The notes under the pieces: model-generated
Database searches by the model: none
What the model was told of the DNA's origin: nothing
The model's input: only the letters and a program-made list of their open reading frames with translations
Made by a program: the position numbers and the translations under genes
DNA from: Candidatus Eiseniibacteriota bacterium
GTDB taxonomy: Bacteria > Eisenbacteria > RBG-16-71-46
NCBI GenBank assembly: GCA_016223045.1
Contig: JACRPT010000145.1
Coordinates: 12,040-76,039 of the forward strand
Direction: 5' to 3'
Length of the DNA: 64,000 nucleotides
Shown here: piece after piece, positions 1 through 64,000 of the stretch
Position numbering within the stretch: position 1 is the first letter of the stretch
How the letters are laid out: each line of letters opens with the position of its first letter

Positions 1-196
1 GTGCTGGCCGTAGTAGGACACCGTCGGCTCCGGGTAGCGCAGCGACGTGTACCGCCCGGAGAGCCTGCGCGTCGCCGTCATCCTCCACTCGTAGACCCCG
101 TACTGGTCGCCCTCCACGTCGTGGATGGCCGCCCGGGCATTCCCGGCCAGCGCGGCCAGGATCGCCAGCGGCATGGCCGCCGCGCGCAGTGCCGTG

Positions 197-1000
197 CTAC
201 CGGTCCTCACGACGGCCTCCCCACGTCGCGATCACCCGCCGCATCACGCAATCGATCACCGCGCCCCCGATCACCCGTCCGTCCTGTCGCACCGCCTCGC
301 GTTCCACCGGCCACTGCGGCTTCCCGTAGGCGATCCACACCACGTGATAGATCGGCCCCGCGCTGTCCGGGGTCACCGTGTGACAGCGGCGGGTCCAGTT
401 CGCGGCGTACCAGGTGGCCGGGACGTCGAAGATCGCATCTCCAGGAAGCGGCTCAAAGTAGCGCGCCAGCGGATCCGTGGGTCCGCCCGTCGAGTCCAAC
501 GCTCCCGCGCACGGCCCACAGCCCAGGGCGGCCACCTGCGCCTGCGTGCGAATCCTCCACCAGAGCGTCGGCTGCTCGGGACCGAACCATGAGGTGTAGC
601 GCGGATAGCCGTTCCCCGGGTGGACCATGATCGTGCCGCCGTCCGGCAGCCGGTAGTCACCGGCAGGCGTCTCGCCGTCCAGGGTCACCCACTCACCGGC
701 CGCCGTTCTGAACCTCGTCGGGCGCCGGACCTCGTTGATGGCCTTTCCCCAGTGGGAAGTCATCTGGAGCGTGTCGGCTTCGAGCACGATCGAGTCCCCG
801 ACGTCGTTCGCGATCACGAGCCGGGGATCGAGCGGGTGGCCCCTGCGCGGCGCCGGGTCCCCCGGAGCAGCGGGCGGCGGTGCCGGGGCGGACGCGCGCC
901 CGGCTCCCAGGACCAGGATGCTCGCCAGGCACGCGGGCGCCAGCGCCGCCCGAACGAGTGACGCGGCCCGCCGCCGGCGGAACCCCTGTCGCGGGTTCAT
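197..1000 (-). CDS. Secreted hypothetical protein (267 aa). N-terminus has an Arg-rich, Tat-like signal peptide.
   Basis: Start ATG at 1000 overlaps the upstream ORF stop as ATGA. N-terminus is FRRRRAASLVRAALAPACLASILVLGAGRASA, followed by a long non-repetitive globular part. No recognisable catalytic motif. Confidence 0.4.
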   Translation of the reverse strand: MNPRQGFRRRRAASLVRAALAPACLASILVLGAGRASAPAPPPAAPGDPAPRRGHPLDPRLVIANDVGDSIVLEADTLQMTSHWGKAINEVRRPTRFRTAAGEWVTLDGETPAGDYRLPDGGTIMVHPGNGYPRYTSWFGPEQPTLWWRIRTQAQVAALGCGPCAGALDSTGGPTDPLARYFEPLPGDAIFDVPATWYAANWTRRCHTVTPDSAGPIYHVVWIAYGKPQWPVEREAVRQDGRVIGGAVIDCVMRRVIATWGGRREDR

Positions 1001-1254
1001 CGGTACTTCGTCTTGAGGGCGCCCCAGGTAATCCTGAGGACTTCACCCACGGGCTCGTCACCCGGGTTGCCGGGCGGATCCGCAGGGGGCGGTGGCGTCG
1101 GGGGCGGCGGCGAGGAATCCGCCAGCACGGCCGCGGGAAGGACGTCCTGCCAGGAGGCGATGGCCGAGCGAGGGGGCCCCGGCCGAGGGGCCGCCGACAC
1201 GATCGGCGCGAGTACCACCGCCAGGAACAGCGCAATCACTCCGGTACGTGCCAT
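997..1254 (-). CDS. Small proline-rich secreted protein (85 aa), translationally coupled to the downstream 267-aa protein.
   Basis: Signal-peptide-like N-terminus MARTGVIALFLAVVLAPIVSAAP, then a PPPPTPPPPADPP tract. Stop overlaps the next start as ATGA. Short and low complexity, so a weak call. Confidence 0.3.
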   Translation of the reverse strand: MARTGVIALFLAVVLAPIVSAAPRPGPPRSAIASWQDVLPAAVLADSSPPPPTPPPPADPPGNPGDEPVGEVLRITWGALKTKYR

Positions 1255-1674
1255 CGCCGCCTCCTTGGCAGCACGATTGACGATCCCGGTCCGGATGCAC
1301 GGAGTCCGGTCCCGCAGGACTGCCGGGCCGGCCCCTTTGTCTGTCGCAGGCTACCACCCGGGGACCAGCAATGGCCGTGCCCGACCGGCGCGGGGACACG
1401 CAGACCGCGATCCGCGCCGGTCCGGGAGGCCGTGGGGGTGTCGCCCGATGTCGTCAGGTGTCCACCAATGGACAGAAGTGTCGCCGTACGGACGCCTTTG
1501 CCGACGAATGGACACCCGAGCCGGCTGGTGGACACCGGCGGCGGTGGCTGCCGGGCCTGCGGCTGGCGTCTCGGTGTGCCCGCCGGGCCGGGTGCGGCCT
1601 GCGCGCGGCCCGCGCGCGGCTTGGACGCCCCGCGCGGGCTCGGCTATCCTCGCCCCGTGCGACTCGCCTACCAC

Positions 1675-2235
1675 ATGACGTCGTCGCCGCTCGGGCTGCT
1701 GTTCCTGGCGCGGACCGAGCGCGGGCTCAGGTTCCTCGAGTTCATGGACCGCCGGAGCCTCAAGCGCGCCATCGCGTCGCACGAAGAGGAATACCCGGAC
1801 GCGAAGTGGGACCCGTCGCTGCTCGAGCTGAAACCGGTGGCCGACCAGCTCGAGGCGTACTTCACCGGATCGCTCACCCGGTTCGCGGTGCCGCTCGACG
1901 TCGCGGGGTCGGAGTTCCAGCGCCAGGTGTGGGGGGCGCTGCTCAAGATCCCCTACGGCGAGACGCGCAGCTACGGCGAGGTCGCGAAGGCGATCGGGCA
2001 GCCGAAGGCGGCGCGCGCGGTCGGGCTCGCGAACAACCAGAACCCGGTCGCCATCATCATCCCCTGCCACCGCGTCATCGGCGCGGACGGCAGCCTGACG
2101 GGCTACGGCGGCGGCCTGCCGCGCAAGCGCAGGCTGCTCGAGCTGGAGGCCCGCTTCTCGCAGCCGGTCGGGAAGACCGGCAACCTCTTCGCAGCGGCCG
2201 CATCCAAGAGCACCACGGGCCGCGCCGGCCGCTGA
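1675..2235 (+). CDS. ogt: Methylated-DNA--protein-cysteine methyltransferase (Ogt/MGMT family).
   Basis: Contains the MGMT active-site motif IPCHRV with flanking NPVAIIIPCHRVIGADGSLTGYGGG and the ribonuclease-like N domain. The track ORF 880..2235 is a frame read-through. Start chosen at the in-frame ATG at 1675; GTG at 1657 is an alternative. Confidence 0.85.
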   Translation: MTSSPLGLLFLARTERGLRFLEFMDRRSLKRAIASHEEEYPDAKWDPSLLELKPVADQLEAYFTGSLTRFAVPLDVAGSEFQRQVWGALLKIPYGETRSYGEVAKAIGQPKAARAVGLANNQNPVAIIIPCHRVIGADGSLTGYGGGLPRKRRLLELEARFSQPVGKTGNLFAAAASKSTTGRAGR

Positions 2236-2310
2236 TCCGGCGGACGCGGCGCCGTCCGCCGTCGGCACGCGGACGCCCATCCACCGGCCACTCGAGGAAG
2301 GGGTAGCGCC

Positions 2311-3234
2311 ATGCGCCTCCGCTGCGCTCTCACGACGCTCGTCGCCACCACGCTGGCCGTGACCGCGACCGCCCGCGCCGGGCAGGTGCGGGTCTCGGTC
2401 GTCAACTTCGCGTTCACGCCACGCACGGTGAACTGCAACCTCGGCGACCACGTGGTGTGGGTGTGGCGCGCCAGCAGCCACACCGTGACCAGCGGAGACT
2501 CGTCGGGCCCCACACCCGACGGCCGCTTCAACAGCGGCCTGCTGGCCACCGGCAGCTCCTTCACCTGGAAGAGCGACGCGAGCGGACTCGCCACGTACTA
2601 CTGCGAGCCCCACGCGCCCGGCATGGCGGGGCGGGTCATCGTCGGCGCGGGGATCGCGGTCTCGGACTTCCGCATCACCGAGGTCCTGTTCAACGACGCG
2701 GGCGGGCTCGACCTGGTCGAGATCGCGAACCTGGGGAACGCGGCGGGCGACCTCGGACGCTACCGCATCGTGGTCGGCGCGACCGCGGTCGCCATCCCGC
2801 GCGACACGCTGAGCGTGGGGACGGGTGCTCGCGTGGTCGTCCACTGCAACGCCAGCGGCACCAGCACGCAGACCGACATCTTCCTGCCGACCCTGCCCGC
2901 GCTGCCCGAGCCCGGCTCGGTCGCGCTCTACGCGCCCGACACCGCGCCCGGCCACACCGCGCTCTCCGACGCCACCCAGATCCTCGACTACGTCGAGTGG
3001 GGCGCCGGCGGACAGGCGAACGAGGCCACCGCGGCGACGGCCGCGATCTGGGTGGCGGCGCAGTCCATCAACAACGTGGCCGCGGGGCACTCGATCGAGC
3101 TGTGCGCCGCCGCGCCGCGGAACGCGAGCGCGTGGGCCGAGATCGCCTCGCCCAACTTCGGCTCGAACGGCAACTGCACCACGCCGGCGCGGACCATGAC
3201 CTGGGGGCGGATCAAGACGCTGTACCGGGATTGA
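2311..3234 (+). CDS. Secreted cupredoxin (type-1 blue copper) domain fused to a lamin-tail-domain (LTD)-like domain.
   Basis: Signal peptide MRLRCALTTLVATTLAVTATARA. The copper-ligand motif YYCEPHAPGMAGRV carries the Cys-x2-His-x4-Met ligands. Downstream, FRITEVLFNDAGGLDLVEIANLGNAAGDLGRYRI is typical of LTD domains. Confidence 0.7.
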   Translation: MRLRCALTTLVATTLAVTATARAGQVRVSVVNFAFTPRTVNCNLGDHVVWVWRASSHTVTSGDSSGPTPDGRFNSGLLATGSSFTWKSDASGLATYYCEPHAPGMAGRVIVGAGIAVSDFRITEVLFNDAGGLDLVEIANLGNAAGDLGRYRIVVGATAVAIPRDTLSVGTGARVVVHCNASGTSTQTDIFLPTLPALPEPGSVALYAPDTAPGHTALSDATQILDYVEWGAGGQANEATAATAAIWVAAQSINNVAAGHSIELCAAAPRNASAWAEIASPNFGSNGNCTTPARTMTWGRIKTLYRD

Positions 3235-3385
3235 CGCCTGCACGGCGGGCCCACCGGACCCATCGCAGCGCGGCCGCCGGCGGGGCGCGCGCGACATCCA
3301 GCGGGAGCGGATCGCTCGATGACGCCCCCGTGCCCGGCAGCCCGGCGCGCGAACCGGTCGCGAGGAAGCGGGTGACTCCCCTGCT

Positions 3386-4411
3386 TCAGCGCGCGTCGAA
3401 GTGGTCGAAGCCCGCGCCGGGGAGCGGGCGCATGATCCCGTCGCGGCCGGCGAGGCCGAGCACGCCGGGCGCGCCGGTGAAGCGCCCGACGAAGGCGAGA
3501 GGCACGCCGGCCGCGCGCGCCGCGGCCTCGCAGTCGGCGCGACCGCCCGGCTCCACCGCCAGCAGCAGCTCGTAGTCGTCGCTCGGCCCGCAGCGGAGCG
3601 TCGCGAGCGGCACGCCCAGGCGTTCCGCGGCACGCACGAGCAGCGGGTCGTCGGGCCACGCCGCCTCCTCGACCTCCGCGCCGGTGCCGCTCGCCTCGCA
3701 CAGGTGGGCGAGGTCACCGGCGAAGCCGTCCGAGATGTCGATCGCCGCGGTGACCGCGCCGGTCCCGCGCAGCGCCCGCGCCAGCGCCACGTGCGCATGC
3801 GGCGCGAGCCACGCCTCGAGCAGCGGCTGCCACTCCGGCGCGCGGGCGCCCTCGCCCAGCGCGCGCGCCAGCGCCAGCCCGGCGCCCGCGCGCCCGGGCC
3901 TGCCCGAGACCGCGAGCAGGTCGCCCGGGCGCGCGCCGTAGCGCGTCCACGCGCGGCCGCGCGGCGTCTCGCCGACCAGCGTGAGCGAGTACCACTGCGC
4001 GCCCTCCACGGCGGCGAGATTGCCGCCGACCACCGCCGCACCCTCGGTCGCCAGCGCCGCGGCGAGCCCGGACTGCAGCGCGACCAGCTCGTCGGCGTCG
4101 GTGTCGGGGCGCGCGCCGATCGAGAGCAGCGCCCAGCGCGGGGTCGCCGCCATCGCCGCGAGGTCGCTCAGATTGGCGTGCGCGAGCCGCGCGCCGGTCG
4201 CGGCGGGCGCGCTCCACGCCGGCAGGAAGTGCCGGCCCTCGACGAACGCGTCCGTGGTGACCACGATGTCCGCGCCCGCGCCGGGCCTCAGCACCGCGGC
4301 GTCGTCGCCGGCGCCCACCACCACGTCCGGCTCCGCCGCCGCGTCCGCGCGCCGCGCGCGCTGGAGCCGGCGCAGCACCTCGAACTCGCCCAGCTCACGC
4401 AGGCTGGCCAT
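3386..4411 (-). CDS. thiL: Thiamine-monophosphate kinase ThiL (AIR-synthase-related family).
   Basis: N-terminus GEFEVLRRL...GDDAAVL...VVTTDAFVEGRHF and the mid-region SDLAAMAATP...VVGGNLAAVEG are characteristic of ThiL. Confidence 0.8.
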   Translation of the reverse strand: MASLRELGEFEVLRRLQRARRADAAAEPDVVVGAGDDAAVLRPGAGADIVVTTDAFVEGRHFLPAWSAPAATGARLAHANLSDLAAMAATPRWALLSIGARPDTDADELVALQSGLAAALATEGAAVVGGNLAAVEGAQWYSLTLVGETPRGRAWTRYGARPGDLLAVSGRPGRAGAGLALARALGEGARAPEWQPLLEAWLAPHAHVALARALRGTGAVTAAIDISDGFAGDLAHLCEASGTGAEVEEAAWPDDPLLVRAAERLGVPLATLRCGPSDDYELLLAVEPGGRADCEAAARAAGVPLAFVGRFTGAPGVLGLAGRDGIMRPLPGAGFDHFDAR

Positions 4412-5666
4412 GGCGGCGGTCCCTCCATTCGTGGCGCGACGGGAGAAGCAGCAGGAAGAGCAGCGCCGCGACCAGCGCGAGCGCCGCGTCGGTGGCCAGC
4501 ATGGCGCGCGGTCCGACCCGGTCCCACAGCGCGCCGGCGATGATGCTCGCCGGCAGCAGCGCCGCGCCCACCACGGTGTAGTAGAGCCCGTACGCCGTGC
4601 CGCGGCGGTCGGCGTCCACCAGGTCGCTGATCATGCTGCGCTGCGTGCCCTCGATGAGCGCGCTGTGCACGCCGAGCAGCACGAAGCCGGCGATCATGAA
4701 CGCAGCGCCCGCGTGCCACGCCAGCATGCCGTAGAGCGCGGCGAACAGCAGGTAGGCGGCGAGCAGGATGGGACGCCGCCCGATCCGGTCCGACAGCTCG
4801 CCGAGCGGCCACGAGAGCAGTGCGTAGACCAGGTTGTAGAGCAGGTAGACCAGCGCGACGCGCGCGCCCGAGAAGCCGGCGCCGTGCTTCGGGTCGGCGG
4901 CCAGCAGCAGCAGGAACGCGGTGCTCGAGTTGGCCAGCGAGAACACGCCGGCCGTGACCAGGAAGCGCGCGAAGACCGGGCCCATGGCGCGGGCCTCGCG
5001 ATGGAGCGCGCCCGGCTTCACCCGCGGCTCATGGCGCGGCGCGCGCACGAAGATCCCGAGCACCACCAGCGAGAGCACCGCGGGGATCGCCGAGATCAGG
5101 AAGATGCGCCGGAACTCCCGCGGGAACGCGCGCAGCATCGCGAACGCCACCAGCGGCCCGACGGCCGCGCCCAGCGTGTCGAGCGCGCGATGGAAACCGA
5201 ACGCGCGGCCCAGGTAGCGCGGCTCGACCGAGTCGGCGATCAACGCGTCGCGTGGCGGGTTCCTGAGTCCCTTGCCCACGCGGTCGGAGAAGCGCAGCCC
5301 CAGCACCGCGGACCACGAGGCCGCGACCGCCATGGTGGCCTTCGCCACGGTCGAGAGCCCGTAGCCGAACAGGAGGAACGGCTTCCTTCGCCCGATGCGG
5401 TCCGAGAGCCAGCCCGAGCCGATCCGCAGCAGCGCCGCCGTGCTCTCGGCCACGCCCTCGATGATGCCGAGACTCGACACCGAAGCCTTGAGCGTCGTGG
5501 TCACGAACAGCGGCAGCACCGGGATGATCATCTCGCTCGAGACGTCGGTGAGGAGCGAGACGAAGCCCAGCGCCACCACGTTGCGCGTGATGCCGGGCAG
5601 CCCGCGCGCGGGCGTGGGGCTGGCGGAGGAAGGCGGTGTGACGCTCACGGCGCGGGAAGGTAGCAC
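4395..5666 (-). CDS. MFS transporter (12-TM major facilitator).
   Basis: Hydrophobic TM-rich sequence with MFS motifs (GWLSDRIGRRKPF, ...DRIGRRPIL). GTG start. Its 3' end overlaps the thiL start by 17 nt. Confidence 0.75.
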   Translation of the reverse strand: MLPSRAVSVTPPSSASPTPARGLPGITRNVVALGFVSLLTDVSSEMIIPVLPLFVTTTLKASVSSLGIIEGVAESTAALLRIGSGWLSDRIGRRKPFLLFGYGLSTVAKATMAVAASWSAVLGLRFSDRVGKGLRNPPRDALIADSVEPRYLGRAFGFHRALDTLGAAVGPLVAFAMLRAFPREFRRIFLISAIPAVLSLVVLGIFVRAPRHEPRVKPGALHREARAMGPVFARFLVTAGVFSLANSSTAFLLLLAADPKHGAGFSGARVALVYLLYNLVYALLSWPLGELSDRIGRRPILLAAYLLFAALYGMLAWHAGAAFMIAGFVLLGVHSALIEGTQRSMISDLVDADRRGTAYGLYYTVVGAALLPASIIAGALWDRVGPRAMLATDAALALVAALLFLLLLPSRHEWRDRRHGQPA

Positions 5667-5732
5667 AGCGGGGAGCGCGGGGGCGCTGGTTGAGCAGGCT
5701 GGGATGTCGGTGTTCTGCTGTGCCCGGAGATG

Positions 5733-7763
5733 CTACCGAATCACGACCGCCCGCGCGGCTGCGCTCTCTCTTCCCTGCGTGAGCCGCAGCCAGTACACAC
5801 CCGGCTCCACCCGCGCGCCCTGCGACAGCGCGAACACGTGATGGCCCGGGCCGAGCGCGCCCACCTCGCGCGCGAGCACCCGGCGACCCGTGGCGTCGAA
5901 CAGCTCGAGCGCCGCCCGCTCCGCTCGCGCCAGCGTGAACCCGACCTTGAGATCGCTCCCCGAGGACGGATTCGGCCGCAGCCCGGCGAGCGCGAACCGG
6001 TACCCCGCCGGCACCTCGATCCAGGTCTCGGTGGAGAAGCTCGCCGACCCTCCGCTCCCCAGTACCAGCCGGTAGCCGTAGCGCGTCCCCGCCGCGACCG
6101 TGCGGTCTTCGAAGCGCAGATAGCCTTCGCCGTCGCGCAGCACTGTGCCCGCCCGCTCCCACTCGGACTGCATCGTGCGGCGATAGACCGTGGCCTCGTC
6201 CTGGTTCGAGGCGGCGGCGTACCAGGTGAGCCGCACCGCCTCCGGCTCGGCCTCCGCGCTCACCAGCGCCAGCGCCACCGCCACCGGACCGTCCACCACG
6301 TAGCGCTGCGCGTAGGCGCTCCCCTTCCCATTCCGGACCTCGCTCCACACCACGATCGCCCCGCCCTGGCCGTCGGTGCAGATCCGCGGGTGCTGCTGGT
6401 TCGGATACACCACGTCCGCCACCGGCAATCCCTCCGCCGGCCAGCCCGGCGCCACCTGCCCGCCCGCCGTCAGGTGCTGCACGTACACCTTGATACTGTT
6501 GTAGGCGCTGAAGGCCACGTACACCCCGCCCTGACCGTCGGGGGCGATGCGCGGGTCGTAGAGGTAGTCGTAGAGCGTGCTCACCGGCGTGCCGTTCACC
6601 GGCCAGCCCGGCGCCGGAGTGCCGTCGGCCTGTACCCGCTGCAGGTAGAGTCCCGAGCCGCGGCTGTCCTCCCACGCCACCAGCACCCCGCCCTGGCCGT
6701 CCGCGACCAGGTCCATCGGCTGCTGGGTGCCGTTCACGACTGCGACCGGCAGCCCGTCCGCGGGCCAGCCCGCGGGGAAGCCGCCATCGGGGCGAATGTG
6801 GGCCAGGTAGATGTCGTCGCCGTAGGGCTGGTCGGGTGGCACGTTGCGGAAGTCCGACCAGGCGGCAAAGGCACCGCCGGCGCCGTCCGAACACGCCACC
6901 GGATAGGTCTGCGTGTTTGCCGCCGTGCACACCGGCAGGCCGGCGGCCGGCCAGCCTGGCGCGACCGCTCCATCTCGAGTCCGGCGCAGCGCGTAGATGT
7001 CGGCGCGCGTCTGCGAGAGGTTGCGGCCGTCCACCCAGGTGACCATCACGCCGCCCGAATCATCCGCCACCGCCAGCGGGATTGACTTGTAGCCGGGGAA
7101 CTCGCAGAACACCCGGCCCGGCGCAGGCCAGCCGGCGGCAAACTGGCCGTCGCTGGTGATCCGCGCCGCCCGCACGTCGGGCGTGCTCCCGGAGTACCTC
7201 TCATAGACCACATAGGCACCGCCCGCGCCGTCGGCGCAGATGCGCGCTTCTCGCTCGTCATTGATGCTCCCGGCCACGATCAATCCGTCCGACGGCCAGC
7301 CCGGGGCGATCAACCCGTCGGACCGAACATGCTGAAGGAGGACGTCGATCCCGGTGGGTGGGAGGGTGCTGTCAATAACCAGGAAGCCCCCTCCCTGTCC
7401 GTCAGGAGCAAGCCCGAGCAGGAAGTCATCGAACCCCCGTCCGGCGGCGCGGAGGCCCGAGGCTGGCCAGCCCGGGGCGATGGCCCCCGAGCCGGTGACC
7501 CGCTGGGCGTAGATGTCCACATCATTCAGATTCCTGAAGTCCCGCCACGCAACGAATGCTCCGCCCTGGCTGTCCGGAATCACCTGCGACTCACCCCCGC
7601 AGCCGGGACATGTGTCGCTTACGGACACGCCGTTTGGGATCCAGTTGGCCTCCGCCGCCGCCGGGAGCGACAGAGGAAGCGAGGCTCCGAGCAGCAGCAC
7701 AGCCGCCACGGGCGCGCGCCCCCTGTTCACGCCGGGACGACTTTGTTCGGCCCTATCGAACAT
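5733..7763 (-). CDS. Secreted beta-propeller-like tandem-repeat protein with a C-terminal FlgD-Ig/T9SS-type sorting domain.
   Basis: At least seven ~50-aa repeats follow the pattern DGxGG(a)(Y/V)VAWxDxR....DIYaQR(V)..DG..APGWPxxGxPV. The C-terminus LRPNPSSGSDLKVGFTL...ELFDATGRRV...GPGHHVF...GVYWLRLTQG matches FlgD-Ig/Por-secretion C-terminal domains. The start was moved to the ATG at 7763 (signal peptide, purine-rich RBS) from the track's TTG at 7826. Confidence 0.65.
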   Translation of the reverse strand: MFDRAEQSRPGVNRGRAPVAAVLLLGASLPLSLPAAAEANWIPNGVSVSDTCPGCGGESQVIPDSQGGAFVAWRDFRNLNDVDIYAQRVTGSGAIAPGWPASGLRAAGRGFDDFLLGLAPDGQGGGFLVIDSTLPPTGIDVLLQHVRSDGLIAPGWPSDGLIVAGSINDEREARICADGAGGAYVVYERYSGSTPDVRAARITSDGQFAAGWPAPGRVFCEFPGYKSIPLAVADDSGGVMVTWVDGRNLSQTRADIYALRRTRDGAVAPGWPAAGLPVCTAANTQTYPVACSDGAGGAFAAWSDFRNVPPDQPYGDDIYLAHIRPDGGFPAGWPADGLPVAVVNGTQQPMDLVADGQGGVLVAWEDSRGSGLYLQRVQADGTPAPGWPVNGTPVSTLYDYLYDPRIAPDGQGGVYVAFSAYNSIKVYVQHLTAGGQVAPGWPAEGLPVADVVYPNQQHPRICTDGQGGAIVVWSEVRNGKGSAYAQRYVVDGPVAVALALVSAEAEPEAVRLTWYAAASNQDEATVYRRTMQSEWERAGTVLRDGEGYLRFEDRTVAAGTRYGYRLVLGSGGSASFSTETWIEVPAGYRFALAGLRPNPSSGSDLKVGFTLARAERAALELFDATGRRVLAREVGALGPGHHVFALSQGARVEPGVYWLRLTQGRESAAARAVVIR

Positions 7764-7910
7764 CGCCCACCCCCGATTCAGATTCGTCTTGATATTGGAA
7801 CGACCGGATGCTACCAAGCCCCGCAAGGTTGTCCGCGTCGTTTGCCTTCTACACGGGCGCCAGGGCCGCCGGGCCGCACGGGACGTATCTCGCCACCACG
7901 GAGGTCCACC

Positions 7911-10900
7911 ATGCGCTCAGCGATACCCGGCACGGGGGAACCGGCCGCCGCTCTCGGCCACACGGTCCAGCGCTTCCTGCTGCTCGTCTGCCTTCTGACG
8001 CTGCTTCCCCCGTCGGCGATTCCATCTCCGCCGCAGCCCCACCATCCGGGCAAGTGGACCGGCACCGTCAGCTGGGGCAATGCCGCGGTCCACCTGGTGC
8101 TGCTGCCGGGCGATTCCACCCACAGCAGCGTGCTGTGGTGGCGCGGCGACGAGCCGGCCGGTCGGTTCGGCGGTCTGTGGCGCTGGGAACCGCCGAACGA
8201 CGCGTCGGTCAATGCCGGCAACTACCCCACGTCGAGCTTCACCGACCGTCCGCTGCCGGAGCCGCCCTACGACATCTTCTGCGCCGGCCACGCCCATCTC
8301 CGCGACGGGCGGATCCTGATCGCGGGCGGGCACGAGACCGGCCGGTCCGAGACCGGCTCCGACTCGTCGGTGATCTTCAACCCGAAGAGCCTCGTTTCCC
8401 CCTGGCAGGTGCAGCCGAAGCTGGCCTACCGGCGCTGGTATCCGACCACCACGGTGCTGGCCAGCGGCGAGGTGCTGACCCTCTCCGGCACCCAGTACCA
8501 GCACCTGGACGTGTTCGGCGGCTTCGATGCAGCCGGGCAGACCAGCGACTCGCTGCGCCGGTTCGGGATCGCGAACCACACCGACTGGGACGCGGCGGTG
8601 AAGCCGGACGAGGACCCGTACGCGCCGTCGCCGCCACGCCGCCCGGACGCGCTCGAGGGGCTGACCATGGTGGATGGCTACGGGACCGGGGCCTACGAGC
8701 TGGTCTACGGCGGGCGCCGGGCCACCGGCGGAGGCCAGTACGCGTATTCCGACCTCCTCTGGTTCCTCTACAAGAACCCCAACGAGGGCGCGCCGGACTA
8801 CCAGTACGGGTGGCGGAAGTGGATGAACCAGAGCGCTGACAGACCCGATCCGTGCGCCTTCCACGCGGCGGTGAAGCTGGACAACGGGGACCTGGTGGTG
8901 ATCGGCGGGCTGAAGGAGTTTCAGGGAGTCGTCACCGTCAGCAGCGAAGTCTGGTACGGGAAGCTGGACCCCTCGGACAACGTTTGGAAGTGGAACCACG
9001 TCTACTCGACGACGGCCGACTCGCTCGGCCCACGCTACGCGCACGAGGCGGTCTATGACAGCGCGCTGAAGCGCATCTTCGTCTTCGGCGGCGCGAGCAC
9101 CCAGGGCAGCGATCCCGCCGATGCCGACGTGTGGTCCCTGAGCACCGACCCGCCGCTGAGCGGGAAGACCACCCGCTGGATCCGCTGCGCGGCCGTGAAT
9201 GGCGAGCGCCCGAATCCCCGCGTGCAGCACAGCCTCGCCATGGACGCCCGGCGCCGGAAGAACGCGACCGAGGGCGAGCGCCTCCGCGCCCTGCTCTACG
9301 GCGGCCGCAGGAGCTGGTCAGCCGCGCCCTTCAGCGACACTCTGTGGGTGGCCTGGTTCAAGGACAGCGCCACCGTGGAGTGGCAGCGCCAGACCACGCC
9401 CGCGGCCGGGCCGGGGAAGCGCGCCCGCCACGCCGGCGTGATGCATCCCTACAGCGATCGCTTCTTCATCGCCGGCGGCGACCTGTCGGGGCTCGCGCTC
9501 CCCGACAGCGCCGTGTGGGTGGGCTCGACCTACTGCACCACCTGCGACAACGCCCCGGTGAGCTGGTCGCAGGCGCCCTCGATGGTGCGCGGGCGCGCCG
9601 GCCACCGCGCGGGCGCTGTGGTCTCCGACGTGATCGCCCGCGTGCCCGAGGTGTTCGATCCCGGCAGCGGCACCACCGGGAGCTGGACCACCCACGCGCA
9701 GTCGCCGCGCCTCCAGGACTGGTACCCGTTCATGTTCCAGCTCCCGGCCGCGGTCGCGGGAGGCAGCAGGAAGGTGTTCTTCGCCGGCCCCGAGGACTCC
9801 TCGTTCGTGCTCGACCTGGGCGCGAGCCCTGCCGCGTGGAGCCCGTTCCCGGCCAATGCCAACGCCACCTTCGGCAAGCGGGGCGGCTCGGGCGTGATGT
9901 ACCGGATCGGCAAGGTGATGAAGTCGGGCTCGCGCGACACCGAGCTGCCCCCGCAGTTCGCCACCGACACCACGATGTCCGTGGACCTCGGCGAGTCCGG
10001 TCCGAGCTGGAAGCTCTCGGTCAACGACATGGGGTTCCGGCGCGTGAACCACGACCTGGTGCTGCTGCCGACCGGCGAGGTGCTCACCACCGGCGGCACG
10101 CGCTGGGTGGACAACACCGCGAACCAGGACCCCAACCACCAGCCCGAGCTGTGGAACCCCGATTACACCGACCCCGGCGCCCCGGACCGGCGCGGCTACT
10201 GGTACGGCACCAGTGGCCCGATCGTGCTCGACTCGACCAGCGCCACCCGCGGCTACCACAACAACGCGTTGCTCATGCCCGACGGCCGGGTGCTGTGCGC
10301 CAGCGGCTCCTTCGACGGCGGCCTGTGGTCCTACACGGCCGACCTCTACAGCCCGCCCTACCTGTTCAACAGCGACGGCACCACCCGCACGCGCTCGGCG
10401 ATCCTGGGGACCAGGGGCCGGCTCGCCCACGGGGACACCTTCTCGGTGGTGGTGGACAGCACCAACGTGAGCTTCGTGCTGCTGCGCGCCGGCTCCAGCA
10501 CCCACGGCTTCGATCAGGACCAGCGCTACCTGCCGCTCGCCGACTACTATGCCAGCCCGCCGCTCACCACCCCGCCGCGCCGGACGCTGCGCATCCCCGC
10601 GGCCGCCGACTCGCTGCCGCCCGGGCCTTACCTGCTGTTCGCGGTCAAGCCCTGGGGCACGCCTTCCATCGCGCGCTGGCTGATGATCGGCAGCCCGCCG
10701 GCGGATGACGACTGGGGGGACCGCACCCGGCCCGGGCTGGTGGGGAACCTGAGCAAGGTCTTCCTCTGCCCGGACTACCAGATCCGCTGGACCGCCCCGG
10801 CCGACGACAGCACCTGGCGGGTGACCGGCCGGGCGGTGAGCTACGACCTGCGCTACGCCAACAGCCCCATCAACACCTGGACCGACTTCCAGAACGCGAC

Positions 10901-12317
10901 GCCGGTGAGCGACGTGCCTGCGCCGGCCGACCAGGGCACGTTCCAGAGCGTGAACGTCTCGCTCGACCCCGGGCTCCACTACTACTTCCGGCTGGTGAGC
11001 TACGACGACCACGTGGCGCCGGCGAACCGCTCGCTGCTCAGCAACGACCTCAGCTTCATCGCTCTGGGCTGCGACGGCGCACTGTACGGCGGCAGCGGCA
11101 GCGGCGGCCGCGGGGCCTCCTTGCAATCCGCCGGCCGGCTGGGGCCGAGCGCGCTGCAGCAGCAGGGCAGCGGCTTCGCCGAGAACTCGCTGCTCCCCGG
11201 CCAGCCCGCAGAGACGACCGCGACCGACCTGCTGCGCCTGGAGGCCGCCCCGCAGCTCGCCGACGGCCGCTACCAGGTCCACCTGCGCCGCGGCGTCACG
11301 GGCTCCTCGCGACTCGACCGGGTGCGCCTCGTCGCGCTCGATCGCTCCGGCGCGGGCACCGCCTTTGTGCTCCCGGGCAGGGCCCTGCTGGGAGCGCCGC
11401 TGGCGGCGGCCAGCGTCACGCGAGCCGACCGCACCGACCTCACCGCTCAGGCCACCGGCGGCGATGTCGGCGCGTACCAGGCCGCGGCCGGCGAGACGCT
11501 GCTCGTCAGCCTGCCGCTGGCGGAAGGTGAGTCAGCGGCCGACCTGGCTGCCCGCCCGCTGCTGCTGCGCGCCGTGGACGGCGCCCCGCAGAGCGACCCG
11601 GCCTCGATCGGCATCCTGATCCAGGTGCCGGACGGTGCCGGCGGCTGGCGCACGGTTGCCCATCGGGCCGCGCGCCAGCGCTTCGCCGAGCTGCCGGTGG
11701 ACTCGATCGGCAGCGCCACGGTGCGCCTGGTGTTCCTGAGCGATCAGGCGGTGAGCTTCGTGGGGCGGATCGGACCCGCGAGCGGCACGCTCGCCACGCA
11801 GGCGATGTCCCCCGCGACGGCGCAGCACTCGCGACTCGGAGCGCTCGATCCCGCCGCACTCGTGGCGGGCGGGGCCGGCGTCACGCTGGCCGCCCAGGAC
11901 ACGCTCGTGCTCGGGTTCGACGCCGGCACCCCCGCCGCCGGCGACACCCGCGACTGGTACCTGGAGGTCACCGGCGAGCACCTGGCGGGGCCATCGCAGA
12001 GTCAGCAGCGCCTCGCGCCGCGAGCGGAAGGCCTGCCCCGGACCTTCGCCCTCGGCCAGAACCGGCCCAACCCGTTCACCGGGACGACCACCATCCACTT
12101 CGACCTGCCCGTGGCCGCGCGGGTGCGCCTCGAGGTGTTCGACCTGCAGGGCCGCCGCGTGCGCCGGCTCCTGGACGCGCAGCTCGAAGCCGGGCGCCAT
12201 CAGGCCGACTGGGACCGCCGCGGCGCCGAGGGGACTCTCCTCCCCGCGGGCGTCTACCTCTGCCGCATGCAGGCCGGCACCTTCCACGACGAGAGGACCA
12301 TGGTCGTCTTCCCGTAG
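7911..12317 (+). CDS. Giant (1469 aa) secreted galactose-oxidase/glyoxal-oxidase-like radical copper oxidase: expanded Kelch propeller + DUF1929 + FN3-like + FlgD-Ig/T9SS-type C-terminal domain.
   Basis: DIFCAGHAHLRDGRILIAGGH corresponds to the Cys228 thioether region of galactose oxidase. RGYHNNALLMPDGRVLCASGS corresponds to the Tyr495-His496 copper ligands. RAGSSTHGFDQDQRYLPL corresponds to the DUF1929 His581 region. The C-terminus NRPNPFTGTTTIHFDL...VFDLQGRRV...AGVYLCRMQAG is a FlgD-Ig sorting domain. The start was moved to the ATG at 7911 (GGAGG RBS), because the 5' part of the track ORF overlaps the divergent gene. Confidence 0.75.
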   Translation: MRSAIPGTGEPAAALGHTVQRFLLLVCLLTLLPPSAIPSPPQPHHPGKWTGTVSWGNAAVHLVLLPGDSTHSSVLWWRGDEPAGRFGGLWRWEPPNDASVNAGNYPTSSFTDRPLPEPPYDIFCAGHAHLRDGRILIAGGHETGRSETGSDSSVIFNPKSLVSPWQVQPKLAYRRWYPTTTVLASGEVLTLSGTQYQHLDVFGGFDAAGQTSDSLRRFGIANHTDWDAAVKPDEDPYAPSPPRRPDALEGLTMVDGYGTGAYELVYGGRRATGGGQYAYSDLLWFLYKNPNEGAPDYQYGWRKWMNQSADRPDPCAFHAAVKLDNGDLVVIGGLKEFQGVVTVSSEVWYGKLDPSDNVWKWNHVYSTTADSLGPRYAHEAVYDSALKRIFVFGGASTQGSDPADADVWSLSTDPPLSGKTTRWIRCAAVNGERPNPRVQHSLAMDARRRKNATEGERLRALLYGGRRSWSAAPFSDTLWVAWFKDSATVEWQRQTTPAAGPGKRARHAGVMHPYSDRFFIAGGDLSGLALPDSAVWVGSTYCTTCDNAPVSWSQAPSMVRGRAGHRAGAVVSDVIARVPEVFDPGSGTTGSWTTHAQSPRLQDWYPFMFQLPAAVAGGSRKVFFAGPEDSSFVLDLGASPAAWSPFPANANATFGKRGGSGVMYRIGKVMKSGSRDTELPPQFATDTTMSVDLGESGPSWKLSVNDMGFRRVNHDLVLLPTGEVLTTGGTRWVDNTANQDPNHQPELWNPDYTDPGAPDRRGYWYGTSGPIVLDSTSATRGYHNNALLMPDGRVLCASGSFDGGLWSYTADLYSPPYLFNSDGTTRTRSAILGTRGRLAHGDTFSVVVDSTNVSFVLLRAGSSTHGFDQDQRYLPLADYYASPPLTTPPRRTLRIPAAADSLPPGPYLLFAVKPWGTPSIARWLMIGSPPADDDWGDRTRPGLVGNLSKVFLCPDYQIRWTAPADDSTWRVTGRAVSYDLRYANSPINTWTDFQNATPVSDVPAPADQGTFQSVNVSLDPGLHYYFRLVSYDDHVAPANRSLLSNDLSFIALGCDGALYGGSGSGGRGASLQSAGRLGPSALQQQGSGFAENSLLPGQPAETTATDLLRLEAAPQLADGRYQVHLRRGVTGSSRLDRVRLVALDRSGAGTAFVLPGRALLGAPLAAASVTRADRTDLTAQATGGDVGAYQAAAGETLLVSLPLAEGESAADLAARPLLLRAVDGAPQSDPASIGILIQVPDGAGGWRTVAHRAARQRFAELPVDSIGSATVRLVFLSDQAVSFVGRIGPASGTLATQAMSPATAQHSRLGALDPAALVAGGAGVTLAAQDTLVLGFDAGTPAAGDTRDWYLEVTGEHLAGPSQSQQRLAPRAEGLPRTFALGQNRPNPFTGTTTIHFDLPVAARVRLEVFDLQGRRVRRLLDAQLEAGRHQADWDRRGAEGTLLPAGVYLCRMQAGTFHDERTMVVFP

Positions 12318-12459
12318 GGACCTCACGGCGGGTGACGCTGGCCGTGCGTCGAGAGAATCCCGGCGCTGGCGACCGTCCTCTCGCTGAGCCGGCAGGAAGA
12401 GCGACGAGGCGACCGCCCCAGCACAGGGGCGGTCGCCTCGATTCCACTTGCCTGCTACA

Positions 12460-15054
12460 TCACCTGACCAGCGCCGCCTTCGCGCTCACCGCGCGGCCGC
12501 CCTGCGTGAGGCGCACGACGTACATGCCGGCCGGCATCACCGCCGCGCCGCTCAGGCGCACCAGGTGGTTGCCGGCGCCGAGCGTGCCGACTTCGCGGCG
12601 GAACACGCGCCGCCCGCCCACGTCCATCACCTCGAGCCACGCGGGTGAGGCGCCGGGAAGCGAGAACGCGACCAGCGCCTCGCCGGGCGCCGGGTTCGGA
12701 CGGAAGCCCCGGAGTGCGAGCGCGAGCGTGGCCGGTACGTCCACCCACACCTCGCCCGCCGGCGTCTCGCCCGAGCCGCCGGACACGCCGAGCCGGTAGC
12801 CGTAGCGGCGGCCGGCCACGACGTCGCGGTCCACGAACCGCAGCATGCCGCTGCCGTCCACGCCGGCGCGGCCGAGCACGGCCCAGTCACCGCCCTCCTC
12901 GCGCCGATAGACGTTCGCCTCGCCGCCGGGCACGCTCACGTACCACGCCAGCTCGACGCGATCCGGCTCGGCGCGCGCGCTGACCAGCGAGGCGAGCGCG
13001 GCGGTGGTGCGGTCGAGCTGCAGCACCCACGAGTCGTCCATGCGCCAGCAGCAACCGTCGTTGATCACCAGCCGGTAGCGCTCGAGGTCGAAGCCGCCCG
13101 CCAGGTCGAAGCGACCGGGCGGGACCGTCGTGCCGACGGCGAGCAGCTTCCAGACCGGGGCGCCGTTGAGCTCGAGCGCGTAGGTGTCGCTGGTGCCGCT
13201 GTAGCCTCCGGTATCGCCGCCGTAGACCAGCATGCGGTGGCCGAGCGAGTCGTACGCCGCGACCGCGCCGCGGCGCGGCGTGGGAAGAGTGCCGGTGGGC
13301 GCGAGCTGGGTCCACGGCGGCGTGCCCGACAGCGCCAGCTCCCACAGCTCGTCCAGCGGGCCCGAGTTGTCGCCGCCGAAGATCAGCATGCGGTCGTTGA
13401 TCGGGTCGTAGATCGCCGCGCTCTTCGCGCGCGGGCCCGGCGGCGTGCCGAGCGGAACGATCTCGCTCCAGGTCGGGCTGCCGGAGAGGTCGAGCGCCCA
13501 CCCGTCGTTGCCCGGCCCGCCCCAGCCGCCGAAGACCAGCATCCGGTCGCGCGTCGCGTCGTAGACCATGCTGCATTCCATGCGCGAGGGCGGCACCGGC
13601 CCGGCGGGCGCGAGCTGGCTCCACACCGGCGCGCCTGCGAGCGCGAGCGCCCATACCCCGCTCGGCGAGGACACGCTGTCGCTGCCCCCGTAGAGCAGCA
13701 TGCGGGCGCGCACCGGGTCGTAGAGCAGCCGATGGCCCCAGCGAATCCCAGGCAGGCTGCCGGTGGGCGCCAGATCGCTCCACGTGGGAGAGCCCCCGAG
13801 CGCGAGCGCCCAGGTGTCGCCGAGAACGCTGGCGCCCGTCATGCCGCCGTAGATCACCAGGCGGTTGCGCGGCGGGTCGTAGATCCCCGCGTGCTGGTTG
13901 CGCGGCTCCGGCCGGCGCGTTCCCAGCTCGCTCCAGCGCACCGTGTCGCCGAGCGCGAGCGCCATCACCAGGTCCGGCGGCGCGGTGCCCATGGTGTCCT
14001 GGCCGCCGTAGAGGACCATGCGCTGGCGCGGCGCGTCGAAGATCCCGCTCGCGTCCCCCCGCGTGGCGGGCGGTGTGCCGAGCGGAACCAGCTCGGTCCA
14101 TGCGGGCGCTGCCAGATCGAGCGCCCACACGTCGTTGAGGTTGCCGCCGGTCGCGGGATCGCTGATGCCGGTCGAGATCACCATGCGGTCGTTCGCCCGG
14201 TCGTAGACCGTGACGCCGACGGCGCGCGCGGGCGGCGGCCCGCCGGAAGGCGCGAGCAGGGTCCAGGCCGGGCTCGCGCCCAGCGTCATCTGCCAGACGT
14301 CGCCCAGCATGACGCCGTTGTAGCCGCCGTAGACCACCATGCGGTCGCGCGCGGGGTCCACGATCGTCATCTGCCCGGCGATCGAGTCGGGCGAGACGCC
14401 GGTCGGGAGCAGCTCGGTCCAGGTGGGCGTGACGCCGAGCGTCAGCTCCCAGACGTCGGAGAGCAGGCCGGTGGGCGGCCCGTTGGCGCCCGGCACCTGC
14501 GCGCCGCCGTGGACGATGAGGCGGTTGCGCAGCGAGTCGTAGACCGCCGACTGGTAGACGCGCGCGGCGGGCAGCCCGCCGGCCGGCGCGAGCTGCTGCC
14601 AGGCGAGCGGCAGCACGCCCAGCGGCAGGACCCAGACGTCGTTGTAGGAGGTGGTGGAGTCGGACGCGCCGGCGAAGACGACCAGGCGGTCGAGCGCCGG
14701 GTCGTAGATCGTCGAGGGGCCCCAGCGGGCGGCCGGCCTGGTCCCGGTGACCGCCAGCAGCGACCACGCCGGCGACCCGGCCAGCCCGAACTCCCACACG
14801 TCGTTGGTGGGCGACATGCTCGTGCCGCCGAAGACCAGCATGCGCTGGCGCACCGGGTCGAAGATCGCGCCGTGCTGGTTCAGGGCCGGCGGCGGCAGCT
14901 GGTACCAGTAGCCGTCGTCCGAGGCGCTGGCCCGGGACGCGGCGGGCGACCTGCCGGAGACCCACGCGAGAGAACTCGAGACGGAGACGAGAAGGAAGAG
15001 GAGACCGGACAGGACCGCGCCGATCCTCGGCGCTGCGTTGCGGAGGCATCGCAT
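12460..15054 (-). CDS. Secreted multi-blade Kelch-repeat beta-propeller protein with a FlgD-Ig/T9SS-type C-terminal domain.
   Basis: About 12 repeats of the form GG.....NDVW.L.L.G.P.W..L.P.G..P..R......YD....R.(L/M)..FGG. The C-terminus reads LRGFRPNPAPGEALVAFSL...EVMDVGGRRV...GAGNHLV...GMYVVRLTQGG. Start set at the ATG at 15054 (MRCLRNAAP..., GGGAGGG RBS). Confidence 0.7.
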   Translation of the reverse strand: MRCLRNAAPRIGAVLSGLLFLLVSVSSSLAWVSGRSPAASRASASDDGYWYQLPPPALNQHGAIFDPVRQRMLVFGGTSMSPTNDVWEFGLAGSPAWSLLAVTGTRPAARWGPSTIYDPALDRLVVFAGASDSTTSYNDVWVLPLGVLPLAWQQLAPAGGLPAARVYQSAVYDSLRNRLIVHGGAQVPGANGPPTGLLSDVWELTLGVTPTWTELLPTGVSPDSIAGQMTIVDPARDRMVVYGGYNGVMLGDVWQMTLGASPAWTLLAPSGGPPPARAVGVTVYDRANDRMVISTGISDPATGGNLNDVWALDLAAPAWTELVPLGTPPATRGDASGIFDAPRQRMVLYGGQDTMGTAPPDLVMALALGDTVRWSELGTRRPEPRNQHAGIYDPPRNRLVIYGGMTGASVLGDTWALALGGSPTWSDLAPTGSLPGIRWGHRLLYDPVRARMLLYGGSDSVSSPSGVWALALAGAPVWSQLAPAGPVPPSRMECSMVYDATRDRMLVFGGWGGPGNDGWALDLSGSPTWSEIVPLGTPPGPRAKSAAIYDPINDRMLIFGGDNSGPLDELWELALSGTPPWTQLAPTGTLPTPRRGAVAAYDSLGHRMLVYGGDTGGYSGTSDTYALELNGAPVWKLLAVGTTVPPGRFDLAGGFDLERYRLVINDGCCWRMDDSWVLQLDRTTAALASLVSARAEPDRVELAWYVSVPGGEANVYRREEGGDWAVLGRAGVDGSGMLRFVDRDVVAGRRYGYRLGVSGGSGETPAGEVWVDVPATLALALRGFRPNPAPGEALVAFSLPGASPAWLEVMDVGGRRVFRREVGTLGAGNHLVRLSGAAVMPAGMYVVRLTQGGRAVSAKAALVR

Positions 15055-15354
15055 GAGGAAACCCTCCCTAGGTTTCCGAGGGAAGCGCACTGCGCCGCGT
15101 CCCTCGAGTCTGGCGTGCAACTGTGCTGCGGATACCGTGGGGTTGAAGCGCGGTCAAGGTAGACCGTGCGGCAGCGGCGGTCAACGAGACAGCCCGGGCC
15201 CGCCGCGCTGTTCACTGCGGTAGGCCCGCCACAGCGGTCCCCCGCACATGCGCTGGTACGAAGGATCGGCCCGGGCCATTCGCCGGCCGCGCCGCGCGCC
15301 GCGGCAGACCGCGATCGGCCCGCGTTCCCAGCAGCGGCCGGCGCACCGTCCCGA

Positions 15355-16752
15355 CTACTCCATCTCCTTCACCTCGATCGGGCCGAGGCCCGCGAGCGAC
15401 TCCTGCGCGGTCTTCGGGTTCGAGACCACCAGCAGCTTCAAGTCGTCGGTGCAGAAGCGCTCCTTCAGGACGCGCTTCACGTCGGCCATCGTCACGCCCT
15501 CGACACGGCTGGTGTAGGTCTCGATGAAGTCCGGCGGGAGGCCGTAGAACTCCACCGTCGCGAGCTGGGCCGCCAGCGCGTCGGGCGCCTGCAGCCCGAG
15601 CGGGTACTGGCCGGTCAGGTAGCGCCTGGCCTTCGCCAGCTCCTGCTCGGTCGGGCCCTGGTCCACCAGCTGCTTCACCACGCCGAGGGTCGCGTCCACC
15701 GCCTTCCGCAGCTTCTCGTTGCGCGTGAACGTGCTGATGGTGAACGTGCCGGCGTTGCGGTACATGCCCCAGCGGCTCGAGATGCCGTAGGTGAGGCCCT
15801 GGTTGACGCGGATCTCGTTCACCAGCCGCGAGGTGAACCCGCCGCCCAGGATGGTGTTCGCGACCGTGATGGCGAAGTAGTCGGGGTGGTTGCGGGGCAC
15901 CCCGCCGCACGCCAGCCGGATCTGGCTCTGCGTGACCTCGGGCTTGCTCACGATGAGCACCCTGCGCCCGCCGTCGCGCGGGAGCGGCGCGTAGGCGTCG
16001 GCCGGCTTCTCGCCCGAGGGCTTCCAGTCGGAGAACGCCTTCCCGAGCGCGGCGAGTACGGCCTTCGCGTCCACGTCGCCCACCACGGCGAGGATGCAGC
16101 GATCGGGCACGAGGAAGCGTTTGTGGAACGCGACCGCGTCGTCGCGCGTGAGCGCCCCGACCGTCCGGGCGTAGCCGATCACCGGGTGGGCGAGCGGGCT
16201 CTCCCCCATCAGGAACGGGCCCAGCTCGTTGTTCGCGACCGTGCCCGGATCGTCCTTCTGCGCGGCGATCGCGCCCAGCGTCTCGCTCTGCTTGCGCTTG
16301 AACTCCGCCTCCGGGAAGGTGGGCTGCACGATCACGTCGTGGAACATCCCGAGCCCGGTGGCGAAGTCCTTACCGAGCACTTCGCAGGTCACCACCGCCT
16401 GCTCGATCGAGGCCGTGGCGTCGAGCGCGCCGCCCACGAAGGCGATGTCCTCGGCGATCTGGCGCGCATCGCGCCGGCCCGCGCCCTGCGTGAGCAGCTC
16501 GGCGGTGAGGCCGGCGAGCCCTTCCCTGCCGGCCGGGTCGTTCACCGCGCCCGCGCGCGCCACCAGCCGGAACTCCACCAGCGGGAGCCGGCGGGCCGGC
16601 ATCACGATCACGGTGAGCCCGTTCTCGAACGTGGTCTTCGTGTGCGCCGGCAGCCGGAACGTGGCGGCGCCCGCCGGCGCGGCGAACGCCGCGGCACAGG
16701 CGGCCAGCAGGAGCCGGCGGAACATCGGGCGTGCTTTCCGGGCGGAGGTCAT
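15355..16752 (-). CDS. M16-family (pitrilysin/insulinase-like) peptidase subunit lacking the HxxEH motif; probable non-catalytic partner.
   Basis: M16 fold signature and signal peptide (MTSARKARPMFRRLLLAACAAAFAAPAGA), but no HxxEH zinc motif. Its start ATG overlaps the upstream M16 stop as ATGA. Confidence 0.7.
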   Translation of the reverse strand: MTSARKARPMFRRLLLAACAAAFAAPAGAATFRLPAHTKTTFENGLTVIVMPARRLPLVEFRLVARAGAVNDPAGREGLAGLTAELLTQGAGRRDARQIAEDIAFVGGALDATASIEQAVVTCEVLGKDFATGLGMFHDVIVQPTFPEAEFKRKQSETLGAIAAQKDDPGTVANNELGPFLMGESPLAHPVIGYARTVGALTRDDAVAFHKRFLVPDRCILAVVGDVDAKAVLAALGKAFSDWKPSGEKPADAYAPLPRDGGRRVLIVSKPEVTQSQIRLACGGVPRNHPDYFAITVANTILGGGFTSRLVNEIRVNQGLTYGISSRWGMYRNAGTFTISTFTRNEKLRKAVDATLGVVKQLVDQGPTEQELAKARRYLTGQYPLGLQAPDALAAQLATVEFYGLPPDFIETYTSRVEGVTMADVKRVLKERFCTDDLKLLVVSNPKTAQESLAGLGPIEVKEME

Positions 16753-18140
16753 GGCGTCACCTCCGCCGCGTCGCCTTCCTTCTCGGGGACCAGGCTGACG
16801 ACGGTGCGCTTCGTGGGGTCGAAGACCTGCTTCGCGACGCGCCGGCAGTCTTCGGCCGTGACCGCGCGCACCTTCGCGAGCTGATCGAACATGGCGCGCC
16901 AGTCGCCGAGCACATGCTCGTAGTAGCCGATCTGCGAGCCCATCCCGTTGTTCGTCTTCATGCGCCTGACGAATCCCGCCTCGATCAGGTTCTTCGCCTT
17001 CTCGAGCTCGCGCGCCGACGGCCCTTCCTTCGCGAGCCGGTCGAGCACTTCGTAGACCGCGGCTTCGCCGTCGGCCGCCGCCCTGCCGGGCTTGAGCTCG
17101 ACGTAGACTTCGAACAGGCCCGGGTCGAGATGAGTCTGGAAGCTCGCCGACGCGCCGAGCGCGATCTGCTTCTCGTAGACCAGGGCCTGGTGGAGCCGCG
17201 ACGACTCGCCGGCCGACAGGATGCGCTCGAGCACGTCGAGCGTCGCCAGGTCCGCGCTCTTCACGCCCGGCGCCTTGTAGCCCATGTCCACCGAGACGTT
17301 CTGCGCCGGGTAGTGGACCTCCGCGCGCCGCTCGCCCTTCTGCTCCGGCTCGCCGACGATCGGCTCGGGCGGCGCGGGCTGGCGCGGGATGCCGCCGAAA
17401 TAGGCCCGGATGCTGTCGAGCGCCGCCCTGGTCTCGAAGTCGCCCACCAGCACCAGGATGCAGTTGTCGGGCGCGTAGTGGATGCGGAAATACTCGACCA
17501 TGTCGTCGCGCGTGATCGCGTTCAGGTCCGCCATCCAGCCGATCACCGGCCAGTGGTACGGCGCCTGGTCGAACGCGCTGGCGTAGAGCTGCTCGTCGAG
17601 CATCCCCTGGATGTCGTTGTCGGTGCGCAGCCGGCGCTCCTCCTTGACCACCTCGATCTCGCTCCTGAGCTGATCGGGCAGCAGCGAGAGCGCCGCCATG
17701 CGGTCGGAGTCGAGGCGCAGCACCACGCCCAGCCGGTCGGAAGCGATGTCCTCGTAGTACGCCGTCATGTCGCGGTCGGTGAAGGCGTTCGAGTAGCCGC
17801 CGTTCGACTCGAGGATGCGGTCGTACTCCTTGGGCGGGACGTCCTTCGAGCCGTTGAACATCATGTGCTCGAAGAAGTGCGAGATCCCGGTGATGCCCGG
17901 CCGCTCGTTGCGCGAGCCCACCCGGTACCACTGCCAGAACGTGATGGTCGGCACCGAGTGGTCCTCGTGCGTGAGGACGACCAGGCCGTTGTCGAGCACG
18001 TGGCGCTCGACCTGCAGCAGGTCGGGCGTGAACGCGGGCGCCGCGGGCGCCGGCGTCGCGGGCTTGCCCGCCGCGAGCGCCGGCGATGCGGCCGCGAGCG
18101 CCAGCGCGAGCGCGAACGCTGCGCGCGATGCGAGTCTCAT
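16749..18140 (-). CDS. M16-family zinc metallopeptidase, catalytic subunit.
   Basis: Inverzincin motif HFFEHMMFNGS (HxxEH) plus a downstream E. Signal peptide present. Confidence 0.8.
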   Translation of the reverse strand: MRLASRAAFALALALAAASPALAAGKPATPAPAAPAFTPDLLQVERHVLDNGLVVLTHEDHSVPTITFWQWYRVGSRNERPGITGISHFFEHMMFNGSKDVPPKEYDRILESNGGYSNAFTDRDMTAYYEDIASDRLGVVLRLDSDRMAALSLLPDQLRSEIEVVKEERRLRTDNDIQGMLDEQLYASAFDQAPYHWPVIGWMADLNAITRDDMVEYFRIHYAPDNCILVLVGDFETRAALDSIRAYFGGIPRQPAPPEPIVGEPEQKGERRAEVHYPAQNVSVDMGYKAPGVKSADLATLDVLERILSAGESSRLHQALVYEKQIALGASASFQTHLDPGLFEVYVELKPGRAAADGEAAVYEVLDRLAKEGPSARELEKAKNLIEAGFVRRMKTNNGMGSQIGYYEHVLGDWRAMFDQLAKVRAVTAEDCRRVAKQVFDPTKRTVVSLVPEKEGDAAEVTP

Positions 18141-18342
18141 GGGAACCCCCTGCGCGTGAAGGGAACGGAAGGAGCCGGAAGCGAACGGACTCTAGCCGCG
18201 GCTGCGCGGGGGCGGCAAGCCGGCACCGACGAGTGCGGCTCCGGGGGTCACAGGCGAGCCCGGACGAACCTGCTCCGCGGGGAAGATGCGCGGCGCCCGG
18301 GGCCTCGGCGGGGAGGCCCCGGGCGCTCGCACGCCCGCCGCA

Positions 18343-19467
18343 TCACTCCTGGTCGCCGCCCCCTGCCCCCCGGCTCCACACCTCTCCCGACCACTCGAGG
18401 GAGAGCCCCACCTGGCTCACGCGGTAGCTGCCCGGATCGAACGTGGGCCGCGCGTTCGGGCCCATCGTCGCGGCGTTGTCCTCGTGGCGGAAGAAGCCGC
18501 GCGCCGAGAAGTGCGGGCGGTAGTGCGCGCGCAGCCCCACCTCGACCGCGTTGAGCAGGTCGCTGCGCCCGAAGTGATTCGCGTCGGCGGGCCGGTCGGA
18601 GTCGAAGTGGCGCGTGGCCAGCTGGTAGCCGACATCGCCCGTCAGCCGCCACGCCTTGCCGCGCGTCAGCTCGGCGCGGCCGCGCACGCCGGCGACGAAG
18701 CCGCTGTAGCTCAGGTCCTGGTCGTCGGGCGTGACGCCCGGTACCTCGTCGGCGTCCGCAGCCTTCGCCCGGCTCACGCGGTAGCCGCCCTCCAAGTCCA
18801 CGCTCCCGCGCGCGGGCAGACGGTTGAAGCCCAGGGCCAGCTCCCCCTGGTGCAGGTTCGCATCCCGCTCGACGAAGGCATCATCGTACGCGCGACCCTC
18901 ATAGCGGTAGCCGACCCCGATGTCGGTGTTCTTCGTGAGCCGCTGGTCCCAGCTCACGGTGCCGATCTGGAGCCGGAACGTGGCGCGGCGGTAGCGCGTC
19001 TGGCCCGGCACCAGCGGCAGGTCCTCGTCGAAGAGCTGGCGCAGGTAGTACCGGGGCAGGGTGAACCAGCCCAGCGAGAGCCGGCGGCCGCGCGCCCACG
19101 ATTCGCGCCACAGGACGCTCACCGAGCGGTAGTCCGCGGTGGCATTGCGGTCGTGGAAATCGCCTTCGCCCCTGAGCCGCAGCGCGTGCCTCCGGCCGTG
19201 CCCGGCGTCGCTCTCCCAGGTGAGCGCGAGCGAGGGGTTGAGGACCAGGTCGCCCTTGCTCGCGATCGAGAAGTGCGTGGGCTTGCTGCCCGAGTCGAAG
19301 ACGGTGAGCAGCGTATCCGAGTACTGGAGGATGTTGTCGTCGTAGGTGGTCGAGAGCCCGGTCGTGAGGCTGAGGCTCTGCCCGGCGGCCCGGGCGGGCG
19401 CGGCGAGGGCGGGCGATAGGGCGAGCACCATCAGCAGAACGGGCACGGCACGTCCTCGAGTCGTCAT
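18343..19467 (-). CDS. Putative outer-membrane beta-barrel protein; last gene of the pgs-like operon.
   Basis: Signal peptide MTTRGRAVPVLLMVLALSPALAAPARA. Alternating amphipathic beta-strand patterns with abundant Y/W/R/D/G are typical of OM barrels. Its start ATG overlaps the upstream stop as ATGA. Confidence 0.5.
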   Translation of the reverse strand: MTTRGRAVPVLLMVLALSPALAAPARAAGQSLSLTTGLSTTYDDNILQYSDTLLTVFDSGSKPTHFSIASKGDLVLNPSLALTWESDAGHGRRHALRLRGEGDFHDRNATADYRSVSVLWRESWARGRRLSLGWFTLPRYYLRQLFDEDLPLVPGQTRYRRATFRLQIGTVSWDQRLTKNTDIGVGYRYEGRAYDDAFVERDANLHQGELALGFNRLPARGSVDLEGGYRVSRAKAADADEVPGVTPDDQDLSYSGFVAGVRGRAELTRGKAWRLTGDVGYQLATRHFDSDRPADANHFGRSDLLNAVEVGLRAHYRPHFSARGFFRHEDNAATMGPNARPTFDPGSYRVSQVGLSLEWSGEVWSRGAGGGDQE

Positions 19468-20360
19468 TCCTCGTTCCCCACGGAAGGCTCCGGGATGCGC
19501 GCGTGGATCTCGGCCGAGCCGCGCACGGGCTGCACCAGCTCGATCGTGATCTCGTGCGTGCCCTCCCCCACGGGGAGGGTCGCGCGGTCGAACTTCGACG
19601 GCACCCGGTCCTTCAGGTTGGTGTAGGTGGCGGTTGTCGCCTTGGTGGTCCTGAACTCCACTTCGCTCAACACCTGCTTGCGCTCGCTGAAGCGCAGCCG
19701 ATAGCTCTGGGTGCCCCGCATCGTGGCGTCGTAGTCGAGCCGCGCGAGCACCTCGAGCGTGGTCGGCCCCACGACGCGCACGCGCACGGGTTGCCCCGGC
19801 ATCACGCTGTAGTAGGGGATCGTCTTCTCGCCCTCCGCCACCAGCACGCTGCGCGCGGCGGCCACCGGTGTGAGCGTCACCATCGGCGGTTCGCCCCCGC
19901 GCGGCGCCGATCGCTGGACGCGCACCAGTGCCGCGGCCGCGCCGCCCAGGGTGAGCGTGAGCCGATGGTTCCCGGCGGGCACGTCGAAGGTCATCTTGCG
20001 GCTCTTACCGAGCGCCGCGCTCCCGCCCTGGAGTCGCACCTCCGCCGCGGCCGAGCTCTCGGTCGCGAGCTCCTCGAGCAGGCGCCCACCCTCGAGCGCG
20101 CGCACGGCGTAGGCGGCGATCCGTGCCGAGCCGGGTGGCAGCTCCACCCGCGTCGTGAGGCGCACCTGCGCCGGGCCTTCCACCGTCACGGTGAGCGGGG
20201 CCTGCGGCGTCAGCCGGAAGTAGGCGCGCGGCTTCTCGCGCACCAGCACCTGCACCGGCGTGGCGCCGGGCAGCTTCTCGAACGCGGTCCAGCGCGCGGC
20301 CGCGGCCTCGCCGGCGGCGAGCGCGAGCGCCGCGAACGCGAGCGCGAGTCTCATCATCAT
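19464..20360 (-). CDS. Secreted/periplasmic hypothetical protein (299 aa) coupled into the pgs-like operon.
   Basis: Signal peptide MMMRLALAFAALALAAGEAAAA, beta-rich, no known motif recognised. ATGA overlaps at both ends. Confidence 0.45.
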   Translation of the reverse strand: MMMRLALAFAALALAAGEAAAARWTAFEKLPGATPVQVLVREKPRAYFRLTPQAPLTVTVEGPAQVRLTTRVELPPGSARIAAYAVRALEGGRLLEELATESSAAAEVRLQGGSAALGKSRKMTFDVPAGNHRLTLTLGGAAAALVRVQRSAPRGGEPPMVTLTPVAAARSVLVAEGEKTIPYYSVMPGQPVRVRVVGPTTLEVLARLDYDATMRGTQSYRLRFSERKQVLSEVEFRTTKATTATYTNLKDRVPSKFDRATLPVGEGTHEITIELVQPVRGSAEIHARIPEPSVGNEE

Positions 20361-21478
20361 GGGGGTGGGATCCTTTCGGGATGCGGGTGGCCCAGGACCT
20401 GCTGCCGCACGTCGCGGCGCAGCACGTAGATGTTCACGAGCAGGACGAGCAGCGCTGCGGCGGCGACGATCCAGAGGTTGTAGCGGTACTGGATGAAGAG
20501 CAGCCCGCTGCCGGGGCGGACCGGATTCGCCGCCCGGTCCGTGATCTCGAACATGCGCGCCAGCTTCTCGACCTGGAGCAGGTGGATGACCGGGATGCGG
20601 CGCTCGCCCATCACGTTGATGACGCCGCGGTTCGGGTAGTTGCGCGTGGTGAGCCGCATCGTGAGTCCGGCCGGGATGAGCCGGCCGTTCTGGGCGCCTC
20701 CGAGGCTCGCCACGCCGCCGCCCACGTTGATGTAGAGCCTGATGGCCCGGCCGCGCGCCGCCGCGATCGAGTCGTAGATCGCGACGCGCTGCCGGACCGC
20801 CTCGAGCACGCTGGGCGGGTCGAGCAGCTTGACGCCGTTGCGCTCGATGGCGTCGTCGAGCAGCACGCGGCCGGCCGGCGAGAGGCCGCGGCCCACGTCG
20901 CCGCCGCCGCCGAGCGAAGCGGCCGCCGAGCGGAACGGCCACAGCCCCCGCTGCACCGCGATCGCCTCCATGTCGAGCCATGTCAGGTTCGGGTCGGTGG
21001 CGCCGAACATCGAGGCGCCGGCCGAGGTGATGATGATCGGCTCCGCGCCGACCGCCCGGCAGGACGCGAGCGCCGCGAGGTTGAGGCCCGGCAGCGACCC
21101 GGTCATGCCCACGGCGACCAGGTCGCCCCGGCGCACGCCGGCTTGCAGCATCATCTGCGTCACCGCCGCGGCGAAGTTCGGGTGCGCGGCCAGGCTCTTC
21201 GCGGCCTGCGAGCCGCGATCGGTCGTGATCAACGTGAATTGCGGCCCGATGACGCCGGTGCGCTCCGGATCGTTGCGGGCGTCCACCGTGATGCCGCGCT
21301 CCCGCTTGACCTCCGCGATCGCCCGCTCGGCCCGCTGCATGAGGCGCACCGCCTCGAGCTTCTTCCTGAACGCCTCGGCATGGACCGGGGTCAGCGAGCG
21401 CTCGGAGATCGCGTAGACCGCGAGCGACAGCGCCGCGAGGCCGACCAGCGCGGGCGTGGAGGCGCGCGCGAGGCTCAT
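20357..21478 (-). CDS. Membrane-anchored 'poly-gamma-glutamate system' accessory protein, occupying the position where CapA would normally be.
   Basis: N-terminal TM helix and a C-terminal TM helix (NLWIVAAAALLVLLVNIYVL). No CapA metallophosphatase motifs. Start set at the ATG at 21478, which overlaps the pgsC stop as ATGA; the track start at 21550 would overlap pgsC by 76 nt. Confidence 0.5.
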   Translation of the reverse strand: MSLARASTPALVGLAALSLAVYAISERSLTPVHAEAFRKKLEAVRLMQRAERAIAEVKRERGITVDARNDPERTGVIGPQFTLITTDRGSQAAKSLAAHPNFAAAVTQMMLQAGVRRGDLVAVGMTGSLPGLNLAALASCRAVGAEPIIITSAGASMFGATDPNLTWLDMEAIAVQRGLWPFRSAAASLGGGGDVGRGLSPAGRVLLDDAIERNGVKLLDPPSVLEAVRQRVAIYDSIAAARGRAIRLYINVGGGVASLGGAQNGRLIPAGLTMRLTTRNYPNRGVINVMGERRIPVIHLLQVEKLARMFEITDRAANPVRPGSGLLFIQYRYNLWIVAAAALLVLLVNIYVLRRDVRQQVLGHPHPERIPPP

Positions 21479-21924
21479 CGGATCAGGGCCCCGCCGTGGA
21501 GCAGCATGAGCAGGAGCCGCACCAGCACCGCGGTCGTGACCATGACGCACAGCGTCTGGATCACGCCCTGGCGCTCCATCCAGTTCGCGATCAGGCCGGG
21601 GATGACGAAGCCGATGGTGCGCAGGTCCACCGGCACGTTCTGGAACTTGAGCACCATGAGGTCGCGCGAGAGCGCGCCGAACACGAACCCGATCAGGACC
21701 GCCACCACGATGCGCCGCCGCCCGTAGATGAGCGTGTAGCGCGACAGCAGCTGGAGCGCGCCCCAGGTGAGCAGCGCGATCCCCACGGTGCCGACGATGC
21801 GCAGCGGCTCGTGGATCATGAGCGCGAGGTAGCCCGGCACCACCATGCCGCCCGCCGCGAGGCCGAGGGTCTCGGAGAAGATGAGGCTGACGACCAGCCC
21901 GAGCCCGATCGCCTGCTCAACCAC
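21475..21924 (-). CDS. pgsC: Poly-gamma-glutamate synthase component PgsC/CapC.
   Basis: 149 aa, 4-5 TM. Matches B. subtilis PgsC in VVPGYL..., ...IYGRRR..., ...GFVIPGLIANWMERQG. Confidence 0.8.
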   Translation of the reverse strand: MVEQAIGLGLVVSLIFSETLGLAAGGMVVPGYLALMIHEPLRIVGTVGIALLTWGALQLLSRYTLIYGRRRIVVAVLIGFVFGALSRDLMVLKFQNVPVDLRTIGFVIPGLIANWMERQGVIQTLCVMVTTAVLVRLLLMLLHGGALIR

Positions 21925-23293
21925 GGCGCACCGCCCGGTTGCTGAAGTGGAGCGTGATCTCCTCCCCGAGTCCGACGATGTTGCCGATGCCGACGATCAC
22001 GGCTTCGTGCCGCACCAGCGCGAGCACGTGCTCGTAGACCGCCTCGGCACCGAGCCCGCCGAGGTTGCTGAGCCGCTCGCGGTCGAGACCTCCGTTCAGC
22101 GCCTGGAACGCCACCAGGTCCGTGCCCTCGCCGGAGAGCACCACGTGGTCGGCCGAGAGCCGTTTCGCCACCAGCTCGGCGATCTGCCCGGAGCGCTGCA
22201 GCCGGTCCGGGCGGCAGTTGGCGAGGATCATGCGCTGCACGCCCGGCCGCCGCTGCTCGAGCCCCAGGCGCTGCCAGATCAGCAGCGTCGAATCCGGGTC
22301 GTTTGCGGCGAAGGCGTTCACGAACTCCACCGTCTTGTCCCCCGACCGCACGGTGTAGCGGCGCAGCACCCCCGGGTCGGGCGCGGCGGCGTGCATGCCG
22401 GCGAGCGCGGCGGCGCGCGGCACCCCGAGGTGCGCGCACACCGCGAGCGCGAGCGCCACGTTCTCGGCGTGTTCGAAGTAGGAGAAGCCGGCCAGCTCCT
22501 CCACCGTCACGCCGTCGGGCGGGACCACGTGCACCGCGCTCCCGCGCCCGCGCGCCACCGCCTCGAGGATCCCTGCGCGTTCGCGCTCGGCGGTGAAGAG
22601 GTGCCCGCCCACCGGGCAGGTCTGGGCGAGGGCGTGCGCGACGTCGTCCACCGTGGGCCCCATGACGTCGAGATGGTCGGCGCGGCAGTTCGTGATCACG
22701 CCCACCGTGCTCTTGATGAGCCGCAGCTCGACGAGCGGCTGCAGCTCGGGCGTCACCGCCATGCACTCGATGACCAGCGCCGCGGCGCCGTCCTCGACCG
22801 CGCGCCGCACGATGCGGGTCTGCTCGATGATGTTGGGGCTGCCGACGCGGTAGACGTCCACCTCCAGGCCGTCGGGGCGGATGATGCGCGCCATGGTGCC
22901 GGTGGTCTTGGCGAAGGCGCGCACGCCCCCGGAGCGCAGGCCCGCCGCGATCAGCCGGGTGACCGAGGACTTGCCGCGTGTGCCGTTCACGTGCACGCGC
23001 ACCGGCAGGCGCGCGAGGTTGCGCTCGTGCGAGCGCATCTCCCACACGCCGTACGCTGCCAGCCCCGCGGTCAGGATGCCGGGAACGAGCGCGATGGTGT
23101 CACCTCCAGAACGATGTCCCCCGGACCGGGCGCCTGCGTTCGGCGCGCCCGGCCCCGGTGGACGCAGGAAGGCCCGGCGGTCGTCGCGCGTCGCGTGGAC
23201 GGCGTGGCCGACCCGGGCCCATGCCCGTCTATCGGCACGGGGCGCGCCGCACTGGAGAACGACCGGAGCACGACGCTGGAGCGGGCTGTGCAC
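21917..23293 (-). CDS. pgsB: Poly-gamma-glutamate synthetase PgsB/CapB (Mur-ligase-like amide ligase).
   Basis: LARLPVRVHVNGTRGKSSVTRLIAAGL (P-loop), ...IECMAV..., DHLDVMGPT and NAFAANDPDSTL are collinear with B. subtilis PgsB. An N-terminal TM helix (IALVPGILTAGLAAYGVW) precedes the P-loop. The real start is probably downstream of the GTG at 23293; no unambiguous in-frame start lies next to the TM helix. Confidence 0.85.
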   Translation of the reverse strand: MHSPLQRRAPVVLQCGAPRADRRAWARVGHAVHATRDDRRAFLRPPGPGAPNAGARSGGHRSGGDTIALVPGILTAGLAAYGVWEMRSHERNLARLPVRVHVNGTRGKSSVTRLIAAGLRSGGVRAFAKTTGTMARIIRPDGLEVDVYRVGSPNIIEQTRIVRRAVEDGAAALVIECMAVTPELQPLVELRLIKSTVGVITNCRADHLDVMGPTVDDVAHALAQTCPVGGHLFTAERERAGILEAVARGRGSAVHVVPPDGVTVEELAGFSYFEHAENVALALAVCAHLGVPRAAALAGMHAAAPDPGVLRRYTVRSGDKTVEFVNAFAANDPDSTLLIWQRLGLEQRRPGVQRMILANCRPDRLQRSGQIAELVAKRLSADHVVLSGEGTDLVAFQALNGGLDRERLSNLGGLGAEAVYEHVLALVRHEAVIVGIGNIVGLGEEITLHFSNRAVRRG

Positions 23294-23625
23294 GCAGGGT
23301 CATGGCAGACCTCCGCTGTTGCCGCGTCCGCGTCATGGTGGGGATGACGGCCGGGACCGCGAGTCTCGAAGCTTCCGTGCTGCGTGGAACGAGGTCCAAA
23401 CGTCGTTCCGGGAGACGCTCTGGCCGTGGGGGAGGCAGAGGTGCGGGTCACCGCCTCCCCCTCCGATGCGGCCGGCGGGCGGGCGATTCGGCCCTCCCGC
23501 GCGCGGCGCCTTCCGGCGGATGGAGTATCGCAGGGTTCGTGCCCCGGACCCAGCATGGTCCGGGCTCGCCGGCGGCGGGGTGGCGCCGCCGCAACGCAGC
23601 GGGCGGCGGGCGACCGCCGCCCGCC

Positions 23626-24471
23626 CTACTTCCCCATGCGGCGCTTCCGCCCGACGAACAGGCTCGTCGCCAGCCCGGCACCGGTGAAGGCTCCCTTGAG
23701 CTCGCTGGCGAACAGGTCGCCCGCCTCGGCGGCGAGCCTCGCCGCAGACTCGCCTTCGATCCCCACGCCCTTGAAGTACGCGGCCGCCGTTTCGCGGTCG
23801 CGCGCCGTGCGGGTCTCCGAGCGCTGCAGGTAGAGGTGCGAGACCAGGTGCACGATCCGGCCCTCGCCTTCGTCCCACTCCACCACCACGGCGTCGGCGC
23901 CGAACCGCCGGCCGACCTCGGCGCTCTTCACCAGCACGCGCACGCGGTCCCGGTCGAGCACCTCGCACGGGTAGCTCGCGCCCTCCATCCACCACAGCGG
24001 GTCGCGCCCGTCCTCGCGGAACCCCGCGAGCAGCGGGTGGTCCCCCACCGGCTCCACCCTGACCACGCAGTCCGGGATGCTGCCTCCCGTGTACTTCACG
24101 CGGCCCGGGAAGGCGCGCTCGAGCAGGTGCTTCAACGCCCAGTCCGTGGTGCCGAGGTGCCCGCCCTCGCGCACCCACTGGACGAGCCTGCGCAGCGCAG
24201 TCGCCGGGAGCCGCCCCGGGCAATTCACCCAGACCACCTGCGCGCGCGCCCAGTCGATGCCGGCGAGGTCCGCCGGCGCGACCTGGACGAACGGCACGCC
24301 GATGGCGCGCAGCACGCGCCCGATGTGGTCGTAGTCCCCGAGCACCTCGACGATCTCGCCGGGCTCGGCCTGCGCGAGCAGCTCCGCGTCCTCGGGATTC
24401 GACCTCTGCAGCACGTCGCGGAAGGCCTTCGCCGCGACGTCGAACGCCCGCTCCATCCTCTCCTTCTCCAT
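23626..24471 (-). CDS. Conserved hypothetical protein (281 aa); second gene of the cassette divergent to the XRE/S24 repressor.
   Basis: Strong RBS AAAGGAG before the ATG at 24471. VVWVNCPGRLPATALRRLVQWVREGGHLGTTDWAL loosely resembles a non-catalytic class-I glutamine-amidotransferase-like (ThuA/DJ-1-type) fold. No confident assignment. Confidence 0.5.
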   Translation of the reverse strand: MEKERMERAFDVAAKAFRDVLQRSNPEDAELLAQAEPGEIVEVLGDYDHIGRVLRAIGVPFVQVAPADLAGIDWARAQVVWVNCPGRLPATALRRLVQWVREGGHLGTTDWALKHLLERAFPGRVKYTGGSIPDCVVRVEPVGDHPLLAGFREDGRDPLWWMEGASYPCEVLDRDRVRVLVKSAEVGRRFGADAVVVEWDEGEGRIVHLVSHLYLQRSETRTARDRETAAAYFKGVGIEGESAARLAAEAGDLFASELKGAFTGAGLATSLFVGRKRRMGK

Positions 24472-24521
24472 GCTCTCTCTCCTTTCGTCTCGTCTTCCGC
24501 GTCCCCCGCGGGGACGCGCCT

Positions 24522-25490
24522 CTACTCTCCGAACACCGCCAGGTGCGCCAGCGCGTCGGCGGCCCACAGGCCGGCGCCGGCGAAGCCGCGGCCCGTGAGC
24601 GCGAGCTGCGCGCCGAGTCCGCGCGACGGGCGCGCCTGCACGAGCGCGGTCGCGATCCTCGCGATCCAGTCGGTCCCCGCCCGCTCCGGCGCGCCCGCAC
24701 GCGCTCCAGGCTGGAGCGCGAGCGCCTCGACCGCCAGCAGGTAGGACGGCATCACGACCGGGCGCAGCGCGGCCCAGGTGTCCGGGTGACCGAACACCTC
24801 GAGGCCCAGCAATCGGCCGTGCGCGAGCGCCAGGATCCCGACTTCGCCCGGCACCTGGTCGAAGGCGCGGGCGCGGTCCTCCGCCTCGCGCCGGTGCGCG
24901 GCCGCGCCGGCCATGTAGTCCCCGGTCGCCGAGCGGACCCCATGCGCCGAGAGAGCGCGCGCGACGTCCGCCCACAGGCGGCCCTGGTCCACGTGGCCTT
25001 TCGCGGCGGCCTCGGCGACCGTGTGCCGTCGAAGGGCGGGCTCGACCGGAAGATCGCCGACGGCGAACCTGGACGAGGCTCCGCCCCAGCGCCCCTGCTG
25101 CACGCAGCCGACCTTCACCGGCACCGTCTGCACCGGTCCGATGAGCGTGGTCTCCACGACCACCCGGTTCTGCTTCGCGCCGACCAGGCTCGAGCCCTCC
25201 GGCACCAGCACCGGGGCCGGTCCCCGGTTGCACACGACGACCTCGTTGACGACCCCGCCGCCCTGCTCGACCACTTCCACATGGCCGGCCTTGACTGCCT
25301 GGTGGAGGAGCAGGTACGAAGGTCCGGGTGCGCCCTCGAGCCGGAGCGGGAAGATCTCCAGTGGGCCGGCGACCCGGGAAGCCTCCGGCCTGAGGCGGCC
25401 GAGCCAGAAGGCGACCCGGGCTTCGCTCCAGGGGTGTTCGGCCCCAGGGCTGCCGGCCCATGGTTGGAAAGCAGCGGATATCGCGCTCAC
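24522..25490 (-). CDS. Conserved hypothetical protein (323 aa); first gene of the cassette divergent to the XRE/S24 repressor.
   Basis: RBS AAAGGAGG 5 nt before a GTG start at 25490. Conserved-looking motif ...LVPEGSSLVGAKQNRVVVETTLIGPVQTVPVKVGCVQQGRW... . I half-recall a family with a GxKQNR...VPVxCVExGRW signature, but the identity could not be established from sequence alone. Confidence 0.5.
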   Translation of the reverse strand: MSAISAAFQPWAGSPGAEHPWSEARVAFWLGRLRPEASRVAGPLEIFPLRLEGAPGPSYLLLHQAVKAGHVEVVEQGGGVVNEVVVCNRGPAPVLVPEGSSLVGAKQNRVVVETTLIGPVQTVPVKVGCVQQGRWGGASSRFAVGDLPVEPALRRHTVAEAAAKGHVDQGRLWADVARALSAHGVRSATGDYMAGAAAHRREAEDRARAFDQVPGEVGILALAHGRLLGLEVFGHPDTWAALRPVVMPSYLLAVEALALQPGARAGAPERAGTDWIARIATALVQARPSRGLGAQLALTGRGFAGAGLWAADALAHLAVFGE

Positions 25491-25493
25491 GGG

Positions 25494-25668
25494 AGCCTCC
25501 TTTGATGACCAGTGCTGGTCGCATTTGTCGCGCAGCGCCACCTTGCCATGGATTTCGGCTCCTAGCCTGCATCACCGGGCATATATACCGCTTGTGGTCG
25601 CAATTGGTCAAGGGATATATTTAGAGCGCCATGAGCTATGAATTGGTCGCCAGACTGGCGAGGCGCTG
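25494..25668. promoter_or_regulatory. Divergent promoter/operator region between the hypothetical cassette and the XRE/S24 repressor.
   Basis: Locally AT-enriched. TATATA-type -10-like elements at about 25580 and 25614. Three copies of TGGTCGC(A/C) at 25516, 25595 and 25644. A CAATTG palindrome and a 13-bp palindrome CGCCAGACTGGCG at 25648-25660 abut the repressor start. Confidence 0.4.
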
Positions 25669-26697
25669 GTGCTTCCCATGAACCCTCCGCGGCGCGGCCG
25701 CCCTTCCGAAGAGACGAGCCACCCGGTGGGCGGCTACCTGCGCCGCCGCCGCGAGTCGCTCGGCCTCACCACCCGGGACCTGGCCGTCAGGGCCGGGCTC
25801 AACCCCAGTTCGGCGTCCTACATCTCCCAGCTCGAGTCGGGGGCGAAGGTGCCGAGCCGGGATCTGGCGCTGCGGCTGGCCGGGGTCCTCGGGGATGACC
25901 CGCGGATCTACCTCGCGTGGGCCGACCTGGGGAAGCGCGCGGACCCGGTTGCCCACGTCCATGCGCGGCACCTGCTATCTCGACTGCTGGGCGACGCGCG
26001 GCTCGAGGTGCGCCTGACCTCGCCTGAGGACGTGATGCTCGGGGAGGTCCCCGGGCGCCCCACGGAGCGGGCGGGCCAGCGCCGGGCACTGGCCTCGTTC
26101 TTCAAGGCGCGGAAGGCCATGGCGTCCGCGGCGGCGGGGCGGGTCGCCCCCTCGTACGCCGACGCCACGCCCCTGTCCTCCGCGCTGCGAGTCCCTCCGC
26201 GAGCGAAGGAGGACCACCTCCAGGCTGACCCGGTCCGCGCGCTGCGGTCCGTCGCCGAGGGCGCACTGGCGACGCTGGCGTGGGTCCCCATCCCCGAGAT
26301 CAGGGGGGGCGCGGACCCGGGGGAGGACCCGCGGGCGCCCCAGAACGTGATCACCGTACATCGGGTCAGGGCGGAGGCGCTCGAAGGCATGGAGCCGCTC
26401 CGGCACCCGTTCGCCTGCTGGGTCTCGGACGAGGACGCGCGGCACCTCGGCCGGGCGCTCATGCCCCGCGACATCGCGATCCTCACCCGGCGCGTCCTGC
26501 CACTCGACCCGCACCAGCCCTACGCCGTGCGCGTCGAGGGCCGGGTCCTGCTGCGCTACGTGAAATGGAACGGGCGCCACCTGCTCCTGCTCGGTGAGCG
26601 CGACGAGGACTTCGTCACCGTCGAGGCGCCCGACGAACCCGCCCTCAGCCGCGCGCTGGCGGGCAAGGTGGTGGCGACCATCCCCGCCCGGCGCTAG
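25669..26697 (+). CDS. LexA/CI-like repressor: N-terminal XRE-family HTH + C-terminal S24 (LexA-type) peptidase domain.
   Basis: HTH: LGLTTRDLAVRAGLNPSSASYISQLESGAKVPSRDLALRLAGVL. C-terminal ...AVRVEGRVLLRYVKWNGRHLLLLGERDEDFVTVEAPDE...AGKVVATI fits the S24 beta-fold with a candidate Ser/Lys dyad (WVSDED / RYVKW). Confidence 0.7.
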   Translation: MLPMNPPRRGRPSEETSHPVGGYLRRRRESLGLTTRDLAVRAGLNPSSASYISQLESGAKVPSRDLALRLAGVLGDDPRIYLAWADLGKRADPVAHVHARHLLSRLLGDARLEVRLTSPEDVMLGEVPGRPTERAGQRRALASFFKARKAMASAAAGRVAPSYADATPLSSALRVPPRAKEDHLQADPVRALRSVAEGALATLAWVPIPEIRGGADPGEDPRAPQNVITVHRVRAEALEGMEPLRHPFACWVSDEDARHLGRALMPRDIAILTRRVLPLDPHQPYAVRVEGRVLLRYVKWNGRHLLLLGERDEDFVTVEAPDEPALSRALAGKVVATIPARR

Positions 26698-26705
26698 CCG
26701 CCCCC

Positions 26706-27047
26706 GTGCCCCTCCCCTCCCACCTCGAGCGCCTGGCCCGCGAGTGCGAGGTCACACCCTTCAAGTCCTCGGGCCCCGGCGGGCAGAAGAAGAACAAGAC
26801 CGAGTCGAGCGTGCGCGTGCGGCACCTGCCGAGCGGGATCGTGCGCATCGCGACCGAGAGCCGCTCGCAGGCGCGCAACCGCGCCCTGGCGCTCGAGCGG
26901 GTGTGGGAGGAGATCAGGCGGCGGGCCCGCCGGCCGAAGCCGCGCCGGGCGACCAGGCCGCACGCCGGGGCGGTGGAGAAGCGCCTCACCGCGAAGCGGC
27001 GCGCGGCGGAGAGGAAGCGCGCGCGGCGGCAGGCCGCGGAGGAGTAG
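26706..27047 (+). CDS. arfB: ArfB/YaeJ-like peptidyl-tRNA hydrolase (minimal GGQ-domain ribosome-rescue factor), 113 aa.
   Basis: SSGPGGQKKNKTESSV GGQ motif at residues 24-26, and a highly basic C-terminal tail (RRRARRPKPRRATRP...KRRAAERKRARRQ) like ArfB. GTG start 8 nt after the repressor stop. Confidence 0.65.
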   Translation: MPLPSHLERLARECEVTPFKSSGPGGQKKNKTESSVRVRHLPSGIVRIATESRSQARNRALALERVWEEIRRRARRPKPRRATRPHAGAVEKRLTAKRRAAERKRARRQAAEE

Positions 27048-27062
27048 TCGCACCGCCGGTCG

Positions 27063-27082
27063 CCGCGGGCCCGGGCCCGCGG
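27063..27082. terminator. Perfect 20-bp GC palindrome (CCGCGGGCCCGGGCCCGCGG) between the convergent arfB-like and phoU genes; candidate bidirectional terminator hairpin.
   Basis: Exact inverted repeat read directly. No U-tract, so intrinsic-terminator function is uncertain. Confidence 0.3.
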
Positions 27083-27185
27083 GTGGCCGCACGGCCGGCG
27101 TCGCGCCGCCGTGGCCCGGCCCGCGCGGAACCCCGTCCTCCGCAGCTCCGGTGCGCGGACCCGGCCGGCGCCGCGGCCGCCTGCG

Positions 27186-27875
27186 CTACGACCGACCGAA
27201 CTCGTCGCCGGCGGCGCTCTCGTCGGCGTGGTGCTTGATGATGCGCGCCTCGGCGATGAACACCACCTCCTCGGCCACGTTGGTGGCCAGGTCGGCGACG
27301 CGCTCGAGGTTGCGCGCCACCAGCACCAGCTCCATCGCGTGCGTGATGGTCGAGGGATCCTCGATCATGAAGCTCACCAGCTCGCGGAACACCTGGCGGT
27401 TGAGCGCGTCCACCTCGTCGTCGCGCCGCACCAGCCGGCGCGCGGTGTCGGCGTCGCGCCCGACGAACGCATCGAGCGCCTCGTGGAGCATGCCGCTCGC
27501 CAGCTCCGCCATGCGCGGGATGTCCACCAGCGGCTTCAGCATCGGCTCGGCGGCCAGCTTCACCGCGCTGCCGGCGATGTTCACGGCGTGGTCGCCGACG
27601 CGCTCCAGGTCGTTCGAGATCTTGAGCGCAGCGGTGATGAAGCGCAGGTCGCGCGCCATCGGCTGCTGGAGCGCGAGCAGGCGCACGCAGCGCTCCTCGA
27701 TGTCGATCTCGAGGCGGTCGAGCCGCCGGTCGTCGTCGAACACCGCGTGGGCCAGCGTCTCGTCGCGGCGCCGCAGGGCCTCCACCGCCTTGAGCACGAT
27801 GGACTCGGCGTGCCCGCCCATCAGCAGCAGCTGCTCCTTGAGCACCTCCAGCTCCCGTTCGAAATGCCTCTCCAA
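27186..27875 (-). CDS. phoU: Phosphate-specific transport system accessory protein PhoU.
   Basis: Two PhoU repeats (...DDDRRLDRLEIDIEERCVRLLALQQPMARDLR..., ...DDEVDALNRQVFRELVSFM...). TTG start 5 nt after GAGGAGG. The track's 801-aa ORF is a read-through frame. Confidence 0.85.
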   Translation of the reverse strand: MERHFERELEVLKEQLLLMGGHAESIVLKAVEALRRRDETLAHAVFDDDRRLDRLEIDIEERCVRLLALQQPMARDLRFITAALKISNDLERVGDHAVNIAGSAVKLAAEPMLKPLVDIPRMAELASGMLHEALDAFVGRDADTARRLVRRDDEVDALNRQVFRELVSFMIEDPSTITHAMELVLVARNLERVADLATNVAEEVVFIAEARIIKHHADESAAGDEFGRS

Positions 27876-27904
27876 CCTCGCCTCCTCGCGGCCCGCCGCG
27901 CGGC

Positions 27905-28756
<852 letters not shown>

Positions 28757-28777
28757 GGTCGGTGACGTTCCTTTCTC

Positions 28778-29659
28778 TCAGCGCCCCGGGATGCGGCGGA
28801 CGGTCAGCCGCAGCAGCCCGGACACCAGCGCCACCAGCAGCAGGAGCACGAGCGCCCCGGCCCAGGCCTGGCGGTTCCACTCGTCGTAGGGAGCGCGCGC
28901 GTAGTCGTAGATGAACACGGGGAGCGACGCGATCGGCTGGTCGAGGCGGAGCGACCAGAAGCGGTTCCCGAGCGCGGTGAAGAGCAGCGGCGCGGTCTCG
29001 CCGGCGGCGCGCGCGAGCGCGAGCAGGCTCGCGGTCACGATGCCGGCGGAGGCCGCGGGCAGCACGATCTGCTGGGTGACGCGCCAGCGCGGCGCGCCGA
29101 GCGCGAGGCCAGCTTCGCGGTAGGAGCGCGGCACCAGCCGCACCACCTCCTCGGTGGAGCGGACGATGGTGGGCAGCATCAGCAGGCCCAGCGCGATCCC
29201 GCCCGCCAGCGCCGAGAAGCGTCCCATCGGGACCACGACGAGCCCGTAGGTGGCGACGCCGATCACGATCGAGGGCACCCCGCTCAGCACGTCGGCGGTG
29301 GAGCGCACCAGCGCGCCCACGCGGCCATCGCCGTGCTCGGCGAGGTAGAGTCCGGCGCCCACTCCGACCGGCACCGCGACCAGGGCGCCGAGGCCCACCA
29401 GGATCAACGTGCCCACGATGGCGTTGGCCATCCCCCCGCCCGGCTCCCCCACCGGCTTCGGCAGGTGGAGGAAGAACCCGAGGTCCAGCGCCGGCAGGCC
29501 CTGCGCCAGCAGGTGCGCGACGATGAGCCCCAACGGCAGCACCACGGCGGCCGCGGCGAGCGCGCACGCCGCCAGCAGCCCCGCGTTCCACGCCCGGCGC
29601 GGCAGCGACGGGCCGCGAACCGGCAACGCGCCGATCCGCTCAGGCCGCGCCCGCGACAT
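28778..29659 (-). CDS. pstA: Phosphate ABC transporter permease PstA.
   Basis: Polytopic; position and similarity within the pstSCAB block. Confidence 0.85.
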   Translation of the reverse strand: MSRARPERIGALPVRGPSLPRRAWNAGLLAACALAAAAVVLPLGLIVAHLLAQGLPALDLGFFLHLPKPVGEPGGGMANAIVGTLILVGLGALVAVPVGVGAGLYLAEHGDGRVGALVRSTADVLSGVPSIVIGVATYGLVVVPMGRFSALAGGIALGLLMLPTIVRSTEEVVRLVPRSYREAGLALGAPRWRVTQQIVLPAASAGIVTASLLALARAAGETAPLLFTALGNRFWSLRLDQPIASLPVFIYDYARAPYDEWNRQAWAGALVLLLLVALVSGLLRLTVRRIPGR

Positions 29660-30626
29660 CGCGCCTCCCCCCGGTGGTCGCGACCACCAGCAGCCGTGCG
29701 AGCGCGTTCACCACGACCGTGAGCGCGAACAGCACCAGCGCGATCTCGACCAGCGCCGAGAGGTAGAGCTTGCCGGTGGCCTCGGCGAACTCGTTGGCGA
29801 TCACGCTCGCCATGGTGGCGCCGGGCGCGAGCAGCGAGGCCGAGATGCGGTTCGTGTTCCCGATCACCATGGTCACCGCCATGGTCTCGCCGAGCGCGCG
29901 TCCCAGCGCCAGGATCGCCGCGCCGAGGATGCCCGGCCGCGCGGCGTCCACCGCCACCGCGATGGCCTCCGCGCGGGTGGAGCCCAGCGCCAGCGCCGCC
30001 TCGCGCAGCGACCGCGGCGTGGCGAGCAGGATCTCGCGCGAGATCGAGACCACCGTGGGCACCACCATGATGGCGAGCACGATCCCGGCGTTGAGCATCC
30101 CGATGCCGAAGGGGAACCCCTGGAACAGCGGCAGGAATCCGACGTGCGCGGTGAGCCACGGCTCCGCGGCGCTCCGCAGCCATGGCGCCAGCACGAACAG
30201 GCCCCAGATGCCGTACACGATGCTGGGGATCGAGGCCAGCAGATCGATCACGAACGAGACGACCGCGCCCAGGCGCGGCGGCGCGAGCTCGGCGAGGAAC
30301 ACCGCGCTCCCGATGCCGAACGGCACCGCCAGCGCCATCGCGATCGCCGAGGACACGAGCGTGCCGTAGAGGTAGGGCAGCGCCCCGAACCGCTCGGCCA
30401 CCGGGTCCCAGTCGGTCGAGACCAGGAAGCCCCAGCCGAAGACCCGCAGGGACGGCCCCGCACCGCGGGCGGTCTCGTACAGGACCAGGGCCGCGACCAC
30501 CGGCACCAGCAGCGCGAGCGCGCCGAGCAGGCGGCGGTAGGCCTCGTCGGCCCACACCGCACGCCGCCGCCCGGGTGCCGCCGCCACGCTCCGCGGGAGC
30601 GGTGCTCCGGCCGATCGCGCCTCCAC
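29640..30626 (-). CDS. pstC: Phosphate ABC transporter permease PstC.
   Basis: Polytopic; EAA-loop-type segment. Overlaps pstA by 20 nt. Confidence 0.85.
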   Translation of the reverse strand: MEARSAGAPLPRSVAAAPGRRRAVWADEAYRRLLGALALLVPVVAALVLYETARGAGPSLRVFGWGFLVSTDWDPVAERFGALPYLYGTLVSSAIAMALAVPFGIGSAVFLAELAPPRLGAVVSFVIDLLASIPSIVYGIWGLFVLAPWLRSAAEPWLTAHVGFLPLFQGFPFGIGMLNAGIVLAIMVVPTVVSISREILLATPRSLREAALALGSTRAEAIAVAVDAARPGILGAAILALGRALGETMAVTMVIGNTNRISASLLAPGATMASVIANEFAEATGKLYLSALVEIALVLFALTVVVNALARLLVVATTGGRRDVAGAA

Positions 30627-30636
30627 GGCCGCCTTC

Positions 30637-31701
30637 CTACCGCCCCGCGATCACGGGGCGGCCGGCTGCGGTCAGGGTCCTCAGGCTCGCCTCGTTCACC
30701 TTCACCACCGCCTCCGGCAGCCGTGCGTAGTCGAGGGCCTCGGCCACCGATTGCCCCTCATGGATGGCCCAGGCGATGAAGTCGGCGAGCGCCTTCGCCT
30801 TCGCCGGGTCCTTCTGGTCCTGGTAGACGAGCAGGAAGGTGAGGCCCGCGATCGGCCAGGCGTCCGGCCCCGCCGCGTTCACGATCGGCGTGCGCACGTC
30901 CTTCGCGAGCGCCGCGGCCGAGCCCGCGGCGGCAGCCGTCGTGGACGCCAGGGACGGCGCCACGAACCTGCCGGCGCGGTTGCGCACCAGCGCCACCGGC
31001 AGCCGGTTCTGCTTCGCGTAGGCCAGCTCGACGTAGCCGATGGCGCCCGGCGTCTGGCGCACCAGCCCGGCCACGCCCTCGTTACCCTTGCCGCCCACGC
31101 CGGAGGGCCAGCTCACCGAGGTGTTCGCGCCCACCAGATCCTTCCACTCGGCGCTGATCGCCGAGAGATAGGAGGTGAAGATGTTCGTCGTGCCGCTGCC
31201 GTCCGCGCGATGCACCGCCAGGATCGGCGCCGCGGGCAGCTCCACGCCCGGGTTCGCGGCCGCGACGCGCCGGTCGTTCCATGTCGTGATCTTGCCCAGA
31301 TAGATCGCGGCGATCACTTCGGGGGTGAGCTGAAGCGGCTTGCTCGTGCCGGGCAGGTGGTACGCGAGCACCACCGCGCCGGCAACGGTCGGGAAGTGCA
31401 CGACCCTGCGCGGCATCTCCCTGAGGCGGTCGTTCGAGAGCGCGGCGTCGCTGGCGCCGAAGTCCACCGTGCCCGCCCTGACCTGCTGGATGCCGGCGCC
31501 GCTGCCGATGGACTGGTAGTTGATCCGCACACCGGTCTTCTCCCCGTACATGTCGAACCACTTCGAGTAGATCGGATACGGGAAGGTGGCGCCGGCGCCG
31601 GTCAGGCTCTGCGCCGCGGCGGGGACGGCGGCCCCCGCGGCGAGCGCGGCCGGCAGGAGCGCCGCCGCGAAGCGGCGCGCGAAGGCGTTTCGCATCGTCA
31701 T
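30637..31701 (-). CDS. pstS: Phosphate-binding periplasmic protein PstS.
   Basis: Signal peptide, then SLTGAGATFPYPIYSKWFDMY...INYQSIGSGAGI (PstS phosphate-binding signature). ATG at 31701 with RBS AAAGGAG. Confidence 0.85.
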   Translation of the reverse strand: MTMRNAFARRFAAALLPAALAAGAAVPAAAQSLTGAGATFPYPIYSKWFDMYGEKTGVRINYQSIGSGAGIQQVRAGTVDFGASDAALSNDRLREMPRRVVHFPTVAGAVVLAYHLPGTSKPLQLTPEVIAAIYLGKITTWNDRRVAAANPGVELPAAPILAVHRADGSGTTNIFTSYLSAISAEWKDLVGANTSVSWPSGVGGKGNEGVAGLVRQTPGAIGYVELAYAKQNRLPVALVRNRAGRFVAPSLASTTAAAAGSAAALAKDVRTPIVNAAGPDAWPIAGLTFLLVYQDQKDPAKAKALADFIAWAIHEGQSVAEALDYARLPEAVVKVNEASLRTLTAAGRPVIAGR

Positions 31702-31724
31702 GGTCCTGCTCCTTTCGTACGGAA

Positions 31725-32885
31725 TCACGACTGGGGCTTGCTGAACTTGTAGGAGATGGTGAGCCGGGCCTGCAGGTCGTGATGGGCGGGCGCGACGGCC
31801 GCGCCCCGCGCCCGATACTGCACGGCCTCGAGGTTGGGCATGAAGTGCACGTCCCTGAACGGCTGCCAGTCGAGCCCCGCGATCCACAGCTGCGAGTCCA
31901 CCCGGTCCGCCGCGCGCCGGTCGGGGCGATAGAGGTCCACGCGCGCGAAGGCGGCGAGCTGCTCACGCGGCGCGCCGCGCACGAAGAGCGAGGCGCCGAC
32001 CGGTTCCTGGTTGCCGCCCGCGGACCGGTGATCCACGCGGTCGAGCAGCTCCACTCCGATCGCCGCGCGCCCGGGCTCGTATCCGACGAAGAGCTTGTAG
32101 GTGGCGCGATCCCGCCCGCCGGCGGCGCTCTCGTAGTCGGCGTAGGGCTCGATGCGCAGGGCGCCGGCGCGCACCGGGAGGCTGGCGTAGAGCCTCTTGT
32201 AGCGGTTGTCCTCGGGCTTCTGGCCGGCGCCGTTGCCCACCATGAGCGCGTAGCCGAACCGGCGGTCCGGGTCGAAGGATCCCCGGAGCGCCGCACCCAG
32301 GTCGGTGGAGCCGCCGAGCCCGCGGAAGTCCGTGAGGGTCTTCTCCACGGAGCGGTACTGCCAGAACTCCTCGACGCCGTCGAAGGTCGGCGTGGAGATG
32401 ACGCCGAAGAACAGGTCGCCGCGCGGGCAGACTCTCCGCACCTGGAGGTACGCGCCCTTCACGCTCACGCCGAGCTTGCCGTCCGAGGCGAGCGACCTCC
32501 CGTCGGCCTCGAGCCGGAAGCGCGTCGAGACCCTGATCGAGAGGTCGTTGTCGAGCTGGAAGTAGATGCGGCGGATCTGGAATCCGTTCAGGTCGCGGGT
32601 GATGGGCTTGCCGGAGTTGTCGATGTTGGCCCTGCCCGAGTCCGCGCCGGAGCTGCTGTAGGCGTGCCGCGGATCGCCGGCCAGGTTGCCGTAGTAGTCG
32701 CCGAACACCACGCCGCTGATCTTCCCGCGCGGGAAGTCGGGCGGCGTGGGAATCACCGCCACGGCCGGCGCGAGGAGCGCCGGACCCGCGAAGTCGGGGA
32801 CCGCGGGGACCGAAGCGGGGGCCTGGGCAGCGCACGGGACGGCGGCGGCCAGCGAGACGGCGAGGAGCCAGGCTCGAAGCGACAT
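31725..32885 (-). CDS. Outer-membrane porin, likely phosphate-selective porin O/P (OprO/OprP-like), first gene of the pst operon.
   Basis: Signal peptide MSLRAWLLAVSLAAAVPCAAQA. Beta-barrel pattern ending ...LTISYKFSKPQS. Sits directly upstream of pstS behind a Pho-box array. Confidence 0.6.
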   Translation of the reverse strand: MSLRAWLLAVSLAAAVPCAAQAPASVPAVPDFAGPALLAPAVAVIPTPPDFPRGKISGVVFGDYYGNLAGDPRHAYSSSGADSGRANIDNSGKPITRDLNGFQIRRIYFQLDNDLSIRVSTRFRLEADGRSLASDGKLGVSVKGAYLQVRRVCPRGDLFFGVISTPTFDGVEEFWQYRSVEKTLTDFRGLGGSTDLGAALRGSFDPDRRFGYALMVGNGAGQKPEDNRYKRLYASLPVRAGALRIEPYADYESAAGGRDRATYKLFVGYEPGRAAIGVELLDRVDHRSAGGNQEPVGASLFVRGAPREQLAAFARVDLYRPDRRAADRVDSQLWIAGLDWQPFRDVHFMPNLEAVQYRARGAAVAPAHHDLQARLTISYKFSKPQS

Positions 32886-33039
32886 GGCGTGTTCGTCCTT
32901 TCGTGCCACCCGCGCGCGAGCGCGGGCGCGTTGGCTGCCGATCGCGGTGGTGAGCGTCACGAAGGCGCGGTGCGGAGCGGGGAGTGTCGGCTCGCCGCGA
33001 TCGGCAGCCGCAGACTGACACCCGGCACGTTGCCACCGC

Positions 33040-33068
33040 GTGACGGCGGTGTTACGGCGCGGTGAAAA
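33040..33068 (-). promoter_or_regulatory. Pho box: three 7-bp direct repeats at exact 11-bp spacing (PhoB-type binding array) upstream of the porin-pst operon.
   Basis: Plus strand reads GTGACGG-CGGT-GTTACGG-CGCG-GTGAAAA. On the transcribed (minus) strand this is TTTTCAC-CGCG-CCGTAAC-ACCG-CCGTCAC, compared with the E. coli CTGTCAT-N4-CTGTCAC consensus. It lies ~155 bp upstream of the porin start. Confidence 0.45.
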
Positions 33069-33234
33069 ACGCCTGGTGGCCGGAGGGCCGTGCCTGCCGT
33101 CCTCCGGGGCGGCGGGCCGGCACGACCCGGGACGATGCGGGGGCCGATCGGTGGAGCCGGAGGCCGTCCACTCGCTTCGCCGCCCCGGACACGATCTTCC
33201 GACCACGACCCGGGCGACGCGGCGGGCGAGCGCG

Positions 33235-35007
33235 TCAGCCGGCAGGGCCGGGCGGCGCGGCGGAGGCGGCCGGGATCTCGAAGCGGAAGGTGCTGCCCGC
33301 GCCGGGGCGGCTCATGAGGGAGACCTCTCCCCCGTGCAGGGACACGATGTGTTTCACGATCGAGAGCCCGAGCCCGGTGCCGCCCTGTGCGCGCGAGCGC
33401 GCCTTGTCCACGCGGTAGAAGCGCTCGAAGACGCGCGCCTGGTCCTCGGGCGGGATGCCGGAGCCGGTGTCCGCGACTTCGCACCACGCGCGGCGTCCGG
33501 CGGAGATCCCGAGACTCACCGACACGCCTCCACGCTCCGTGTACTTGACCGCGTTGTCGAGCAGGTTCGCCAGCACCTGCTCGAGCCGCCCGCGGTCGGC
33601 GTCCACCGGCACCGGCTCCCCGGGCGCGAGCGCGAGCGCGAGCCCCGCCTGCGCGGCACGCGGGAGGAACGCCGCCACCTGGCGTGCCGCGAGCTCGCGC
33701 AGGTCGAGGCGCTCGCCCCGCGGACGCGCGCCGGGGCGCTCGAGCTCCGCGAGCGAGAGCAGGTCCGCAGCCAGCGCCTCGAGGCGCACCGCCTGGTCGC
33801 GGATCACGCGCACGAAGCCCTCGCGGTTCGCCGCATCGTCCAGCCCGCCTTCCAGCAGGGTCTCGGCGTAGCCCCGCAGCGAGGTCAGCGGCGTGCGCAG
33901 CTCGTGGGACACGTTCGCCACGAAGTCCTGGCGCACGCGGTCCAGGCGCTCGGACTCGGTGAGGTCGTGGAGCACGAGGAGCACCGCGCCGGGGTTGGCG
34001 GCGCCGAGCGGCGTGGCCACGGCATGCAGCGAGCGCGGCACCGGTGCCCACAGCCTCACGCCGCCCTCGACCACGCGCGCCTCGTCGTGCGCGGCCCGGA
34101 TCATCCCATCCAGCTCGGGGCCGCGCACGAACTCGGTGAACGGGGTTCCCGGCTCCGCCGGGAGCATCGCGCCCAGCAGCTCCGCGAAGCTGCGGTTCAT
34201 GCGCACCACACGCCCCGCACCGTCCACCAGGGCCACGCCATCGCGCATGTGCGCGAGGATCCGCTCGCGTTCGTCGCGCTCGCTCTCGAGCGCCTCCAGC
34301 CGCGCGCGGCCCTCCGCGGCCATCCGGTTCATCGCCCGGCCGAGGCGCCCCAGCTCGTCCTCCGGGGTCTCCCGCGCGCGCGCCGTGGCGTCGCCGCGCC
34401 CGAGCCGCTCGGCCACCGTTTCCAGCGCGCGGATGCGCGTGGCGAGCCGGCCCGCCACCCACGCGAGCAGCGGCGCGCTCGCCAGCAGCGCGAGCAGCGC
34501 GGCGACCAGCGAGAGCCGGAGCAGCGCGGCGTTCATCCCGGCGATCACGGTGAGCGGCTCGGCGAGGCGTAGCGTCGCGGGAGCCGCGCCCCGCGGCGCC
34601 GGCACCGCGACGTAGACCAGGTCCGCCTGCACGGTGCGGCTGTGCCTGAGCGCCCGGCCGGCGGATCCATCGAGCGCCGCGCGCATCTCGGGCCGCGTGG
34701 CGTGGTTCTCGACCTGGGCGAGGCGGTCGCGCGGCACCTCGGAGTCGCCCAGCACCCGCCCGCCGCGGTCCATGAGCGTGACGCGGTAGCCCAGGCCCGC
34801 GCCCAGCGCGTCGGCGAGCGAGTCCCAGTCGGCCGCGCGCGGCAGCCCGGCCGCGGCGTGGCGCGCGGCGCGTTCCAGGGCCTGCTCGGTGCGGAGCACG
34901 ACCCAGCGCCGCTGCTCGCCGGCGGCGAGCACGGTGACGAGCGCGAGCATGACCGCCCCGACGAAGAGGTGGGCGATGAAGATCCGGGAGCGGAGCGAGA
35001 GCGTCAT
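33235..35007 (-). CDS. phoR: Phosphate-regulon sensor histidine kinase PhoR-like (TM-HAMP-PAS-HisKA-HATPase).
   Basis: H-box VSHELRTPLTSLRGYAETL, N/G-box LLDNAVKYTERGG...GTGLGLSIVKHIV. Downstream of phoB. Confidence 0.85.
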   Translation of the reverse strand: MTLSLRSRIFIAHLFVGAVMLALVTVLAAGEQRRWVVLRTEQALERAARHAAAGLPRAADWDSLADALGAGLGYRVTLMDRGGRVLGDSEVPRDRLAQVENHATRPEMRAALDGSAGRALRHSRTVQADLVYVAVPAPRGAAPATLRLAEPLTVIAGMNAALLRLSLVAALLALLASAPLLAWVAGRLATRIRALETVAERLGRGDATARARETPEDELGRLGRAMNRMAAEGRARLEALESERDERERILAHMRDGVALVDGAGRVVRMNRSFAELLGAMLPAEPGTPFTEFVRGPELDGMIRAAHDEARVVEGGVRLWAPVPRSLHAVATPLGAANPGAVLLVLHDLTESERLDRVRQDFVANVSHELRTPLTSLRGYAETLLEGGLDDAANREGFVRVIRDQAVRLEALAADLLSLAELERPGARPRGERLDLRELAARQVAAFLPRAAQAGLALALAPGEPVPVDADRGRLEQVLANLLDNAVKYTERGGVSVSLGISAGRRAWCEVADTGSGIPPEDQARVFERFYRVDKARSRAQGGTGLGLSIVKHIVSLHGGEVSLMSRPGAGSTFRFEIPAASAAPPGPAG

Positions 35008-35025
35008 GCGGCGTCCCGGAAGGCC

Positions 35026-35724
35026 TCAGCGGCCCCCGGCCTTCGCCAGCGCCGGCAGCTTGTAGCCCGCGCCCGTCACGGTCTCGATCGCGCGATCCTT
35101 CCCGCCGAGCTTCGAGCGCAGCCGCCGCACGTGCACGTCCACGGTGCGGGTCTCGCCGACGTAGTCGTAGCCCCACACCTTGCGCAGCAGCTCCTCGCGC
35201 GAGAGCACGCGGCCCGGGTGCCGCGCGAAGAAGGCCAGCAGGTCGAACTCGCGCGGGGTAAGCGCCAGCGCGCGCCCCCGGTAGCTCGCCTCGCGCGCCG
35301 ACGTGTCCACACGCAGCGCGCCGACCTGGAGCACCGCCGGCTCCCCCGCCGGGCGCGAGCGCCGCAACAGCGCCTCGATCCGCGCCACCAGCTCGCGCGG
35401 GCTGAACGGCTTGGTGAGGTAGTCGTCGGCGCCGCGCTCGAAGCCGAGCAGCTTGTCCATCTCGGCGGCCCGCGCGGTCAGCACGAGCACCGGCAGGTCG
35501 CGCGTGGAGGGCTCGTCGCGCACCTCGCGCAGCACCTCGAGCCCGTTGCGGCCAGGCAGCATGAGGTCGAGCACCAGCGCGTCGGGACGCGAGGCGAACA
35601 GCCGCTCGAGGCCCTCCTCGCCGTCCGCCGCCACCGCCACGCGAAAGCCCGCGCGCTCGAGGTTGTAGCGGACCAGGTCGCGAATCTCCTTCTCGTCCTC
35701 GATCACCATGACGAGGTCGGCCAT
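35026..35724 (-). CDS. phoB: OmpR-family response regulator PhoB-like.
   Basis: Receiver domain (VIEDEKEIRDLV...LDLMLPGRNG) plus winged-helix domain (LTPREFDLLAFFARHPGRVLSREELL). Confidence 0.85.
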   Translation of the reverse strand: MADLVMVIEDEKEIRDLVRYNLERAGFRVAVAADGEEGLERLFASRPDALVLDLMLPGRNGLEVLREVRDEPSTRDLPVLVLTARAAEMDKLLGFERGADDYLTKPFSPRELVARIEALLRRSRPAGEPAVLQVGALRVDTSAREASYRGRALALTPREFDLLAFFARHPGRVLSREELLRKVWGYDYVGETRTVDVHVRRLRSKLGGKDRAIETVTGAGYKLPALAKAGGR

Positions 35725-35967
35725 GGAGCCCTCCGGGCCGGGATGCTACGGGCCACCGGAAAGCCGGGTCAAACCCCGGGCCCGCGGCTCACCATCCGGC
35801 TGTCCGCCGGCGCGGCGCCGCTCGCCGCGCCCGGGACGCCCCGCCCGCCGGCGGGCGGGCTCCGGCATTTGCGGGTTGTTCCATGCGCGAGCCGCACGTT
35901 AGATTGCGAAGACACGCTCCGCGCCCACGTGGCGCTCCCGACCACGTTCCCACGCCCAGGGTGCCCG

Positions 35968-37668
35968 ATGCCCGAGCTCCGTCCGTCGCCGCGCTGGCTG
36001 CCCATCCTGGGCGTCGCCGTGCTCCTCGCGCTGGCGGCGCTCTTCCAGGGCCCCGAGCGCGTCCTGACGCTGGCCCGCGGCGTGGTGCGCGTGGAGCCGA
36101 GCTTCCGCGACCTGCCGGCGGCGGCGGGCTGGTCGCTGCTGCGCATGACGGGCTCGTACCTCGCGTCGCTGCTGTTCGCGTGGGGCGCCGGCTACGCGGC
36201 GGCGGTGAGCGCGCGCGCGGCCCGCGTCATCCTGCCACTGCTCGACGTGGGGCAGTCGGTGCCGGTGCTGGGGTTCTTTCCGGCCGCGATCTTCGTGTTC
36301 ATCAACCTGCTCGGCGGCGGTCGCGTCTCGCTCGAGCTGGCCTCGATGTTCCTCATCTTCACGAGCCAGACGTGGAACCTGGCGTTCGCGGTCTACGAGG
36401 GGATCCGCACCATCCCGTTCGAGACTCGCGCCGCCGTGGACAGCCTCGGCGTGAAGGGCTTCCAGCGCTTCCGCACCCTGCTGCTGCCCGCCTGCATCCC
36501 GGCGCTGCTCTACAACAGCATCCTGTCCTGGGCGAACGGATGGTACTTCCTGATCGCGTGCGAGATCATCGTCGCGGGCCCGGTCGCCTACGACCTGCCG
36601 GGGCTCGGCAGCACGCTGTCGCGCGCCATCGCGAAGGGCGACCTCAGGCTGGCGCTCGCCACGCTCCTGACGCTCGTCACCATCGTGCTCGTGCTCGAGA
36701 TCGCGGTGTGGCGCCCGCTGCGCACGTGGTCCAGGCGCTTCCGCTACGACACCGCCGCCGAGGAGGCCGGGGAGGCGGCGATGTTCCGCCTCCCGGACTT
36801 CGGCCTGCCGGCGCTGGTGCGCGTGCTGCGCGGGGTGGCGCGGTCGGTGCTGCACCGCGCGCCGGTCGTCCGCCTCGGGCAGGCGCTCGCGGCGACCGGA
36901 CGCGGCAGCGCGCGGGCGGCGCGCGTCCTGCGCTGGCCGGCGCTGCTCGCGCTGGCCGTGGCGCTGGCGCTGGCGACCGTGGCGGTGGTGCGGGCGCTGG
37001 CGCCGCCGTGGCCTCCCGAGACCGCCTCCCTCCCGCTCGCGCTGCTGCTGTCGTTCCTGCGCATCACCGCGGCGTACGTGCTCGCGCTGCTGTGGATCGT
37101 GCCGGTGGCGCTGTGGGCGAGCGACCATCCGCGCGGCATGCGCGCGCTGTCGGTGGTCGCGCAGGTGGGCGCCTCGATCCCGGCGACCGCGTTCTTCCCG
37201 GTGCTGGTGGCGCTGCTGGTGGACCGCTTCGGCGGCATGGAGATCATCTCGGTCGCGCTCGCGCTCACCGGCATGCAGTGGTACCTGCTCTTCAACCTGC
37301 TCGCGGGGGTGCAGCGCGTGCCGGGCGACCTCAAGGAGTCGCTGCGCGCGCTCGGCCTCAAACGCTCCGAGATCCACCGCAAGCTCGTCATCCCCGCGTG
37401 CATGCCGTCGCTCGTCACCGGCAGCGTCGTGGCATGGGGCGGCACCTGGAACGCGCTCATCCTCTCCGAGTACGTGGTCTATCGCGGCAAGGCCTACGAG
37501 GTGCTCGGCATCGGGCAGCAGCTCAACCGCGCCACCTTCGGCACCGGCGACCGCACGGTGCTGTTCCTGTCGCTCGCCCTCCTCGTGGTCACCGTCGTGT
37601 CGTTCAACCGCCTGGTCTGGGACCGGCTCTACCGGTACGTTCACGCGCGGTACCGGCTGGAGGGCTGA
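35968..37668 (+). CDS. ABC transporter permease with duplicated (fused) transmembrane domains, NitT/TauT (nitrate/sulfonate/bicarbonate-type) family.
   Basis: Two tandem ~6-TM halves, each with an EAA-like segment (SLGVKGFQRFRTLLLPACIPAL and LRALGLKRSEIHRKLVIPACMPSL). Start ATG at 35968; the track ORF is an upstream read-through. Confidence 0.75.
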   Translation: MPELRPSPRWLPILGVAVLLALAALFQGPERVLTLARGVVRVEPSFRDLPAAAGWSLLRMTGSYLASLLFAWGAGYAAAVSARAARVILPLLDVGQSVPVLGFFPAAIFVFINLLGGGRVSLELASMFLIFTSQTWNLAFAVYEGIRTIPFETRAAVDSLGVKGFQRFRTLLLPACIPALLYNSILSWANGWYFLIACEIIVAGPVAYDLPGLGSTLSRAIAKGDLRLALATLLTLVTIVLVLEIAVWRPLRTWSRRFRYDTAAEEAGEAAMFRLPDFGLPALVRVLRGVARSVLHRAPVVRLGQALAATGRGSARAARVLRWPALLALAVALALATVAVVRALAPPWPPETASLPLALLLSFLRITAAYVLALLWIVPVALWASDHPRGMRALSVVAQVGASIPATAFFPVLVALLVDRFGGMEIISVALALTGMQWYLLFNLLAGVQRVPGDLKESLRALGLKRSEIHRKLVIPACMPSLVTGSVVAWGGTWNALILSEYVVYRGKAYEVLGIGQQLNRATFGTGDRTVLFLSLALLVVTVVSFNRLVWDRLYRYVHARYRLEG

Positions 37669-37671
37669 CGG

Positions 37672-38415
37672 ATGCTCGAGTTCAGGCGCGTCTACAAGAG
37701 CTTCACCGACCGCGGGCGGGCGATCCCGGTGCTCGACGACGTCTCGCTCGAGATCCCGGACCGGCAGTTCGTGTGCATCGTGGGGCCGTCGGGCTGCGGG
37801 AAGTCCACGCTGCTGCGCATCATGATGGGCCTCACGCCGCCGACCTCGGGCACGGTGCTCTACCAGGGCCGCGCGCTCGAGGGCGTGAACCTGCGCGCGG
37901 CGATGGTGTTCCAGTCGTTCGCGCTGCTGCCCTGGCTCACCGTGCAGGGCAACGTCGAGCTGGGACTGCATGCGCGTGACCTGCCCGAGGAGGAGGCGCG
38001 CCGCCGCGCGGCGCACTACCTCGACAAGGTCGGGCTCGACGGCTACGAGGAGGCCTACCCGGGCGAGCTCTCGGGCGGCATGAAGCAGCGCGCGGGGCTG
38101 GCGCGGGCGCTCGCGGTCGAGCCGGACATCCTGTTCATGGACGAGCCGTTCGCCGGGCTGGACGCCCTGACCTCGGCCAACCTCCGCGAGGAGGTGCTCA
38201 CCCTGTGGTCCGACCGGGCGCTGCCGGTGAACACCGTGGTGATGGTGACGCACATCATCGAGGAGGCCGTGCTCATGGCCGACCGCGTCGTCGTGCTCAC
38301 CTCCCACCCCGGCCGCATCGCCGCGGACCTCCCGGTCCCGCTGGAGCGACCCCGCAACAAGCGCGACGAGGGCTTCGACCAGCTGGTGGACTCGATCTTC
38401 GAGAAGATCGTCTGA
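37672..38415 (+). CDS. ABC transporter ATP-binding protein (NitT/TauT family).
   Basis: Walker [10 protein letters not shown], signature LSGGMKQR, Walker B ILFMDEPFAGLD. 4 nt after the permease stop. Confidence 0.85.
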   Translation: MLEFRRVYKSFTDRGRAIPVLDDVSLEIPDRQFVCIVGPSGCGKSTLLRIMMGLTPPTSGTVLYQGRALEGVNLRAAMVFQSFALLPWLTVQGNVELGLHARDLPEEEARRRAAHYLDKVGLDGYEEAYPGELSGGMKQRAGLARALAVEPDILFMDEPFAGLDALTSANLREEVLTLWSDRALPVNTVVMVTHIIEEAVLMADRVVVLTSHPGRIAADLPVPLERPRNKRDEGFDQLVDSIFEKIV

Positions 38416-38684
38416 GCTGTGCCCGGGCACTCGCCGAGGACTGGGTTCCGGGGACGAGCGGCGAGCGAGATCGTGGCCGATCCGGACCCGGACGCGCACC
38501 CGGACCCGGACCCGCCTTCGGCGGGTGCCCCGGCGGGTGCCCCGGCGGGAGGCCCGGCGGGCGCCCTGCTCGCGCGTCGCGCGGGCGAACCGGCCGCGGC
38601 CGCCGCGGCGCGGATGATGGGCCGCCGTGCGCATCGGCGGTATCATCCGCGGGTCGCGGCGCGGGCCGCGCGGAAAGGGGACGC

Positions 38685-39566
38685 ATGTCGCTCCACCACA
38701 GCACCGGCGCGGTCACGCTCGATCGCCTGGGCCCCGGAGACCTGCTCGAGGTGTTCGGGTACCTCGACCGCGACCCGGTGGTGAACGTCTACCTGCTCGC
38801 GCTCGCGCTGCGCGACGGGCTCGCCCGGCCCCGCGACGAGTTCTGGGCGGTGCGCCGCGACGGCGAGCTCGTCGGCCTGCTCTGCCTCGGCGGACAGTCG
38901 GGCGCCGTGCTCCCGCTGGGCGACGATGCCGCGGCGCTGCGGCTCCTGGCCGACCAGGCCGCGGCCCGGCTGGCCTTCCTCCCCCGCCGGTTCCAGGTGA
39001 TCGGCCCGCGCGAAGCGGTGGCTGCGGTGGTGGAGCGGCTCGACGCGCGTGGCCTGGCCCCACGCGTCCGCCGCGCGCAGCTCTACATGGCCGTGCCCCG
39101 GGGATCGCTGGCGCCGGGCGAGCGCCTGCCCGAGTTGCGGCCCGCGCGGCCGGAGGACTACGACCTGGTCTTCCACAGCGGCGCCGGGCTGCGCGCCGAG
39201 GAGCTGGAGGAGGATCCGCGCGCGGTGGACCCGCTGGCCTACGCGCGCCGTGTCGAGGAGGAGTGTCGCGACGGCTACACCTGGCTGTGGGTGGCGGACG
39301 GCGCGTTGCGGTTCCGGGCCAGCGTGAGCGCGCTCACCTCCGACGCGGTGCAGATCTCGGGGGTCTACACGCCCCCCGCGCTCCGCAACCGGGGCCACGC
39401 CACGAGGGCCCTCACGGAACTGTGCACCCGGCTCTTCCATCGCGCGGGCGCGGCCTGCCTGTTCGTGAACGACTTCAACGCGCCCGCGCTCGCGGTCTAC
39501 CGCCGGCTCGGCTTCGAGGACCGCGCCGCGTGGGCCTCGGCCTTCTACGAAGCGCCGCGGCCATGA
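38685..39566 (+). CDS. GNAT-family N-acetyltransferase (two-lobed).
   Basis: C-terminal GNAT core ...VYTPPALRNRGHATRALTELCTRLFHRAGAACLFVNDFNAPALAVYRRLGFE. ATG at 38685 with RBS AAAGGGGA. Confidence 0.6.
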   Translation: MSLHHSTGAVTLDRLGPGDLLEVFGYLDRDPVVNVYLLALALRDGLARPRDEFWAVRRDGELVGLLCLGGQSGAVLPLGDDAAALRLLADQAAARLAFLPRRFQVIGPREAVAAVVERLDARGLAPRVRRAQLYMAVPRGSLAPGERLPELRPARPEDYDLVFHSGAGLRAEELEEDPRAVDPLAYARRVEEECRDGYTWLWVADGALRFRASVSALTSDAVQISGVYTPPALRNRGHATRALTELCTRLFHRAGAACLFVNDFNAPALAVYRRLGFEDRAAWASAFYEAPRP

Positions 39567-39683
39567 TGGCGCCGACCGCACTCCGGCGGTTTGCGCTTGA
39601 CCGCGCTTTCCACGATTTGGGAGCTTGCGCCTGATCGTGCGCAAGGGACCAGCAGCAACGGGAACTCAACAGGGAGGTTGATC

Positions 39684-40325
39684 GTGAAGAAGACCCCTAC
39701 GGCCGTCCTGCTCGCGACCGCGCTCGCCGCGGCCGGGGCTCCGGCGCAGGCCCAGGTGTTCGGACAGTTCACCCCGGCCGAGATCCTGCCGGTGAACGCG
39801 CATCTGTTCGGCGCCTACCTCGACGTCAGCGAGAACGTCGTCGGTCTCCTGGGGCAGCTCCGCCTGAGCTTCTATCCGGGAGTGGACTTCGGCTTCCAGG
39901 GTGGGCTCGATCGGGTCGACGCCGCGACCGGGAACCGCACCACCGTGAAGCTCGGCGGCGATGTGCGCTTCGCCACAGCGCACGCCGGGGAGGCCTCGCC
40001 GGTGGACGTGCTGGTGGGCGGCGCGCTCGGCGTCGCTACGGGCGACGACTACCACGTGTTCACCGTCGGCCCGTCGGCGGTGGCCAGCCGTTCGTTCAGC
40101 TTCTCGCCGAACGCCTCCGTCGCGCCGTATGCCGGGCTCATGCTGGCCTTCACCAACTTCGATTCCGGTCCGACCAGCTCCACCGACTTCTCGATCCCGC
40201 TGAGGCTCGGGGCAGAGCTCAAGGCGATGCCGGGATTGAGGCTCGGGGCAGAGTTGCAACTCCGCCTGGGAGACGACTTTAGCGACCGCGTCGGCTTCTC
40301 GGCCGGAGTCAACCTGCCGTTCTGA
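39684..40325 (+). CDS. Small outer-membrane beta-barrel protein (OmpW/OmpA-beta-barrel-like).
   Basis: RBS AGGGAGG + GTG. Signal peptide KKTPTAVLLATALAAAGAPAQA. Alternating strand pattern and the classic C-terminal ...AGVNLPF (terminal Phe). Confidence 0.6.
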   Translation: MKKTPTAVLLATALAAAGAPAQAQVFGQFTPAEILPVNAHLFGAYLDVSENVVGLLGQLRLSFYPGVDFGFQGGLDRVDAATGNRTTVKLGGDVRFATAHAGEASPVDVLVGGALGVATGDDYHVFTVGPSAVASRSFSFSPNASVAPYAGLMLAFTNFDSGPTSSTDFSIPLRLGAELKAMPGLRLGAELQLRLGDDFSDRVGFSAGVNLPF

Positions 40326-40688
40326 CCCCGGGCGGGGAAGATGGCGGGGCGTGGAGCGCCACGCCTGCACAGGTGTTTCGTTGCACAGAACCAATTGTGC
40401 CACAACTAGTTACGTAGACATCGGCGGCCCCAGAAAGGCCTTGTCGGGCCCCAGGCCTGGTGCTAGCCTCCGGCCCCCCGAATGGGACCGCAACCACGGG
40501 CACCGTTCGGGGCAACAGGCGAAATCCCTCAATCCGAATCAGTCCAAGAGCTTGAACGCGGGGCGGAAGGTCGCTTTCGGCGGGCTCGCCTGCTCCCCTG
40601 CCGGGCTCTCCCGGGCTTTGTGGAAATCGTGTGGAGGGAAGGAGGTGCCTATCGGCGCAACTCTCAGCGAGTGAATGGCCTGGGCCCG

Positions 40689-40799
40689 CAGTAGATGATG
40701 TGGATAACCGTTGCTTGCAGATTCCACACTCCATCGCACCCGCGGGGCGCACGGCCGCGATTGAACGGAAGTTCTCGCAGCCCTGGACCCTGTGGATAA
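40689..40799. promoter_or_regulatory. Two perfect DnaA boxes (TGTGGATAA = TTATCCACA) at 40689-40697 and 40791-40799, upstream of dnaA; oriC/dnaA-promoter region.
   Basis: Exact 9-mers read in a locally low-GC ~500-bp intergenic region. The second box abuts the dnaA start. Confidence 0.55.
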
Positions 40800-40830
40800 G
40801 TTCGCGACCTTTTCAGCAAGGACCGTTGAA

Positions 40831-42216
40831 ATGGCCGTCCAGCCCCTGCAGACCGAGGAGCAGCTCCAAGTCTGGGCGCAGGTCTTGTTGTCGGTGAGGG
40901 ATAAGCTCGGGAGCCACCAGGCTTTCGAAACGTGGTTCAAACCCATCGTCCCGCGCGCGATCAGCCCCCAGTACGTCGAGCTGGAAGTACCCAACGCCTT
41001 CTTCGTGGACTGGATCCACGAACACCATCTCTCCACCCTGCGCCAATGCCTGGCGGATACGCTCGGCGGCAGCCCGGAGATCCGCTTCTCGGCCCTGGAG
41101 CCGGCGCCGTCCGCGCCGGTCATCCCGCCCGAGCCGCACTCTGGTGGCGCAGCGCCCGCTCCCGCGCGCCCGGGCCGCGTCTGGCTCGACAGCCAGCTCA
41201 ATCCGCGGCTCACGTTCGAGAGCTTCGTGGTCGGGAGCAGCAACCGTTTCACGCACGCGGCCTGCCGCGGCGTGGCGGCGAACCCGGGCCACGCGTACAA
41301 CCCGTTGTTCATCTTTGGCGGCTCCGGTCTCGGCAAGACGCACCTGCTCCACGCGGTCGGCCACGCGGTGAAGCAGGCGCGCCCCGAAGCGCGTGTGTAC
41401 TACGTGCCGGCGGAGCGCTTCACCAACGAGATGATCTACTCGATCCAGCACGCCCAGACACTGGCGTTCCGGAACAAGTACCGGAGCGTGGACGTGCTCC
41501 TGATCGACGACATCCAGTTCCTGGCCGGGAAGGAGAGCACCCAGGAGGAGTTCTTCTACACGTTCAACGCGCTGCGCGACGCGCACAAGCAGATCGTGGT
41601 CACCGCCGACAAGCCCCCGAAGGACATCCGGATGCTCGAGGAGCGGCTGACCTCGCGCTTCAACCAGGGCCTCGTCACCGACATCAAGCAGCCCGACATC
41701 GAGACCCGCATCGCCATCCTGCGCAACCGCTGCGAGCAGGAGGGCGACGGCCTGCGGCTGCCGGAGGACGTGCTGCTCCTGATCGCCGACCGGATCCGCA
41801 CGAACATCCGTGACCTCGAGGGCTGCCTCGTGCGGCTCATGGCAGTGGCGTCGCTCACGCACCAGGAGATCACCCTCGACCTCGCGGACGAGGTGCTCCA
41901 GAACTACGTGAACCCCGAACCCGATCAGCTGACGCCCGAGCGCATCTTGGCGGCCGTCGCGGAGCGGTTCGGCGTGCGGAGCGAGGCGATGTGCGGACAG
42001 CGCCGCACGCGCACGGTCGCGCTCCCGCGCCAGGTGGCGATGTACCTCACCCGTCAGCTCACCGAGCTCTCTCTCGTCGAGATCGGCCGGATGTTCGGCG
42101 ACCGCGACCACACGACGGTGATGTACGCCTGCGACAAGATAGCCGCGCTGATCGCGTCGGATAGCGATTTCGCCGACCGGATCAACGGTCTGATCTCCAC
42201 GCTCGCCTCGGGATGA
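40831..42216 (+). CDS. dnaA: Chromosomal replication initiator protein DnaA.
   Basis: AAA+ Walker A GGSGLGKTHLLHAVG, Walker B LLIDDIQFL, sensor motifs, C-terminal DNA-binding domain ...MYLTRQLTELSLVEIGRMFG.RDHTTVMYACDKI. Start set at the ATG at 40831; the track start lies inside the DnaA box. Confidence 0.9.
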   Translation: MAVQPLQTEEQLQVWAQVLLSVRDKLGSHQAFETWFKPIVPRAISPQYVELEVPNAFFVDWIHEHHLSTLRQCLADTLGGSPEIRFSALEPAPSAPVIPPEPHSGGAAPAPARPGRVWLDSQLNPRLTFESFVVGSSNRFTHAACRGVAANPGHAYNPLFIFGGSGLGKTHLLHAVGHAVKQARPEARVYYVPAERFTNEMIYSIQHAQTLAFRNKYRSVDVLLIDDIQFLAGKESTQEEFFYTFNALRDAHKQIVVTADKPPKDIRMLEERLTSRFNQGLVTDIKQPDIETRIAILRNRCEQEGDGLRLPEDVLLLIADRIRTNIRDLEGCLVRLMAVASLTHQEITLDLADEVLQNYVNPEPDQLTPERILAAVAERFGVRSEAMCGQRRTRTVALPRQVAMYLTRQLTELSLVEIGRMFGDRDHTTVMYACDKIAALIASDSDFADRINGLISTLASG

Positions 42217-42387
42217 GATGTGGAGAACCTGTGGGGGGATGGGGAGATCCGCCAGGGCTAAGTGTTGGATTCGTAAGGGGGTGTAGAAGCCACCGTGTTC
42301 CCAACACCCCTGGGCGGCGTCATATCAGATTGCAGCGCAGCACGTTACAGCGCTGGTTGTGGCGCAGTCCACACACCCCACCACCCC

Positions 42388-42456
42388 TTCTACTACTGTC
42401 TTCTTTCTTATTGTCAGACAATGGTTTAGAAGCCGCATTAAGCCATCGAAATCACT
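42388..42456. promoter_or_regulatory. AT-rich stretch in the dnaA-dnaN spacer; candidate DNA-unwinding element of a bipartite oriC.
   Basis: cttctactactgtcttctttcttattgtcagacaatggtttagaagccgcattaagccatcgaaatc is markedly AT-rich for a 70% GC genome. One near-consensus DnaA box (TGTGGAGAA) lies at about 42220. Confidence 0.3.
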
Positions 42457-42579
42457 TGCGGGCAGGGCACGCCCTGCCTATGATGCAGCCGTTTCTGTTG
42501 GAGGCCTCCGGGTAACCCTGTCCCGCCCGCCGGAAGGCGTGTCTGGACATGAGCTTCCCCCCAGTCAGGGAGTCACCGT

Positions 42580-43731
42580 ATGGAACTCACCATCCAGCAG
42601 GGCGACCTGGCGTTCGCCGTGGGTCAGGCCCTGGGATCGGTTTCGAGCAAGAGCCCCCTTCCACTGCTCGGTTGTCTGCTCATGGAGGCCGAGAAGAGCG
42701 GGCTGCGCGTCACCGGGACGGACCTCGATCTGACGACCTCGGTGGCGGTCCCGTGTGTGGTGTCGAGCCCCGGTAAGGCTGCGGTCTCGGCGCGGCACTT
42801 CAACGAGGTCGTGCGGAAGATGCCGAAGGGCACGCTCGCCGTCGCCGTGCGCGGGGGGCAGTGCGAGGTGTCGTACGGGGACGGCAAGGGATGGTCGCGA
42901 TTCCCCGTGCAGGACCCCGGCGAGTTCCCGCGCGTGCCGGAGTTCAAGGGCGACGCGAAGCTCACGCTGGAGGGCGTGGCGCTGGCGCGCCTTGCCGCCC
43001 GCACGAGCTACGCGACCTCGACCGAGGACACACGTCCGATGTTGAACGGCGTCCTGGTGCAGGCGGACGACAAGTGCGTCACGTTCGTCGCCACCGACGG
43101 GCACCGTCTCGCGAAGGCGGCGCGTCGCGGCGCCTTCGGTGGACTCGGCGCCCAGGGCGTGATCGTCCCGGGCCGCGCGCTCAACGCGGTGAGCCGCACC
43201 GCGGAGGCGGCGACCAGCCCGGTCGAGTTCGAGGTCGCGTCGGGCAAGAACCAGGCAGGCTTCAGTGCGCAGGTGGGGGAGTACCGCGTCCAGATCATGA
43301 CCCGGCTGCAGGAGGGGGTGTATCCCAACTACGAGCAGGTCATTCCGAAGGACAACCCGAAGCTGCTCACCGCGCGGCGCGGCGACCTCATGGACGCCAT
43401 CGATCTCGTGGCCTCGCATGCCGACAACGTCACACGCCAGGTGCGGTTCTCGCTGAGGAAGGGCCGCCTCGGCGTGTCATCCACGACGCCCGAGCTCGGT
43501 TCCGGCGAGCAACAGATGGATGCCCAATACGACGGCGAGGACATGGAGATCGGCTACAACGCGAGCTACCTGCTCGAGATCCTGCGCAGCATCCCGACCG
43601 AGCAGGTGCAGTTCCACCTGAAGACCGCGCTCTCGGCCGGGGTCATCGAGCCGGTTGGCGCGCTGCCCCAGGGCGAGGAGGATCTGCTCTGCCTGATCAT
43701 GCCGCTCCGCCTCCCGGACGCGGTGGGATAG
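42580..43731 (+). CDS. dnaN: DNA polymerase III beta sliding clamp DnaN.
   Basis: Three-domain clamp. ...RPMLNGVLVQADDKCVTFVATDGHRLA... and C-terminal ...LLCLIMPLRL. Confidence 0.9.
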   Translation: MELTIQQGDLAFAVGQALGSVSSKSPLPLLGCLLMEAEKSGLRVTGTDLDLTTSVAVPCVVSSPGKAAVSARHFNEVVRKMPKGTLAVAVRGGQCEVSYGDGKGWSRFPVQDPGEFPRVPEFKGDAKLTLEGVALARLAARTSYATSTEDTRPMLNGVLVQADDKCVTFVATDGHRLAKAARRGAFGGLGAQGVIVPGRALNAVSRTAEAATSPVEFEVASGKNQAGFSAQVGEYRVQIMTRLQEGVYPNYEQVIPKDNPKLLTARRGDLMDAIDLVASHADNVTRQVRFSLRKGRLGVSSTTPELGSGEQQMDAQYDGEDMEIGYNASYLLEILRSIPTEQVQFHLKTALSAGVIEPVGALPQGEEDLLCLIMPLRLPDAVG

Positions 43732-43733
43732 CC

Positions 43734-45984
<2,251 letters not shown>

Positions 45985-45985
<1 letters not shown>

Positions 45986-46575
45986 TGGCCGCCCCGCGCA
46001 CACCCGCGAAGGCGGCGTGGGCGGTTGCGCCGCTCGCGCTCGTCCTGGCCCTGGCGGTGGCCGCTCCCGCGTGTGCCGGGGCGCGCCCCGAGCTGGCCGG
46101 CGCGGCGGGGGCCACGCTGGGCGTGCTCGGCCCGCCCGACGGGGGCGGCGCGTCGCTCTCGGCCGCCGCGCTGTGGCCGGTGGGCTACGGACTGCGCTTC
46201 GGGCTCAGCCTGTTCGCCGAGGACATGGGTTCCGAGACGGTCGAGCTCACGGACATCCACGACGGCTCGGACCTCGGGAGCGTGGCGGGGCTGCACCGCA
46301 TGGCGCTCGGCGCGGCCTGGAGGCTCGACGGCGAGTTCGCGCCGGCGCTGGGGTGGATCCCGTTCGGCAGCGCGACCTGGGGCATCTGGCGCGTCTCGGA
46401 CGACGTGCAGGGGCGCGAACTTGGCGCGATCGGCTCGACGGGGTTCAGCCTGGGGGGCGGTCTGCGGCACGCGGTCGGCCGCTTCCAGCTCGGTGCCTCG
46501 GTGCGGTACCACCGGCTGTTCAACGAGCGCGTGGGCCGCTTCGTGGCCGCGGGCGTGGACTGGAGCTGGCGTTGA
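45985..46575 (+). CDS. Small putative outer-membrane beta-barrel/secreted protein (196 aa) wedged between gyrB and gyrA.
   Basis: ATG overlaps the gyrB stop (TGATG). Signal peptide MAAPRTPAKAAWAVAPLALVLALAVAAPACAGA. Amphipathic strands and an aromatic C-terminus ...GVDWSWR. Confidence 0.45.
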
Positions 46576-46631
46576 GACGCACTACACGAACCGCACGGGC
46601 CTCTCACCCCGGCGGAGGCAGGGACTGACCG

Positions 46632-49178
46632 ATGGCACTCAACGATCGCTCAAAGGTCATCGACAAGAACATCGAAGAGGAGATGAAGACCAGCTACATC
46701 GACTACTCGATGTCGGTCATCGTCTCGCGCGCGCTCCCGGACGTGCGCGACGGCCTCAAGCCGTCGCAGCGGCGCATCCTGGTCGCGATGAACGACCTGA
46801 ATCTCGCGCCCGGCCGCGGCTACCGGAAGTGCGCCAAGATCGCCGGCGACACCTCGGGCAACTACCATCCGCACGGCGAGGGTGTGGTCTATCCGACGCT
46901 CGTGCGTCTCGCCCAGGACTGGGTGATGCGTTATCCGCTCGTGGACGGGCAGGGGAACTTCGGCTCGATCGACGGCGACGCCCCGGCGGCGATGCGGTAC
47001 ACCGAGGCGCGACTCACGCACCTCGCGGTCGAGATGCTCGCCGACCTCGAGAAGAACACGGTGGACCTGCGGCCGAACTACGACGAGACGCGCGACGAGC
47101 CGGTCGTGCTCCCGGGGGTGGTGCCGAACCTGCTGGTGAACGGCTGTTCGGGCATCGCGGTGGGCATGGCGACCGAGGTGCCGCCGCACCATCTCGGAGA
47201 GGTGTGCGATGCGATCGTCCACGTCATCGACCACCCGGACGCGACGTCCGCCCAGCTCGCCCGGATCGTGAAGGGTCCCGACTTCCCGACCGGCGGGATC
47301 ATCTACGGCTACCAGGGCATCCGCGACTGCTACGAGACGGGCCGCGGTCTCATCAAGGTGCGCGCGCGCGTCCAGGTGGAAGAGGGCCGCGGCGGCCGCA
47401 TGAGCCTCGTGGCCACGCAGATTCCCTTCCAGGTCAACAAGGCCTCGCTGCTCGAGAAGATCGCCGACCTGGTGCGCCAGGGGAGGGTCACCGGCATCAG
47501 CGACCTGCGCGACGAGTCCGACCGCGACGGGATGCGTATCGTCATCGAGCTCAAGAAGGACGCGAACCCGAAGGTCGTGCTCAACCAGCTGTTCGTGCAC
47601 TCGCAGCTGCAGGCGACGTTCGGAGCGAACATGCTGGCGCTCGTCGACAACCGCCCGCAGCTCCTCGACCTCCGCGGCCTCATCGAGCAGTACGTCCGTC
47701 ACCGCCAGGAAGTGGTGCGCCGGCGCACCGAGTTCGACCTCGGCGAGGCCGAGAAGCGCGCGCACATCCTCGAAGGCCTCAAGATCGCGCTCGACAACCT
47801 CGACGCGGTCATCGAGCTGATCCGCAAGTCGAAGGACGTCGAGACCGCGCGCCAGGGTCTCATGAGCCGGTTCAAGCTCAGCGAGATCCAGGCGAACGCG
47901 ATCCTCGAGATGCGGCTGTCGCGTCTGACCGCGCTGGAGCGCTCGAAGGTCGAGCAGGAGTACCTCGAGGTCATCCAGCTGATCGAGCGGCTGCGCAGCA
48001 TCCTCGCGAGCCCGCAGAAGATGCTGGCGATCATCCAGGACGAGGTGCGCGGACTCAAGAAGCAGTACGGTGACGAGCGCCGCACCGAGATCGTGAGCGA
48101 AGAAGGCGAGATCGGCTACGAGGACACCATCGAGCAGAAGGACATGGTCATCACGATCTCGCACGCCGGGTACATCAAGCGGCAGGAGATCAACGCCTAC
48201 CGCTCGCAGCGTCGCGGGGGCAAGGGTGTCATCGGCGCCCGCACCAAGGAAGAGGACTACATCGAGCACCTGTTCGTGGCGAACACGCACGCCTACCTGC
48301 TCATCCTCACGAACCGCGGGCGCTGCTACTGGCTCAAGGTGCACGAGATCGACCAGGCCGGGCGCATGGCGCGGGGGCGGCCGCTGGTGAACCACCTGGA
48401 GGGGCTGTCGCGCGACGAGAGCGTGCAGGCGGTCGTGGCCGTGAAGGAGTTCGACGACCAGCACTACCTGGTGTGCGCGACGAAGAAGGGCCTCATCAAG
48501 AAGACCGTGCTCTCGGCCTACAGCCACCCGCGCAAGGCCGGGATCAACGCCATCCTGCTGGAGGAGGGCGACGGGCTCATCGAGACCATCATCACCGACG
48601 GCACGCAGGACATGATCCTCGCCAAGAGGAAGGGCCTCGCGATCCGCTTCCACGAGAGCGAGGTGCGCGCGACGGGCCGCACGTCGTACGGCGTGAAGGC
48701 GGTCACGCTCGACGATGCCGAGGACGAGGTCGTGAGCATGGTGGGAGTCAGGCGCCAGGCGACCCTGCTCGCCGTGACCGAGCACGGCTATGGCAAGCGC
48801 AGTGAGATCTCGGAGTACCGGGTGTCCCACCGCGGCGGCAAGGGCATCATCACCATCAAGACGACGGAGCGGAACGGCAACGTGGTCGCGGTGAAGGAGG
48901 TCGTGGACGGGGACGAGCTCATGATCATCACCCGCTCCGGCCAGCTCATCCGCATGCCGGTGAAGGGAATCTCGGTGATGGGGCGCAACACGCAGGGCGT
49001 GCGCCTCGTGAACCTCGCCATGGCCGAGGGCGAGCTGCTGCCCGACACGGTCGCCGGCGTGACCCGCGTGGTGAGCGAGGGCGAGGGCGGCAACGGCGAT
49101 GCCGGGACCAACGGCGCGGCCGCGCCCGGGGCCGAAGCCGACGCGGAGCCCGGGGGCGGGGAGCCGGGATCGGAGTGA
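46632..49178 (+). CDS. gyrA: DNA gyrase subunit A.
   Basis: Active-site region ...[10 protein letters not shown]... (catalytic Tyr), GyrA-box/C-terminal beta-pinwheel repeats. 848 aa. Confidence 0.95.
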
Positions 49179-49279
49179 CGCGCGCGGGGCGCCGGCGCCC
49201 CGCGGCCTTCCGGCGCCGCGCCTCGTGAGGACATCCACCTGAGCCCCGGGCGCCCGCCGGCGCGCCCGTCCCGGACGCC

Positions 49280-49930
49280 ATGCCTCGTATCTCGGAATCC
49301 ACCGTCCGCCGCCTGTCGCACTACTACCGCGCCCTGGCCGAGGTCGAGGCGGAGGGCGGGGACGTCATCTCCTCGCAGCGATTGGCGGAGCGCGAGGGCA
49401 CCACGCCGGCGCAGGTGCGCAAGGACCTCTCGCACTTCGGCTCCTTCGGCCGGCGCGGCCTCGGCTACAACGTGGCGCATCTGCGCCGTGAGATTCGCCG
49501 CATCCTCGGGCTCGACCGGCGCTGGCGCGTCGCCGTGGTGGGGGCCGGGCACATCGGCGCGGCGCTCCTGGGCTACCGCGGCTTCTCCGCACAGGGATTC
49601 GACGTCGTAGCGGTCTTCGACAACGACCCGCAGCGCATCGGACAGGTGCTGGGCGCGGTGCAGGTGCGCGACGTCGCGGAACTGCGCGCGGCAGCGGCGG
49701 CGGAAGCCTTCGACATCGGCGTCGTCGCCACCCCGCCGCCCACGGCGCAGGCGGTGGCGGACCTGCTGGTGAGCGTCGGCGTGAGCGCGATCCTGAACTT
49801 CGCGCCGCGGAAGCTGTTCATCCCTGCGCGGGTGGCGCTGCGCAACGTGGACCTGACGATGGCGCTGGAGAACCTCTCGTTCGCTCTCACCCCGGCGCGG
49901 GGCTCCCGACGGCGGCGCGCGCAGGACTGA
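49280..49930 (+). CDS. rex: Redox-sensing transcriptional repressor Rex.
   Basis: N-terminal wHTH RRLSHYYRAL...ISSQRLAEREGTTPAQVRKDLSHFGSFGRRGLGY, then a Rossmann NADH-binding GxGxxG (VVGAGHIGAALL). Confidence 0.8.
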   Translation: MPRISESTVRRLSHYYRALAEVEAEGGDVISSQRLAEREGTTPAQVRKDLSHFGSFGRRGLGYNVAHLRREIRRILGLDRRWRVAVVGAGHIGAALLGYRGFSAQGFDVVAVFDNDPQRIGQVLGAVQVRDVAELRAAAAAEAFDIGVVATPPPTAQAVADLLVSVGVSAILNFAPRKLFIPARVALRNVDLTMALENLSFALTPARGSRRRRAQD

Positions 49931-49965
49931 GCCCGGCATCCGCCGGGCGCGCGCAGGCGGCGGGC

Positions 49966-50850
49966 GTGGCCGCGATGACGCTGGCCACGCTGCTCTGGGG
50001 CGCCACGTTCGTCGCGATCCGCGACACGCTGCACGCGATCGCGCCGGTGGACCTGGTGTTCGGGCGCTTCGTCGCCTCGACGCTCGCCTTCGGCGCGATG
50101 CTCGCCTTCCGCCCGCGCGCTCCCGGCCGCGCCGCGCTCGTGGGCGGGGCGCTGGCCGGCCTTGGTGCCGGCGGATGCTACCTGTTCCAGGCCATCGGCC
50201 TTACCACGACCAGTGCCGGCAGTTCGGCGTTCCTCACCTGCACCGGCACCGTGCTCGCCGCGTTCTTCGCCTGGCCGCTGCTCGGCCAGCGGCCCTCCGG
50301 CGTGCTGGTGCAGGGCATCGCGCTCGCCCTCGCGGGCTCGGCGCTGCTCTCCGCCGCGCCGCTCGGCGGGGTGCCGGGCGGATTCCACCTCGGCGCCGGC
50401 GAGCTGTGGACGCTCCTCGGCGCCACGCTCTACGCCCTCCAGATCGTGGCGGTGGCGCGCTTCGCGGCGGACGCCGACCCGGTCGCGCTCGCCGGGGTCC
50501 AGTCGCTGGCGGTGGCGCTGCTGCTGCTGCCGTTCGCGCACCGGGCGCCGGCCGCGTTCGCCGCGCTCGATCCGGCGTCGTGGCGGCGCTTCGCCTACCT
50601 GGCGGTGGCGGGAACGATCGTGGCGCCGCTGCTGCAGGTGCTGGCGCAACGCGTGCTGCCGGCCGGGCGCGTCGCCCTGCTGTTCGCGCTGGAGCCGGTA
50701 TTCGCCCTGTCGTTCGCGCTGACGCTGGGAGGGGAGAGGTTCGGGCCGCGCTGGTGGCTGGGCGCCGCGCTCATCCTGGCCGGCGTCGTGCGCGTGGAGT
50801 GGCGCGCGGCGCGACCCTCGCCGGCAGCACCCCGTCCAGCCACGCGGTGA
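49966..50850 (+). CDS. EamA/DMT-family transporter (10 TM).
   Basis: Two EamA halves, hydrophobic. Confidence 0.7.
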   Translation: MAAMTLATLLWGATFVAIRDTLHAIAPVDLVFGRFVASTLAFGAMLAFRPRAPGRAALVGGALAGLGAGGCYLFQAIGLTTTSAGSSAFLTCTGTVLAAFFAWPLLGQRPSGVLVQGIALALAGSALLSAAPLGGVPGGFHLGAGELWTLLGATLYALQIVAVARFAADADPVALAGVQSLAVALLLLPFAHRAPAAFAALDPASWRRFAYLAVAGTIVAPLLQVLAQRVLPAGRVALLFALEPVFALSFALTLGGERFGPRWWLGAALILAGVVRVEWRAARPSPAAPRPATR

Positions 50851-52234
50851 ACCGCCGCGCCAGGGCGGGATCGGCCGCGAACTGCGCCGCGCCGTGGCCC
50901 GGCGAAGCCGAGTCCGCGACGCGCGAGGCCGCGCGGTTGCCGGCCTGGTAGAGCGCGTCGGTGATCTCCCAGGTCACCGTGTAGTCCTCGGGCGCGATCT
51001 GGAAGAACGCCGGGAGCTGGAGTCGGGCCAGCCGCGAGCAGGTCGTCCCGCGGTCCACCGGGGCGGGCGTCGGGCTCACCAGCAGCAGCGCGCGGATGCG
51101 GCGGTCGACCGTGGCGGCCTCGACCGCGATCGAGGCGCTGGACCCCGCGCCGGCGGCCAGGTAGGCGCCGGTGTCCACCGGGGTCACCCGGGCGAGGGCG
51201 CGCAGGGCATCGCGCACGTCCAGCGCCACTCGCGCGTGCGTGGCCTGCTGGCGCCCGACCCACGCCTCCGGCATCGGGCACGCAGGCGCCACCGACCAGC
51301 CCGAGCCGCGCGGGTCGAGCAGCATGACCGAGACCCCGTGGGCTCGCAGCGCCACGACCAGGCTGTCGTAGGCCAGCAGCGTGTCGCCGGCGGCCACCAC
51401 GATCACCGCGGCGCGGTGGCGGCGCGTGCCGGCCGCCGGCACGGCGAGTCCGCCGAGCGGGAAGCCGTCCGAGGCGCTGAAGCGCACGCGCTGCCCGCCG
51501 AGCGCAGCGGCGTGCGCGCGCTCGACGCGGTCGCGCACCTCGATCGCGCGCCGCACCTCGTCCTTCACGCGCCGAAGCATGCCGAGCTTGTCCGACGCCC
51601 GCTCGAGCAGGTCCAGCACCTCGAGGTCGCTGGTGCGCGAGAGCACGGCGTTCGGGATGAGCATGTCCACGACGCGCCGGTAGTCCCCACGGGCCATCGC
51701 GACGCGGGCGAGCCGGTAGCGCCACTCGGACCGCAGGGCGAGTCGCGGCTCCAGCGGTTCGAACAGCGCCGCGGCGCTGTCGGGCCGGTCGGCGAGGAAC
51801 TGCGCCCACGCCACGCGCCCCTGCAGGGCCGCGCGCGCCGCGGCGTCGCCGTCCGGCGACCCCGCGAGCGCGGGCTCGAGCCAGCGCAGCGCCTCGGCGA
51901 CGTCACCGGCGTCGCGGCGCCGCAGGAGCAGGTCCGAGAGCGCGAACAACTCCTCGTTCCCGCCGCGCAACATCACCGCCCGCCGGTAGCAGGCGAGCGC
52001 GCTCTCGGGGAGCGCGGCGCGATCGTAGCTCAGGCCCGCGAAGTAGTGCGCCTCGCCGGCGCCGTAGCGGTCGGCGGCCTCGATCGAGTCCGCGATCGCC
52101 AGCAGGCCCGCGCGCAGGGCGGCGGGCGAGTCCGCGACCGTGAGCAGCACCCGCGCGCGCGAAGCGGGGAGCCCGGCGTGGGCCGCCGCGGCGAGGACCA
52201 GGGCCAGCAGGGGGAGGAGCGCGGGACGTCGCAT
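50771..52234 (-). CDS. Secreted TPR-like + alpha/beta-hydrolase-fold protein (487 aa).
   Basis: Signal peptide MRRPALLPLLALVLAAAAHA. TPR-like N-terminal half. C-terminal ...VMLLDPRGSGWS... and ...AGAGSSAS... resemble alpha/beta-hydrolase motifs. Convergently overlaps the EamA 3' end by ~80 nt. Confidence 0.5.
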   Translation of the reverse strand: MRRPALLPLLALVLAAAAHAGLPASRARVLLTVADSPAALRAGLLAIADSIEAADRYGAGEAHYFAGLSYDRAALPESALACYRRAVMLRGGNEELFALSDLLLRRRDAGDVAEALRWLEPALAGSPDGDAAARAALQGRVAWAQFLADRPDSAAALFEPLEPRLALRSEWRYRLARVAMARGDYRRVVDMLIPNAVLSRTSDLEVLDLLERASDKLGMLRRVKDEVRRAIEVRDRVERAHAAALGGQRVRFSASDGFPLGGLAVPAAGTRRHRAAVIVVAAGDTLLAYDSLVVALRAHGVSVMLLDPRGSGWSVAPACPMPEAWVGRQQATHARVALDVRDALRALARVTPVDTGAYLAAGAGSSASIAVEAATVDRRIRALLLVSPTPAPVDRGTTCSRLARLQLPAFFQIAPEDYTVTWEITDALYQAGNRAASRVADSASPGHGAAQFAADPALARRFTAWLDGVLPARVAPRATPRARRRPG

Positions 52235-52250
52235 GGGGATCTCCTGAGGT

Positions 52251-52973
52251 TCAGGTGGAGCGTGCGACCGCGAGGAACTCGCGCTCGAGCGGGGAAAGCC
52301 CTGTGGCGGGCGCGCCCCAGGCCATGCGGTCCAGGGTACGGGCGTTGCGGCCCCGGTGGAGGATGACCGCGCGGTCGCAGAGGCGCTCGACGGTCTCGGT
52401 GATGTGGCTCGCGAACAGCACCGCGCAGCCCGCGGCGGCGAGACGGCGCAGCTCCTGCTTCGCGGCGAGCGCCGCGGCCACGTCGAATCCCTCGAGCGCC
52501 TCGTCGCACAGCAGCACCGGCGGCTCGTGGAGCACGGCGGCGGCGAACGAGAGCTTCTTGCACATGCCGTGCGAGAAGCGGCGCACCGGCTCGTCGGCGC
52601 GCCCCGCGAGCTCGAGCAGCTCGAGCAGCCTGCGCGCGTGCGCCCGCCCGTCTTCCGGTGCGAGGCCGCGCACCGCCGAGACGAACGCCAGGTGCTCGTC
52701 GGCGGAGAGCTCGTCGTAGAACGACGGCTCCTCCGCGGCATAGCCGAGCCGGCGCGCCGCCTCGCGCGGATCGCGCGCGAGGTCCACGCCTGCCACCGTG
52801 ACGCTGCCGGCGTCGGGGGCCTGGAGCCCCGCCGCGGTGCGCAGCAGCGTGCTCTTGCCCGCCCCGTTCGCGCCCAGCAGCCCGACGATCTCGCCGGGGC
52901 GGACCTCGAGCGAGACCCGGTCCAGCGCGAGCAGGTCGCCGTATCGGCGGGTCAGCCCTTCGACCCTCAGCAT
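52251..52973 (-). CDS. ABC transporter ATP-binding protein (ABC-2/DrrA-like).
   Basis: Walker A GANGAGKST, signature FSHGMCKK, Walker B LLCDEALEGFD. ATG at 52973 overlaps the upstream membrane-protein stop. Confidence 0.75.
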   Translation of the reverse strand: MLRVEGLTRRYGDLLALDRVSLEVRPGEIVGLLGANGAGKSTLLRTAAGLQAPDAGSVTVAGVDLARDPREAARRLGYAAEEPSFYDELSADEHLAFVSAVRGLAPEDGRAHARRLLELLELAGRADEPVRRFSHGMCKKLSFAAAVLHEPPVLLCDEALEGFDVAAALAAKQELRRLAAAGCAVLFASHITETVERLCDRAVILHRGRNARTLDRMAWGAPATGLSPLEREFLAVARST

Positions 52974-54187
52974 TCGCGCTCCTCGAGCCGCCACCAGCGC
53001 GGCAGCCGGCGCGCCGAATGGACCAGGGCCGCCAGCAGCACGAGCCAGCCGAAGAGCGGGATCATCAGGCTCGCCGCGAGCGCGAGGCCGAGCATGAGCC
53101 CGAAGAGCCGCCGCGCCGCCGCGCCGCGCGGGAACAAGGTCATGCCGTAGTGGACCGCCAGCAGGCCGACGGCGAGCGTGGCGCCGGCGCACCACACGAG
53201 GAACGTCGCGCGCGCGCCGGAGTCGAGCCCGCGGGCCGCGAGCGCGAGCAGCGCCGCCGTGGCGAGCGCGCCCGCGGCGACCCAGGTCGCGCGCGCTCCC
53301 CACACCGCACGGGGTCCGAGCGGGAGGCCGCGCAGCGCGGCGAAGGGGTCGCAGCACGCCAGCGCCAGCAGCCAGTCGCCGAGCGCGGCGGCGGCGGCGA
53401 GCACCAGCGCGGCGGAGAGCATGCCGGCGAGCGGCCGCTCGACCGGGGCCAGCCACACCGCGGCCGCCAGCACCGTGATCGCGAGCCAGGTCACGGCGGG
53501 CCCGCGCGCGGGTGTGGGGCGCCACGAGAGTCGCAGGTCCTTGTCGAGCAGCGCACGCCAGGTGCTGCCGGTCCAGCGCGGCGTGGGAAGCCGCGCCGCC
53601 CGCCCGCGCAGCATCGCGGCGGAGAGCAGGCGCCGCAGCGGCTCACCTGGCCCCTCCGGCAGCCGCCGCACCGCCAGCGCCCAGGCCAGGGCGCAGCCCA
53701 GGCGGGCGCAGCCGGCCAGCGCGGCGGCGGCTCCCGCGGCCAGCAGCGCCAGTGCCCACGCCGGCACGAGGCCGAGCGCTGCGGCCAGCAGCGCGACCGC
53801 GGGGACCGCGGTCCACAGCGCGTGCAACCCCGACTCCCAGGCGAGGTGACGCGCCAGCGCGGTGGCCGCGACCGGGAGCGCGAGCCACGGCAGCTCCGGC
53901 GCGCCGCCCGCGAGGCGACGCCGGTGCCGGGCGCCGGCCAGCACTCCGCCCGCGAGCGCGCACGCGCCGAGCAGCAGCGCCAGGGCCCGGACGGCCGCCC
54001 ACGGACCGGCGTCGTGCGCGAGGTGGTCGAGGGGCAGCCGGGCCTGCCACGCGATGAAGGCTCCCGTGAGCGCCCCGATCGCGAGCAGCTCGACGCGCAG
54101 CAGCCCGCCCACCGCCGCGAGGCGGCGGGAGAGCAGGGCGCGGCGGAGCGCGCGGAAGGCGGCGGAGCAGTCGTCGGGGCGGGGCAT
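52967..54187 (-). CDS. Polytopic Ala/Leu-rich membrane protein (406 aa), probable permease partner of the downstream ABC ATPase.
   Basis: About 10 hydrophobic helices. Start ATG at 54187 (MPRPDDCSAAF...). Low-complexity composition, so confidence is modest. Confidence 0.45.
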   Translation of the reverse strand: MPRPDDCSAAFRALRRALLSRRLAAVGGLLRVELLAIGALTGAFIAWQARLPLDHLAHDAGPWAAVRALALLLGACALAGGVLAGARHRRRLAGGAPELPWLALPVAATALARHLAWESGLHALWTAVPAVALLAAALGLVPAWALALLAAGAAAALAGCARLGCALAWALAVRRLPEGPGEPLRRLLSAAMLRGRAARLPTPRWTGSTWRALLDKDLRLSWRPTPARGPAVTWLAITVLAAAVWLAPVERPLAGMLSAALVLAAAAALGDWLLALACCDPFAALRGLPLGPRAVWGARATWVAAGALATAALLALAARGLDSGARATFLVWCAGATLAVGLLAVHYGMTLFPRGAAARRLFGLMLGLALAASLMIPLFGWLVLLAALVHSARRLPRWWRLEEREC

Positions 54188-54271
54188 CGCAGGCCGCGTA
54201 TTGTAGCCGAGCGGAGCGGGCCGCGGCACGCGCCTTTGCGCGGCGCCGGGCCCGCGTGGCACGATGGCGCC

Positions 54272-55201
54272 ATGAACGCCGGAGCCGCCGTCGTCCATTC
54301 GCCGGGATACCACTGCGACATCGGGCCTCACGTCTTCCCGATGGAGAAGTTCGGCATGCTGCGCGAGCGGCTGGTGGCCGGTGGCGATATCGAGGAGTCC
54401 GACCTGCTCGATCCCGCGCCGGCCACGCGCGAGGAACTGCTGCTGGTCCATGACCCCGGGTACCTCGACGATCTCGAGCGGCTGCGCTGGACCCCGCGCA
54501 CCATGATGTCCGAGCTGCCGCTGGCACGCGACATCGTAGACGCCTACGTGCTGGCCGCGGGCGGGACCACCCGGGCGGCACGCGAGGCGCTGGCCCGCGG
54601 CGCGGCCGTGAACCTCGGCGGCGGGTTCCACCATGCCGGTCCCGACCGCGCCGAGGGCTTCTGCTACATCAACGACCTCGCGGTGGCGATCCGCGTGCTG
54701 CAGCGCGAGGGCCGGGTGTGCCGCGCCGCGGTGGTGGACCTGGACGTGCACCAGGGCAACGGCACCGCGCGGATCTTCCGCGACGACGACTCGGTGTTCA
54801 CCCTGTCGCTCCACCAGCAGGCGAACTACCCGGTGCCCAAGGAGCCCGGCGATCTCGACGTGGGGCTCGCCGACGGCACCGGTGACGCGGCGTATCTGGA
54901 GCGGCTCGACGAGGCGCTCGGGCACGTGTGGGCGTTCGCGCCCGATCTCGTGCTCTACCAGGCGGGCGCGGACCCCTACTTCGACGACCGGCTCGGCGGT
55001 CTCGCGCTGACCATGGATGGCCTCGAGGCGCGTGACCGGCGCGTGCTCGAAGGCTGCGTGGCGCGCGGCATCCCGGTGGCGGTGACGCTGGGCGGGGGCT
55101 ACGCGCACGAGGTCACGGACACCGTCGCGATCCACCTCGCGACCATCCGCGTGGCGCTTTCCCTGGCGCGAAGGCCGGCGGCCGAGGAGCCCGCGCGGTG
55201 A
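54272..55201 (+). CDS. Histone-deacetylase/acetoin-utilization (AcuC)-family Zn-dependent deacetylase.
   Basis: ...VNLGGGFHHAGPDRAEGFCYINDLAVA... and ...VVDLDVHQGNGT... (Zn/active-site His-Asp motifs of the arginase/deacetylase fold). Confidence 0.8.
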   Translation: MNAGAAVVHSPGYHCDIGPHVFPMEKFGMLRERLVAGGDIEESDLLDPAPATREELLLVHDPGYLDDLERLRWTPRTMMSELPLARDIVDAYVLAAGGTTRAAREALARGAAVNLGGGFHHAGPDRAEGFCYINDLAVAIRVLQREGRVCRAAVVDLDVHQGNGTARIFRDDDSVFTLSLHQQANYPVPKEPGDLDVGLADGTGDAAYLERLDEALGHVWAFAPDLVLYQAGADPYFDDRLGGLALTMDGLEARDRRVLEGCVARGIPVAVTLGGGYAHEVTDTVAIHLATIRVALSLARRPAAEEPAR

Positions 55202-56169
55202 TCCGCTGCCTGGCGGCGGACGAGCGGGGTGCGCGCGAGGTCGCGCCCGCGGAGGCGGCGGCGATCGCGGCCGCGGGCCCGGGCGCGGTGTGGATCGACT
55301 TCGAGGACGAGCCCGAGGCCTCGGTGCGCGGGACGCTCGCGCCGCTCGGCATCCACCCGCTGGTGCTGCAGGCGGCGGCGGCCCGGGCGAAGCGGCCCAA
55401 GGTGGACGACTACGGGGCCTACCTCTACGTGGTCGTGCATTCGGCGCGGTGGGACGGCGAGAAGCCCTACCTGCGCGACGTGGACATGGTGGTGGGCCCG
55501 CGTTTCCTCGTGACGCACCACCATGGCCGCACGCGCTCGATCGATGCCGGTCGCGAGGTCGTCCCACGGCGCCCCGAGCTGCTCGCGAGCGGGCCCGCGC
55601 GGCTCATGCACTTCCTGCTCGACGTGCTCGTGGACCATTGGATGCCGATCATGGACCGGATCGCGAAGGAGCTGGATGCGCTGGAGGAGTCCGTGCTCGA
55701 GAACGCCGACAGCGCCGCGCACGCTCGCATCGTGCACCTCAAGCGCGGCACGTCGGCGCTGCGCCGCATCGTGGGCCCGCAGCGTGACACCGTGCTCGCG
55801 CTCACCCGCGACGAGTTCCGGCCGGTGCCGGCCGAGATGCGGCCCTACCTGCGCGACGTCTACGACCGGCTGGCGCGGGTGGGCGACCTGCTCGATTCGT
55901 TCCGGGACGAGACCGCCGCGCTGCTCGAACTGCACGTCTCGGTCGTCTCGAACCGGCTCAACGAGGTGATCAAGCGCCTGACGGTGATCGCGACCGTCGG
56001 CCTGCCGCTGACGCTGGTGACGAGCTACTACGGGATGAACGTGGGCAGGCCGCCCATGTTCCCCGAGCTCGGCTGGCTCGGCGGGCACCCGCTGCTGGTC
56101 GTGTGGATCGTGCTGCTCGCGACGGCGGGGCTGACGTGGTGGTTCCTGAAGGGCAAACGCTGGATGTAG
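55198..56169 (+). CDS. corA: CorA-family divalent-metal (Mg2+/Co2+/possibly Zn2+) transporter.
   Basis: C-terminal two TM helices with the YGMNVGRPPMFPE (GMN) motif. GTG start overlaps the deacetylase stop (GTGA). Confidence 0.85.
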   Translation: MIRCLAADERGAREVAPAEAAAIAAAGPGAVWIDFEDEPEASVRGTLAPLGIHPLVLQAAAARAKRPKVDDYGAYLYVVVHSARWDGEKPYLRDVDMVVGPRFLVTHHHGRTRSIDAGREVVPRRPELLASGPARLMHFLLDVLVDHWMPIMDRIAKELDALEESVLENADSAAHARIVHLKRGTSALRRIVGPQRDTVLALTRDEFRPVPAEMRPYLRDVYDRLARVGDLLDSFRDETAALLELHVSVVSNRLNEVIKRLTVIATVGLPLTLVTSYYGMNVGRPPMFPELGWLGGHPLLVVWIVLLATAGLTWWFLKGKRWM

Positions 56170-56497
56170 CACACGGGGAGCGTCAAGGAGGGGAGGGGAC
56201 GCTCCGGGCGCACGAGAGGGAATCGCTTCGGGCCTGCGGTCCGTGCGCTGCGCAGCCCCCTTCCCACGCGGTCACCCCGCCGATCCTCACCGATCACCTC
56301 GCTCGTGATCCCGGCTCGCGATCGTGGGACGACAGACCGCGTGCAGCGGACGCGGTCTCGGGTCGGGTCCGAAAGCTCCCTGCCAAGGAGTTCTTTCTGC
56401 CCGGCTGCACCGAGAAGTCTGTGGCCCGCGGGCCGCGCTGTCAATCCCCGGCTTCATCCGCTCCCGGGGGAGCGGCCCGCCGCGCGGCGCCGCCGGC

Positions 56498-57727
56498 TCA
56501 ACGCGTGGGCTTTTTCCCGTTTCCCGGCTTCGCCGGAAGCTTTGCCGTGGCCTTCGGCTTGGGCGCCGGGCCCAGCACCTCGAGCAGGCAGTCGTCGAAA
56601 CGCACCCTGCCGGGCGACGGCGCGTTGTAGGCGAACCACGCCCACACCTGCCAGGCGTCGGGCGGGATGTCCAGCTCGACGGAGGCGAGCTTCCAGTCGT
56701 TCGTCCCCGAGATGGGATCGCCCGGCAGACTCTGCACCATGCCGTGGCCCGACGTGTGGGCGTAGAGCCGCAGGAACGCCGAGCCCTTGAGACTGTCGGT
56801 CCTCACGTAGGCCGAGAGTCGCAGGCGCTTGCCCGCGAGGTTGTGGTTGCCGATCGGCTGGCACACGCCGACGCGCGCCTGGAAGAAGCCGTCGAGGCCG
56901 CCGTAGCACCGCACGGACGCTCGTCCCGAGTGGGACACCGTGGTGTCGCGCTCGACGCGCAGTCCCTCGTAGGGCGGCATCGAGTACTCCCAGGCGTTGC
57001 CGTCGCCCTCGAACCCGGGATCGGCGAGCAGGTTGACGCCCGGCGGCGCGGGCGCGGCGGGGAGCGCGGGCTCGAGCGTGAGCGACGCGTCGTCGAAGAT
57101 CACCTGGCCGGTGCCGATGAGCCCGCAGCGCAGGTAGATCACGTTGGTCGAGGGCGGCACGAACACCCGCACTTCGCGGTGCACCCAGTCGGTCTCGGGG
57201 TCCGAGAAGTAGAGGCGCTTCCAGCCCAGGTCGAGGAGCGGGTCGTCCACCTTGTTGATGCCGAGGCGTTTCGCGGCCACGTCGCGGTCCAGCTGCCACG
57301 ACTTCGCCATCTTGCCGACGGTGTCGCGGTAGGCCTGCGCCAGGATGTAGGCGCGGCCCTGCAGGCCGTTGCTGCGGGTCCACACCGCGAACACGAGATC
57401 CCGGCCCCAGGCCTCCGGTCCCACCAGCACGGCCTGGCTCCAGTTGTTCCACAGGGGGTACAGGGTGCTCGTGTTCGCGACGCTCACGGCGTAGCGGCCG
57501 CCGTGCACGAGGAACGTGTCGCGCCCGAAGAACACCGTCGGCAGGTTGGTCTCCGAGGTGTCCCAGTCCGCGGGCATCCACGCATGGCCCCCGAGCGGCG
57601 ACTCGAAGCCGGGGTTGACGAGCAGGTTCACGGGGGCGGAGCCCGCCGGGGCCGCGACGGCCCCGGCCAGCATGGGGAGGAGCGCGGCCAGCCAGGTGGC
57701 GGCGCGCGCGGGACGCAGCCGGGACAT
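56498..57727 (-). CDS. Secreted protein with two CBM4/9-type carbohydrate-binding-module-like domains.
   Basis: Signal peptide, then two occurrences of NLL(V/A)(N/D)PGFE... motifs (VNLLVNPGFESPLGGHAW, VNLLADPGFEGDGNAWEY). Lys/Pro-rich C-terminal tail. Confidence 0.5.
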   Translation of the reverse strand: MSRLRPARAATWLAALLPMLAGAVAAPAGSAPVNLLVNPGFESPLGGHAWMPADWDTSETNLPTVFFGRDTFLVHGGRYAVSVANTSTLYPLWNNWSQAVLVGPEAWGRDLVFAVWTRSNGLQGRAYILAQAYRDTVGKMAKSWQLDRDVAAKRLGINKVDDPLLDLGWKRLYFSDPETDWVHREVRVFVPPSTNVIYLRCGLIGTGQVIFDDASLTLEPALPAAPAPPGVNLLADPGFEGDGNAWEYSMPPYEGLRVERDTTVSHSGRASVRCYGGLDGFFQARVGVCQPIGNHNLAGKRLRLSAYVRTDSLKGSAFLRLYAHTSGHGMVQSLPGDPISGTNDWKLASVELDIPPDAWQVWAWFAYNAPSPGRVRFDDCLLEVLGPAPKPKATAKLPAKPGNGKKPTR

Positions 57728-57952
57728 ACGGTTCCTTTCAGAGTGCGGGGAAGGGCCGGCACGAGGCCAGCGCAACGTGGGATTATCAGAAGGGCCTCCG
57801 GCGCGGGTCAAGGGCTTTCTCCCGGGGCGCCCGCGTCTTGACGCGGCGTGGACACGCGCCGCGCGCACCGGGCCGGTTGCGGGTCGCGCGTCCCGCCGGA
57901 TAGAGTGCGGCCACGTCCCGCGCCGCCGCCTCCCGCATCCCGGAGCCCGCCG

Positions 57953-58789
57953 TTGTCCGAGTGGTTCTTCACTTCCGACCTGCACGGCCAGGGCGCCCTC
58001 TACGAGCAGGTGGTCGCGCAGGTCGCGATGCGCCGCCCGCCGGTCGTCATCCTCGGCGGCGACCTCGCGCCGCACGCCACCGGCTCCGAGGGGCTCACGC
58101 GGCAACGCGTCTTCCTGCAGGGCTTCTTCGTGGAGTTCGCCCGCCGCCTCCGCGAGGCCGCGCCCGGGCTCGAGCTGCTCGTGCTCATGGGCAACGACGA
58201 CTGGGCGGACAACATGGATGTGCTCGAACAGCACGAGGGCGCGCTGTGGCGCGTGTTCCACGGCCGCGCGCTCGCCGTGGACGGCGTGCGGCTCGCCGGG
58301 CTCTCCTGGGTCCCGATCACGCCGTTCGGGATCAAGGACTGGGAGCGCTGGGAAGACGGCGATGAGGAGTCGCCGCCCCGGCTCGACGGCTGGGTGAGCC
58401 GCGACGGCGCGGTCGAGCCGCATCGCTTCGACCCCGCGCACCGCGCGCCCACCATCGCCGGAGCGCTCGCGGAGCTCGAGGCGCAGACGCCCCCCGGGGA
58501 CACCCTGTTCGTGCTGCACTCGCCGCCGCGCGGGACGCGCTGCGACATGATCGGCGCGCACGTCCACGTCGGCTCGCGCGCGATCCGCGCATTCATCGAG
58601 CGACGCCAGCCGCCGCTCGTGCTCAGCGGACACATCCACGAGTCTCCGCGCGTCTCCTCGTCGTGGCGCGATCGCCTGGGGGAGACCATCATCGTGAACC
58701 CCGGACAGTTCGGCACGCCGTGGCTGTGCGGCGTGTGGTTCGACCCGCGCCACGTCGCCGAGTCACTGCGCCACACCGTCCACGGCTGA
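57953..58789 (+). CDS. Calcineurin-like metallophosphoesterase.
   Basis: WFFTSDLHGQG (motif I), GGDL, LMGNDD, ...GHIHESP. Start placed at the TTG at 57953 (GGAG RBS); the upstream 35 codons of the track ORF are Pro/Arg-rich. Confidence 0.6.
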   Translation: MSEWFFTSDLHGQGALYEQVVAQVAMRRPPVVILGGDLAPHATGSEGLTRQRVFLQGFFVEFARRLREAAPGLELLVLMGNDDWADNMDVLEQHEGALWRVFHGRALAVDGVRLAGLSWVPITPFGIKDWERWEDGDEESPPRLDGWVSRDGAVEPHRFDPAHRAPTIAGALAELEAQTPPGDTLFVLHSPPRGTRCDMIGAHVHVGSRAIRAFIERRQPPLVLSGHIHESPRVSSSWRDRLGETIIVNPGQFGTPWLCGVWFDPRHVAESLRHTVHG

Positions 58790-58952
58790 ACGCGCCGGCG
58801 CGCCGCGCCCCAGGTGCAGACCCGGTCGTCGCGCCGGACGCCTGTCCAGTCGCTGCAAATCCGGCACGCGTCGCGGATCCCGATTGGGAGGGCGTGAGTC
58901 CCATGATAGGATATCGCCCGCTTCCTTCTCCCCGGCACCCGGAGTCCACTCC

Positions 58953-59456
58953 ATGAAACGCGCGTTCCTCGCCGCTCTCGTGGCCGCCGCCGCGCTGTCG
59001 CTGTCAGCCCTCCCGTCCCCGTCCGACCCGCTGTGGCGCGGGTGGGACGCCGGCCTGCGCGAAGCCAGCACCACGCGGCGCCCGGTGCTCGTGGACGTCT
59101 ATACCGACTGGTGTGGCTGGTGCAAGCGCATGGATCGCGACGTGTACGCGCGTAGCGATGTGCGCGACTACCTGTCCCGCAGGTTCGTCGCGGTGCGGCT
59201 GAACGCCGAGGCCTCGGACGCCGCGTCGTACGAGGGCAAGGACTACACGGCGCGCTCGCTGGCCTCGCGCTTCCGCGTGAGTGGCTATCCGACCACCATC
59301 TTCCTCGATGCGAAAGGCGGCCACCTGGCGAACGTGCCGGGCTACATCCCGGCTGACCGCTTCCTGCTGCTCCTTCGCTACGTCGGCGACGGGCACCTCG
59401 ACCGCGGGGTGTCGTTCGACGACTTCGTGAAGAGCGCGGACCGCGCGCCGCGCTGA
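58953..59456 (+). CDS. Secreted thioredoxin-fold protein (CxxC).
   Basis: Signal peptide, then VLVDVYTDWCGWCKRMDRDVY... (WCGWC active site) and ...SGYPTTIFLD. Confidence 0.65.
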   Translation: MKRAFLAALVAAAALSLSALPSPSDPLWRGWDAGLREASTTRRPVLVDVYTDWCGWCKRMDRDVYARSDVRDYLSRRFVAVRLNAEASDAASYEGKDYTARSLASRFRVSGYPTTIFLDAKGGHLANVPGYIPADRFLLLLRYVGDGHLDRGVSFDDFVKSADRAPR

Positions 59457-59476
59457 GCGGCCTGGCAGCCGCACCC

Positions 59477-60106
59477 ATGTCGCTCCTCCACGGCGTCCGG
59501 CTCGCGGTCCTCGACACCGAGACCACGGGTCTCGACCCGGCGTCGGGCCACGCGCTGGTCGAGGTCGCGAGCGTCACGCTCGAGGACGGCGTGGTGCGCG
59601 ACACCTGGGCCACGCTGGTGCGGCCCGGCCGCCCGATCCCGCCCGCCGCCGCCGCGGTGCACGGCATCACCGACGCGATGGTGGCGCAGGCGCCCGAACC
59701 GCCGCCGGTCGCGGCCGAGCTGCGCCGGCGCTGCGGCGACCTGCCCATCGCGCTCCACAACGCGGCGTTCGATCTGCCGTTCCTGGCGGCGCTCTTGAGC
59801 GGTGCCGGCCAGCCGCCGCTCCTCAACCCGGTCGTGGACACGCTGGGGCTGGCGCGGGGCCTGTTCGACTCGGGCGGGAACTCGCTGGGCGCCCTCGCGG
59901 CGCGCTTCAGGCTCCCGCGCGAGACCGGGCACCGCGCGCTGGGCGACGCGCTGACCACCGCGCGGCTGCTCGTGGTGCTGGCCGAGCGCTGGGAGCGCGA
60001 GCGCGGCGTGCGCACGCTGGCCGAACTCGCCGCCGCGAGCCAGGACGCGCTGCGGCTGGCCCCGCGCCGCGTCACCGCGCGCGCCGAGACCGGAGTGCCG
60101 TTCTAG
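59477..60106 (+). CDS. DEDDh 3'-5' exonuclease (DnaQ/DNA Pol III epsilon-like).
   Basis: Exo I AVLDTETTGLDP, Exo II IALHNAAFDLPFL, Exo III HRALGDALTTARLL. Confidence 0.75.
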   Translation: MSLLHGVRLAVLDTETTGLDPASGHALVEVASVTLEDGVVRDTWATLVRPGRPIPPAAAAVHGITDAMVAQAPEPPPVAAELRRRCGDLPIALHNAAFDLPFLAALLSGAGQPPLLNPVVDTLGLARGLFDSGGNSLGALAARFRLPRETGHRALGDALTTARLLVVLAERWERERGVRTLAELAAASQDALRLAPRRVTARAETGVPF

Positions 60107-60190
60107 CCCGGGCGGGCCGCGCGTTGACACCGCGCAGCCCGCCCCGATAATGGTGACCGCGCGCACCGCCCGTCCCATGCCGGAGGATCC

Positions 60191-60652
60191 ATGCAGCCGC
60201 CACAGGTCGGAGAAGCCGCCCCGGACTTCAAGCTCAAGGGCCCCGGCGGGCAACCGGTCACCCTCTCGGAGTATCGCGGGCACAGGAACGTGGTGCTGGT
60301 GTTCTACCCGCTCGCGTTCTCGCCGGTGTGCACGCACCAGCTGCCCGAGATCCAGGCGGAGATCGGGCGCTTCGAGACGCTCGATGCGCAGGTGCTGGGC
60401 ATCAGCGTGGACAGCTGGTACGCGAACCAGGAGTTCGCGCGGAAGCTCCGCCTCACGTTCCCGCTGCTCTCCGACTTCGACCACCGGGCCAGCGAGGCGT
60501 ACGGCGTCTACATGCCGGAGAAGCGCTTCAGCGGCCGGGCCCTGTTCATCGTGGACCGCGAAGGCCGGGTCGCGCACGGCGAGATCGCACCGACCCCCGC
60601 GGAGATCCCGAGCAACGAGCGCGCGCTGGCGGCTCTCGAGCGGCTGAAGTAG
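60191..60652 (+). CDS. Peroxiredoxin (AhpC/TSA family, Bcp/AhpE-like).
   Basis: VLVFYPLAFSPVCTHQLPE (peroxidatic Cys in the FSPVCT context). Confidence 0.8.
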   Translation: MQPPQVGEAAPDFKLKGPGGQPVTLSEYRGHRNVVLVFYPLAFSPVCTHQLPEIQAEIGRFETLDAQVLGISVDSWYANQEFARKLRLTFPLLSDFDHRASEAYGVYMPEKRFSGRALFIVDREGRVAHGEIAPTPAEIPSNERALAALERLK

Positions 60653-60690
60653 CCCGCCGGGCGTCCGGGCGCGCCGCGCCGGAAACCCCT

Positions 60691-62119
<1,429 letters not shown>

Positions 62120-62195
62120 CCTTCCGGGGGGCTAAGACCCCGGCCCCTTCCCGCCGATAACGCCGGGAGTCCCACAGTCACCTGGCGGGAGGTCC

Positions 62196-63074
62196 GTGAT
62201 GGCGTTCCAGGGGGCCGGAGAGCCGGCCCGAGAGTTGCCCGAGCAGGGCCCCGACCCGGCACCCACTTCCGGAGCGGCCGCGCCGCGCCGTCGCCCCGAC
62301 TGGCTGGTGGGCCCGGACGAGGGATTCGTCTCCGAGCTGGAGCGCAAGCAGAAGGAGCGCGAGCTGCTTCCGCGTCCCGTGCTGTTCCGGCCCGGCGGTG
62401 GGCCGCCGGTTCCGGTGGAGGCGCCGCCAGGACGCCCGGGCGAGCCCGCCTCGATCGAGGAGGAACCCCCGCCGCGCGAGCTCGACGTCGCGCCGCCGGC
62501 GCCCGAGCCTGCCGCCGCGCCCGTTGCGTGGAGTGCGGCCGCCAGCAGCCTGCCGCTGCCCCCGAGGCTGGCGCGCCCGAAGCGCCGCGTCGAGCCCGAG
62601 TTCGATGACCTGGAGATCCAGCCCGCCAAGCCGGAGTTCCCGTCCGGGAAGGAGGCTCCGGAGAAGCCCGCCGGACATGCGCTGGCCCCGCTCGAAGAGC
62701 CCTGGTGGGTGGTGTTCGGGGACAACCTCCGCCACGACTGGCGCATGCTGGTCGCGGCCGCGGCGGGGCTGGCCCTGCTCGTCGCGGGCCTGTGGCTGGT
62801 GCCCCGCCGGGATCCGGGCACGCCGCTCTCGGAGATCCGGAGTCATCCGGGGCAGTTCGACGGCCGTTCCGTGGTGGTGACCGGCAGCGTCGGCGACGTG
62901 TTCCCGCTGGGCGGGGGCCATGCCTTCTACTTTGTGCAAGGCCGCGACACCATCGTGGCCTTCACCCGCAGCCGCGTGCCGGTGCCGCGCCAGCGCCTCA
63001 GGCTGGAAGGCCAGATCAGCACCGGCTTCCTCGACGGCCTGCCGCGCCAGGCGCTGTTCGAAAAGCCCCGCTGA
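62196..63074 (+). CDS. Proline-rich, single-pass membrane-anchored hypothetical protein.
   Basis: GGGAGG RBS then GTGATG. Pro/Glu-rich N-terminal half, one TM helix (LVAAAAGLALLVAGLWLV), small C-terminal beta domain. Confidence 0.45.
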   Translation: MMAFQGAGEPARELPEQGPDPAPTSGAAAPRRRPDWLVGPDEGFVSELERKQKERELLPRPVLFRPGGGPPVPVEAPPGRPGEPASIEEEPPPRELDVAPPAPEPAAAPVAWSAAASSLPLPPRLARPKRRVEPEFDDLEIQPAKPEFPSGKEAPEKPAGHALAPLEEPWWVVFGDNLRHDWRMLVAAAAGLALLVAGLWLVPRRDPGTPLSEIRSHPGQFDGRSVVVTGSVGDVFPLGGGHAFYFVQGRDTIVAFTRSRVPVPRQRLRLEGQISTGFLDGLPRQALFEKPR

Positions 63075-63499
63075 GCCCGGCCGGCGCGCGCTCCCGCGCA
63101 TCCGGCAGCTTGCGTCCGTCCGCTCCCGCCCGTCCCTGAGCCCTGCCCGCGCGCCATCCCCGGCGCCCCGGCCAGCCCGACTTCCCGCTTGACATCACGG
63201 GGCCTTGCTGGCAAGTTGGCGCCGCTCGGCGGCCACTGCCAGTCACGCCGTGTCATTTGGGCAAAGCCGGCCCGGGAGGCCGCCTCGTGCAGGCTCCGGC
63301 AGGCTCCCGGTGCAGAATCTCAAGTCGAACCACTCCAGAAGGTTGAAAGGCTCGCCCGGCGAGCCAGCCGCGGGTCGCACCTGGCCTGCGGAATGGCGAC
63401 GCGCTGACTCGCATCTGCCGCCCCGGGAGCGCGGCGGCCGGTGCTGCAGCGGTCCCACATCCCAACGACGGCCCGTCCGGGCCGCTACCAGGAGGAATC

Positions 63500-64000
<501 letters not shown>

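Follow-up and report, generated by a model that had tools for sequence, protein, structure and literature searches.

A conserved gene pair for a copper-radical oxidase-like protein and an eight-bladed propeller among putative T9SS-type cargo genes of Candidatus Eisenbacteria

In a 64-kb stretch of DNA (hereafter the window, to which all coordinates refer) from an uncultured soil bacterium, represented by a public MAG of Candidatus Eisenbacteria (locus tags HZC42_), three adjacent genes, called A, B, and C here, have products built alike: a signal peptide is followed by a beta-propeller body and, at the C terminus, by a common Ig-like domain of ~85 residues (CTD). Conserved divergent adjacency and co-diversification across genomes support a functional link between A and B. 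We consider it probable that the three are independent CTD-cargo genes, of which A and B form a conserved pair and C is a bystander; the locus would consist of ordinary T9SS-type cargo that includes an apparently undescribed, conserved oxidase-plus-propeller pair. The genes are as follows.

5733 to 7763, minus strand: gene A (HZC42_13915), putatively secreted 8-bladed beta-propeller protein, divergent partner of B
7911 to 12317, plus strand: gene B, putatively secreted copper-radical oxidase-like protein, 1468 aa (Pfam, PDB, structure model)
12460 to 15054, minus strand: gene C, putatively secreted protein with 12 Kelch repeats, an Fn3-like domain, and a CTD, 864 aa

All three open reading frames are present where the initial annotation had placed them, with a third-position G+C content (0.86 to 0.94) that is the coding signature of this genome (~72% G+C in the window), and pairwise BLASTP confirmed the common tail that had been reported for them: 37% over 79 aa for A and B (E = 7e-7), 39% over 84 aa for B and C (E = 3e-10), and 46% over 187 aa for A and C (E = 6e-40), the last showing that A and C have a longer Fn3-like-plus-CTD cassette in common. 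The same annotation had described all three products as giant, which fits B but neither A (676 aa; 658 aa in the NCBI call) nor C, and as propeller proteins, which was borne out throughout, with eight repeats in A, Kelch and galactose oxidase matches in B, and 12 Kelch repeats in C. NCBI names them "hypothetical protein" (A), "DUF1929 domain-containing protein" (B), and "T9SS type A sorting domain-containing protein" (C). Given the strand order of minus, plus, minus, with C convergent on B, the genes do not form an operon but represent three separate transcription units.

The product of B resembles galactose oxidase in sequence, predicted fold, and active site. Pfam matches comprise Kelch, Glyoxal_oxid_N (PF07250, weak), and GO-like_E_set (PF09118, 61 bits against a cutoff of 25); the galactose oxidases 9g8h/9g43 were matched in the PDB with an E value of 5e-30; and Foldseek aligned the structure model (pLDDT 82, pTM 0.85) with 1gof, 9g43, and 4unm at an E value of ~1e-27, with the fold of GlxA matched as well. 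In galactose oxidase, the roles of Cys228, Tyr272, Tyr495, His496, and His581 have been described (PMC11611005), and each has its counterpart in B, as listed here with the other features of the protein.

8280 to 8282, plus strand: Cys124, equivalent to galactose oxidase Cys228, thioether partner (alignment to 9g8h; codon checked)
8439 to 8441, plus strand: Tyr177, equivalent to Tyr272, radical site and Cu ligand (alignment; codon checked)
8493 to 9755, plus strand: Kelch insertion of ~420 aa, residues 195 to 615, inside the catalytic propeller (phmmer, PF24681, Foldseek)
10254 to 10259, plus strand: Tyr782-His783, equivalent to Tyr495-His496, axial Tyr and Cu ligand (alignment; codon checked)
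10416 to 10688, plus strand: GO-like E-set (DUF1929), residues 836 to 926 (PF09118)
10503 to 10505, plus strand: His865, equivalent to His581, Cu ligand (alignment; codon checked)
10689 to 12065, plus strand: Fn3-like segment (residues ~940 to 1050) followed by ~330 residues without a detectable family
12066 to 12314, plus strand: CTD (FlgD_ig, 30.9 bits; PF18962, 17.5 bits; TIGR04183, 22.3 bits; CTD profile)

These five active-site residues did not vary among 6 orthologues or among 23 GO-like proteins and were kept in 31 Eisenbacterial B-type open reading frames, with 3 variant (L015, L023, and L033). It is plausible that B acts as a copper-radical oxidase. The catalytic part is split in two, residues 40 to 194 corresponding to galactose oxidase residues 146 to 279 and residues 616 to 926 to residues 330 to 616 (phmmer). 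The intervening insertion, in which PF24681 spans residues 318 to 546, resembles six-bladed Kelch domains according to Foldseek (SAKe6, TMt of 0.82; KLHDC2, 0.70); no match to it was found in loci from other phyla, and fungal and other bacterial GO-like proteins are without it. No Pfam match at an E value of ≤10 was obtained for residues 931 to 1383, a region that is conserved in only part of the B-type loci, and orthologues of B carry PF16656 or PF00041 at the position of the Fn3-like segment. B was rejected as a GlxA equivalog, since its NF052501 score of 90.4 bits lies far below the cutoff of 800; it only resembles GlxA. A copper-related link to a nearby plastocyanin-like gene (2311 to 3234) was likewise rejected, since that gene has no homologue in any related locus.

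Gene A encodes a propeller of a different type, followed by the cassette shared with C.

7647 to 7763, minus strand: signal peptide, residues 1 to 39, ending in AAAEA/NW (sequence; model helix at residues 18 to 32 with low pLDDT)
6294 to 7643, minus strand: propeller, residues 41 to 490, eight repeats of ~55 aa (homologue consensus, repeat positions, DSSP blades)
6009 to 6272, minus strand: Fn3-like domain, residues 498 to 585, common to C and the BNR-type partners described below (BLASTP; hhalign, A1 versus A5)
5736 to 5993, minus strand: CTD, residues 591 to 676, seven-stranded and Ig-like (TIGR04183, model, CTD profile)

The repeats, as derived from 95 homologues, follow the consensus DGxGGAxVxWxDxR-x5-DxYxQRV-x3-G-x2-APGWP. 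At a cluster level of 50% identity, the family comprises 12,130 representatives at an E value of ≤1e-3 (4,061 at ≤1e-30), among them multipropeller giants of 4 to 5.5 thousand residues, and most of the homologues examined are solitary genes elsewhere. The propeller matches no Pfam family at an E value of ≤10 and no NCBIfam model, a PDB profile search with A gave nothing significant, and the Fn3-like domain matches the Fn3-like protein 3mpc weakly (E = 0.29). In fold, A matches generic eight-bladed propellers (BamB, WD40 protein TBL1XR1, CylK, and the designed Ika8) at ~10 to 17% identity; no recognizable catalytic or ligand-binding motif and no heme, metal, or redox motif was found in it. Assignment of A to the BNR/Asp-box propellers was rejected, as the S-x-D-x-G-x-T-W motif is missing and Pfam gave no match. 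The three A-family genes examined away from B have no oxidase alongside, which indicates that the family as a whole is not dedicated to B. Nor did sequence identity set the B-linked A genes apart as a clearly separate subfamily, their identity to solitary A genes (41 to 45%) being as high as that to other B-linked ones (35 to 48%).

The association between A and B was assessed in related loci drawn from a genome collection by a B profile search. Among the loci of the closest B-type genes (those with upstream DNA and a B gene scoring >590 bits with the B profile), an A-family gene lies immediately upstream of B, in divergent orientation, in 21 of 22; in the remaining one, A and B are separated by an inserted Mutator transposase gene. 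The other genes of the window have no homologue in the B-centred related loci (L001 to L087), and the flanks of these loci contain no further members of the A family. The loci are of common ancestry, so that the 21 adjacent pairs do not represent independent events; that the adjacency merely reflects a single recent inheritance without time for rearrangement is contradicted by B identities of 30 to 54% among the loci and by their unrelated flanks. Additionally, identity matrices for A and for B are correlated (r = 0.76, Mantel p of ~2e-4), and the two pairs found in one genome (L026 and L040) belong to distinct lineages for A as well as for B. In the closest relative, A is intact (76% identical) and B is a 134-aa stub consisting of signal peptide and CTD. 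Barring misassembly of that contig, A can thus be retained in the absence of B. Finally, a second B subfamily is paired, in 8 loci, with a co-directional, CTD-bearing BNR/Asp-box propeller. By hhalign (probability of 99.6%), this partner is homologous to A in its C-terminal part, the alignment covering solely the last one to two blades, Fn3, and CTD. The initial annotation had proposed a functionally linked module of all three proteins; that proposal is supported for A with B, by adjacency and co-diversification, but not for C, which is a bystander in synteny and is transcribed as a separate unit.

The intergenic regions contain several candidate regulatory elements.

7764 to 7910, no strand assigned: A-B divergent intergenic region, 147 bp
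Inside 7787 to 7817: promoter-like TTGATA-N17-TACCAA, candidate promoter
7900 to 7913: putative Shine-Dalgarno/start context of B, GGAGGTCCACC-ATG
12408 to 12437, no strand assigned: GC-rich hairpin GGCGACCGCCCC-AGCACA-GGGGCGGTCGCC between convergent B and C (sequence)

In 19 aligned pairs, 144 to 340 nucleotides separate the aligned N termini of A and B, and both a TTGACA-like box and GGAGGyCGCC-ATG recur among such pairs, although a scan of 5500 to 15400 with a strict sigma-70 consensus gave no promoter match. The hairpin between B and C may serve as a terminator for both strands; it is without a T-run and was not listed by a terminator scan of 5500 to 15400, whose only terminator-like site lies inside B.

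The common C-terminal domain had initially been described as T9SS/FlgD-Ig type, and we found the tails to be homologous to validated type A CTDs of the T9SS. Scores against TIGR04183 straddle its cutoff of 23 bits (A, 23.3; B, 22.3; C, 26.2), and in B the score for PF18962 (Por_Secre_tail) falls below the gathering score of 27, whereas that for FlgD_ig (PF13860) exceeds it (gathering score, 27); A, with 17.7 bits, stays below the latter. A profile built from 33 tails matched the CTD of RgpB (5hfs, E = 5.5e-5), Arg-gingipain (7pq4, 1.1e-4), 5ag9/5ag8 (6e-4 to 7e-4), and the C terminus of PorU (6za2, 0.016), as well as the Ig-like domain of FlgD (7eh9, 3.7e-5), which the tails match no less well. 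In the model of A, seven strands form an Ig-like domain at the extreme C terminus (residues 591 to 675); the CTD fold of T9SS cargo is a 3+4 sandwich (PMC11285876). Read by eye, the N termini of A, B, and C each have the n-region, h-region, and AxA-type site of a Sec signal peptide. When an HMM made from the three tails was run on the window translated in six frames, it detected no further copy, and no T9SS machinery genes were found there either, Pfam scans of ~40 of the ~50 other predicted genes revealing housekeeping functions only. Across the B- and A-centred Eisenbacterial loci, CTD-bearing open reading frames are dense (82 in 502 kb), in contrast to 520 kb around GO-like genes from other phyla, where there are none. 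The domain is found, always at the extreme C terminus, on otherwise unrelated proteins with signal peptides, namely oxidases, propellers, a GH43 protein, an S8 subtilase, and C25 peptidases. The C25 peptidases, recovered through similarity to the tail of B, score 36 to 88 bits against a PorU model with a cutoff of 420. Our literature search found no paper linking Candidatus Eisenbacteria with T9SS. A, B, and C are most likely cargo that is exported across the outer membrane and then released or anchored at the surface.

One could argue instead that the CTD is an adhesion or structural domain of the FlgD Ig-like type and not a secretion signal, in which case the proteins would be periplasmic or exported otherwise. 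Such a role would agree with the presence of FlgD among the top Pfam and PDB matches and with the NCBI taxonomy, which does not assign the phylum to an FCB group but lists it solely among the "Bacteria candidate phyla". We consider it unlikely, since attachment to the very end of unrelated signal-peptide proteins is a hallmark of a sorting tag, RgpB and PorU CTDs are matched about as well as FlgD, GO-like genes of other phyla do without the domain, and C25 peptidases with a matching CTD and weak similarity to the PorU model exist. The initial annotation had suggested that A, B, and C form one surface-attached or secreted module, possibly an oxidative or polymer-modifying complex. The shared sorting domain, the cassette common to A and C, and the Kelch-type nature of the insertion in B, as in C, are compatible with that idea, and next to a lower-scoring B paralogue (L027) a co-directional C-like 12-Kelch gene does lie 66 bp upstream, which leaves a small probability for a relationship between C and B. 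The product of C, which does contain the roughly 12 Kelch blades first ascribed to it (exactly 12 repeats at residues 44 to 680 with a self-derived HMM; PF24681, 390 bits, and PF13415, 149 bits, for repeats of ~50 aa above the Pfam thresholds), nevertheless belongs to a large, multicopy family (>1216 homologues, with paralogue HZC42_00265 in the same MAG); the two homologues that we examined stand alone among housekeeping genes, and none of the 21 further loci with the closest B-type genes has a C-like gene next to B. Together with the orientation of the three genes and the density of CTD genes in these genomes, which makes a third one next door unremarkable, these observations largely refute a single complex by synteny and leave it a scant likelihood; C is an unrelated cargo protein and a neighbour by chance.

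The opposite extreme, that all three are unrelated secreted proteins brought together by the abundance and co-location of CTD-cargo genes, without any tie between A and B, strikes us as very unlikely too. It would fit the frequency of CTD genes, the very large and dispersed A and C families, the existence of solitary A genes, and the retention of A beside a B stub in the closest relative, but not direct divergent adjacency in nearly all assessable loci while every other neighbour differs, nor flanks devoid of other A-family genes or a co-diversification that includes paralogous pairs within one genome; with a second B subfamily paired in parallel with BNR propellers, oxidase plus propeller looks like a general rule. 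Instead of being a partner on the substrate side, A might also serve in the maturation or activation of B, acting as a periplasmic or surface scaffold for copper loading, Cys-Tyr cross-linking, or reoxidation of the inactive semireduced enzyme, by analogy with the activation of fungal copper-radical oxidases by peroxidases. The tight one-to-one pairing and co-diversification would suit such a factor, copper-radical oxidases do require an activating oxidation step (PMC11611005), and activation by peroxidases (PMC12951238) and a co-secreted alcohol oxidase/peroxidase pair (PMC9770985) offer precedents. Since A has neither a Pfam match nor any heme, metal, or redox motif, we find this improbable; the thousands of A-family proteins and the three oxidase-free A loci fit a general binding module better, and the alternative partner of B-type oxidases is a BNR/sialidase-like propeller. 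The BNR/sialidase-like fold is typical of glycan-active proteins.

In the reading that we prefer, that of three independent cargo genes with A and B as a pair, each protein would be exported by Sec from its own transcription unit, and the T9SS type A-like CTD would take it across the outer membrane for release or surface anchoring. B would bind copper, form the Cys124-Tyr177 thioether, and convert a primary alcohol group, probably that of a carbohydrate, into the aldehyde with production of H2O2. A, expressed divergently from the shared region of ~150 bp, would work with B outside the cell, where it would most likely bind or process the polymeric substrate of B, or alternatively dock to or activate B; our guess is a binding or processing partner on the substrate side. 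Extending this to the phylum, we regard it as possible, though hardly probable, that Eisenbacteria have a lineage-specific, duplicated two-component extracellular system, in which a dedicated "APGWP" eight-bladed or BNR/sialidase-like propeller binds or trims a surface or environmental glycan that the Kelch-inserted copper-radical oxidase then oxidizes. In several lineages, such a system would be phase variable, turned on and off by slipped-strand events at poly-G/C tracts that lie either in the shared promoter or where the oxidase gene begins. If so, glycan trimming plus oxidation would be a natural counterpart of the neuraminidase-plus-galactose-oxidase labelling used in the laboratory.

The natural roles of bacterial copper-radical oxidases are poorly understood, and in a review of these enzymes GlxA alone has a known biological context (PMC11611005). 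A partner gene linked across more than 20 genomes provides a testable handle on the natural substrate and activation of the oxidase, and the A propeller family, with its ~12,000 representatives and no Pfam or NCBIfam model, gains a first functional association. Moreover, T9SS-type cargo tags occur outside Bacteroidota, at high density in Candidatus Eisenbacteria, and the Kelch-inserted oxidase scaffold with its partner could be new biocatalyst material. Current knowledge is not overturned by these findings, and three adjacent CTD proteins, as first stated, are ordinary.

Compared with known systems, A, B, and C resemble T9SS type A cargo of Bacteroidota, such as RgpB of P. gingivalis, in combining a Sec signal and a seven-stranded Ig-like CTD of ~80 residues on unrelated secreted enzymes, and differ in their host, Candidatus Eisenbacteria, and in TIGR04183 scores at the cutoff. 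At the very end of the tails, R or P follows hydrophobic residues, whereas CTD tails of P. gingivalis have a Lys-rich end. From generic eight-bladed and BNR propellers, A differs by the lack of WD and canonical Asp-box motifs. The fungal alcohol oxidase-peroxidase pair ("tandem metalloenzymes"; PMC9770985) is similar in that a copper-radical oxidase has one dedicated co-secreted partner, which there is a heme peroxidase, unlike A with its lack of peroxidase or redox features. With galactose oxidase and other AA5 enzymes (GalOx of F. graminearum; 9g43/9g8h of Pseudoarthrobacter siccitolerans), the top sequence and fold matches, B shares a seven-blade Kelch-type propeller followed by an E-set and identical first-sphere residues; unlike galactose oxidase, it has a six-blade Kelch insert of ~420 residues after the Tyr177 strand, Gln195/Tyr196 at the position of the stacking Trp290, no CBM32, and ~540 extra C-terminal residues (Fn3-like, family-less domain, and CTD). 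Streptomyces GlxA is likewise a bacterial GO-like protein; its copper ligands are those of B, and its propeller, too, is interrupted by an additional domain (PMC11611005). It is membrane associated, is genomically coupled to the glycan synthase CslA, and acts with neighbouring genes on an extracellular glycan, whereas the partner of B is a secreted propeller and not a synthase, and the anchoring signal of B would be the CTD.

The window (G+C, ~72%) contains three open reading frames (ORFs) at exactly the coordinates proposed in the initial annotation, each with the third-position G+C signature of a real gene:

5733-7763, minus strand, gene A, 676 amino acids
7911-12317, plus strand, gene B, 1,468 amino acids
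12460-15054, minus strand, gene C, 864 amino acids

The products had been called giant, a description that fits B and neither A nor C. Each has a signal peptide-like N terminus, and the NCBI entries (locus tags HZC42_) are named "hypothetical protein" (A), "DUF1929 domain-containing protein" (B), and "T9SS type A sorting domain-containing protein" (C). A and B are transcribed outward from a shared spacer of 147 bp, and the convergent genes B and C meet at a GC-rich hairpin; this -,+,- arrangement excludes an operon for the three genes. A near-constant ribosome-binding site and start context, GGAGG(C/T)(C/G/T)GCC-(A/G)TG, recurs at the B starts of orthologous loci (L001 to L043, retrieved for comparison) and lies at 7900-7913 in the window, which supports 7911 as the likely true start of B.

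The ~85-residue C-terminal domain (CTD) reported to be common to A, B, and C was recovered by pairwise BLASTP. TIGR04183, the model of the T9SS (type IX secretion) type A sorting domain, scored A, B, and C at 23.3, 22.3, and 26.2 bits, respectively, against a cutoff of 23, which B narrowly misses. The tails of A and B are 37% identical and those of B and C 39%; A and C share 46% identity over a longer, 187-residue stretch, and therefore have an Fn3-like domain in common in addition to the tail. In B, Pfam placed FlgD_ig over and Por_Secre_tail under threshold. These are three separate signal peptide-encoding genes with a T9SS-type CTD, and a hidden Markov model (HMM) of the three tails found no fourth copy in the window. 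When 33 tails of A- and B-type genes were combined into a profile, it matched the FlgD Ig-like domain (3.7e-5), the solved CTDs of RgpB (5hfs, 5.5e-5) and Arg-gingipain (7pq4, 1.1e-4), and the PorU C terminus (6za2, 0.016). In related loci, the tail also ends unrelated enzymes (GH43, S8 subtilase, and C25 peptidases); judged from these sequences, such a distribution of one tail is the behavior of a sorting tag. Pfam scans of ~40 of the ~50 other predicted genes in the 64-kb window revealed no T9SS machinery, and no paper linking Eisenbacteria to T9SS was found in the literature searched. The phylum Eiseniibacteriota, which we take to be a member of the FCB group, is filed under "Bacteria candidate phyla" in the NCBI taxonomy. 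T9SS is possibly present in several non-Bacteroidota FCB phyla (PMC11285876).

Residues 40-194 and 616-926 of B align with galactose oxidases (GOs) in a phmmer search of the PDB, with 9g8h and 9g43 as best matches (E=5e-30), the latter being a bacterial enzyme from Pseudoarthrobacter siccitolerans. By alignment, Cys124, Tyr177, Tyr782, His783, and His865 of B correspond to GO Cys228, Tyr272, Tyr495, His496, and His581; these five make up the full first sphere that PMC11611005 describes for the copper-radical site. Six orthologues and 23 diverse GO-like proteins show no variation at these positions, and 31 Eisenbacterial B-type ORFs retain the residues, the exceptions being those of loci L015, L023, and L033. 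The copper-radical site of B is, at the level of sequence, intact. The two GO-aligned parts are separated by an insertion of ~420 residues with Kelch motifs (PF24681, residues 318-546). An AlphaFold2 model of residues 1-930 (pLDDT 82, pTM 0.85) matched 6-bladed Kelch folds (SAKe6, TMt 0.82; KLHDC2, 0.70) separately from its matches to oxidases, which suggests that a 6-bladed Kelch domain is nested within the catalytic propeller. The E-set domain is followed by an Fn3-like segment, a stretch of ~330 residues in which no family was detected, and the CTD.

A is also a propeller protein. Ninety-five of its homologues align as eight repeats of ~55 residues with the consensus DGxGGAxVxWxDxR-x5-DxYxQRV-x3-G-x2-APGWP, and an AlphaFold2 model built on this alignment (mean pLDDT, 91) resolves the protein into three parts:

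residues 41-490, propeller of eight four-stranded blades
residues 498-585, Fn3-like sandwich
residues 591-676, seven-stranded C-terminal domain

At a threshold as loose as E<=10, the propeller still had no matching Pfam or NCBIfam model, and none of the solved structures is related to A in sequence. The A-type repeat (DGxGG...WxDxR...DIYAQR...APGWP), likewise without such a model, spans 6294-7643 (minus strand) in the window. Counted as representatives of 50%-identity clusters, the family comprises 12,130 members at E<=1e-3, or 4,061 if the threshold is set to E<=1e-30. Its members include multipropeller proteins 4,000 to 5,500 residues long, in which as many as 11 stretches match.

The initial annotation had suggested that A, B, and C form one functionally linked surface-attached or secreted module. 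This is supported for A and B, which are neighbors in 21 of 22 loci, and not for C, given the -,+,- orientation and the lack of a C-like gene in all 21 further loci that hold the closest B-type genes. On five metagenomic contigs with a B homologue (30 to 47% identical), the gene directly upstream and divergent belonged to the A family in all five cases (37 to 48% identical to A), and the remaining neighbors all differed. Scanning species-representative genomes with a B profile yielded 79 loci. About 33 of these, all labeled Eisenbacteria or unclassified, carry the long B type with Kelch insertion and CTD; in the remaining 46 (Gemmatimonadales, Thermoleophilia, Acidobacteriota, Nitrospira, and others), the GO-like gene is short, lacks the insertion, and has no A neighbor, and not a single CTD-encoding ORF occurs in 520 kb. 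Among the loci with a B gene scoring >590 bits against the profile and with upstream DNA present (n = 22), an A-family gene lies directly upstream on the opposite strand in 21, a figure that does not represent independent events, since the loci share common ancestry. The aligned N termini of A and B are 144 to 340 nt apart, and the sole interruption among the 22 pairs is a Mutator-family transposase gene (PF00872; locus L009, 834-2177, plus strand) between the A-family gene and B. The flanks of these loci contained no additional A-family genes, and the remaining genes in the window's first 25 kb had no homologues in any of these loci. The association does not run the other way, since the three A-family genes examined away from B were solitary.

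Across 18 pairs, identities among the A proteins are correlated with those among the B proteins (comparison of identity matrices; r=0.76; Mantel p~2e-4), and L026 and L040, two pairs in one genome, fall into separate lineages for A as well as for B. Together, these results indicate that A-B pairs diversified as units. The pair is, in short, conserved and codiversifying. In the closest relative, L091, the A orthologue (1605-3524) is 76% identical to A, and the position of B is taken by a 134-amino-acid ORF (940-1344, minus strand) in which the signal peptide and first ~55 residues of B run straight into a CTD that shares 74% identity with that of B. Either a real in-frame deletion of ~4 kb has eliminated the body of the oxidase, or the contig is misassembled.

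Lower-scoring B paralogues (396 to 562 bits) lack A. Eight of the B paralogues (L017, L021, L028, L030, L031, L034, L037, and L038), a second subfamily of Kelch-inserted oxidases, are instead accompanied by a codirectional BNR/Asp-box propeller gene, whose product (800 to 980 residues) bears the same CTD and whose ORF overlaps that of the oxidase in several loci. Profile-profile comparison (probability 99.6%) indicates that these partners share homologous final blades (the last one to two), Fn3-like domains, and CTDs with the A family. On the basis of this second pairing and its homology to the A family, "oxidase plus propeller partner" looks like a general rule in the phylum, with two partner types.

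C was described as a ~12-blade Kelch protein, and an HMM built from its own repeats indeed located exactly 12, at residues 44-680, followed by the closing Fn3-like and CTD cassette. It has >1,216 homologues, including a paralogue in the same metagenome-assembled genome; the two homologues examined were both solitary. An exception to the absence of C-like genes beside B is a lower-scoring B paralogue (L027), which has one 66 bp upstream. C is most likely a bystander to the A-B pair.

Every G/C homopolymer of >=9 nt in the Eisenbacterial loci falls within ~200 nt of a B-type oxidase start: 9 occur in the 12.9 kb near such starts versus 0 in the other 474 kb. Their positions, local to each locus, include the following:

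L013, 5912-5923, G/C tract
L014, 90-111, G/C tract
L024, 5761-5772, G/C tract
L025, 752-763, G/C tract
L034, 5959-5970, G/C tract
L037, 5962-5972, G/C tract
L038, 8-23, G/C tract
L043, 5981-5989, G/C tract

Some are G12 tracts located after a TTGACA box between A and B, in their shared intergenic region; others are C11 to C16 tracts within the opening codons of the oxidase gene. Their length varies among homologous loci, and the pattern looks like slipped-strand phase variation. Three tracts close to contig ends could be artifacts. The A-B spacer of the window itself has no G/C tract.

Several other genes in the window were noted. Two adjoining genes for secreted M16 (insulinase-like) peptidases (15355-18140, minus strand) lie directly past C on its strand. 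CapC-like and Mur ligase (CapB-like) genes (18343-23293, minus strand) suggest poly-gamma-glutamate synthesis and are followed by three same-strand signal peptide genes without a Pfam match (18343-21478). A phosphate uptake cluster (27186-35007, minus strand) encodes PhoU, an ABC ATPase resembling PstB, and a binding protein resembling PstS; two ORFs separate the ATPase gene from the binding-protein gene, and the cluster is followed by a 493-amino-acid ORF and a PAS/HAMP histidine kinase gene. At 40792-49178 (plus strand), dnaA, dnaN, dciA, gyrB, and gyrA occur in this order, with one 196-amino-acid ORF between gyrB and gyrA, and G+C falls to 0.66-0.67 at ~40-46 kb; the chromosome probably has its replication origin in this region. 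Finally, the gene at 2311-3234 (plus strand), two genes from the A-B pair, encodes a secreted copper protein in which a plastocyanin/azurin-like part is fused to a lamin tail-like domain; the protein ends in TWGRIKTLYRD, without the CTD. A link between this gene and the copper oxidase is unsupported, as none of the related loci contains a homologue.

We propose that A, B, and C may be exported by Sec and then by a T9SS-like route. B would oxidize a primary alcohol, probably glycan borne, producing H2O2, and A might hold or work on the substrate of B, or dock to or activate B, a role at which we can only guess. BNR/sialidase-like propellers are typically glycan active, and the existence of a BNR-type alternative partner favors a glycan-side role for A.

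Within the literature searched, three features appear to be undescribed: the conserved pairing of oxidase and propeller genes, the architecture of an oxidase with a Kelch insertion, and the size of the unannotated A family. Classification of B as a GlxA equivalog was rejected (90 bits versus a cutoff of 800); its model does match the galactose oxidases and GlxA in fold. Neither T9SS-type cargo nor bacterial GO-like oxidases are new, and the existing annotation of C already identifies it as T9SS cargo.

Follow-up and report, generated by a model that had tools for sequence, protein, structure and literature searches.

The gene at positions 7911 to 12317 of the 64-kb window (the whole stretch of DNA that was analysed, 64,000 nucleotides) encodes a protein of 1468 aa that is likely to be an exported mononuclear copper radical oxidase of the galactose oxidase/glyoxal oxidase/GlxA superfamily (CAZy AA5-like), elaborated with a nested propeller, a stalk and a C-terminal tail. 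As predicted from its sequence, this oxidase is a conserved variation on a well-known type of enzyme and does not represent a novel sort of system. A previous sequence-only reading of the same DNA had assigned the protein to the radical copper oxidases on account of its hallmark residues, and we arrive at the same assignment, with Cys124, Tyr177, Tyr782-His783 and His865 all present. That the architecture lacks a characterised representative likewise held. The features referred to below are:

5733..7763, minus strand: partner gene (677 aa), divergently transcribed; signal peptide, eight repeats, FN3-like module, oxidase-type tail
7900..7904, plus strand: Shine-Dalgarno sequence GGAGG, 6-nt spacer to the ATG at 7911, read from the sequence
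7911..12317, plus strand: complete oxidase gene, 1468 codons plus stop in one ORF
7911..8015, plus strand: putative N-terminal export signal or membrane anchor, residues 1-35, inferred from the sequence
8046..8510, plus strand: catalytic seven-bladed propeller, N-terminal part, residues 46-200 (phmmer against PDB, family invariance)
8280-8282, plus strand: Cys124 codon, N-terminal part of the catalytic propeller
8436-8441, plus strand: Trp176-Tyr177 codons, N-terminal part of the catalytic propeller
8511..9632, plus strand: inserted six-bladed Kelch propeller, residues 201-574 (374 aa; Pfam Kelch 68.7 bits, above cutoff)
9633..10352, plus strand: catalytic propeller, C-terminal part, residues 575-814
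10254-10259, plus strand: Tyr782-His783 codons, C-terminal part of the catalytic propeller
10353..10688, plus strand: galactose-oxidase-like E-set domain (DUF1929), residues 815-926 (Pfam PF09118, 61.1 bits against a cutoff of 25)
10503-10505, plus strand: His865 codon, E-set domain
10746..11063, plus strand: FN3 domain, residues 946-1051
11064..11165, plus strand: Gly/Ser-rich linker, predicted disordered, residues 1052-1085 (34 aa; pLDDT 23-46; Gly 29%)
11166..11984, plus strand: all-beta region in the predicted structure, residues 1086-1358 (~270 aa), no specific match
12063..12314, plus strand: FlgD-Ig-like/T9SS-CTD-like beta-sandwich tail, residues 1385-1468 (Pfam FlgD_ig 30.9 against 27; pLDDT 85-92)

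A reading frame of this length could be an artefact, in which an oxidase gene and a Kelch gene form a chimera or a frameshift joins two genes. The source is a metagenome-assembled genome (MAG), and chimeric contigs do occur in MAGs, but no support for such an origin was found. GC3 is 0.90-0.98 in each segment of the ORF from 7911 on, as opposed to just 0.67 in the in-frame stretch 7329-7910, which shows that this is one gene that starts at 7911 and is free of frameshifts; the two halves, whose separation had been raised as a concern, thus form a single ORF of uniform GC3. The product is identical (100%, full length) to the NCBI MAG protein P0001. Independent assemblies (JGI, ENA, Logan, NCBI) show the same collinear architecture, in no fewer than 150 clusters, and the Kelch segment sits inside the oxidase domain, both flanks being needed for a complete seven-bladed fold. 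Together, the uniform GC3 and these clusters rule out an assembly or gene-fusion artefact, to which we assign virtually no probability.

The catalytic core carries the motifs F123-C124-A-G, R-W-Y177-P, Y782-H783 and, in the DUF1929/E-set domain, T864-H865. All but R-W-Y177-P had been recognised before, yet with the Cys at about residue 135 and the YH at about 880; the long gap between the two stands (658 aa versus 267 in fungal galactose oxidase), whereas the former figure of ~750 aa does not, residue numbers and spacing having been 10-100 residues out. In a phmmer search against PDB, galactose oxidases were matched (E 5e-30) over two stretches, query residues 40-194 and 616-926, that bracket the insert, the first of them aligning to 9g8h 146-279. 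Profile searches, suggested by the earlier reading, recovered both the E-set domain and Kelch over their cutoffs. Pfam Glyoxal_oxid_N reached 20.9 bits and so stayed below its 37.5-bit cutoff, a shortfall presumably due to the domain being split by the insert.

Upon proper alignment the Tyr and His ligands were all retained, and in 92 full-length relatives Tyr177 was kept in 91, Tyr782 in 85, and His783 and His865 in every one; the Cys124 position was Cys in 88 of the 88 relatives counted, and Trp176 was kept in 83 of 92. Gln195 and Tyr196 occupy the Trp290-equivalent loop of the catalytic propeller. Such conservation bears on whether the protein might have lost catalysis and, with only the oxidase fold left, act as a lectin- or adhesin-like surface protein, which we consider very improbable. 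The multi-domain surface-protein architecture, with its stalk and sorting tail, would suit a dead enzyme, as would the non-Tyr residues at the axial column in 7 of the 92 relatives, a count from a fast alignment that may reflect misalignment or real loss. However, all five cofactor residues are present in the window protein and are 92-100% conserved family-wide at an overall identity of just 30-47%, which indicates selection on the copper site. In an active oxidase, Tyr177, Tyr782, His783 and His865 would bind the copper, Tyr177 would be cross-linked to Cys124 to give the Tyr-Cys radical cofactor and, by analogy to the family, a primary alcohol or aldehyde would undergo two-electron oxidation while O2 is reduced to H2O2 (PMC11611005, PMC4736821).

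The extra length of the core indeed stems from a large insert, as had been proposed, but the catalytic propeller itself is an ordinary seven-bladed AA5 one rather than an expanded one, and one of its loops holds a second, complete propeller of the six-bladed Kelch type. Marked by six GG doublets (at 203, 267, 332, 393, 464 and 522), the insert lies in the loop after the third-blade strand that bears Tyr177 and starts five residues past the Trp290-aligned position. In fungal galactose oxidase, Trp290 stacks on the cofactor at the copper face. When the insert was deleted in silico (residues 34-200 joined to 575-935), the construct gave one collinear alignment to 9g43 147-617 and 1gof 159-635, with its junction at the GGSW(290)SGG loop. 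Judging by where the insert is placed in the sequence and by the high pTM of models whose underlying alignments are shallow (24 and 9 sequences), the second propeller would sit rigidly next to or on top of the face through which substrate enters. It may thereby shape or gate substrate access, or dock a partner, and could represent a functional analogue of the GlxA cap domain with another fold and another insertion point (PMC11611005, PMC4736821).

A candidate for such a partner is the product of the divergently transcribed gene, which carries eight ~57-aa repeats (DGxGGAxVxWxDxR...DIYxQR...APGWPxxG) and has no Pfam match besides its C-terminal tail. Of 17 informative loci, 12 (the window, L001-L005, L007, L008, L011, L012, L014 and L019) have the oxidase gene and an orthologue of the partner (33-49% identity) head-to-head, and the other five lack the partner. 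The partner has a great many paralogues, and among the 80 best partner-like loci from metagenomes just 5 have an adjoining oxidase. In the clade that holds the window gene, this eight-repeat surface protein is a conserved neighbour, and it probably acts together with the enzyme on the cell surface. The insert might even serve chiefly to dock proteins, be it this neighbour or another surface protein, and not as a lid; the oxidase would then supply the catalysis in a surface complex of two proteins, with the insert away from the active site. Six-bladed Kelch propellers classically mediate protein-protein interactions, the structures that the insert matches best are the KLHL12, Keap1 and KLHDC substrate receptors, and the head-to-head partner has diverged about as much as the oxidase. 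Yet a subclade (L009, L010 and L016) has an even longer insert and no adjoining partner, and the loop from which the insert departs is one that, in galactose oxidase, lines the copper face. We therefore regard a primarily docking role as possible but rather unlikely.

The expanded oxidases form a family of at least 150 clusters at 50% identity, which is a lower bound: the best 150 clusters of an exhaustive search all match in the family manner, most as one collinear stretch. Named sources are, almost without exception, Eisenbacteria MAGs. The spacing between the Tyr272 and Tyr495 equivalents is bimodal: it measures 193-225 residues for 50 bacterial homologues of the ordinary type and 560-681 for 13 expanded proteins, the window protein having 605, and no value falls between. 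Besides, a neighbour-joining tree built on the core alone, after removal of the insert, split expanded and ordinary proteins at a single bipartition. The Kelch insertion thus appears, from these sequence comparisons, to have a single origin.

The N-terminus has a basic n-region up to R21 followed by the hydrophobic FLLLVCLLTLL, and residues 1-35 contain no twin-arginine motif. Behind the catalytic head, the FN3 module and the FlgD-Ig-type tail announced by the sequence-only reading were both found, while its "~500 aa of Ala/Gly-rich sequence" turned out to be ~330 aa, made up of the 34-aa disordered linker and ~270 aa of mostly folded beta-sandwich, not low-complexity sequence. The latter region, probably two beta-sandwich modules, has an A+G content of 30% (22% in the whole protein). 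FN3 domain, flexible linker and beta-sandwich region could act as a stalk. The tail scored just under threshold with T9SS-specific HMMs (22.3 against TIGR04183, cutoff 23); it is common to three clustered genes, the oxidase and the two flanking it, and occurs in no other ORF of the window. A Pfam scan of 30 ORFs of the window turned up no T9SS machinery gene, and the literature searched contained no experimental T9SS work on Eisenbacteria. Judging by the tail, T9SS sorting is plausible, and this domain would most likely serve to take the protein across the outer membrane or to attach it there.

The oxidase gene has no consistent association with a carbohydrate-binding module, peroxidase, copper chaperone or glycan synthase, so nothing points to a substrate, and the polysaccharide or lignin-derived alcohol once suggested is pure speculation. 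A morphogenetic role like that of GlxA, acting with a glycan synthase on nascent cell-surface glycan as in Streptomyces CslA-GlxA, seems quite unlikely: the NCBIfam GlxA equivalog model gave 90 bits where its cutoff is 800, neither a synthase of the cslA/cslZ type nor a glycanase adjoins the gene in the window or in L001-L005, and the GlxA extra domain lies between Cys121 and Tyr289, whereas here only 53 residues separate Cys124 from Tyr177, with the insert after the Tyr.

Among known systems, fungal galactose 6-oxidase (Fusarium graminearum; 1GOF/2WQ8; AA5_2) and the alcohol oxidases 5C92 and 6RYV share 24-30% identity with the window oxidase. Compared with the fungal enzyme, the latter has the 374-aa Kelch insert five residues past the Trp290 position, Gln195 at that position with Tyr196 adjoining, and Trp176 before the ligand Tyr; it lacks the N-terminal CBM32 and adds the FN3/beta-sandwich stalk and the sorting tail. 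The best phmmer match among solved structures, the "galactose oxidase" 9G8H/9G43 (E 5e-30 in full, 2e-31 for the deletion construct), aligns over chain residues 146-617, all cofactor positions included, but has ~50 residues (279-330) where the window oxidase has ~420 (query 194-616), and neither stalk nor tail. Ordinary bacterial DUF1929/galactose-oxidase-like proteins (L020-L085; Gemmatimonadales, Acidobacteriota, Actinomycetota, Chloroflexota and others) have the same core and RWYP/YHS/TH motifs at 29-35% identity, yet their short Tyr-to-Tyr spacing leaves no insert and they fall on the other side of the core-tree bipartition. Six-bladed Kelch domains (KLHL12 2VPJ, Keap1 6FMP, KLHDC2/3/10) are 14-19% identical to the insert, which is instead nested in the propeller of an extracellular enzyme, without BTB/BACK or another ubiquitin-ligase adaptor module. 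The tail resembles T9SS type A sorting domains (TIGR04183/PF18962), falling just below their cutoffs, and the FlgD Ig-like domain (PF13860). Finally, GlxA of Streptomyces lividans (PDB 4UNM) is a membrane-associated radical copper oxidase with a non-propeller extra domain; the window oxidase lacks cslA/cslZ/dtpA-type neighbours and, whereas GlxA is anchored through an N-terminal helix, would be anchored through its C-terminal tail.

The galactose-oxidase-type protein of this locus (hereafter, the oxidase) retains the catalytic residues of the radical copper oxidases. Cys124 lies within F-C-A-G, the aligned counterpart of 'dmFCpG' in galactose oxidases, Tyr177 lies within R-W-Y-P, and both Tyr782-His783 and Thr864-His865 were found. 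[quoted passage not shown] Judged from this alignment, the four copper-ligand positions (Tyr272 equatorial, Tyr495 axial, His496 and His581) and the cysteine that forms the thioether with the equatorial Tyr (Cys228) are in place. The fold that typifies the family, in which an Ig-like E-set (DUF1929) comes after a Kelch-type beta-propeller of seven blades, was likewise recovered. A sequence-only reading of this DNA had named the motifs rightly, with residue numbers that proved to be estimates (Cys at ~135 is Cys124, YH at ~880 is Tyr782-His783); the loss of Tyr or His ligands that it envisaged did not materialize, as Y177, Y782, H783 and H865 are all retained relative to galactose oxidase structures.

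When all PDB sequences were searched with phmmer, the top matches were galactose oxidases, namely 9g8h/9g43 (E 5e-30), the fungal enzymes (~1e-20 to 1e-22) and the Streptomyces lividans enzyme GlxA (5e-14). These matches were always split, and query residues 40-194 and 616-926 fell on segments that adjoin each other in the solved structures. The Cys-to-YH distance is 658 residues in the oxidase vs 267 in fungal galactose oxidase, so that the long gap proposed earlier stands, at a lower value than the ~750 then claimed. The Pfam model Glyoxal_oxid_N (PF07250) reached 20.9 bits (cutoff 37.5), with a match confined to residues 120-200. Since a 374-aa insert interrupts the domain model, and since the structural and ligand hallmarks are present, we do not take this score as evidence of non-membership.

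Conservation was counted in a MAFFT alignment (fast mode) of the first 1020 residues of 92 full-length proteins. While overall identity among these relatives is merely 30-47%, the cofactor residues are nearly invariant: Tyr177 is kept in 91/92, the axial Tyr in 85/92, His783 and His865 in 92/92 each, and Cys124 in all 88 relatives covering that column. Such constraint in so divergent a set argues for active enzymes, and against the alternatives of a dead scaffold or an assembly artefact. Trp176, immediately before Tyr177, belongs to a column that is Trp in 83/92 and aromatic in 91/92 relatives. In the sequence alignment, the position equivalent to Trp290 of galactose oxidase is Gln195, followed by Tyr196, which is mostly aromatic in relatives. 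By analogy with the family, the oxidase is predicted to bind copper, to form a Tyr-Cys radical cofactor and to act as an alcohol/aldehyde:O2 oxidoreductase.

What sets the protein apart is the stretch between the two halves of its catalytic core. In the predicted model, the seven-bladed oxidase module is complete and has its E-set, and a six-bladed Kelch propeller (residues 201-574, the insert) forms an independent unit. The six Kelch repeats of the insert close into a propeller and carry six invariant GG doublets, matching the six blades. When residues 201-574 were removed in silico, the remaining 528 residues aligned as one collinear stretch to 9g43 (147-617) and to the fungal galactose oxidase 1gof (159-635). 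The deletion junction sits in the loop that corresponds to GGSW(290)SGG of the fungal enzymes, and the insert starts five residues past the position aligned with Trp290. In galactose oxidase, Trp290 stacks on the Tyr-Cys cofactor; in GlxA, the stacking residue is Trp288. The catalytic propeller is unexpanded, and a second propeller is nested in its copper-face loop; the exact placement of the insert relative to the copper site is inferred from this topology and the high pTM of the model. Of the inserted blades or domains suspected earlier, it is thus a domain that was found and not extra blades.

The coding frame itself calls for some care, as G+C in the window is ~72% and spurious ORFs are plentiful. 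On the forward strand the frame is open from 7329 and ends at 12317. GC3 amounts to 0.90-0.98 in each segment of 7911-12314 and to just 0.67 across 7329-7910, and a Shine-Dalgarno sequence (GGAGG, 7900-7904) lies 6 nt before the ATG at 7911. Along all of its 1468 aa, the product matches an NCBI protein with 100% identity. The step in GC3, the ribosome-binding site and this identity together establish a single gene free of frameshifts. The coordinates first assigned, 7911-12317, were exact, and the idea that the halves might be separate genes or joined across a frameshift is countered by the uniform GC3 and the identical NCBI protein. The 582 nt open ahead of the true start (7329-7910, forward strand; GC3 0.67, non-coding-like) overlap the 5' end of the divergent gene, and longest-ORF calling would wrongly add 194 residues here.

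A word-indexed protein search returned just nine clusters with the oxidase architecture, and the impression of a nearly unique protein was dropped after 1.84 billion representatives had been searched exhaustively with HMMER, which gave at least 150 clusters. Every match listed belongs to the expanded (insert-bearing) family; among these, ~110 cover query residues 1-900 in one collinear stretch, and the lowest listed scores are still near 190 bits. The oxidase is thus a member of a sizeable family and not a singleton. In a genome scan with one genome per GTDB species, the metagenome-assembled genomes (MAGs) with the expanded form bore the labels Candidatus Eisenbacteria or Eiseniibacteriota, apart from one assigned to Methylomirabilota and several others. 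Ordinary galactose-oxidase-like genes, which lack the insert, came from Gemmatimonadales, Acidobacteriota, Actinomycetota, Chloroflexota and further groups. The distance from one ligand tyrosine to the other was bimodal, with 193-225 residues in 50 ordinary and 560-681 in 13 expanded proteins (605 in the window protein) and nothing between. Gemmatimonadales loci with 3-kb matches had been candidates for further expanded members and were ruled out, their Tyr-Tyr spacing being 193 and their extra length N-terminal. When the catalytic core, stripped of the insert, was analysed by neighbour joining, expanded and ordinary proteins split at one bipartition, a pattern that fits a single insertion.

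The gene upstream of the oxidase gene is divergent and the one downstream is convergent, so that the oxidase gene is probably monocistronic.

Neighbours of the oxidase gene
5733-7763, reverse strand: the partner, 677 aa, with a signal peptide and eight ~57-aa repeats, plus an FN3-like module; its tail is the same as that of the oxidase
12460-15120, reverse strand: convergent Kelch neighbour, 886 aa, combining ~12 Kelch repeats (Pfam 371 bits) with an FN3-like module and ending in the same sorting-type tail

The Kelch neighbour might have been the source of the insert. It is 27% identical to it, a similarity that is just generic for Kelch repeats, so that copying from this gene was ruled out; nor is the neighbour conserved in homologue loci. 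The repeats of the upstream partner follow the consensus DGxGGAxVxWxDxR...DIYxQR...APGWPxxG, and apart from the tail the profile of this protein had no sequence match in PDB and Pfam; an eight-bladed propeller fold is our guess. Partner orthologues (33-49% identity) stood head-to-head with the oxidase in 5/5 homologue contigs retrieved by exact look-up, and six further genome loci had the same arrangement (one of them cut by a contig end), so that, with the window counted, the pair is present in 12/17 informative loci. The reciprocal test was weaker, as the partner-like family has at least 570 metagenome matches and an oxidase gene adjoins only 5 of the best 80 loci. We conclude that the oxidase-linked partner represents a single orthologous branch within a large family of surface proteins and that the pairing is real; its functional meaning is unproven. 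In six aligned oxidase-partner intergenic regions, common elements were limited to the Shine-Dalgarno site plus a -35 box resembling TTGAC, and no shared operator was found, and a scan for sigma-70 promoters and terminators gave nothing above background.

The five loci without the partner include a deeper, longer-insert expanded subclade (L009, L010 and L016), in which the Tyr-Tyr spacing is 663-681 vs 560-611 elsewhere and the upstream partner is missing. One of these three bears the label Candidatus Methylomirabilota, which may stem from real spread or from mis-binning. The Eisenbacteria MAG SMAG_U4620 (DASXQT01) encodes two expanded oxidase paralogues (L011 and L019), each with its own head-to-head partner, which suggests that oxidase and partner genes are duplicated together.

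No copper chaperone, peroxidase or glycan synthase was consistently linked to the oxidase gene. As single observations, a plastocyanin/azurin-like cupredoxin with a lamin-tail-domain-like segment is encoded in the window ~4.7 kb upstream of the oxidase (2311-3234, forward strand), and a CusC/CusB/CusA-type efflux system plus a cupredoxin lie directly downstream of one oxidase homologue (L002, 14594-21217). Both are possible links to copper supply or copper tolerance.

Further features of the window
24522-25541, reverse strand: ARPP-1 domain protein (Pfam 204 bits), forming a divergent pair with the next gene
25669-26697, forward strand: HTH_31/XRE-type regulator, 342 aa
27905-35007, reverse strand: phosphate-type ABC transporter set, made up of a PBP_like_2 binding protein, two permeases and an ATPase, next to a HAMP-PAS histidine kinase
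40792-49178, forward strand: dnaA, dnaN, gyrB and gyrA in a row
53018-55201, forward strand: 727-aa ORF with a histone-deacetylase domain in its C-terminal 270 residues only

The dnaA-gyrA region is probably the chromosomal replication origin; G+C is 0.66-0.67 at 40-46 kb vs ~0.73 elsewhere in the window, and the oxidase locus lies ~30 kb away. The transporter set looks like an ordinary Pst/Pho-type cluster. In the 727-aa ORF, the N-terminal ~430 residues match nothing and local G+C is 0.78, and the true start may lie further downstream.

Beyond the catalytic core, residues 927-1468 were modelled separately (9 sequences; pLDDT 72, pTM 0.52).

C-terminal layout of the oxidase in this model
946-1051: FN3 domain
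1052-1085: disordered Gly/Ser-rich linker
1086-1358: all-beta structure of about 270 residues
between this region and the tail: short linker
1385-1466: beta-sandwich tail of ~80 residues, all-beta, pLDDT 85-92

The FN3 assignment has both a sequence-profile and a fold match, and a profile of the C-terminal region gave a single match in the word-indexed protein search, an irrelevant FN3. The FN3 module of the first reading was thereby borne out, whereas its ~500-aa Ala/Gly-rich stretch is modelled as a folded stalk, not low-complexity sequence, with a short Gly/Ser-rich linker. Similarly, of the proposed FlgD-Ig/T9SS-type tail, the first half held (PF13860 FlgD_ig, 30.9 vs cutoff 27), and the type A T9SS models fell narrowly below threshold (TIGR04183, 22.3 vs 23; PF18962, 17.5 vs 27). 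HMM matches for the tail were confined to the C-termini of three clustered ORFs. The oxidase combines an ~80-aa beta-sandwich at its extreme C-terminus with an N-terminal basic stretch and hydrophobic segment that would serve as a Sec signal, a layout expected of T9SS cargo. No match to the T9SS machinery (SprA/Sov, PorV, PorU, GldKLMN) was found among the 30 ORFs Pfam-scanned in the 64-kb window, and a literature search for T9SS or AA5 in Eisenbacteria gave nothing usable. Export of the oxidase by a T9SS is thus putative and unproven.

Copper radical oxidases are prized as biocatalysts, and those of Streptomyces and fungi are morphogenesis or infection factors. To our knowledge, structural and biochemical insight into them stems almost entirely from the enzymes of fungi and, among bacteria, from GlxA alone. 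The oxidase is expected to share the chemistry of the known family, and its substrate is unproven. Bacteria of an uncultured phylum appear to have remodelled the substrate face of this enzyme by nesting a whole second propeller, with the copper site under strict selection. As an uncommon case of a propeller within a propeller, this should be useful to studies of protein architecture and, should the insert govern entry to the copper site, specificities unseen in current AA5 enzymes might be possible. The family alone opens no long-standing question, and its relevance to enzymologists and protein-architecture specialists is moderate. A bolder reading, which we regard as improbable, is that the nested and catalytic propellers form a clamp or channel round the copper site for a polymeric or surface-bound substrate, with the eight-repeat partner obligatory, the two together making an as yet undescribed oxidative machine on the Eisenbacteria cell surface.

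In the literature searched, subscription journals lying outside it, no copper radical oxidase was described in which a Kelch propeller is nested, and nothing usable was found on 9G8H/9G43 or on surveys of bacterial copper radical oxidases. Orthology with GlxA was ruled out on three grounds. The GlxA equivalog model NF052501 (NCBIfam) scored 90.4 bits vs 800 required, with a match mainly over residues 684-926. The GlxA cap domain lies between the cross-linking Cys121 and Tyr289 (PMC4736821, PMC11611005), whereas in the oxidase only 53 residues separate Cys124 from Tyr177 and the insert follows Tyr177. Finally, no GT2 synthase or endoglucanase (cslA/cslZ-type linkage) adjoins the oxidase gene in the window or in the five loci from exact look-up (L001-L005). 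On the other hand, both enzymes have a Trp directly preceding the ligand Tyr (Trp288-Tyr289 in GlxA, Trp176-Tyr177 in the oxidase) and share the general idea of an extra domain added on the copper face; if the insert does control access to the copper site, it would represent a second independent case, after GlxA, of active-site capping by domain insertion. The two-protein machine, if true, would follow a logic like that of GlxA-CslA or of fungal oxidase-peroxidase pairs, yet with different parts.

Follow-up and report, generated by a model that had tools for sequence, protein, structure and literature searches.

A five-gene operon in a Candidatus Eiseniibacteriota bacterium encodes PgsB and PgsC, followed in order along the minus strand by proteins of 373 aa and 298 aa (the latter secreted) and an outer-membrane barrel of 374 aa. 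On balance, we favor the reading that these genes act as one operon that makes poly-gamma-glutamate and carries the polymer through a two-membrane envelope. The first three gene types are already known from other Gram-negative bacteria, so the original prediction of a largely undescribed module holds only in part, for the last two genes.

Results

Organization of the operon

The features of the operon are listed in Table 1. The genes are tightly packed, with every junction overlapping by 4 or 8 nt. ATGA stop/start overlaps were read from the sequence at 21478-21475, 20360-20357 and 19467-19464, just where they were originally predicted, and pgsC overlaps the pgsB stop by 8 nt (GTGgTTGA, 21924-21917). 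The RNA of positions 18250-18350 folds at -63.9 kcal/mol (z -2.97), a stability reached by none of 200 shuffled sequences. The hairpin in this region is likely the terminator at the operon end, though it has no T-run and the assignment is inferred from sequence alone. The surroundings of the operon show no consensus sigma-70 promoter, and no tRNA or Rfam family was found in the window (the whole 64,000-nucleotide stretch of DNA that was analysed).

Table 1. Features of the five-gene operon
Feature	Coordinates	Strand	Description
pgsB	21917..23095	-	Poly-gamma-glutamate synthase, about 392 aa; N-terminal membrane anchor, GTRGKS P-loop
pgsB probable RBS and likely start	23093..23107	-	GGAGG, 23107-23103; non-canonical ATC, 23095-23093
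pgsC	21475..21924	-	149 aa, small polytopic membrane subunit of the synthetase
Gene 3	20357..21478	-	373 aa, TIGR04332 "poly-gamma-glutamate system protein"
Gene 4	19464..20360	-	Secreted 298-aa protein, two tandem beta-jelly-roll modules (predicted)
Gene 5	18343..19467	-	Outer-membrane protein, 374 aa, 14-stranded beta-barrel (predicted)
Hairpin	18293..18326	-	GC-rich, 14-bp; 17 nt past the barrel stop codon

PgsB and PgsC

The recognition of PgsB and PgsC in the original prediction was confirmed by profile matches above curated cutoffs. PgsB matched TIGR04012 at 420.9 bits (cutoff 222.7) over residues 73-447 of a 458-aa ORF, as well as the Mur-ligase middle domain PF08245 (E 4.7e-10), and the P-loop was seen in its translation. 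PgsC matched TIGR04011 (126.8 bits, cutoff 96.45) and PF14102 (E 6e-36, 123.9 bits against 27). Membership in both TIGR families is met, and pgsC lies immediately after pgsB. A PDB sequence search with PgsB gave nothing significant.

PgsB had been thought to carry a long N-terminal extension or an ambiguous start. The maximal ORF does extend to 23293, adding 66 codons upstream of 23095, but this extension looks non-coding. Its GC3 is 0.74, against 0.95 in the PgsB body, and in relatives the gene begins at the counterpart of ATC 23095, so the extension is an ORF artefact. PgsB homologues are 392 aa long, and GGAGG stands 7 nt upstream of the ATC. The homologous start codon is ATG, GTG or TTG in 20 of 24 relatives' loci; in the remaining four (L004, L012, L014, L021) it is ATC or ATA, each with an upstream GGAGGT/GAGGT and no canonical start nearby. 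It is likely that the true pgsB start is the non-canonical ATC codon at 23095.

Gene 3 stands in the place of CapA

Gene 3 occupies the slot held by CapA/PgsA in Bacillus. Its product matches TIGR04332 at 283.5 bits (cutoff 100) across profile positions 6-300 of 307, a family that is named yet uncharacterised. This is the "poly-gamma-glutamate system protein" family half-remembered in the original prediction, and NCBI and JGI give identical and related gene 3 proteins the same name. Relatives number 1189 cluster representatives in a 50%-identity library. The protein was predicted to be bitopic, which is only partly right, as two hydrophobic segments, one N-terminal and one C-terminal, flank a domain of about 300 aa. 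We infer that this domain is periplasmic from the basic residues that follow the second hydrophobic segment and from the architecture of the fusion protein P0318. No PDB relative was found by sequence search.

Searches with Pfam PGA_cap came back empty for the five operon proteins (E<=0.1) and for seven flanking proteins (E<=0.001), and to that extent the predicted absence of a CapA/PgsA gene held. A finding that gene 3 encodes a divergent CapA would have refuted the original prediction; this possibility is rejected at the sequence level, given the lack of a PGA_cap match and the strong match to TIGR04332, though fold similarity to CapA is not covered. The term "TIGR04332" was absent from the literature searched, and "PgsF" gave no relevant papers.

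Gene 4 and the outer-membrane barrel

The gene 4 protein has a cleavable signal peptide without a lipobox. Its structure model is a tandem carbohydrate-binding-module-like beta-sandwich, similar in fold to polymer-binding modules and to periplasmic BcsB domains. It belongs to no Pfam or NCBIfam family, and a PDB sequence search gave nothing significant. The predicted 299-aa periplasmic beta-rich protein is corrected to 298 aa; its beta-rich character holds in the model, and its periplasmic location is inferred.

Gene 5 encodes a protein with a signal peptide and a confidently modelled 14-strand barrel, closed from a single chain, in agreement with the putative outer-membrane barrel first proposed. 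The nearest structural matches are CymA and OmpG, at only 6-11% identity; no Pfam or NCBIfam family was found, and membership in a CymA/OmpG sequence family is not met. The barrel had been offered as a candidate secretin or porin. The secretin option is rejected, since there is no secretin family match and the model is a closed single-chain barrel of the monomeric-porin type, which does fit.

Conserved motifs of the barrel (YDDNILxYS, PxxYxR..D, E200 and DxxHxGRxD) lie on the extracellular-loop side. The lumen-facing residues are polar and Arg-rich, as estimated from strand alternation rather than from model coordinates. The conserved residues are as much acidic or aromatic (D, E, Y, N) as basic, a pattern not expected of a simple anion channel. 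A Lys-rich tract lies just past the signal peptide in 32 of 47 barrels from outside the Eisenbacteria. NCBI annotates the barrel as 367 aa, against 374 aa here; the ATG at 19467 is its likely, though not certain, start.

Co-conservation across lineages

Locus scans used the narrower alignments A4 and A6; A3 and A5 were too diverse. Gene 4 followed the TIGR04332 gene in all 74 genome loci, the barrel followed in 60 of 67, and pgsB and pgsC lay upstream of gene 3 in all 67 genome loci with enough sequence to judge. The reverse test started from the barrel in metagenome loci. Gene 4 lay just before it in 58/59, and the upstream gene 3 and pgsBC were present in 44/45 and 34/35, respectively; the sole exception is a rearrangement within the same cluster. 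In total, the five-gene order and adjacency recur in about 140 independent loci and are therefore beyond chance, with the caveat that related genomes contribute part of the signal. The gap is at most 100 nt between genes 3 and 4 in 130 of 133 loci, and between gene 4 and the barrel in 132 of 138.

These loci come from Eisenbacteria, Bacteroidales, Lentimicrobiaceae, Ignavibacteria, Melioribacteraceae and Zixibacteria, and across distant lineages identity falls to 40-47% for gene 3 and about 17-27% for the barrel. The co-conservation of the periplasmic and barrel genes with pgsBC, on which the original prediction depended, holds well beyond close relatives. The barrel family was never found away from pgs genes where there was room to judge. 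Genes 3 and 4 are fused into single polypeptides in P0318, P0321, P0331 and P0337, and PgsC is fused to gene 3 in P0445. An apparent fusion of gene 3 to the barrel, P0437, was kept only as adjacency evidence: a lipobox-like VAAGC at the junction suggests two genes merged by a frameshift or gene-calling error.

Neighboring genes

Outside the five genes the neighborhood varies, and the upstream genes differ among loci. Wider synteny with some close relatives takes in a pst operon, an HTH gene, an RF-1 domain gene and M16 peptidases. The downstream M16 peptidase pair was rejected as part of the module, as it recurs in only 4 other loci. A gene for a surface-secreted C25-family peptidase is linked to the cluster in 52 loci. 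The large upstream gene of Bacteroidota loci was considered as a PorU sortase and rejected on its Peptidase_C25 and type A sorting domains; the latter marks cargo, so its product is a cargo protein.

In four loci, all from one subclade (L022, L026, L054, L055), the barrel is replaced by a TonB-receptor-like outer-membrane protein (CarboxypepD_reg+Plug+OMP_b-brl_3). By Pfam match, these four and L025 have a gene for a PF05908 poly-gamma-glutamate hydrolase next to the cluster, and a profile built from those hydrolases also matches ORFs in L049 and L018. A hydrolase gene is found within 10 kb in only 7 of 83 loci, and the locus-derived profile detected no gamma-PGA hydrolase homologue among the ORFs of the window.

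Discussion

Relation to known systems

The Bacillus PgsBCA(E)/CapBCA(E)D system shares with this operon orthologous PgsB and PgsC (at equivalog level) in the same order at the operon head, followed by a membrane-anchored third protein with an extracytoplasmic domain. It differs in that the third protein here is of the TIGR04332 type with no CapA/PgsA (PGA_cap) homologue present, in the two extra genes, whose periplasmic and outer-membrane barrel products the single-membrane Bacillus does not need, and in the lack of any identified CapD or PgsE (short ORFs and GGT fell outside the search). The Gram-negative CapB-CapC-TIGR04332 loci are closer, with the same first three gene types in the same order. 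These include capBCA of Francisella tularensis, whose "CapA" carries the annotation poly-gamma-glutamate system protein (PMC5362203), and the "CapB, CapC, PgsF" genes of Cloacimonadota, which a preprint calls the typical Gram-negative organization (10.1101/2025.11.11.687785). Such loci are described as three genes without an outer-membrane component, although equivalents elsewhere in their genomes are not excluded, whereas the two further genes are fixed throughout the loci sampled here from Bacteroidota, Ignavibacteria, Zixibacteria and Eisenbacteria.

Synthase-dependent exopolysaccharide systems (BcsA-BcsB-BcsC, PgaABCD, Alg8/44-AlgK-AlgE, PelBC) resemble the operon in overall architecture only. 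The product here would be a poly-amino acid made by an ATP-dependent Mur-ligase-type amide ligase, not by a glycosyltransferase; there is no TPR scaffold, c-di-GMP module or sequence homology, and none of the five proteins matched a TPR or GT family. The porins of those systems have 16-18 strands, in contrast to 14 here. CymA of Klebsiella oxytoca and OmpG of E. coli do share the 14-stranded fold and the monomeric-porin type, but beyond their low identity and lack of a shared sequence family, they take up oligosaccharides and have no link to a polymer synthase, and the loop motifs YDDNILxYS and DxxHxGRxD are specific to the gene 5 family.

A proposed model for polymer export

In our model, glutamate would be polymerised at the inner membrane by PgsC and PgsB, the latter an ATP-dependent amide ligase anchored there, with the TIGR04332 protein substituting for CapA/PgsA as a partner on the membrane's outer face. 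The secreted tandem beta-sandwich protein would bind the nascent anionic chain in the periplasm and link it to the outer membrane, where the 14-strand barrel would pass the chain across or hold it at the surface. The identity of the polymer in this organism and contact between the parts are inferred. The data support the synthesis-plus-export module originally predicted, with outward transport, rather than uptake or anchoring, resting on inference only.

A bolder reading, to which we would give about even chances, is that the products of genes 3, 4 and 5 work with PgsBC as a trans-envelope conduit dedicated to an anionic poly-amino acid. The TIGR04332 protein would be the inner-membrane partner, the tandem beta-sandwich protein the periplasmic adaptor, and the 14-strand barrel the outer-membrane channel. 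If true, such a pathway would be the first of the synthase-coupled secretion type known for a polymer other than a polysaccharide, with a wide distribution in Bacteroidota, Ignavibacteria, Zixibacteria and Eisenbacteria.

Several points speak against export. There is no experiment, and the product of TIGR04332-type loci is unproven; Francisella capBCA is required for virulence and has not been linked to capsule (PMC4688374). The closest structural matches of the barrel, CymA and OmpG, are uptake channels. Finally, one subclade has a protein of the TonB-dependent receptor type in place of the barrel; such proteins usually import, and the gene for this one adjoins that of a polymer hydrolase.

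The last two points are also the evidence for uptake or recycling, in which the barrel would admit gamma-glutamyl oligomers or glutamate, and the beta-sandwich protein would be a periplasmic binding or hand-over factor feeding or turning over the polymer. We consider this unlikely. Translational coupling ties genes 4 and 5 to the synthetase, they lie downstream of it in about 140 loci, several lineages have gene 4 fused to the synthetase-side membrane protein, and a hydrolase gene within 10 kb is missing from most loci. Moreover, secretion in Myxococcus requires the TonB-type protein Oar, a precedent for such proteins acting in export as well.

Similarly doubtful is the possibility that no free polymer is released, and that a gamma-glutamyl modification is instead built on or attached to an envelope component, with the barrel as a surface anchor or outer-membrane enzyme and gene 4 as its periplasmic partner. 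In its favor, capsule has not been demonstrated for Francisella capBCA despite the same first three gene types (PMC4688374, PMC5362203), and the C25-family peptidase gene is linked in many loci. The invariant barrel residues S50, H298, D295/D303, N45, E200 and R301 also lie on the extracellular-loop side, like a binding or catalytic site, although their spatial proximity is unverified. However, PgsB and PgsC score as polymer synthase equivalogs, some loci are accompanied by gamma-PGA hydrolase genes, and no acceptor or transferase is evident in the window. That genes 4 and 5 are mere neighbors in an inherited gene order, as the wider synteny with some close relatives might suggest, is all but excluded by the changing surroundings, the retention of the five-gene core even at the lowest barrel identities, the confinement of the barrel family to pgs loci wherever this could be judged, and the fusions of genes 3 and 4.

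Significance

The standard capsule model comprises CapABCDE only (PMC5542703), and Gram-negative loci have been described as three genes (10.1101/2025.11.11.687785; PMC4688374). The literature searched gave no account of the means by which two-membrane bacteria move poly-gamma-glutamate across their outer membrane or attach it there. Gene 4 and the barrel are the first concrete candidates for handling the polymer at that membrane. They represent two unannotated protein families with hundreds of members each, locked to the synthetase genes in several phyla-level lineages, which are common inhabitants of soil, sediment and anaerobic digesters. The outer-membrane step of poly-gamma-glutamate is now directly testable. 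For annotators, the five-gene signature points to likely polyglutamate producers among uncultured bacteria, and it is relevant to biofilm and floc formation, to metal binding, and to engineering gamma-PGA secretion in Gram-negative hosts.

Results

The original prediction could have been refuted if the periplasmic and barrel genes did not accompany pgsBC in other genomes. The association held in both directions. In the forward test, the gene 3 alignment was scanned against one genome per species, giving 80 loci whose ORFs were then profile-searched, a subset of the TIGR04332 matches, which span more than 585 species. About a quarter of these loci are Eisenbacteria-like (66-74% gene 3 identity); the others, at 40-47% identity, belong to Bacteroidales, Lentimicrobiaceae, Ignavibacteria, Melioribacteraceae, Zixibacteria and similar groups. 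Both pgsB and pgsC lay upstream of gene 3 at every locus with room for them (67/67), gene 4 directly followed gene 3 at 74 of 74, and the barrel gene (gene 5) followed gene 4 at 60 of 67.

The reverse test scanned the barrel alignment against metagenomes and yielded another 80 loci. Gene 4 was found just upstream of the barrel at 58 of the 59 loci with room (55 by script, plus three in which a contig end cuts the barrel and a row-by-row listing places gene 4 upstream), gene 3 at 44 of 45, and pgsBC at 34 of 35. The sole exception, locus L143, has the barrel ahead of pgsB, on the same strand and in the same cluster. A gene matching the gamma-PGA hydrolase profile comes after gene 4 at that locus. 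No barrel homologue was found away from pgs genes in the 80 metagenome loci, where there was room to look. Intergenic spacing is tight at nearly all loci. The flanks of the cluster vary between lineages, which limits conservation to the five-gene core.

Seven of the 67 forward loci lack the barrel. Two of them, L009 and L019, show no substitute, the gene 4 match in L019 being partial; we read these as rearranged loci. Four others, forming one subclade, carry at the barrel position an outer-membrane protein of 815-840 aa with the architecture CarboxypepD_reg+Plug+OMP_b-brl_3, of the TonB-dependent receptor type, and a PF05908 poly-gamma-glutamate hydrolase gene adjoins it. The seventh has the hydrolase only. 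L049 and L018, which retain the barrel, contain an ORF matching a hydrolase profile built from those PF05908 sequences.

Within the window (72% G+C), pgsB and pgsC share an 8-nt overlap, and the ATGA overlaps originally predicted at the last three junctions were confirmed, each at exactly the predicted position. A 14-bp G+C-rich hairpin lies 17 nt past the last stop codon of the operon and outfolds 200 of 200 shuffles; about 200 nt beyond it is the start of the next gene, which encodes an M16 peptidase. The products of genes 3, 4 and 5 each have an identical counterpart recorded from a metagenome-assembled genome of Candidatus Eisenbacteria. The 271-aa protein encoded upstream has no family assignment, and the approximately 530 non-coding nt between pgsB and the 271-aa/ARPP-1 genes yielded no consensus promoter. 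An ARPP-1 gene was seen upstream of the cluster elsewhere only in L002 and L003. At its C terminus the larger Kelch protein has a FlgD_ig domain, which can also be aligned to a type IX secretion sorting domain. A replication origin likely lies near 40-42.5 kb of the window, about 17 kb from the operon.

Coordinates of the operon, its surroundings and example features at homologous loci (L-numbers, loci in other genomes or metagenomes)
Feature	Sequence	Position	Strand	Remark
Five-gene operon	window	23095 to 18343	minus	no intergenic gaps
271-aa protein and ARPP-1 family protein	window	23626-25541	minus	directly upstream of pgsB
Kelch-repeat protein, ~1740 aa (1743 aa)	window	7086-12317	plus	faces second Kelch gene, just downstream of operon region
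Kelch-repeat protein, 886 aa	window	12460-15120	minus	only Kelch repeats matched a family
dnaA, dnaN, gyrB, gyrA in a row	window	40765-49178	plus	lowest-G+C part of window (0.66-0.67)
Cluster with barrel ahead of pgsB	L143	6896-14419		
Substitute loci	L022	12025-15181		
	L026	7533-10606		
	L054	12049-15210		
	L055	12076-15239		
PF05908 hydrolase	L025	3258-3914		no barrel or substitute
Barrels, L023-L083 set (group of the Lys-tract survey)	L036	7488-8639		example
	L066	12103-13254		example
Peptidase_C25 gene	L082	337-4095		example, upstream of pgsB
	L076	14790-18587		example, downstream of barrel
	L080	6520-10347		example, downstream of barrel
Bacteroidales-type extra genes	L061	13992-15005		example
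	L066	14344-15456		example
	L031	16393-17472		example

PgsB matches TIGR04012 (420.9 bits, cutoff 222.7) and PgsC matches TIGR04011 (126.8 bits, cutoff 96.45), and the Pfam assignments concur. Of the two options originally noted for PgsB, a long N-terminal extension or an ambiguous start, the extension proved to be an artefact, and the start codon remains unusual. The longest ORF opens with GTG at 23293. This start is disfavoured because the TIGR04012 alignment begins only at residue 73, the first 66 codons are deviant (GC3 0.74 and GC2 0.70, versus 0.95 and 0.48 in the remainder of the gene), and called homologues are 392 aa long. The codon aligning with the start of relatives is an ATC at 23095, preceded by GGAGG at a distance of seven bases (window 23093-23107). 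The homologous codon is ATG, GTG or TTG in 20 of 24 close relatives and ATC or ATA in the other four (L004, L012, L014 and L021), which have GGAGGT or GAGGT before it and lack any canonical start within 12 codons. Judging from sequence alone, it is likely that pgsB starts at ATC here and that a non-canonical start recurs in the closest lineage. A weak start codon behind a strong ribosome-binding site is possibly a way of limiting or regulating synthetase expression.

The absence of CapA motifs originally noted for the gene 3 product (373 aa) was upheld by family search: it has no match to the CapA family and instead matches TIGR04332, "poly-gamma-glutamate system protein" (283.5 bits, cutoff 100), a family that has 1189 representatives when clustered at 50%. 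Sequence searches linked the gene 3 product to no solved structure, even with a 108-member profile. A hydrophobic segment lies at both ends, and relatives fused to gene 4 have a third ahead of the gene 4 part. We infer that the middle domain of about 300 residues faces the periplasm, because of the basic residues after the second hydrophobic segment and the layout of the fused relatives.

Neither Pfam nor NCBIfam has a family for gene 4. In its AlphaFold model (pLDDT 87.7), a signal peptide precedes two beta-sandwich domains. The two halves align to each other (hhalign 99.8%, E 3.6e-29) and arose by an ancient duplication; a Y..GP..R..Y..GxH pattern is kept in each half across 73 diverse homologues.

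The barrel gave just one generic barrel match in family searches, below threshold. Motifs common to 60 diverse homologues (YDDNILxYS, a DD pair, PxxYxR...D, E200 and DxxHxGRxD) are placed by the strand map in the upper barrel or in loops on the extracellular side. The lumen comes out as polar in a rough analysis of residue alternation, which counts 21 Arg/Lys plus 3 His versus 17 Asp/Glu. In 32 of 47 barrels from outside the Eisenbacteria, the signal peptide gives way directly to a Lys-rich stretch (5-9 Lys per 12 residues), which is missing from all 13 Eisenbacteria-type barrels, the window's included. A poly-Lys tail beside a poly-anion pathway is suggestive, and its possible role is untested.

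Some relatives are fused. Genes 3 and 4 are joined in four representatives of 50%-identity database clusters: P0318, whose match to gene 4 of the window has 47% identity (E 1e-70); P0331, with an hhalign probability of 98.4%; and P0321 and P0337, which share their architecture. PgsC and gene 3 are joined in P0445. P0437 (734 aa) combines a TIGR04332 domain with a barrel homologue (hhalign 100%), without gene 4 between them. Its junction (residues about 360-395) contains a lipobox-like VAAGC and resembles a lipoprotein signal, so a gene-calling or frameshift error may have merged two adjacent genes into P0437; P0437 could also represent a lineage with a lipoprotein barrel and no gene 4.

Lineage-specific neighbours were also observed. 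In 52 loci the cluster is linked to a gene for a Peptidase_C25 (gingipain-family) protein of about 1250 aa that carries a type IX secretion sorting domain; this gene lies on a side that differs by lineage and is absent from the window. Its product is possibly an enzyme of the cell surface, acting in processing or anchoring of the polymer. Bacteroidales-type loci often have three extra genes trailing the cluster. One encodes an LVIVD-repeat lipoprotein (39 loci), another a membrane acyltransferase resembling HGSNAT (28) and the third a 360-aa lipoprotein without a name (27). They could be additions specific to the lineage, or reflect no more than synteny.

Discussion

Our data modestly favor a model in which the five genes encode a five-part, envelope-spanning poly-gamma-glutamate machine, with the direction of transport inferred. 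PgsB and PgsC would synthesise the polymer at the inner membrane, the TIGR04332 protein would take the place of CapA, the tandem beta-sandwich protein would handle the chain in the periplasm, and the barrel would provide passage through the outer membrane. An outer-membrane role for the fifth position is supported by its replacement there by another outer-membrane protein, and gamma-PGA as the polymer by the hydrolase genes adjoining some loci. The Bcs, Pga, Alg and Pel polysaccharide secretion systems follow a parallel synthase-dependent logic, without homology to the five-gene system.

There are three other possible explanations. First, genes 4 and 5 could serve uptake or recycling rather than export. 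The folds closest to the barrel are importers and its substitute belongs to a usually importing protein type; uptake is unlikely and remains a live rival. Second, the system could serve anchoring or modification of the cell surface instead of releasing a free polymer, which we also consider improbable and retain as a rival. Third, pure synteny, with genes 4 and 5 sharing no function, is all but excluded.

The literature on TIGR04332 is scant, and we found only one paper using the family name, in which Francisella tularensis "CapA" is annotated as a poly-gamma-glutamate system protein (PMC5362203). The capBCA genes are required for virulence, without a shown role in capsule (PMC4688374, a review). 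According to a preprint on Cloacimonadota, the organisation usual in Gram-negative bacteria is "CapB, CapC and PgsF" (10.1101/2025.11.11.687785). The families of genes 4 and 5 are unnamed in Pfam and NCBIfam, are "hypothetical protein" wherever any source names them, and are lacking from the CapsuleFinder PGA model (PMC5542703). No paper on them was found in the literature searched, whose coverage was partial, so an earlier description is not excluded. The first three genes are of a known, though poorly understood, kind, and the novelty of the system rests in the two downstream families.

Follow-up and report, generated by a model that had tools for sequence, protein, structure and literature searches.

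In a Candidatus Eisenbacteria MAG, two cassette genes, encoding ARPP-1 and a protein with a glutamine-amidotransferase-like fold (gene B), lie divergent to a gene for a LexA-fold regulator, which is directly followed by a gene for a short ArfB-like ribosome rescue factor with a GGQ motif. Our preferred, though still tentative, reading is that these genes form a three-part unit, in which one repressor gates the divergent two-enzyme module and at the same time heads an operon with the rescue factor. Considered one at a time, the components of the locus have recognisable folds.

The features of the locus are listed in Table 1, with positions counted from the first nucleotide of the window, i.e. 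the whole stretch of 64,000 nucleotides that was analysed. The two cassette genes are separated by exactly 50 nt, and the tight arrangement with strong ribosome-binding sites (RBSs) described in the first-pass annotation was recovered at, or very near, the same positions, as was the spacing between the regulator stop codon and the GGQ gene. The intergenic region had been described as AT-enriched, rich in repeats and 175 bp long, of which the composition and the repeats hold but the length is 178 bp. The GTG start of the regulator is kept in its relatives; the NCBI annotation gives this protein as 339 aa from an ATG at 25678.

Table 1. Genes and control elements of the locus
Feature	Position	Strand	Description
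Gene B (second cassette gene)	23626..24471	-	281 aa; ATG start preceded by AAGGAG
ARPP-1 gene (first cassette gene)	24522..25490	-	322 aa; GTG start 5 nt 3' of AAGGAGG
Divergent control region	25491..25668		178 bp; three constrained blocks and a fast-evolving spacer (25535-25577) in a three-way alignment with L091 and L090
Palindrome GACCAGTGCTGGTC	25507-25520		perfect, 14 bp; 4 nt from the ARPP-1 RBS (25496-25502)
Central element TGGTCGCAATTGGTC	25595-25609		between inverted AT boxes CATATATACC (25580-25589) and GGGATATATT (25612-25621); repeats D1, D3 and I3
Palindrome TCGCCAG-A-CTGGCGA	25647..25661		includes CGCCAGACTGGCG (25648-25660); overlaps the regulator RBS (GAGG, 25660-25663); inverted repeat I5
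Regulator gene	25669..26697	+	342 aa; GTG start, GAGG 5 nt upstream
GGQ gene (short ArfB-like)	26706..27047	+	113 aa; begins 8 nt past the regulator stop

The cassette proteins and their genomic context

Neither cassette product had been assigned at first, but they can be identified as ARPP-1 and a protein of GATase1-like fold. The first product matches Pfam PF20208 (E 4.3e-60, 204 bits versus a cutoff of 27) over profile positions 6-297 of 297, and carries the signatures GAKQNR (residues 104-109) and CVQQGRW (129-135), with the conserved Gln107 and Cys129. Of 16 cassette-linked homologs examined, 11 have the pattern GxKQNR ... CxxxGRW with its 25-residue spacing. ARPP-1 (ARG- and rhodanese-phosphatase-associated protein) has been defined by its association with ADP-ribosylglycohydrolase systems, and the contexts in which it has been reported so far are all of the conflict or sugar-nucleotide type (Iyer, Burroughs, Anand, Aravind 2022; PMC9503650). 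With the ARG-centred ARPP systems of that study, our locus shares a full-length ARPP-1 with the Cys and Gln, a dedicated transcription factor, and a patchy distribution with fast gain and loss. It differs in that the partner has a GATase1 fold and the regulator is of the XRE instead of the WYL/Nudix type. A further difference is that the ORFs from 19.4 to 31 kb of the window include neither an ADP-ribosylglycohydrolase nor a rhodanese-phosphatase; a macro or ART gene near the cassette is likewise absent. The three additional ARPP neighbourhoods reported (HIRAN, WYL and aminosugar deacetylase; PMC9503650) do not include a pairing of ARPP-1 with a GATase1-fold protein.

Gene B is the founding member of an as yet unannotated family, whose fold resembles that of class-I glutamine amidotransferases (ThuA/DUF4350-like). 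The GATase1 fold was recovered, and comparison with family HMMs gave no match that passed the threshold (E 0.05 for DUF4350). The residues C84-P85 (NCPG), with Cys84 ahead of the PG motif, T109-D110-W111-A112, W160-W161-x-E163, H208, S211-H212, Q216-R217 and R221 are invariant. The N-terminal helix of the protein is long and the C-terminal one is basic. Compared with the class-I glutamine amidotransferase-like superfamily (ThuA-like, DUF4350, Pdx2/HisH glutaminases, DJ-1/PfpI), the residue at the nucleophile elbow after beta-4 appears to be Asp110 instead of Cys, a placement at the nucleophile position of PdxT that comes from a non-significant hhalign alignment (E 0.28) and the order of secondary structures. 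By motif order, H212 falls at the position of the GATase His, with Y214 in place of the Glu. The family counts ~1600 clusters at 50% identity from bacteria, Asgard archaea and a rotifer, and was not found in IMG/VR. The rotifer protein is fused to three PBZ poly-ADP-ribose-binding fingers, and among 77 long family members we counted 11 FHA and 2 PBZ fusions.

The neighbourhood of gene B was surveyed in 84 non-redundant loci by clustering of the neighbouring genes. ARPP-1 adjoins gene B in 16 of these loci, or 17 when L004 is included based on a gene call and tblastn, while in 24 its partner is an ArsR-type sensor and in 39 no partner is conserved. An ADP-ribosylglycohydrolase was seen only beside such ArsR-type pairs, one gene away from gene B in two of the 24 loci (L002 and L024). 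Judged from context only, the function of the module is probably the processing of ADP-ribose or sugar adducts, whereby the link to ADP-ribose is one of guilt by association. The substrates of ARPP-1 and gene B would most plausibly be macromolecules that carry adducts of ADP-ribose type or with another sugar linkage, processed under stress or in genetic conflict, and the predicted pocket of gene B would combine Cys84, Asp110 and His212.

A somewhat unlikely alternative is that the cassette serves ordinary stress response or metabolism, detoxifying reactive electrophiles or glycation adducts, or hydrolysing gamma-glutamyl or amide compounds, under a ligand-responsive repressor and with no role in conflict or ADP-ribose metabolism. 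The GATase1 superfamily does include DJ-1/PfpI-type proteins and gamma-glutamyl hydrolases, one member of the gene B family is fused to a gamma-glutamyl cyclotransferase domain, and the pairing with ArsR-type sensors would fit as well. In addition, poly-gamma-glutamate synthesis genes (Mur-ligase-like, CapC) follow immediately downstream of the cassette in the same orientation and, together with PhoU-pst genes, form its housekeeping flanks; no compositional anomaly was seen at the locus. However, this adjacency recurs in none of the other gene B loci compared, and the contexts reported for ARPP-1 so far point elsewhere. Moreover, the module occurs patchily in four or more phyla, has decayed in sister genomes and has acquired analogous regulators in exchange, as is typical of accessory conflict genes. 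The first-pass suggestion of a derepressible repressor with its cassette finds support in the derepressible-type XRE guards that such cassettes have in other phyla. The surroundings here are no defence island, and ARPP-1, gene B and the GGQ protein matched no PADLOC-DB 2.0 model.

Conservation of the control region and the gene linkages

The GC content of the control region is 0.56 compared to 0.72-0.78 in the flanks. It contains CAATTG (25601-25606) and three copies of TGGTCGC[A/C] (at 25516, 25595 and 25644), a motif with only 11 further copies in the 64 kb window (Poisson P ~5e-6 for at least three in 178 bp). The identity of the region to L091 and L090 is 84% and 74%, respectively, against ~63% (~61-65%) expected for neutral sites, given dS values of 0.47-0.55. 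Relative to L091, identity is 85-91% in blocks A, C and D, with block A, next to the ARPP-1 RBS, at 86%, and block D is 91% identical in both relatives, while spacer block B drops to 70% (L091) and 47% (L090). Since the region is under purifying selection, its repeats exceed chance.

Both RBS-adjoining palindromes occur as a single exact copy in the window (GACCAGTGCTGGTC and CGCCAGACTGGCG). The former, absent from the features listed in the first-pass annotation, has arms (GACCA/TGGTC) that are invariant in three relatives around a 4-nt centre that differs (GTGC, ACAC, CTAT), and is possibly an operator or a 5'-UTR hairpin. At the same position beside the RBS, distant cassette-linked loci carry TTTAC-N6-GTAAA palindromes. 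The palindrome at the regulator RBS may be an autoregulatory operator or a leader hairpin. The central element and its AT boxes (25580..25621) are, as read from the nucleotide sequence, probably back-to-back promoters with a shared operator, in which the half-sites of block A recur. The candidate promoter for the cassette strand reads TTGACC-N18-TATATA; because a strict sigma-70 scan returned no site in the control region, we infer the promoter assignment from these elements. The AT boxes and TGGTCGCAA are kept in three relatives, and promoter elements on the cassette side are degraded only in relatives that have lost the cassette, such as L090, where the -35 hexamer on this side has decayed.

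The divergent position of the regulator is conserved beyond these close relatives. All 17 loci with ARPP-1 next to gene B have a divergent XRE regulator, and these regulators fall into three kinds (LexA-fold, short, or fused to Peptidase_M78), the last being found with the same cassette in Thermoleophilia. The early picture of a regulator facing a tight two-gene cassette across a repeat-rich region stands, with the addition that this region is conserved. The stress-derepressed systems CapH/CapP of CBASS, ImmR/ImmA and DdrO/IrrE likewise have a divergent XRE repressor guarding an accessory cassette, but the window contains no M78 protease and the sensor domain has a LexA fold.

On its other side, the regulator is linked to the GGQ gene. 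The product of this gene has a GPGGQ motif (residues 22-26), ends in a basic tail and matches the RF-1 domain (E 3.9e-18); its PDB matches include RF1/RF2 GGQ domains and ArfB tails (chains 7jss and 4v95). Against the ArfB equivalog NF006718 it scored 62.1 bits, below the cutoff of 100, with only residues 44-111 (the C-terminal half) aligned. It shares the GGQ motif and a basic tail, aligning with that of ArfB, with ArfB (YaeJ) and ICT1, but is ~25-30 residues shorter and is preceded by a dedicated transcription factor, an arrangement of which we know no other case for ArfB. The pair has the same order in L090, L091, L092, L095, L096 and L100, with a gap of 4-11 nt where gene calls exist (window, L090-L092 and L100), and the GGQ gene is probably co-transcribed with the regulator. 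Two lineages can be distinguished, that of the window (with L090-L092) and a second with other flanks and no cassette (L095, L096 and L100). The regulators of the second lineage are 41% identical to that of the window and precede the same GGQ protein (113-115 aa), thus the coupling to a rescue factor, which had stood out from the start, is not accidental. In L093 and L094 the GGQ gene occurs without the regulator.

The window regulator clusters with this GGQ-linked subfamily (41%) and not with the cassette-linked regulators of Acidobacteriota (28-32%), so its control of the cassette is argued from position and footprinting only. Possibly the regulator acts solely on the operon that it forms with the ArfB-like gene, and the cassette is an inserted neighbour outside its control. 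The nearly identical recognition helix in the GGQ-linked subfamily (SSASY[IL]SQ[LI]ESG), the lack of the cassette in L100 and L097, and the sister genomes in which the cassette is frameshifted or deleted while the regulator and block D are intact, fit such a scheme. We consider it quite improbable, in view of the conservation of block A beside the ARPP-1 RBS with its constant arms and variable centre, the repetition of the same half-sites in the element common to both promoters, and the divergent XRE regulator at the same position in each of the ARPP-1/gene B loci elsewhere.

The regulator and its LexA-fold domain

The regulator begins with an RRGRP (AT-hook-like) motif, followed by an XRE helix-turn-helix (HTH) domain (residues ~21-78, nt 25729-25902; HTH_3/HTH_31) that also matches PADLOC capH (E 1.4e-5) and HTH_VI, a disordered linker, a conserved PE-x-x-G-x-DPG motif and a C-terminal domain (CTD; nt ~26275-26694) with the S24-type beta-fold of LexA. 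The HTH and CTD are under purifying selection and the linker evolves neutrally. Of the initial description as an XRE-S24 autoprotease repressor, the XRE domain and the LexA fold are confirmed but the protease is not, judged by the refuting condition set out with that description. The Peptidase_S24 Pfam profile matched neither the window regulator, nor 60 homologs (precomputed domains), nor the isolated CTD (E<=10). In an hhalign alignment anchored on GD and G...LLP, the equivalent of LexA Lys156 is column 293 (S26/A10/R4/T1/G1), which is Arg in the window, and the CTD alignment contains no invariant Lys. The window clade has a Lys three residues past this position, and Lys296 of the window regulator is Leu in 36 of 42 sequences. 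The V-A-A-G-E-P of LexA corresponds to E-E-G-A-D-P in the family, with the scissile Ala-Gly replaced by columns 210 (E39/G2/N1) and 211 (G41), G-G in the window. A GxSM motif is absent from the CTD as well, and sequence registers place Arg or Gly/Asp at the position of S119; S250 (S38/T4), which caps the helix that follows, could be the structural equivalent of LexA Ser119. Without the catalytic Lys, the repressor is unlikely to cleave itself in the manner of LexA.

A genuine LexA/CI-type autoprotease, cleaved upon DNA damage with RecA* as co-protease to derepress a damage-response or defence cassette, is for that reason very improbable, even with the LexA fold, the nearly invariant helix-capping Ser, the displaced Lys of the window clade, and the XRE-M78 regulators of the analogous Thermoleophilia cassettes, an architecture known for stress-triggered cleavage. 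By its sequence, the regulator instead belongs to a small, uncharacterised family that combines an XRE HTH with a LexA-fold CTD devoid of the S24 Lys and the Ala-Gly site. It differs from LexA, lambda CI and UmuD in these features, in the missing S24 profile match and in having an XRE instead of a winged HTH, and resembles 186 CI, which is not known to cleave itself and is inactivated by an antirepressor.

Proposed mechanism and implications

Following our preferred reading of a three-part unit, a dimer of the regulator would most likely bind CTGGT/ACCAG-type palindromes. The candidate operators abut both RBSs and lie between the two back-to-back AT-rich promoter boxes, so that the bound regulator would repress its own operon, including the ArfB-like factor, as well as the divergent cassette. 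Release would probably proceed via the pseudo-protease domain, by a ligand, a partner protein or cleavage in trans, and not likely by RecA-stimulated self-cleavage. A more specific scheme, which we regard as speculative and improbable, is that the pseudo-LexA repressor couples the removal or capture of ADP-ribose-type adducts by ARPP-1 and gene B to the rescue of adduct-stalled ribosomes by the ArfB-like protein. The insult could then be, for example, ADP-ribosylating toxins acting on mRNA, tRNA or translation factors, with the arginine-rich cleft of the dead protease domain as sensor for an ADP-ribose-derived or nucleotide ligand.

If correct, the regulator, of which ~60 members were retrieved, would represent a class that keeps the LexA fold as a sensor or dimerisation domain without the protease chemistry. 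The GGQ protein would be, to our knowledge, the first ArfB-type rescue factor under a dedicated transcription factor, making regulated ribosome rescue testable. Gene B would be a large unannotated enzyme family, whose neighbours and fusions (ADP-ribosylglycohydrolase, PBZ, FHA) point to ADP-ribose or protein-modification signalling. Finally, ARPP-1, so far only predicted computationally, would gain a genetic handle in the form of a compact, repressor-gated three-gene unit that can be moved into a model host.

Locus layout and the cassette proteins

As listed in the table, the four open reading frames, their spacings and their Shine-Dalgarno sequences match the first-pass annotation. The best-supported reading of the locus, which we hold tentatively and as slightly short of probable, is that a dimeric pseudo-LexA XRE repressor would bind palindromes at both ribosome-binding sites and between back-to-back promoters, autoregulating its own operon with the rescue-factor gene and silencing a divergent ARPP-1/GATase1-like pair. 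A signal on the dead-protease domain would release it, and the enzymes, no longer silenced, would process adducts that are of ADP-ribose type or sugar-linked. We consider the regulatory architecture well supported and infer the enzyme chemistry from context.

Coordinates of features in the window and in loci from other genomes (L numbers), with identity to the window for the control-region blocks
Feature	Position (strand)	Description	L091	L090
Poly-gamma-glutamate genes	19464-23293 (-)	Mur-ligase-like (PgsB/CapB-type) and CapC
Gene B	23626-24471 (-)	281 aa, GATase1-like fold
ARPP-1 gene	24522-25490 (-)	first cassette gene
Block A	25491-25534	ribosome-binding site, palindrome 1	86%	77%
Block B	25535-25577	spacer	70%	47%
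Block C	25578-25611	AT box, TGGTCGCAATTGGTC	85%	76%
Block D	25612-25668	AT box, leader, palindrome 2	91%	91%
Leader ORF	25632-25682 (+)	16 codons, MSYELVARLARRWCFP and stop
Regulator	25669-26697 (+)	342 aa
N-terminal motif	25681-25701	residues ~5-11, PPRRGRP
GGQ gene	26706-27047 (+)	113 aa, RF-1 domain
L091 ARPP-1	88-1057	frameshifted
L092 ARPP-1	1679-2800	frameshifted
L090 ARPP-1	1705-1870	remnant
L006-L008	3396-11800	gene B-ArsR and two further genes
L044	4154-4903 (-)	short XRE with DNA_binding_1
L100	3760-3930	upstream element CCATATCTGGTAATCAA
L097	3890-3950	upstream element CCATATCTGGTAATCAA
L100	3932-4000	RRGRP(P/S)(K/E)PT-HPVG before HTH

Both cassette products, previously left as unassignable, can be placed. 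The first is a full-length member of the ARPP-1 family (PF20208, E 4e-60) and has GAKQNR and CVQQGRW, which carry the conserved Gln and Cys of the family, 25 residues apart. Iyer et al. (2022) defined ARPP computationally, by its association with ADP-ribosylglycohydrolase and rhodanese-phosphatase genes, and predicted action on ribose moieties, perhaps via a covalent Cys-sugar link (PMC9503650). The ARPP-1/gene-B/XRE arrangement differs from the ARPP systems of that study in not being among the neighbourhoods given there. The second product, gene B, matches HZC42_13965 of a Candidatus Eisenbacteria MAG at 100% identity; a rhodanese-phosphatase identity was ruled out by its GATase1 fold and the lack of a CX5R motif. 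From strand order and a weak hhalign alignment, its invariant NCPG is predicted to be the counterpart of the PGG oxyanion strand, with the invariant Asp110 probably at the nucleophile elbow and the invariant His212 at the catalytic His position.

The same fold leaves room for an ordinary detoxification or gamma-glutamyl module, since gamma-glutamyl hydrolases are GATase1 proteins too. Genes for poly-gamma-glutamate synthesis follow the cassette directly and share its strand, and this adjacency to gene B is suggestive. It was found in the window only and in no other locus, and we regard such a module as rather unlikely. The proposed phage-defence role found no backing in PADLOC, where neither cassette protein matched a model. 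A phage or plasmid origin was rejected: IMG/VR contains no gene B, the plasmid searches gave no match for the regulator and one megaplasmid match for gene B, and there is no GC anomaly.

The cassette in other genomes

With one genome taken per species, gene B was found in 194 genomes, among them those of Acidobacteriota, Gemmatimonadota, Actinomycetota, Chloroflexota, Bacteroidota and several Asgard archaea. Family members also occur in Heimdall-, Hod-, Freya-, Jord-, Kari- and Wukongarchaeota MAGs. Neighbours were clustered for 84 non-redundant loci. An ArsR-type HTH gene lies immediately downstream of gene B in 24/84, ARPP-1 adjoins it in 17/84 (16 by clustering, and L004 by gene call and tblastn), and 39/84 have no conserved partner. 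A divergent XRE regulator is present in all 17 ARPP-1/gene-B loci, of the LexA-fold type in Acidobacteriota and Gemmatimonadota, as a short form in Actinomycetota, and as a fusion to Peptidase_M78 (IrrE/ImmA-like) in Thermoleophilia; another four loci combine XRE and gene B without ARPP-1. Because divergent XRE, ARPP-1 and gene B recur across the surveyed loci, the module is conserved in at least four phyla. Gene B precedes ARPP-1 in the Acidobacteriota, Gemmatimonadota and short-XRE Actinomycetota loci, and follows it in the window and in Thermoleophilia.

Two loci carry an ADP-ribosylglycohydrolase gene beyond the gene B-ArsR pair, and GmrSD and a SmaI restriction-modification system adjoin one group of gene-B loci. 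In that group (L006-L008), where the SmaI system has its own C-protein, two genes follow the gene B-ArsR pair, one for an unknown protein of 253 aa and one for a protein of 381 aa that weakly matches IrrE/M78; the surroundings look like a defence-island setting. In a Miltoncostaeaceae MAG (L044), the short XRE protein facing gene B ends in an MGMT-type DNA_binding_1 domain (27.4 bits, barely over the cutoff of 27), one more case of an unusual, sensor-like extension on a regulator of the cassette. Among 77 long members of the gene-B family, fusions to FHA (11), SH3b (5), HEAT (3), PBZ (2), kinase (1) and GGACT (1) domains were found. PBZ or FHA fusions occur in P0325, P0336 and 10 other proteins; P0325 (CAF0906928.1), from the bdelloid rotifer Rotaria sordida, has three PBZ poly-ADP-ribose-binding zinc fingers.

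The closest relatives of the window show a cassette in decay. A frameshift near residue 76-78 splits ARPP-1 in L091 and L092, the latter lacking gene B, and all that is left of ARPP-1 in L090 is the first ~15 and the last 36 codons, next to a gene for a 550-aa secreted protein. All three have kept the regulator and the GGQ gene intact, and L090 and L092 block D as well.

The control region

The intergenic region is AT-enriched, as had been noted, with a GC content of 0.56 against 72-78% in the surrounding DNA, and its length is 178 bp rather than 175. The reported repeats were all recovered: TGGTCGC[A/C] occurs three times here and 11 times elsewhere in the 64 kb window (Poisson P ~5e-6), and both CAATTG and CGCCAGACTGGCG are present. 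Two features are additional to that description, namely the perfect palindrome GACCAGTGCTGGTC (14 bp), at a distance of 4 nt from the ARPP-1 ribosome-binding site, and the AT boxes CATATATACC and GGGATATATT, which form an inverted pair around TGGTCGCAATTGGTC. The region is shared with three relatives, L091 and L092 (regulator 67% identical to that of the window) and L090 (65%). Overall identity is 84% for L091 and 74% for L090, where a dS of 0.47-0.55 would predict 61-65%. GACCA-N4-TGGTC has invariant arms around a centre of GTGC, ACAC or CTAT in the window and its relatives; such fixed arms with a variable centre are the classic signature of a dimer-binding site, which this would be, and the element may alternatively form a 5'-UTR hairpin. 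An Rfam search of the region gave no match at E<=1.

Distant cassette-linked loci have an equivalent layout built from TTTAC-N6-GTAAA palindromes: one copy lies in the promoter spacer, the other immediately before the ribosome-binding site of the first cassette gene. A CTGGT(A/C) core recurs across the family, L100 and L097 included. Promoter positions are inferred, since a strict sigma-70 scan found no promoter. A short leader ORF, whose stop overlaps the annotated regulator ATG (ATGA), was rejected as coding: the four substitutions that separate the three relatives all hit first or second codon positions and are all non-synonymous, and the stop shifts between them, so what is constrained is the DNA or RNA, not a peptide. 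Second-lineage GGQ-linked regulators (L100, L097) have their own conserved upstream elements, CCATATCTGGTAATCAA and, in L100 only, a CTTTAC-G-GTAAAG palindrome; the L100 locus lies ~2.6 kb from dnaA.

The regulator and its GGQ partner

The 113-aa protein has a GGQ motif and an ArfB-like basic tail, is ~25-30 residues shorter than ArfB and scores below the equivalog cutoff. Its family is very abundant and strongly conserved: 113-aa homologs number in the hundreds, at 73-93% identity. NCBI annotates 104 aa (P0182); nearly all homologs have the 113-aa form, whose start matches the GTG at 26706 and gives the 8-nt spacing to the regulator stop. The adjacency was at first taken for accidental synteny, because in two Eisenbacteria-like contigs (L093, L094) the gene adjoins PhoU-pstBAC with no regulator, and cassette-linked XRE loci lack RF-1. 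This view was reversed because L095, L096 and L100 keep the pair with a regulator only 41% identical to that of the window and with different flanks, an MFS transporter and a GNAT acetyltransferase instead of the cassette and PhoU. The proposed coupling holds in two groups, the GGQ gene following 4-11 nt after the regulator, wherever genes were called, both in the window, L090, L091 and L092 and in the second lineage (L095, L096, L100); two further pairs are suggested. A metagenome scan for regulator loci gave at least five. That the regulator serves the GGQ operon only is improbable. The window regulator shares the recognition helix SSASY[IL]SQ[LI]ESG with GGQ-linked (type a) regulators, and cassette-linked Acidobacteriota (type b) regulators, with helix ISPSYISLIEKG, are 28-32% identical. 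Given this type a helix and the adjoining cassette, the window lineage joins both contexts around one regulator.

The regulator had been described as a LexA-type S24 autoprotease, which the C-terminal domain (CTD) does not bear out. No S24 profile match was found in the window protein, 60 homologs or the isolated CTD at E<=10; this, and an XRE instead of a winged HTH, rules out an ordinary LexA. Homology of the CTD to LexA, UmuD or CI was not significant in hhalign, and these alignments served for register only, anchored on the kept GD-hydrophobic motif and on the strand R-V-x-W-N-G-R-x-LLLLP, parallel to R-L-K-K-Q-G-N-K-V-E-LLP of LexA. On this register the LexA Lys156 column holds Ser (26), Ala (10), Arg (4), Thr (1) and Gly (1), the position of window Lys296 is Leu in 36/42 sequences, and the equivalent of Ala84-Gly85 is Glu-Gly (Gly-Gly in the window). 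Ser250 is nearly invariant and could occupy the nucleophile position. By this alignment S24 chemistry is not kept, and true LexA-like autocleavage is very improbable. The comparison of the window with L090 gave dN/dS values of 0.40 (HTH), 1.35 (linker) and 0.23 (CTD), so the dead-protease domain still has a function of some kind. We read it as a probable dimerisation and sensor domain, comparable to that of the non-cleaving repressor 186 CI. Before the HTH, an RRGRP motif is conserved across the family, missed in many database entries whose start is set at an internal Met; it looks AT-hook-like and could contact the ATATAT boxes flanking the TGGTC sites.

Each part of the locus is a recognisable fold or family. 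In the literature searched there appears to be no description of the regulator family (a LexA fold without the dyad), of the GATase1-fold family and its ARPP-1 pairing, or of the conserved regulator-ArfB-like operon. As a speculation that we consider a long shot, one sensor-repressor might coordinate ADP-ribose-adduct processing and ribosome rescue.
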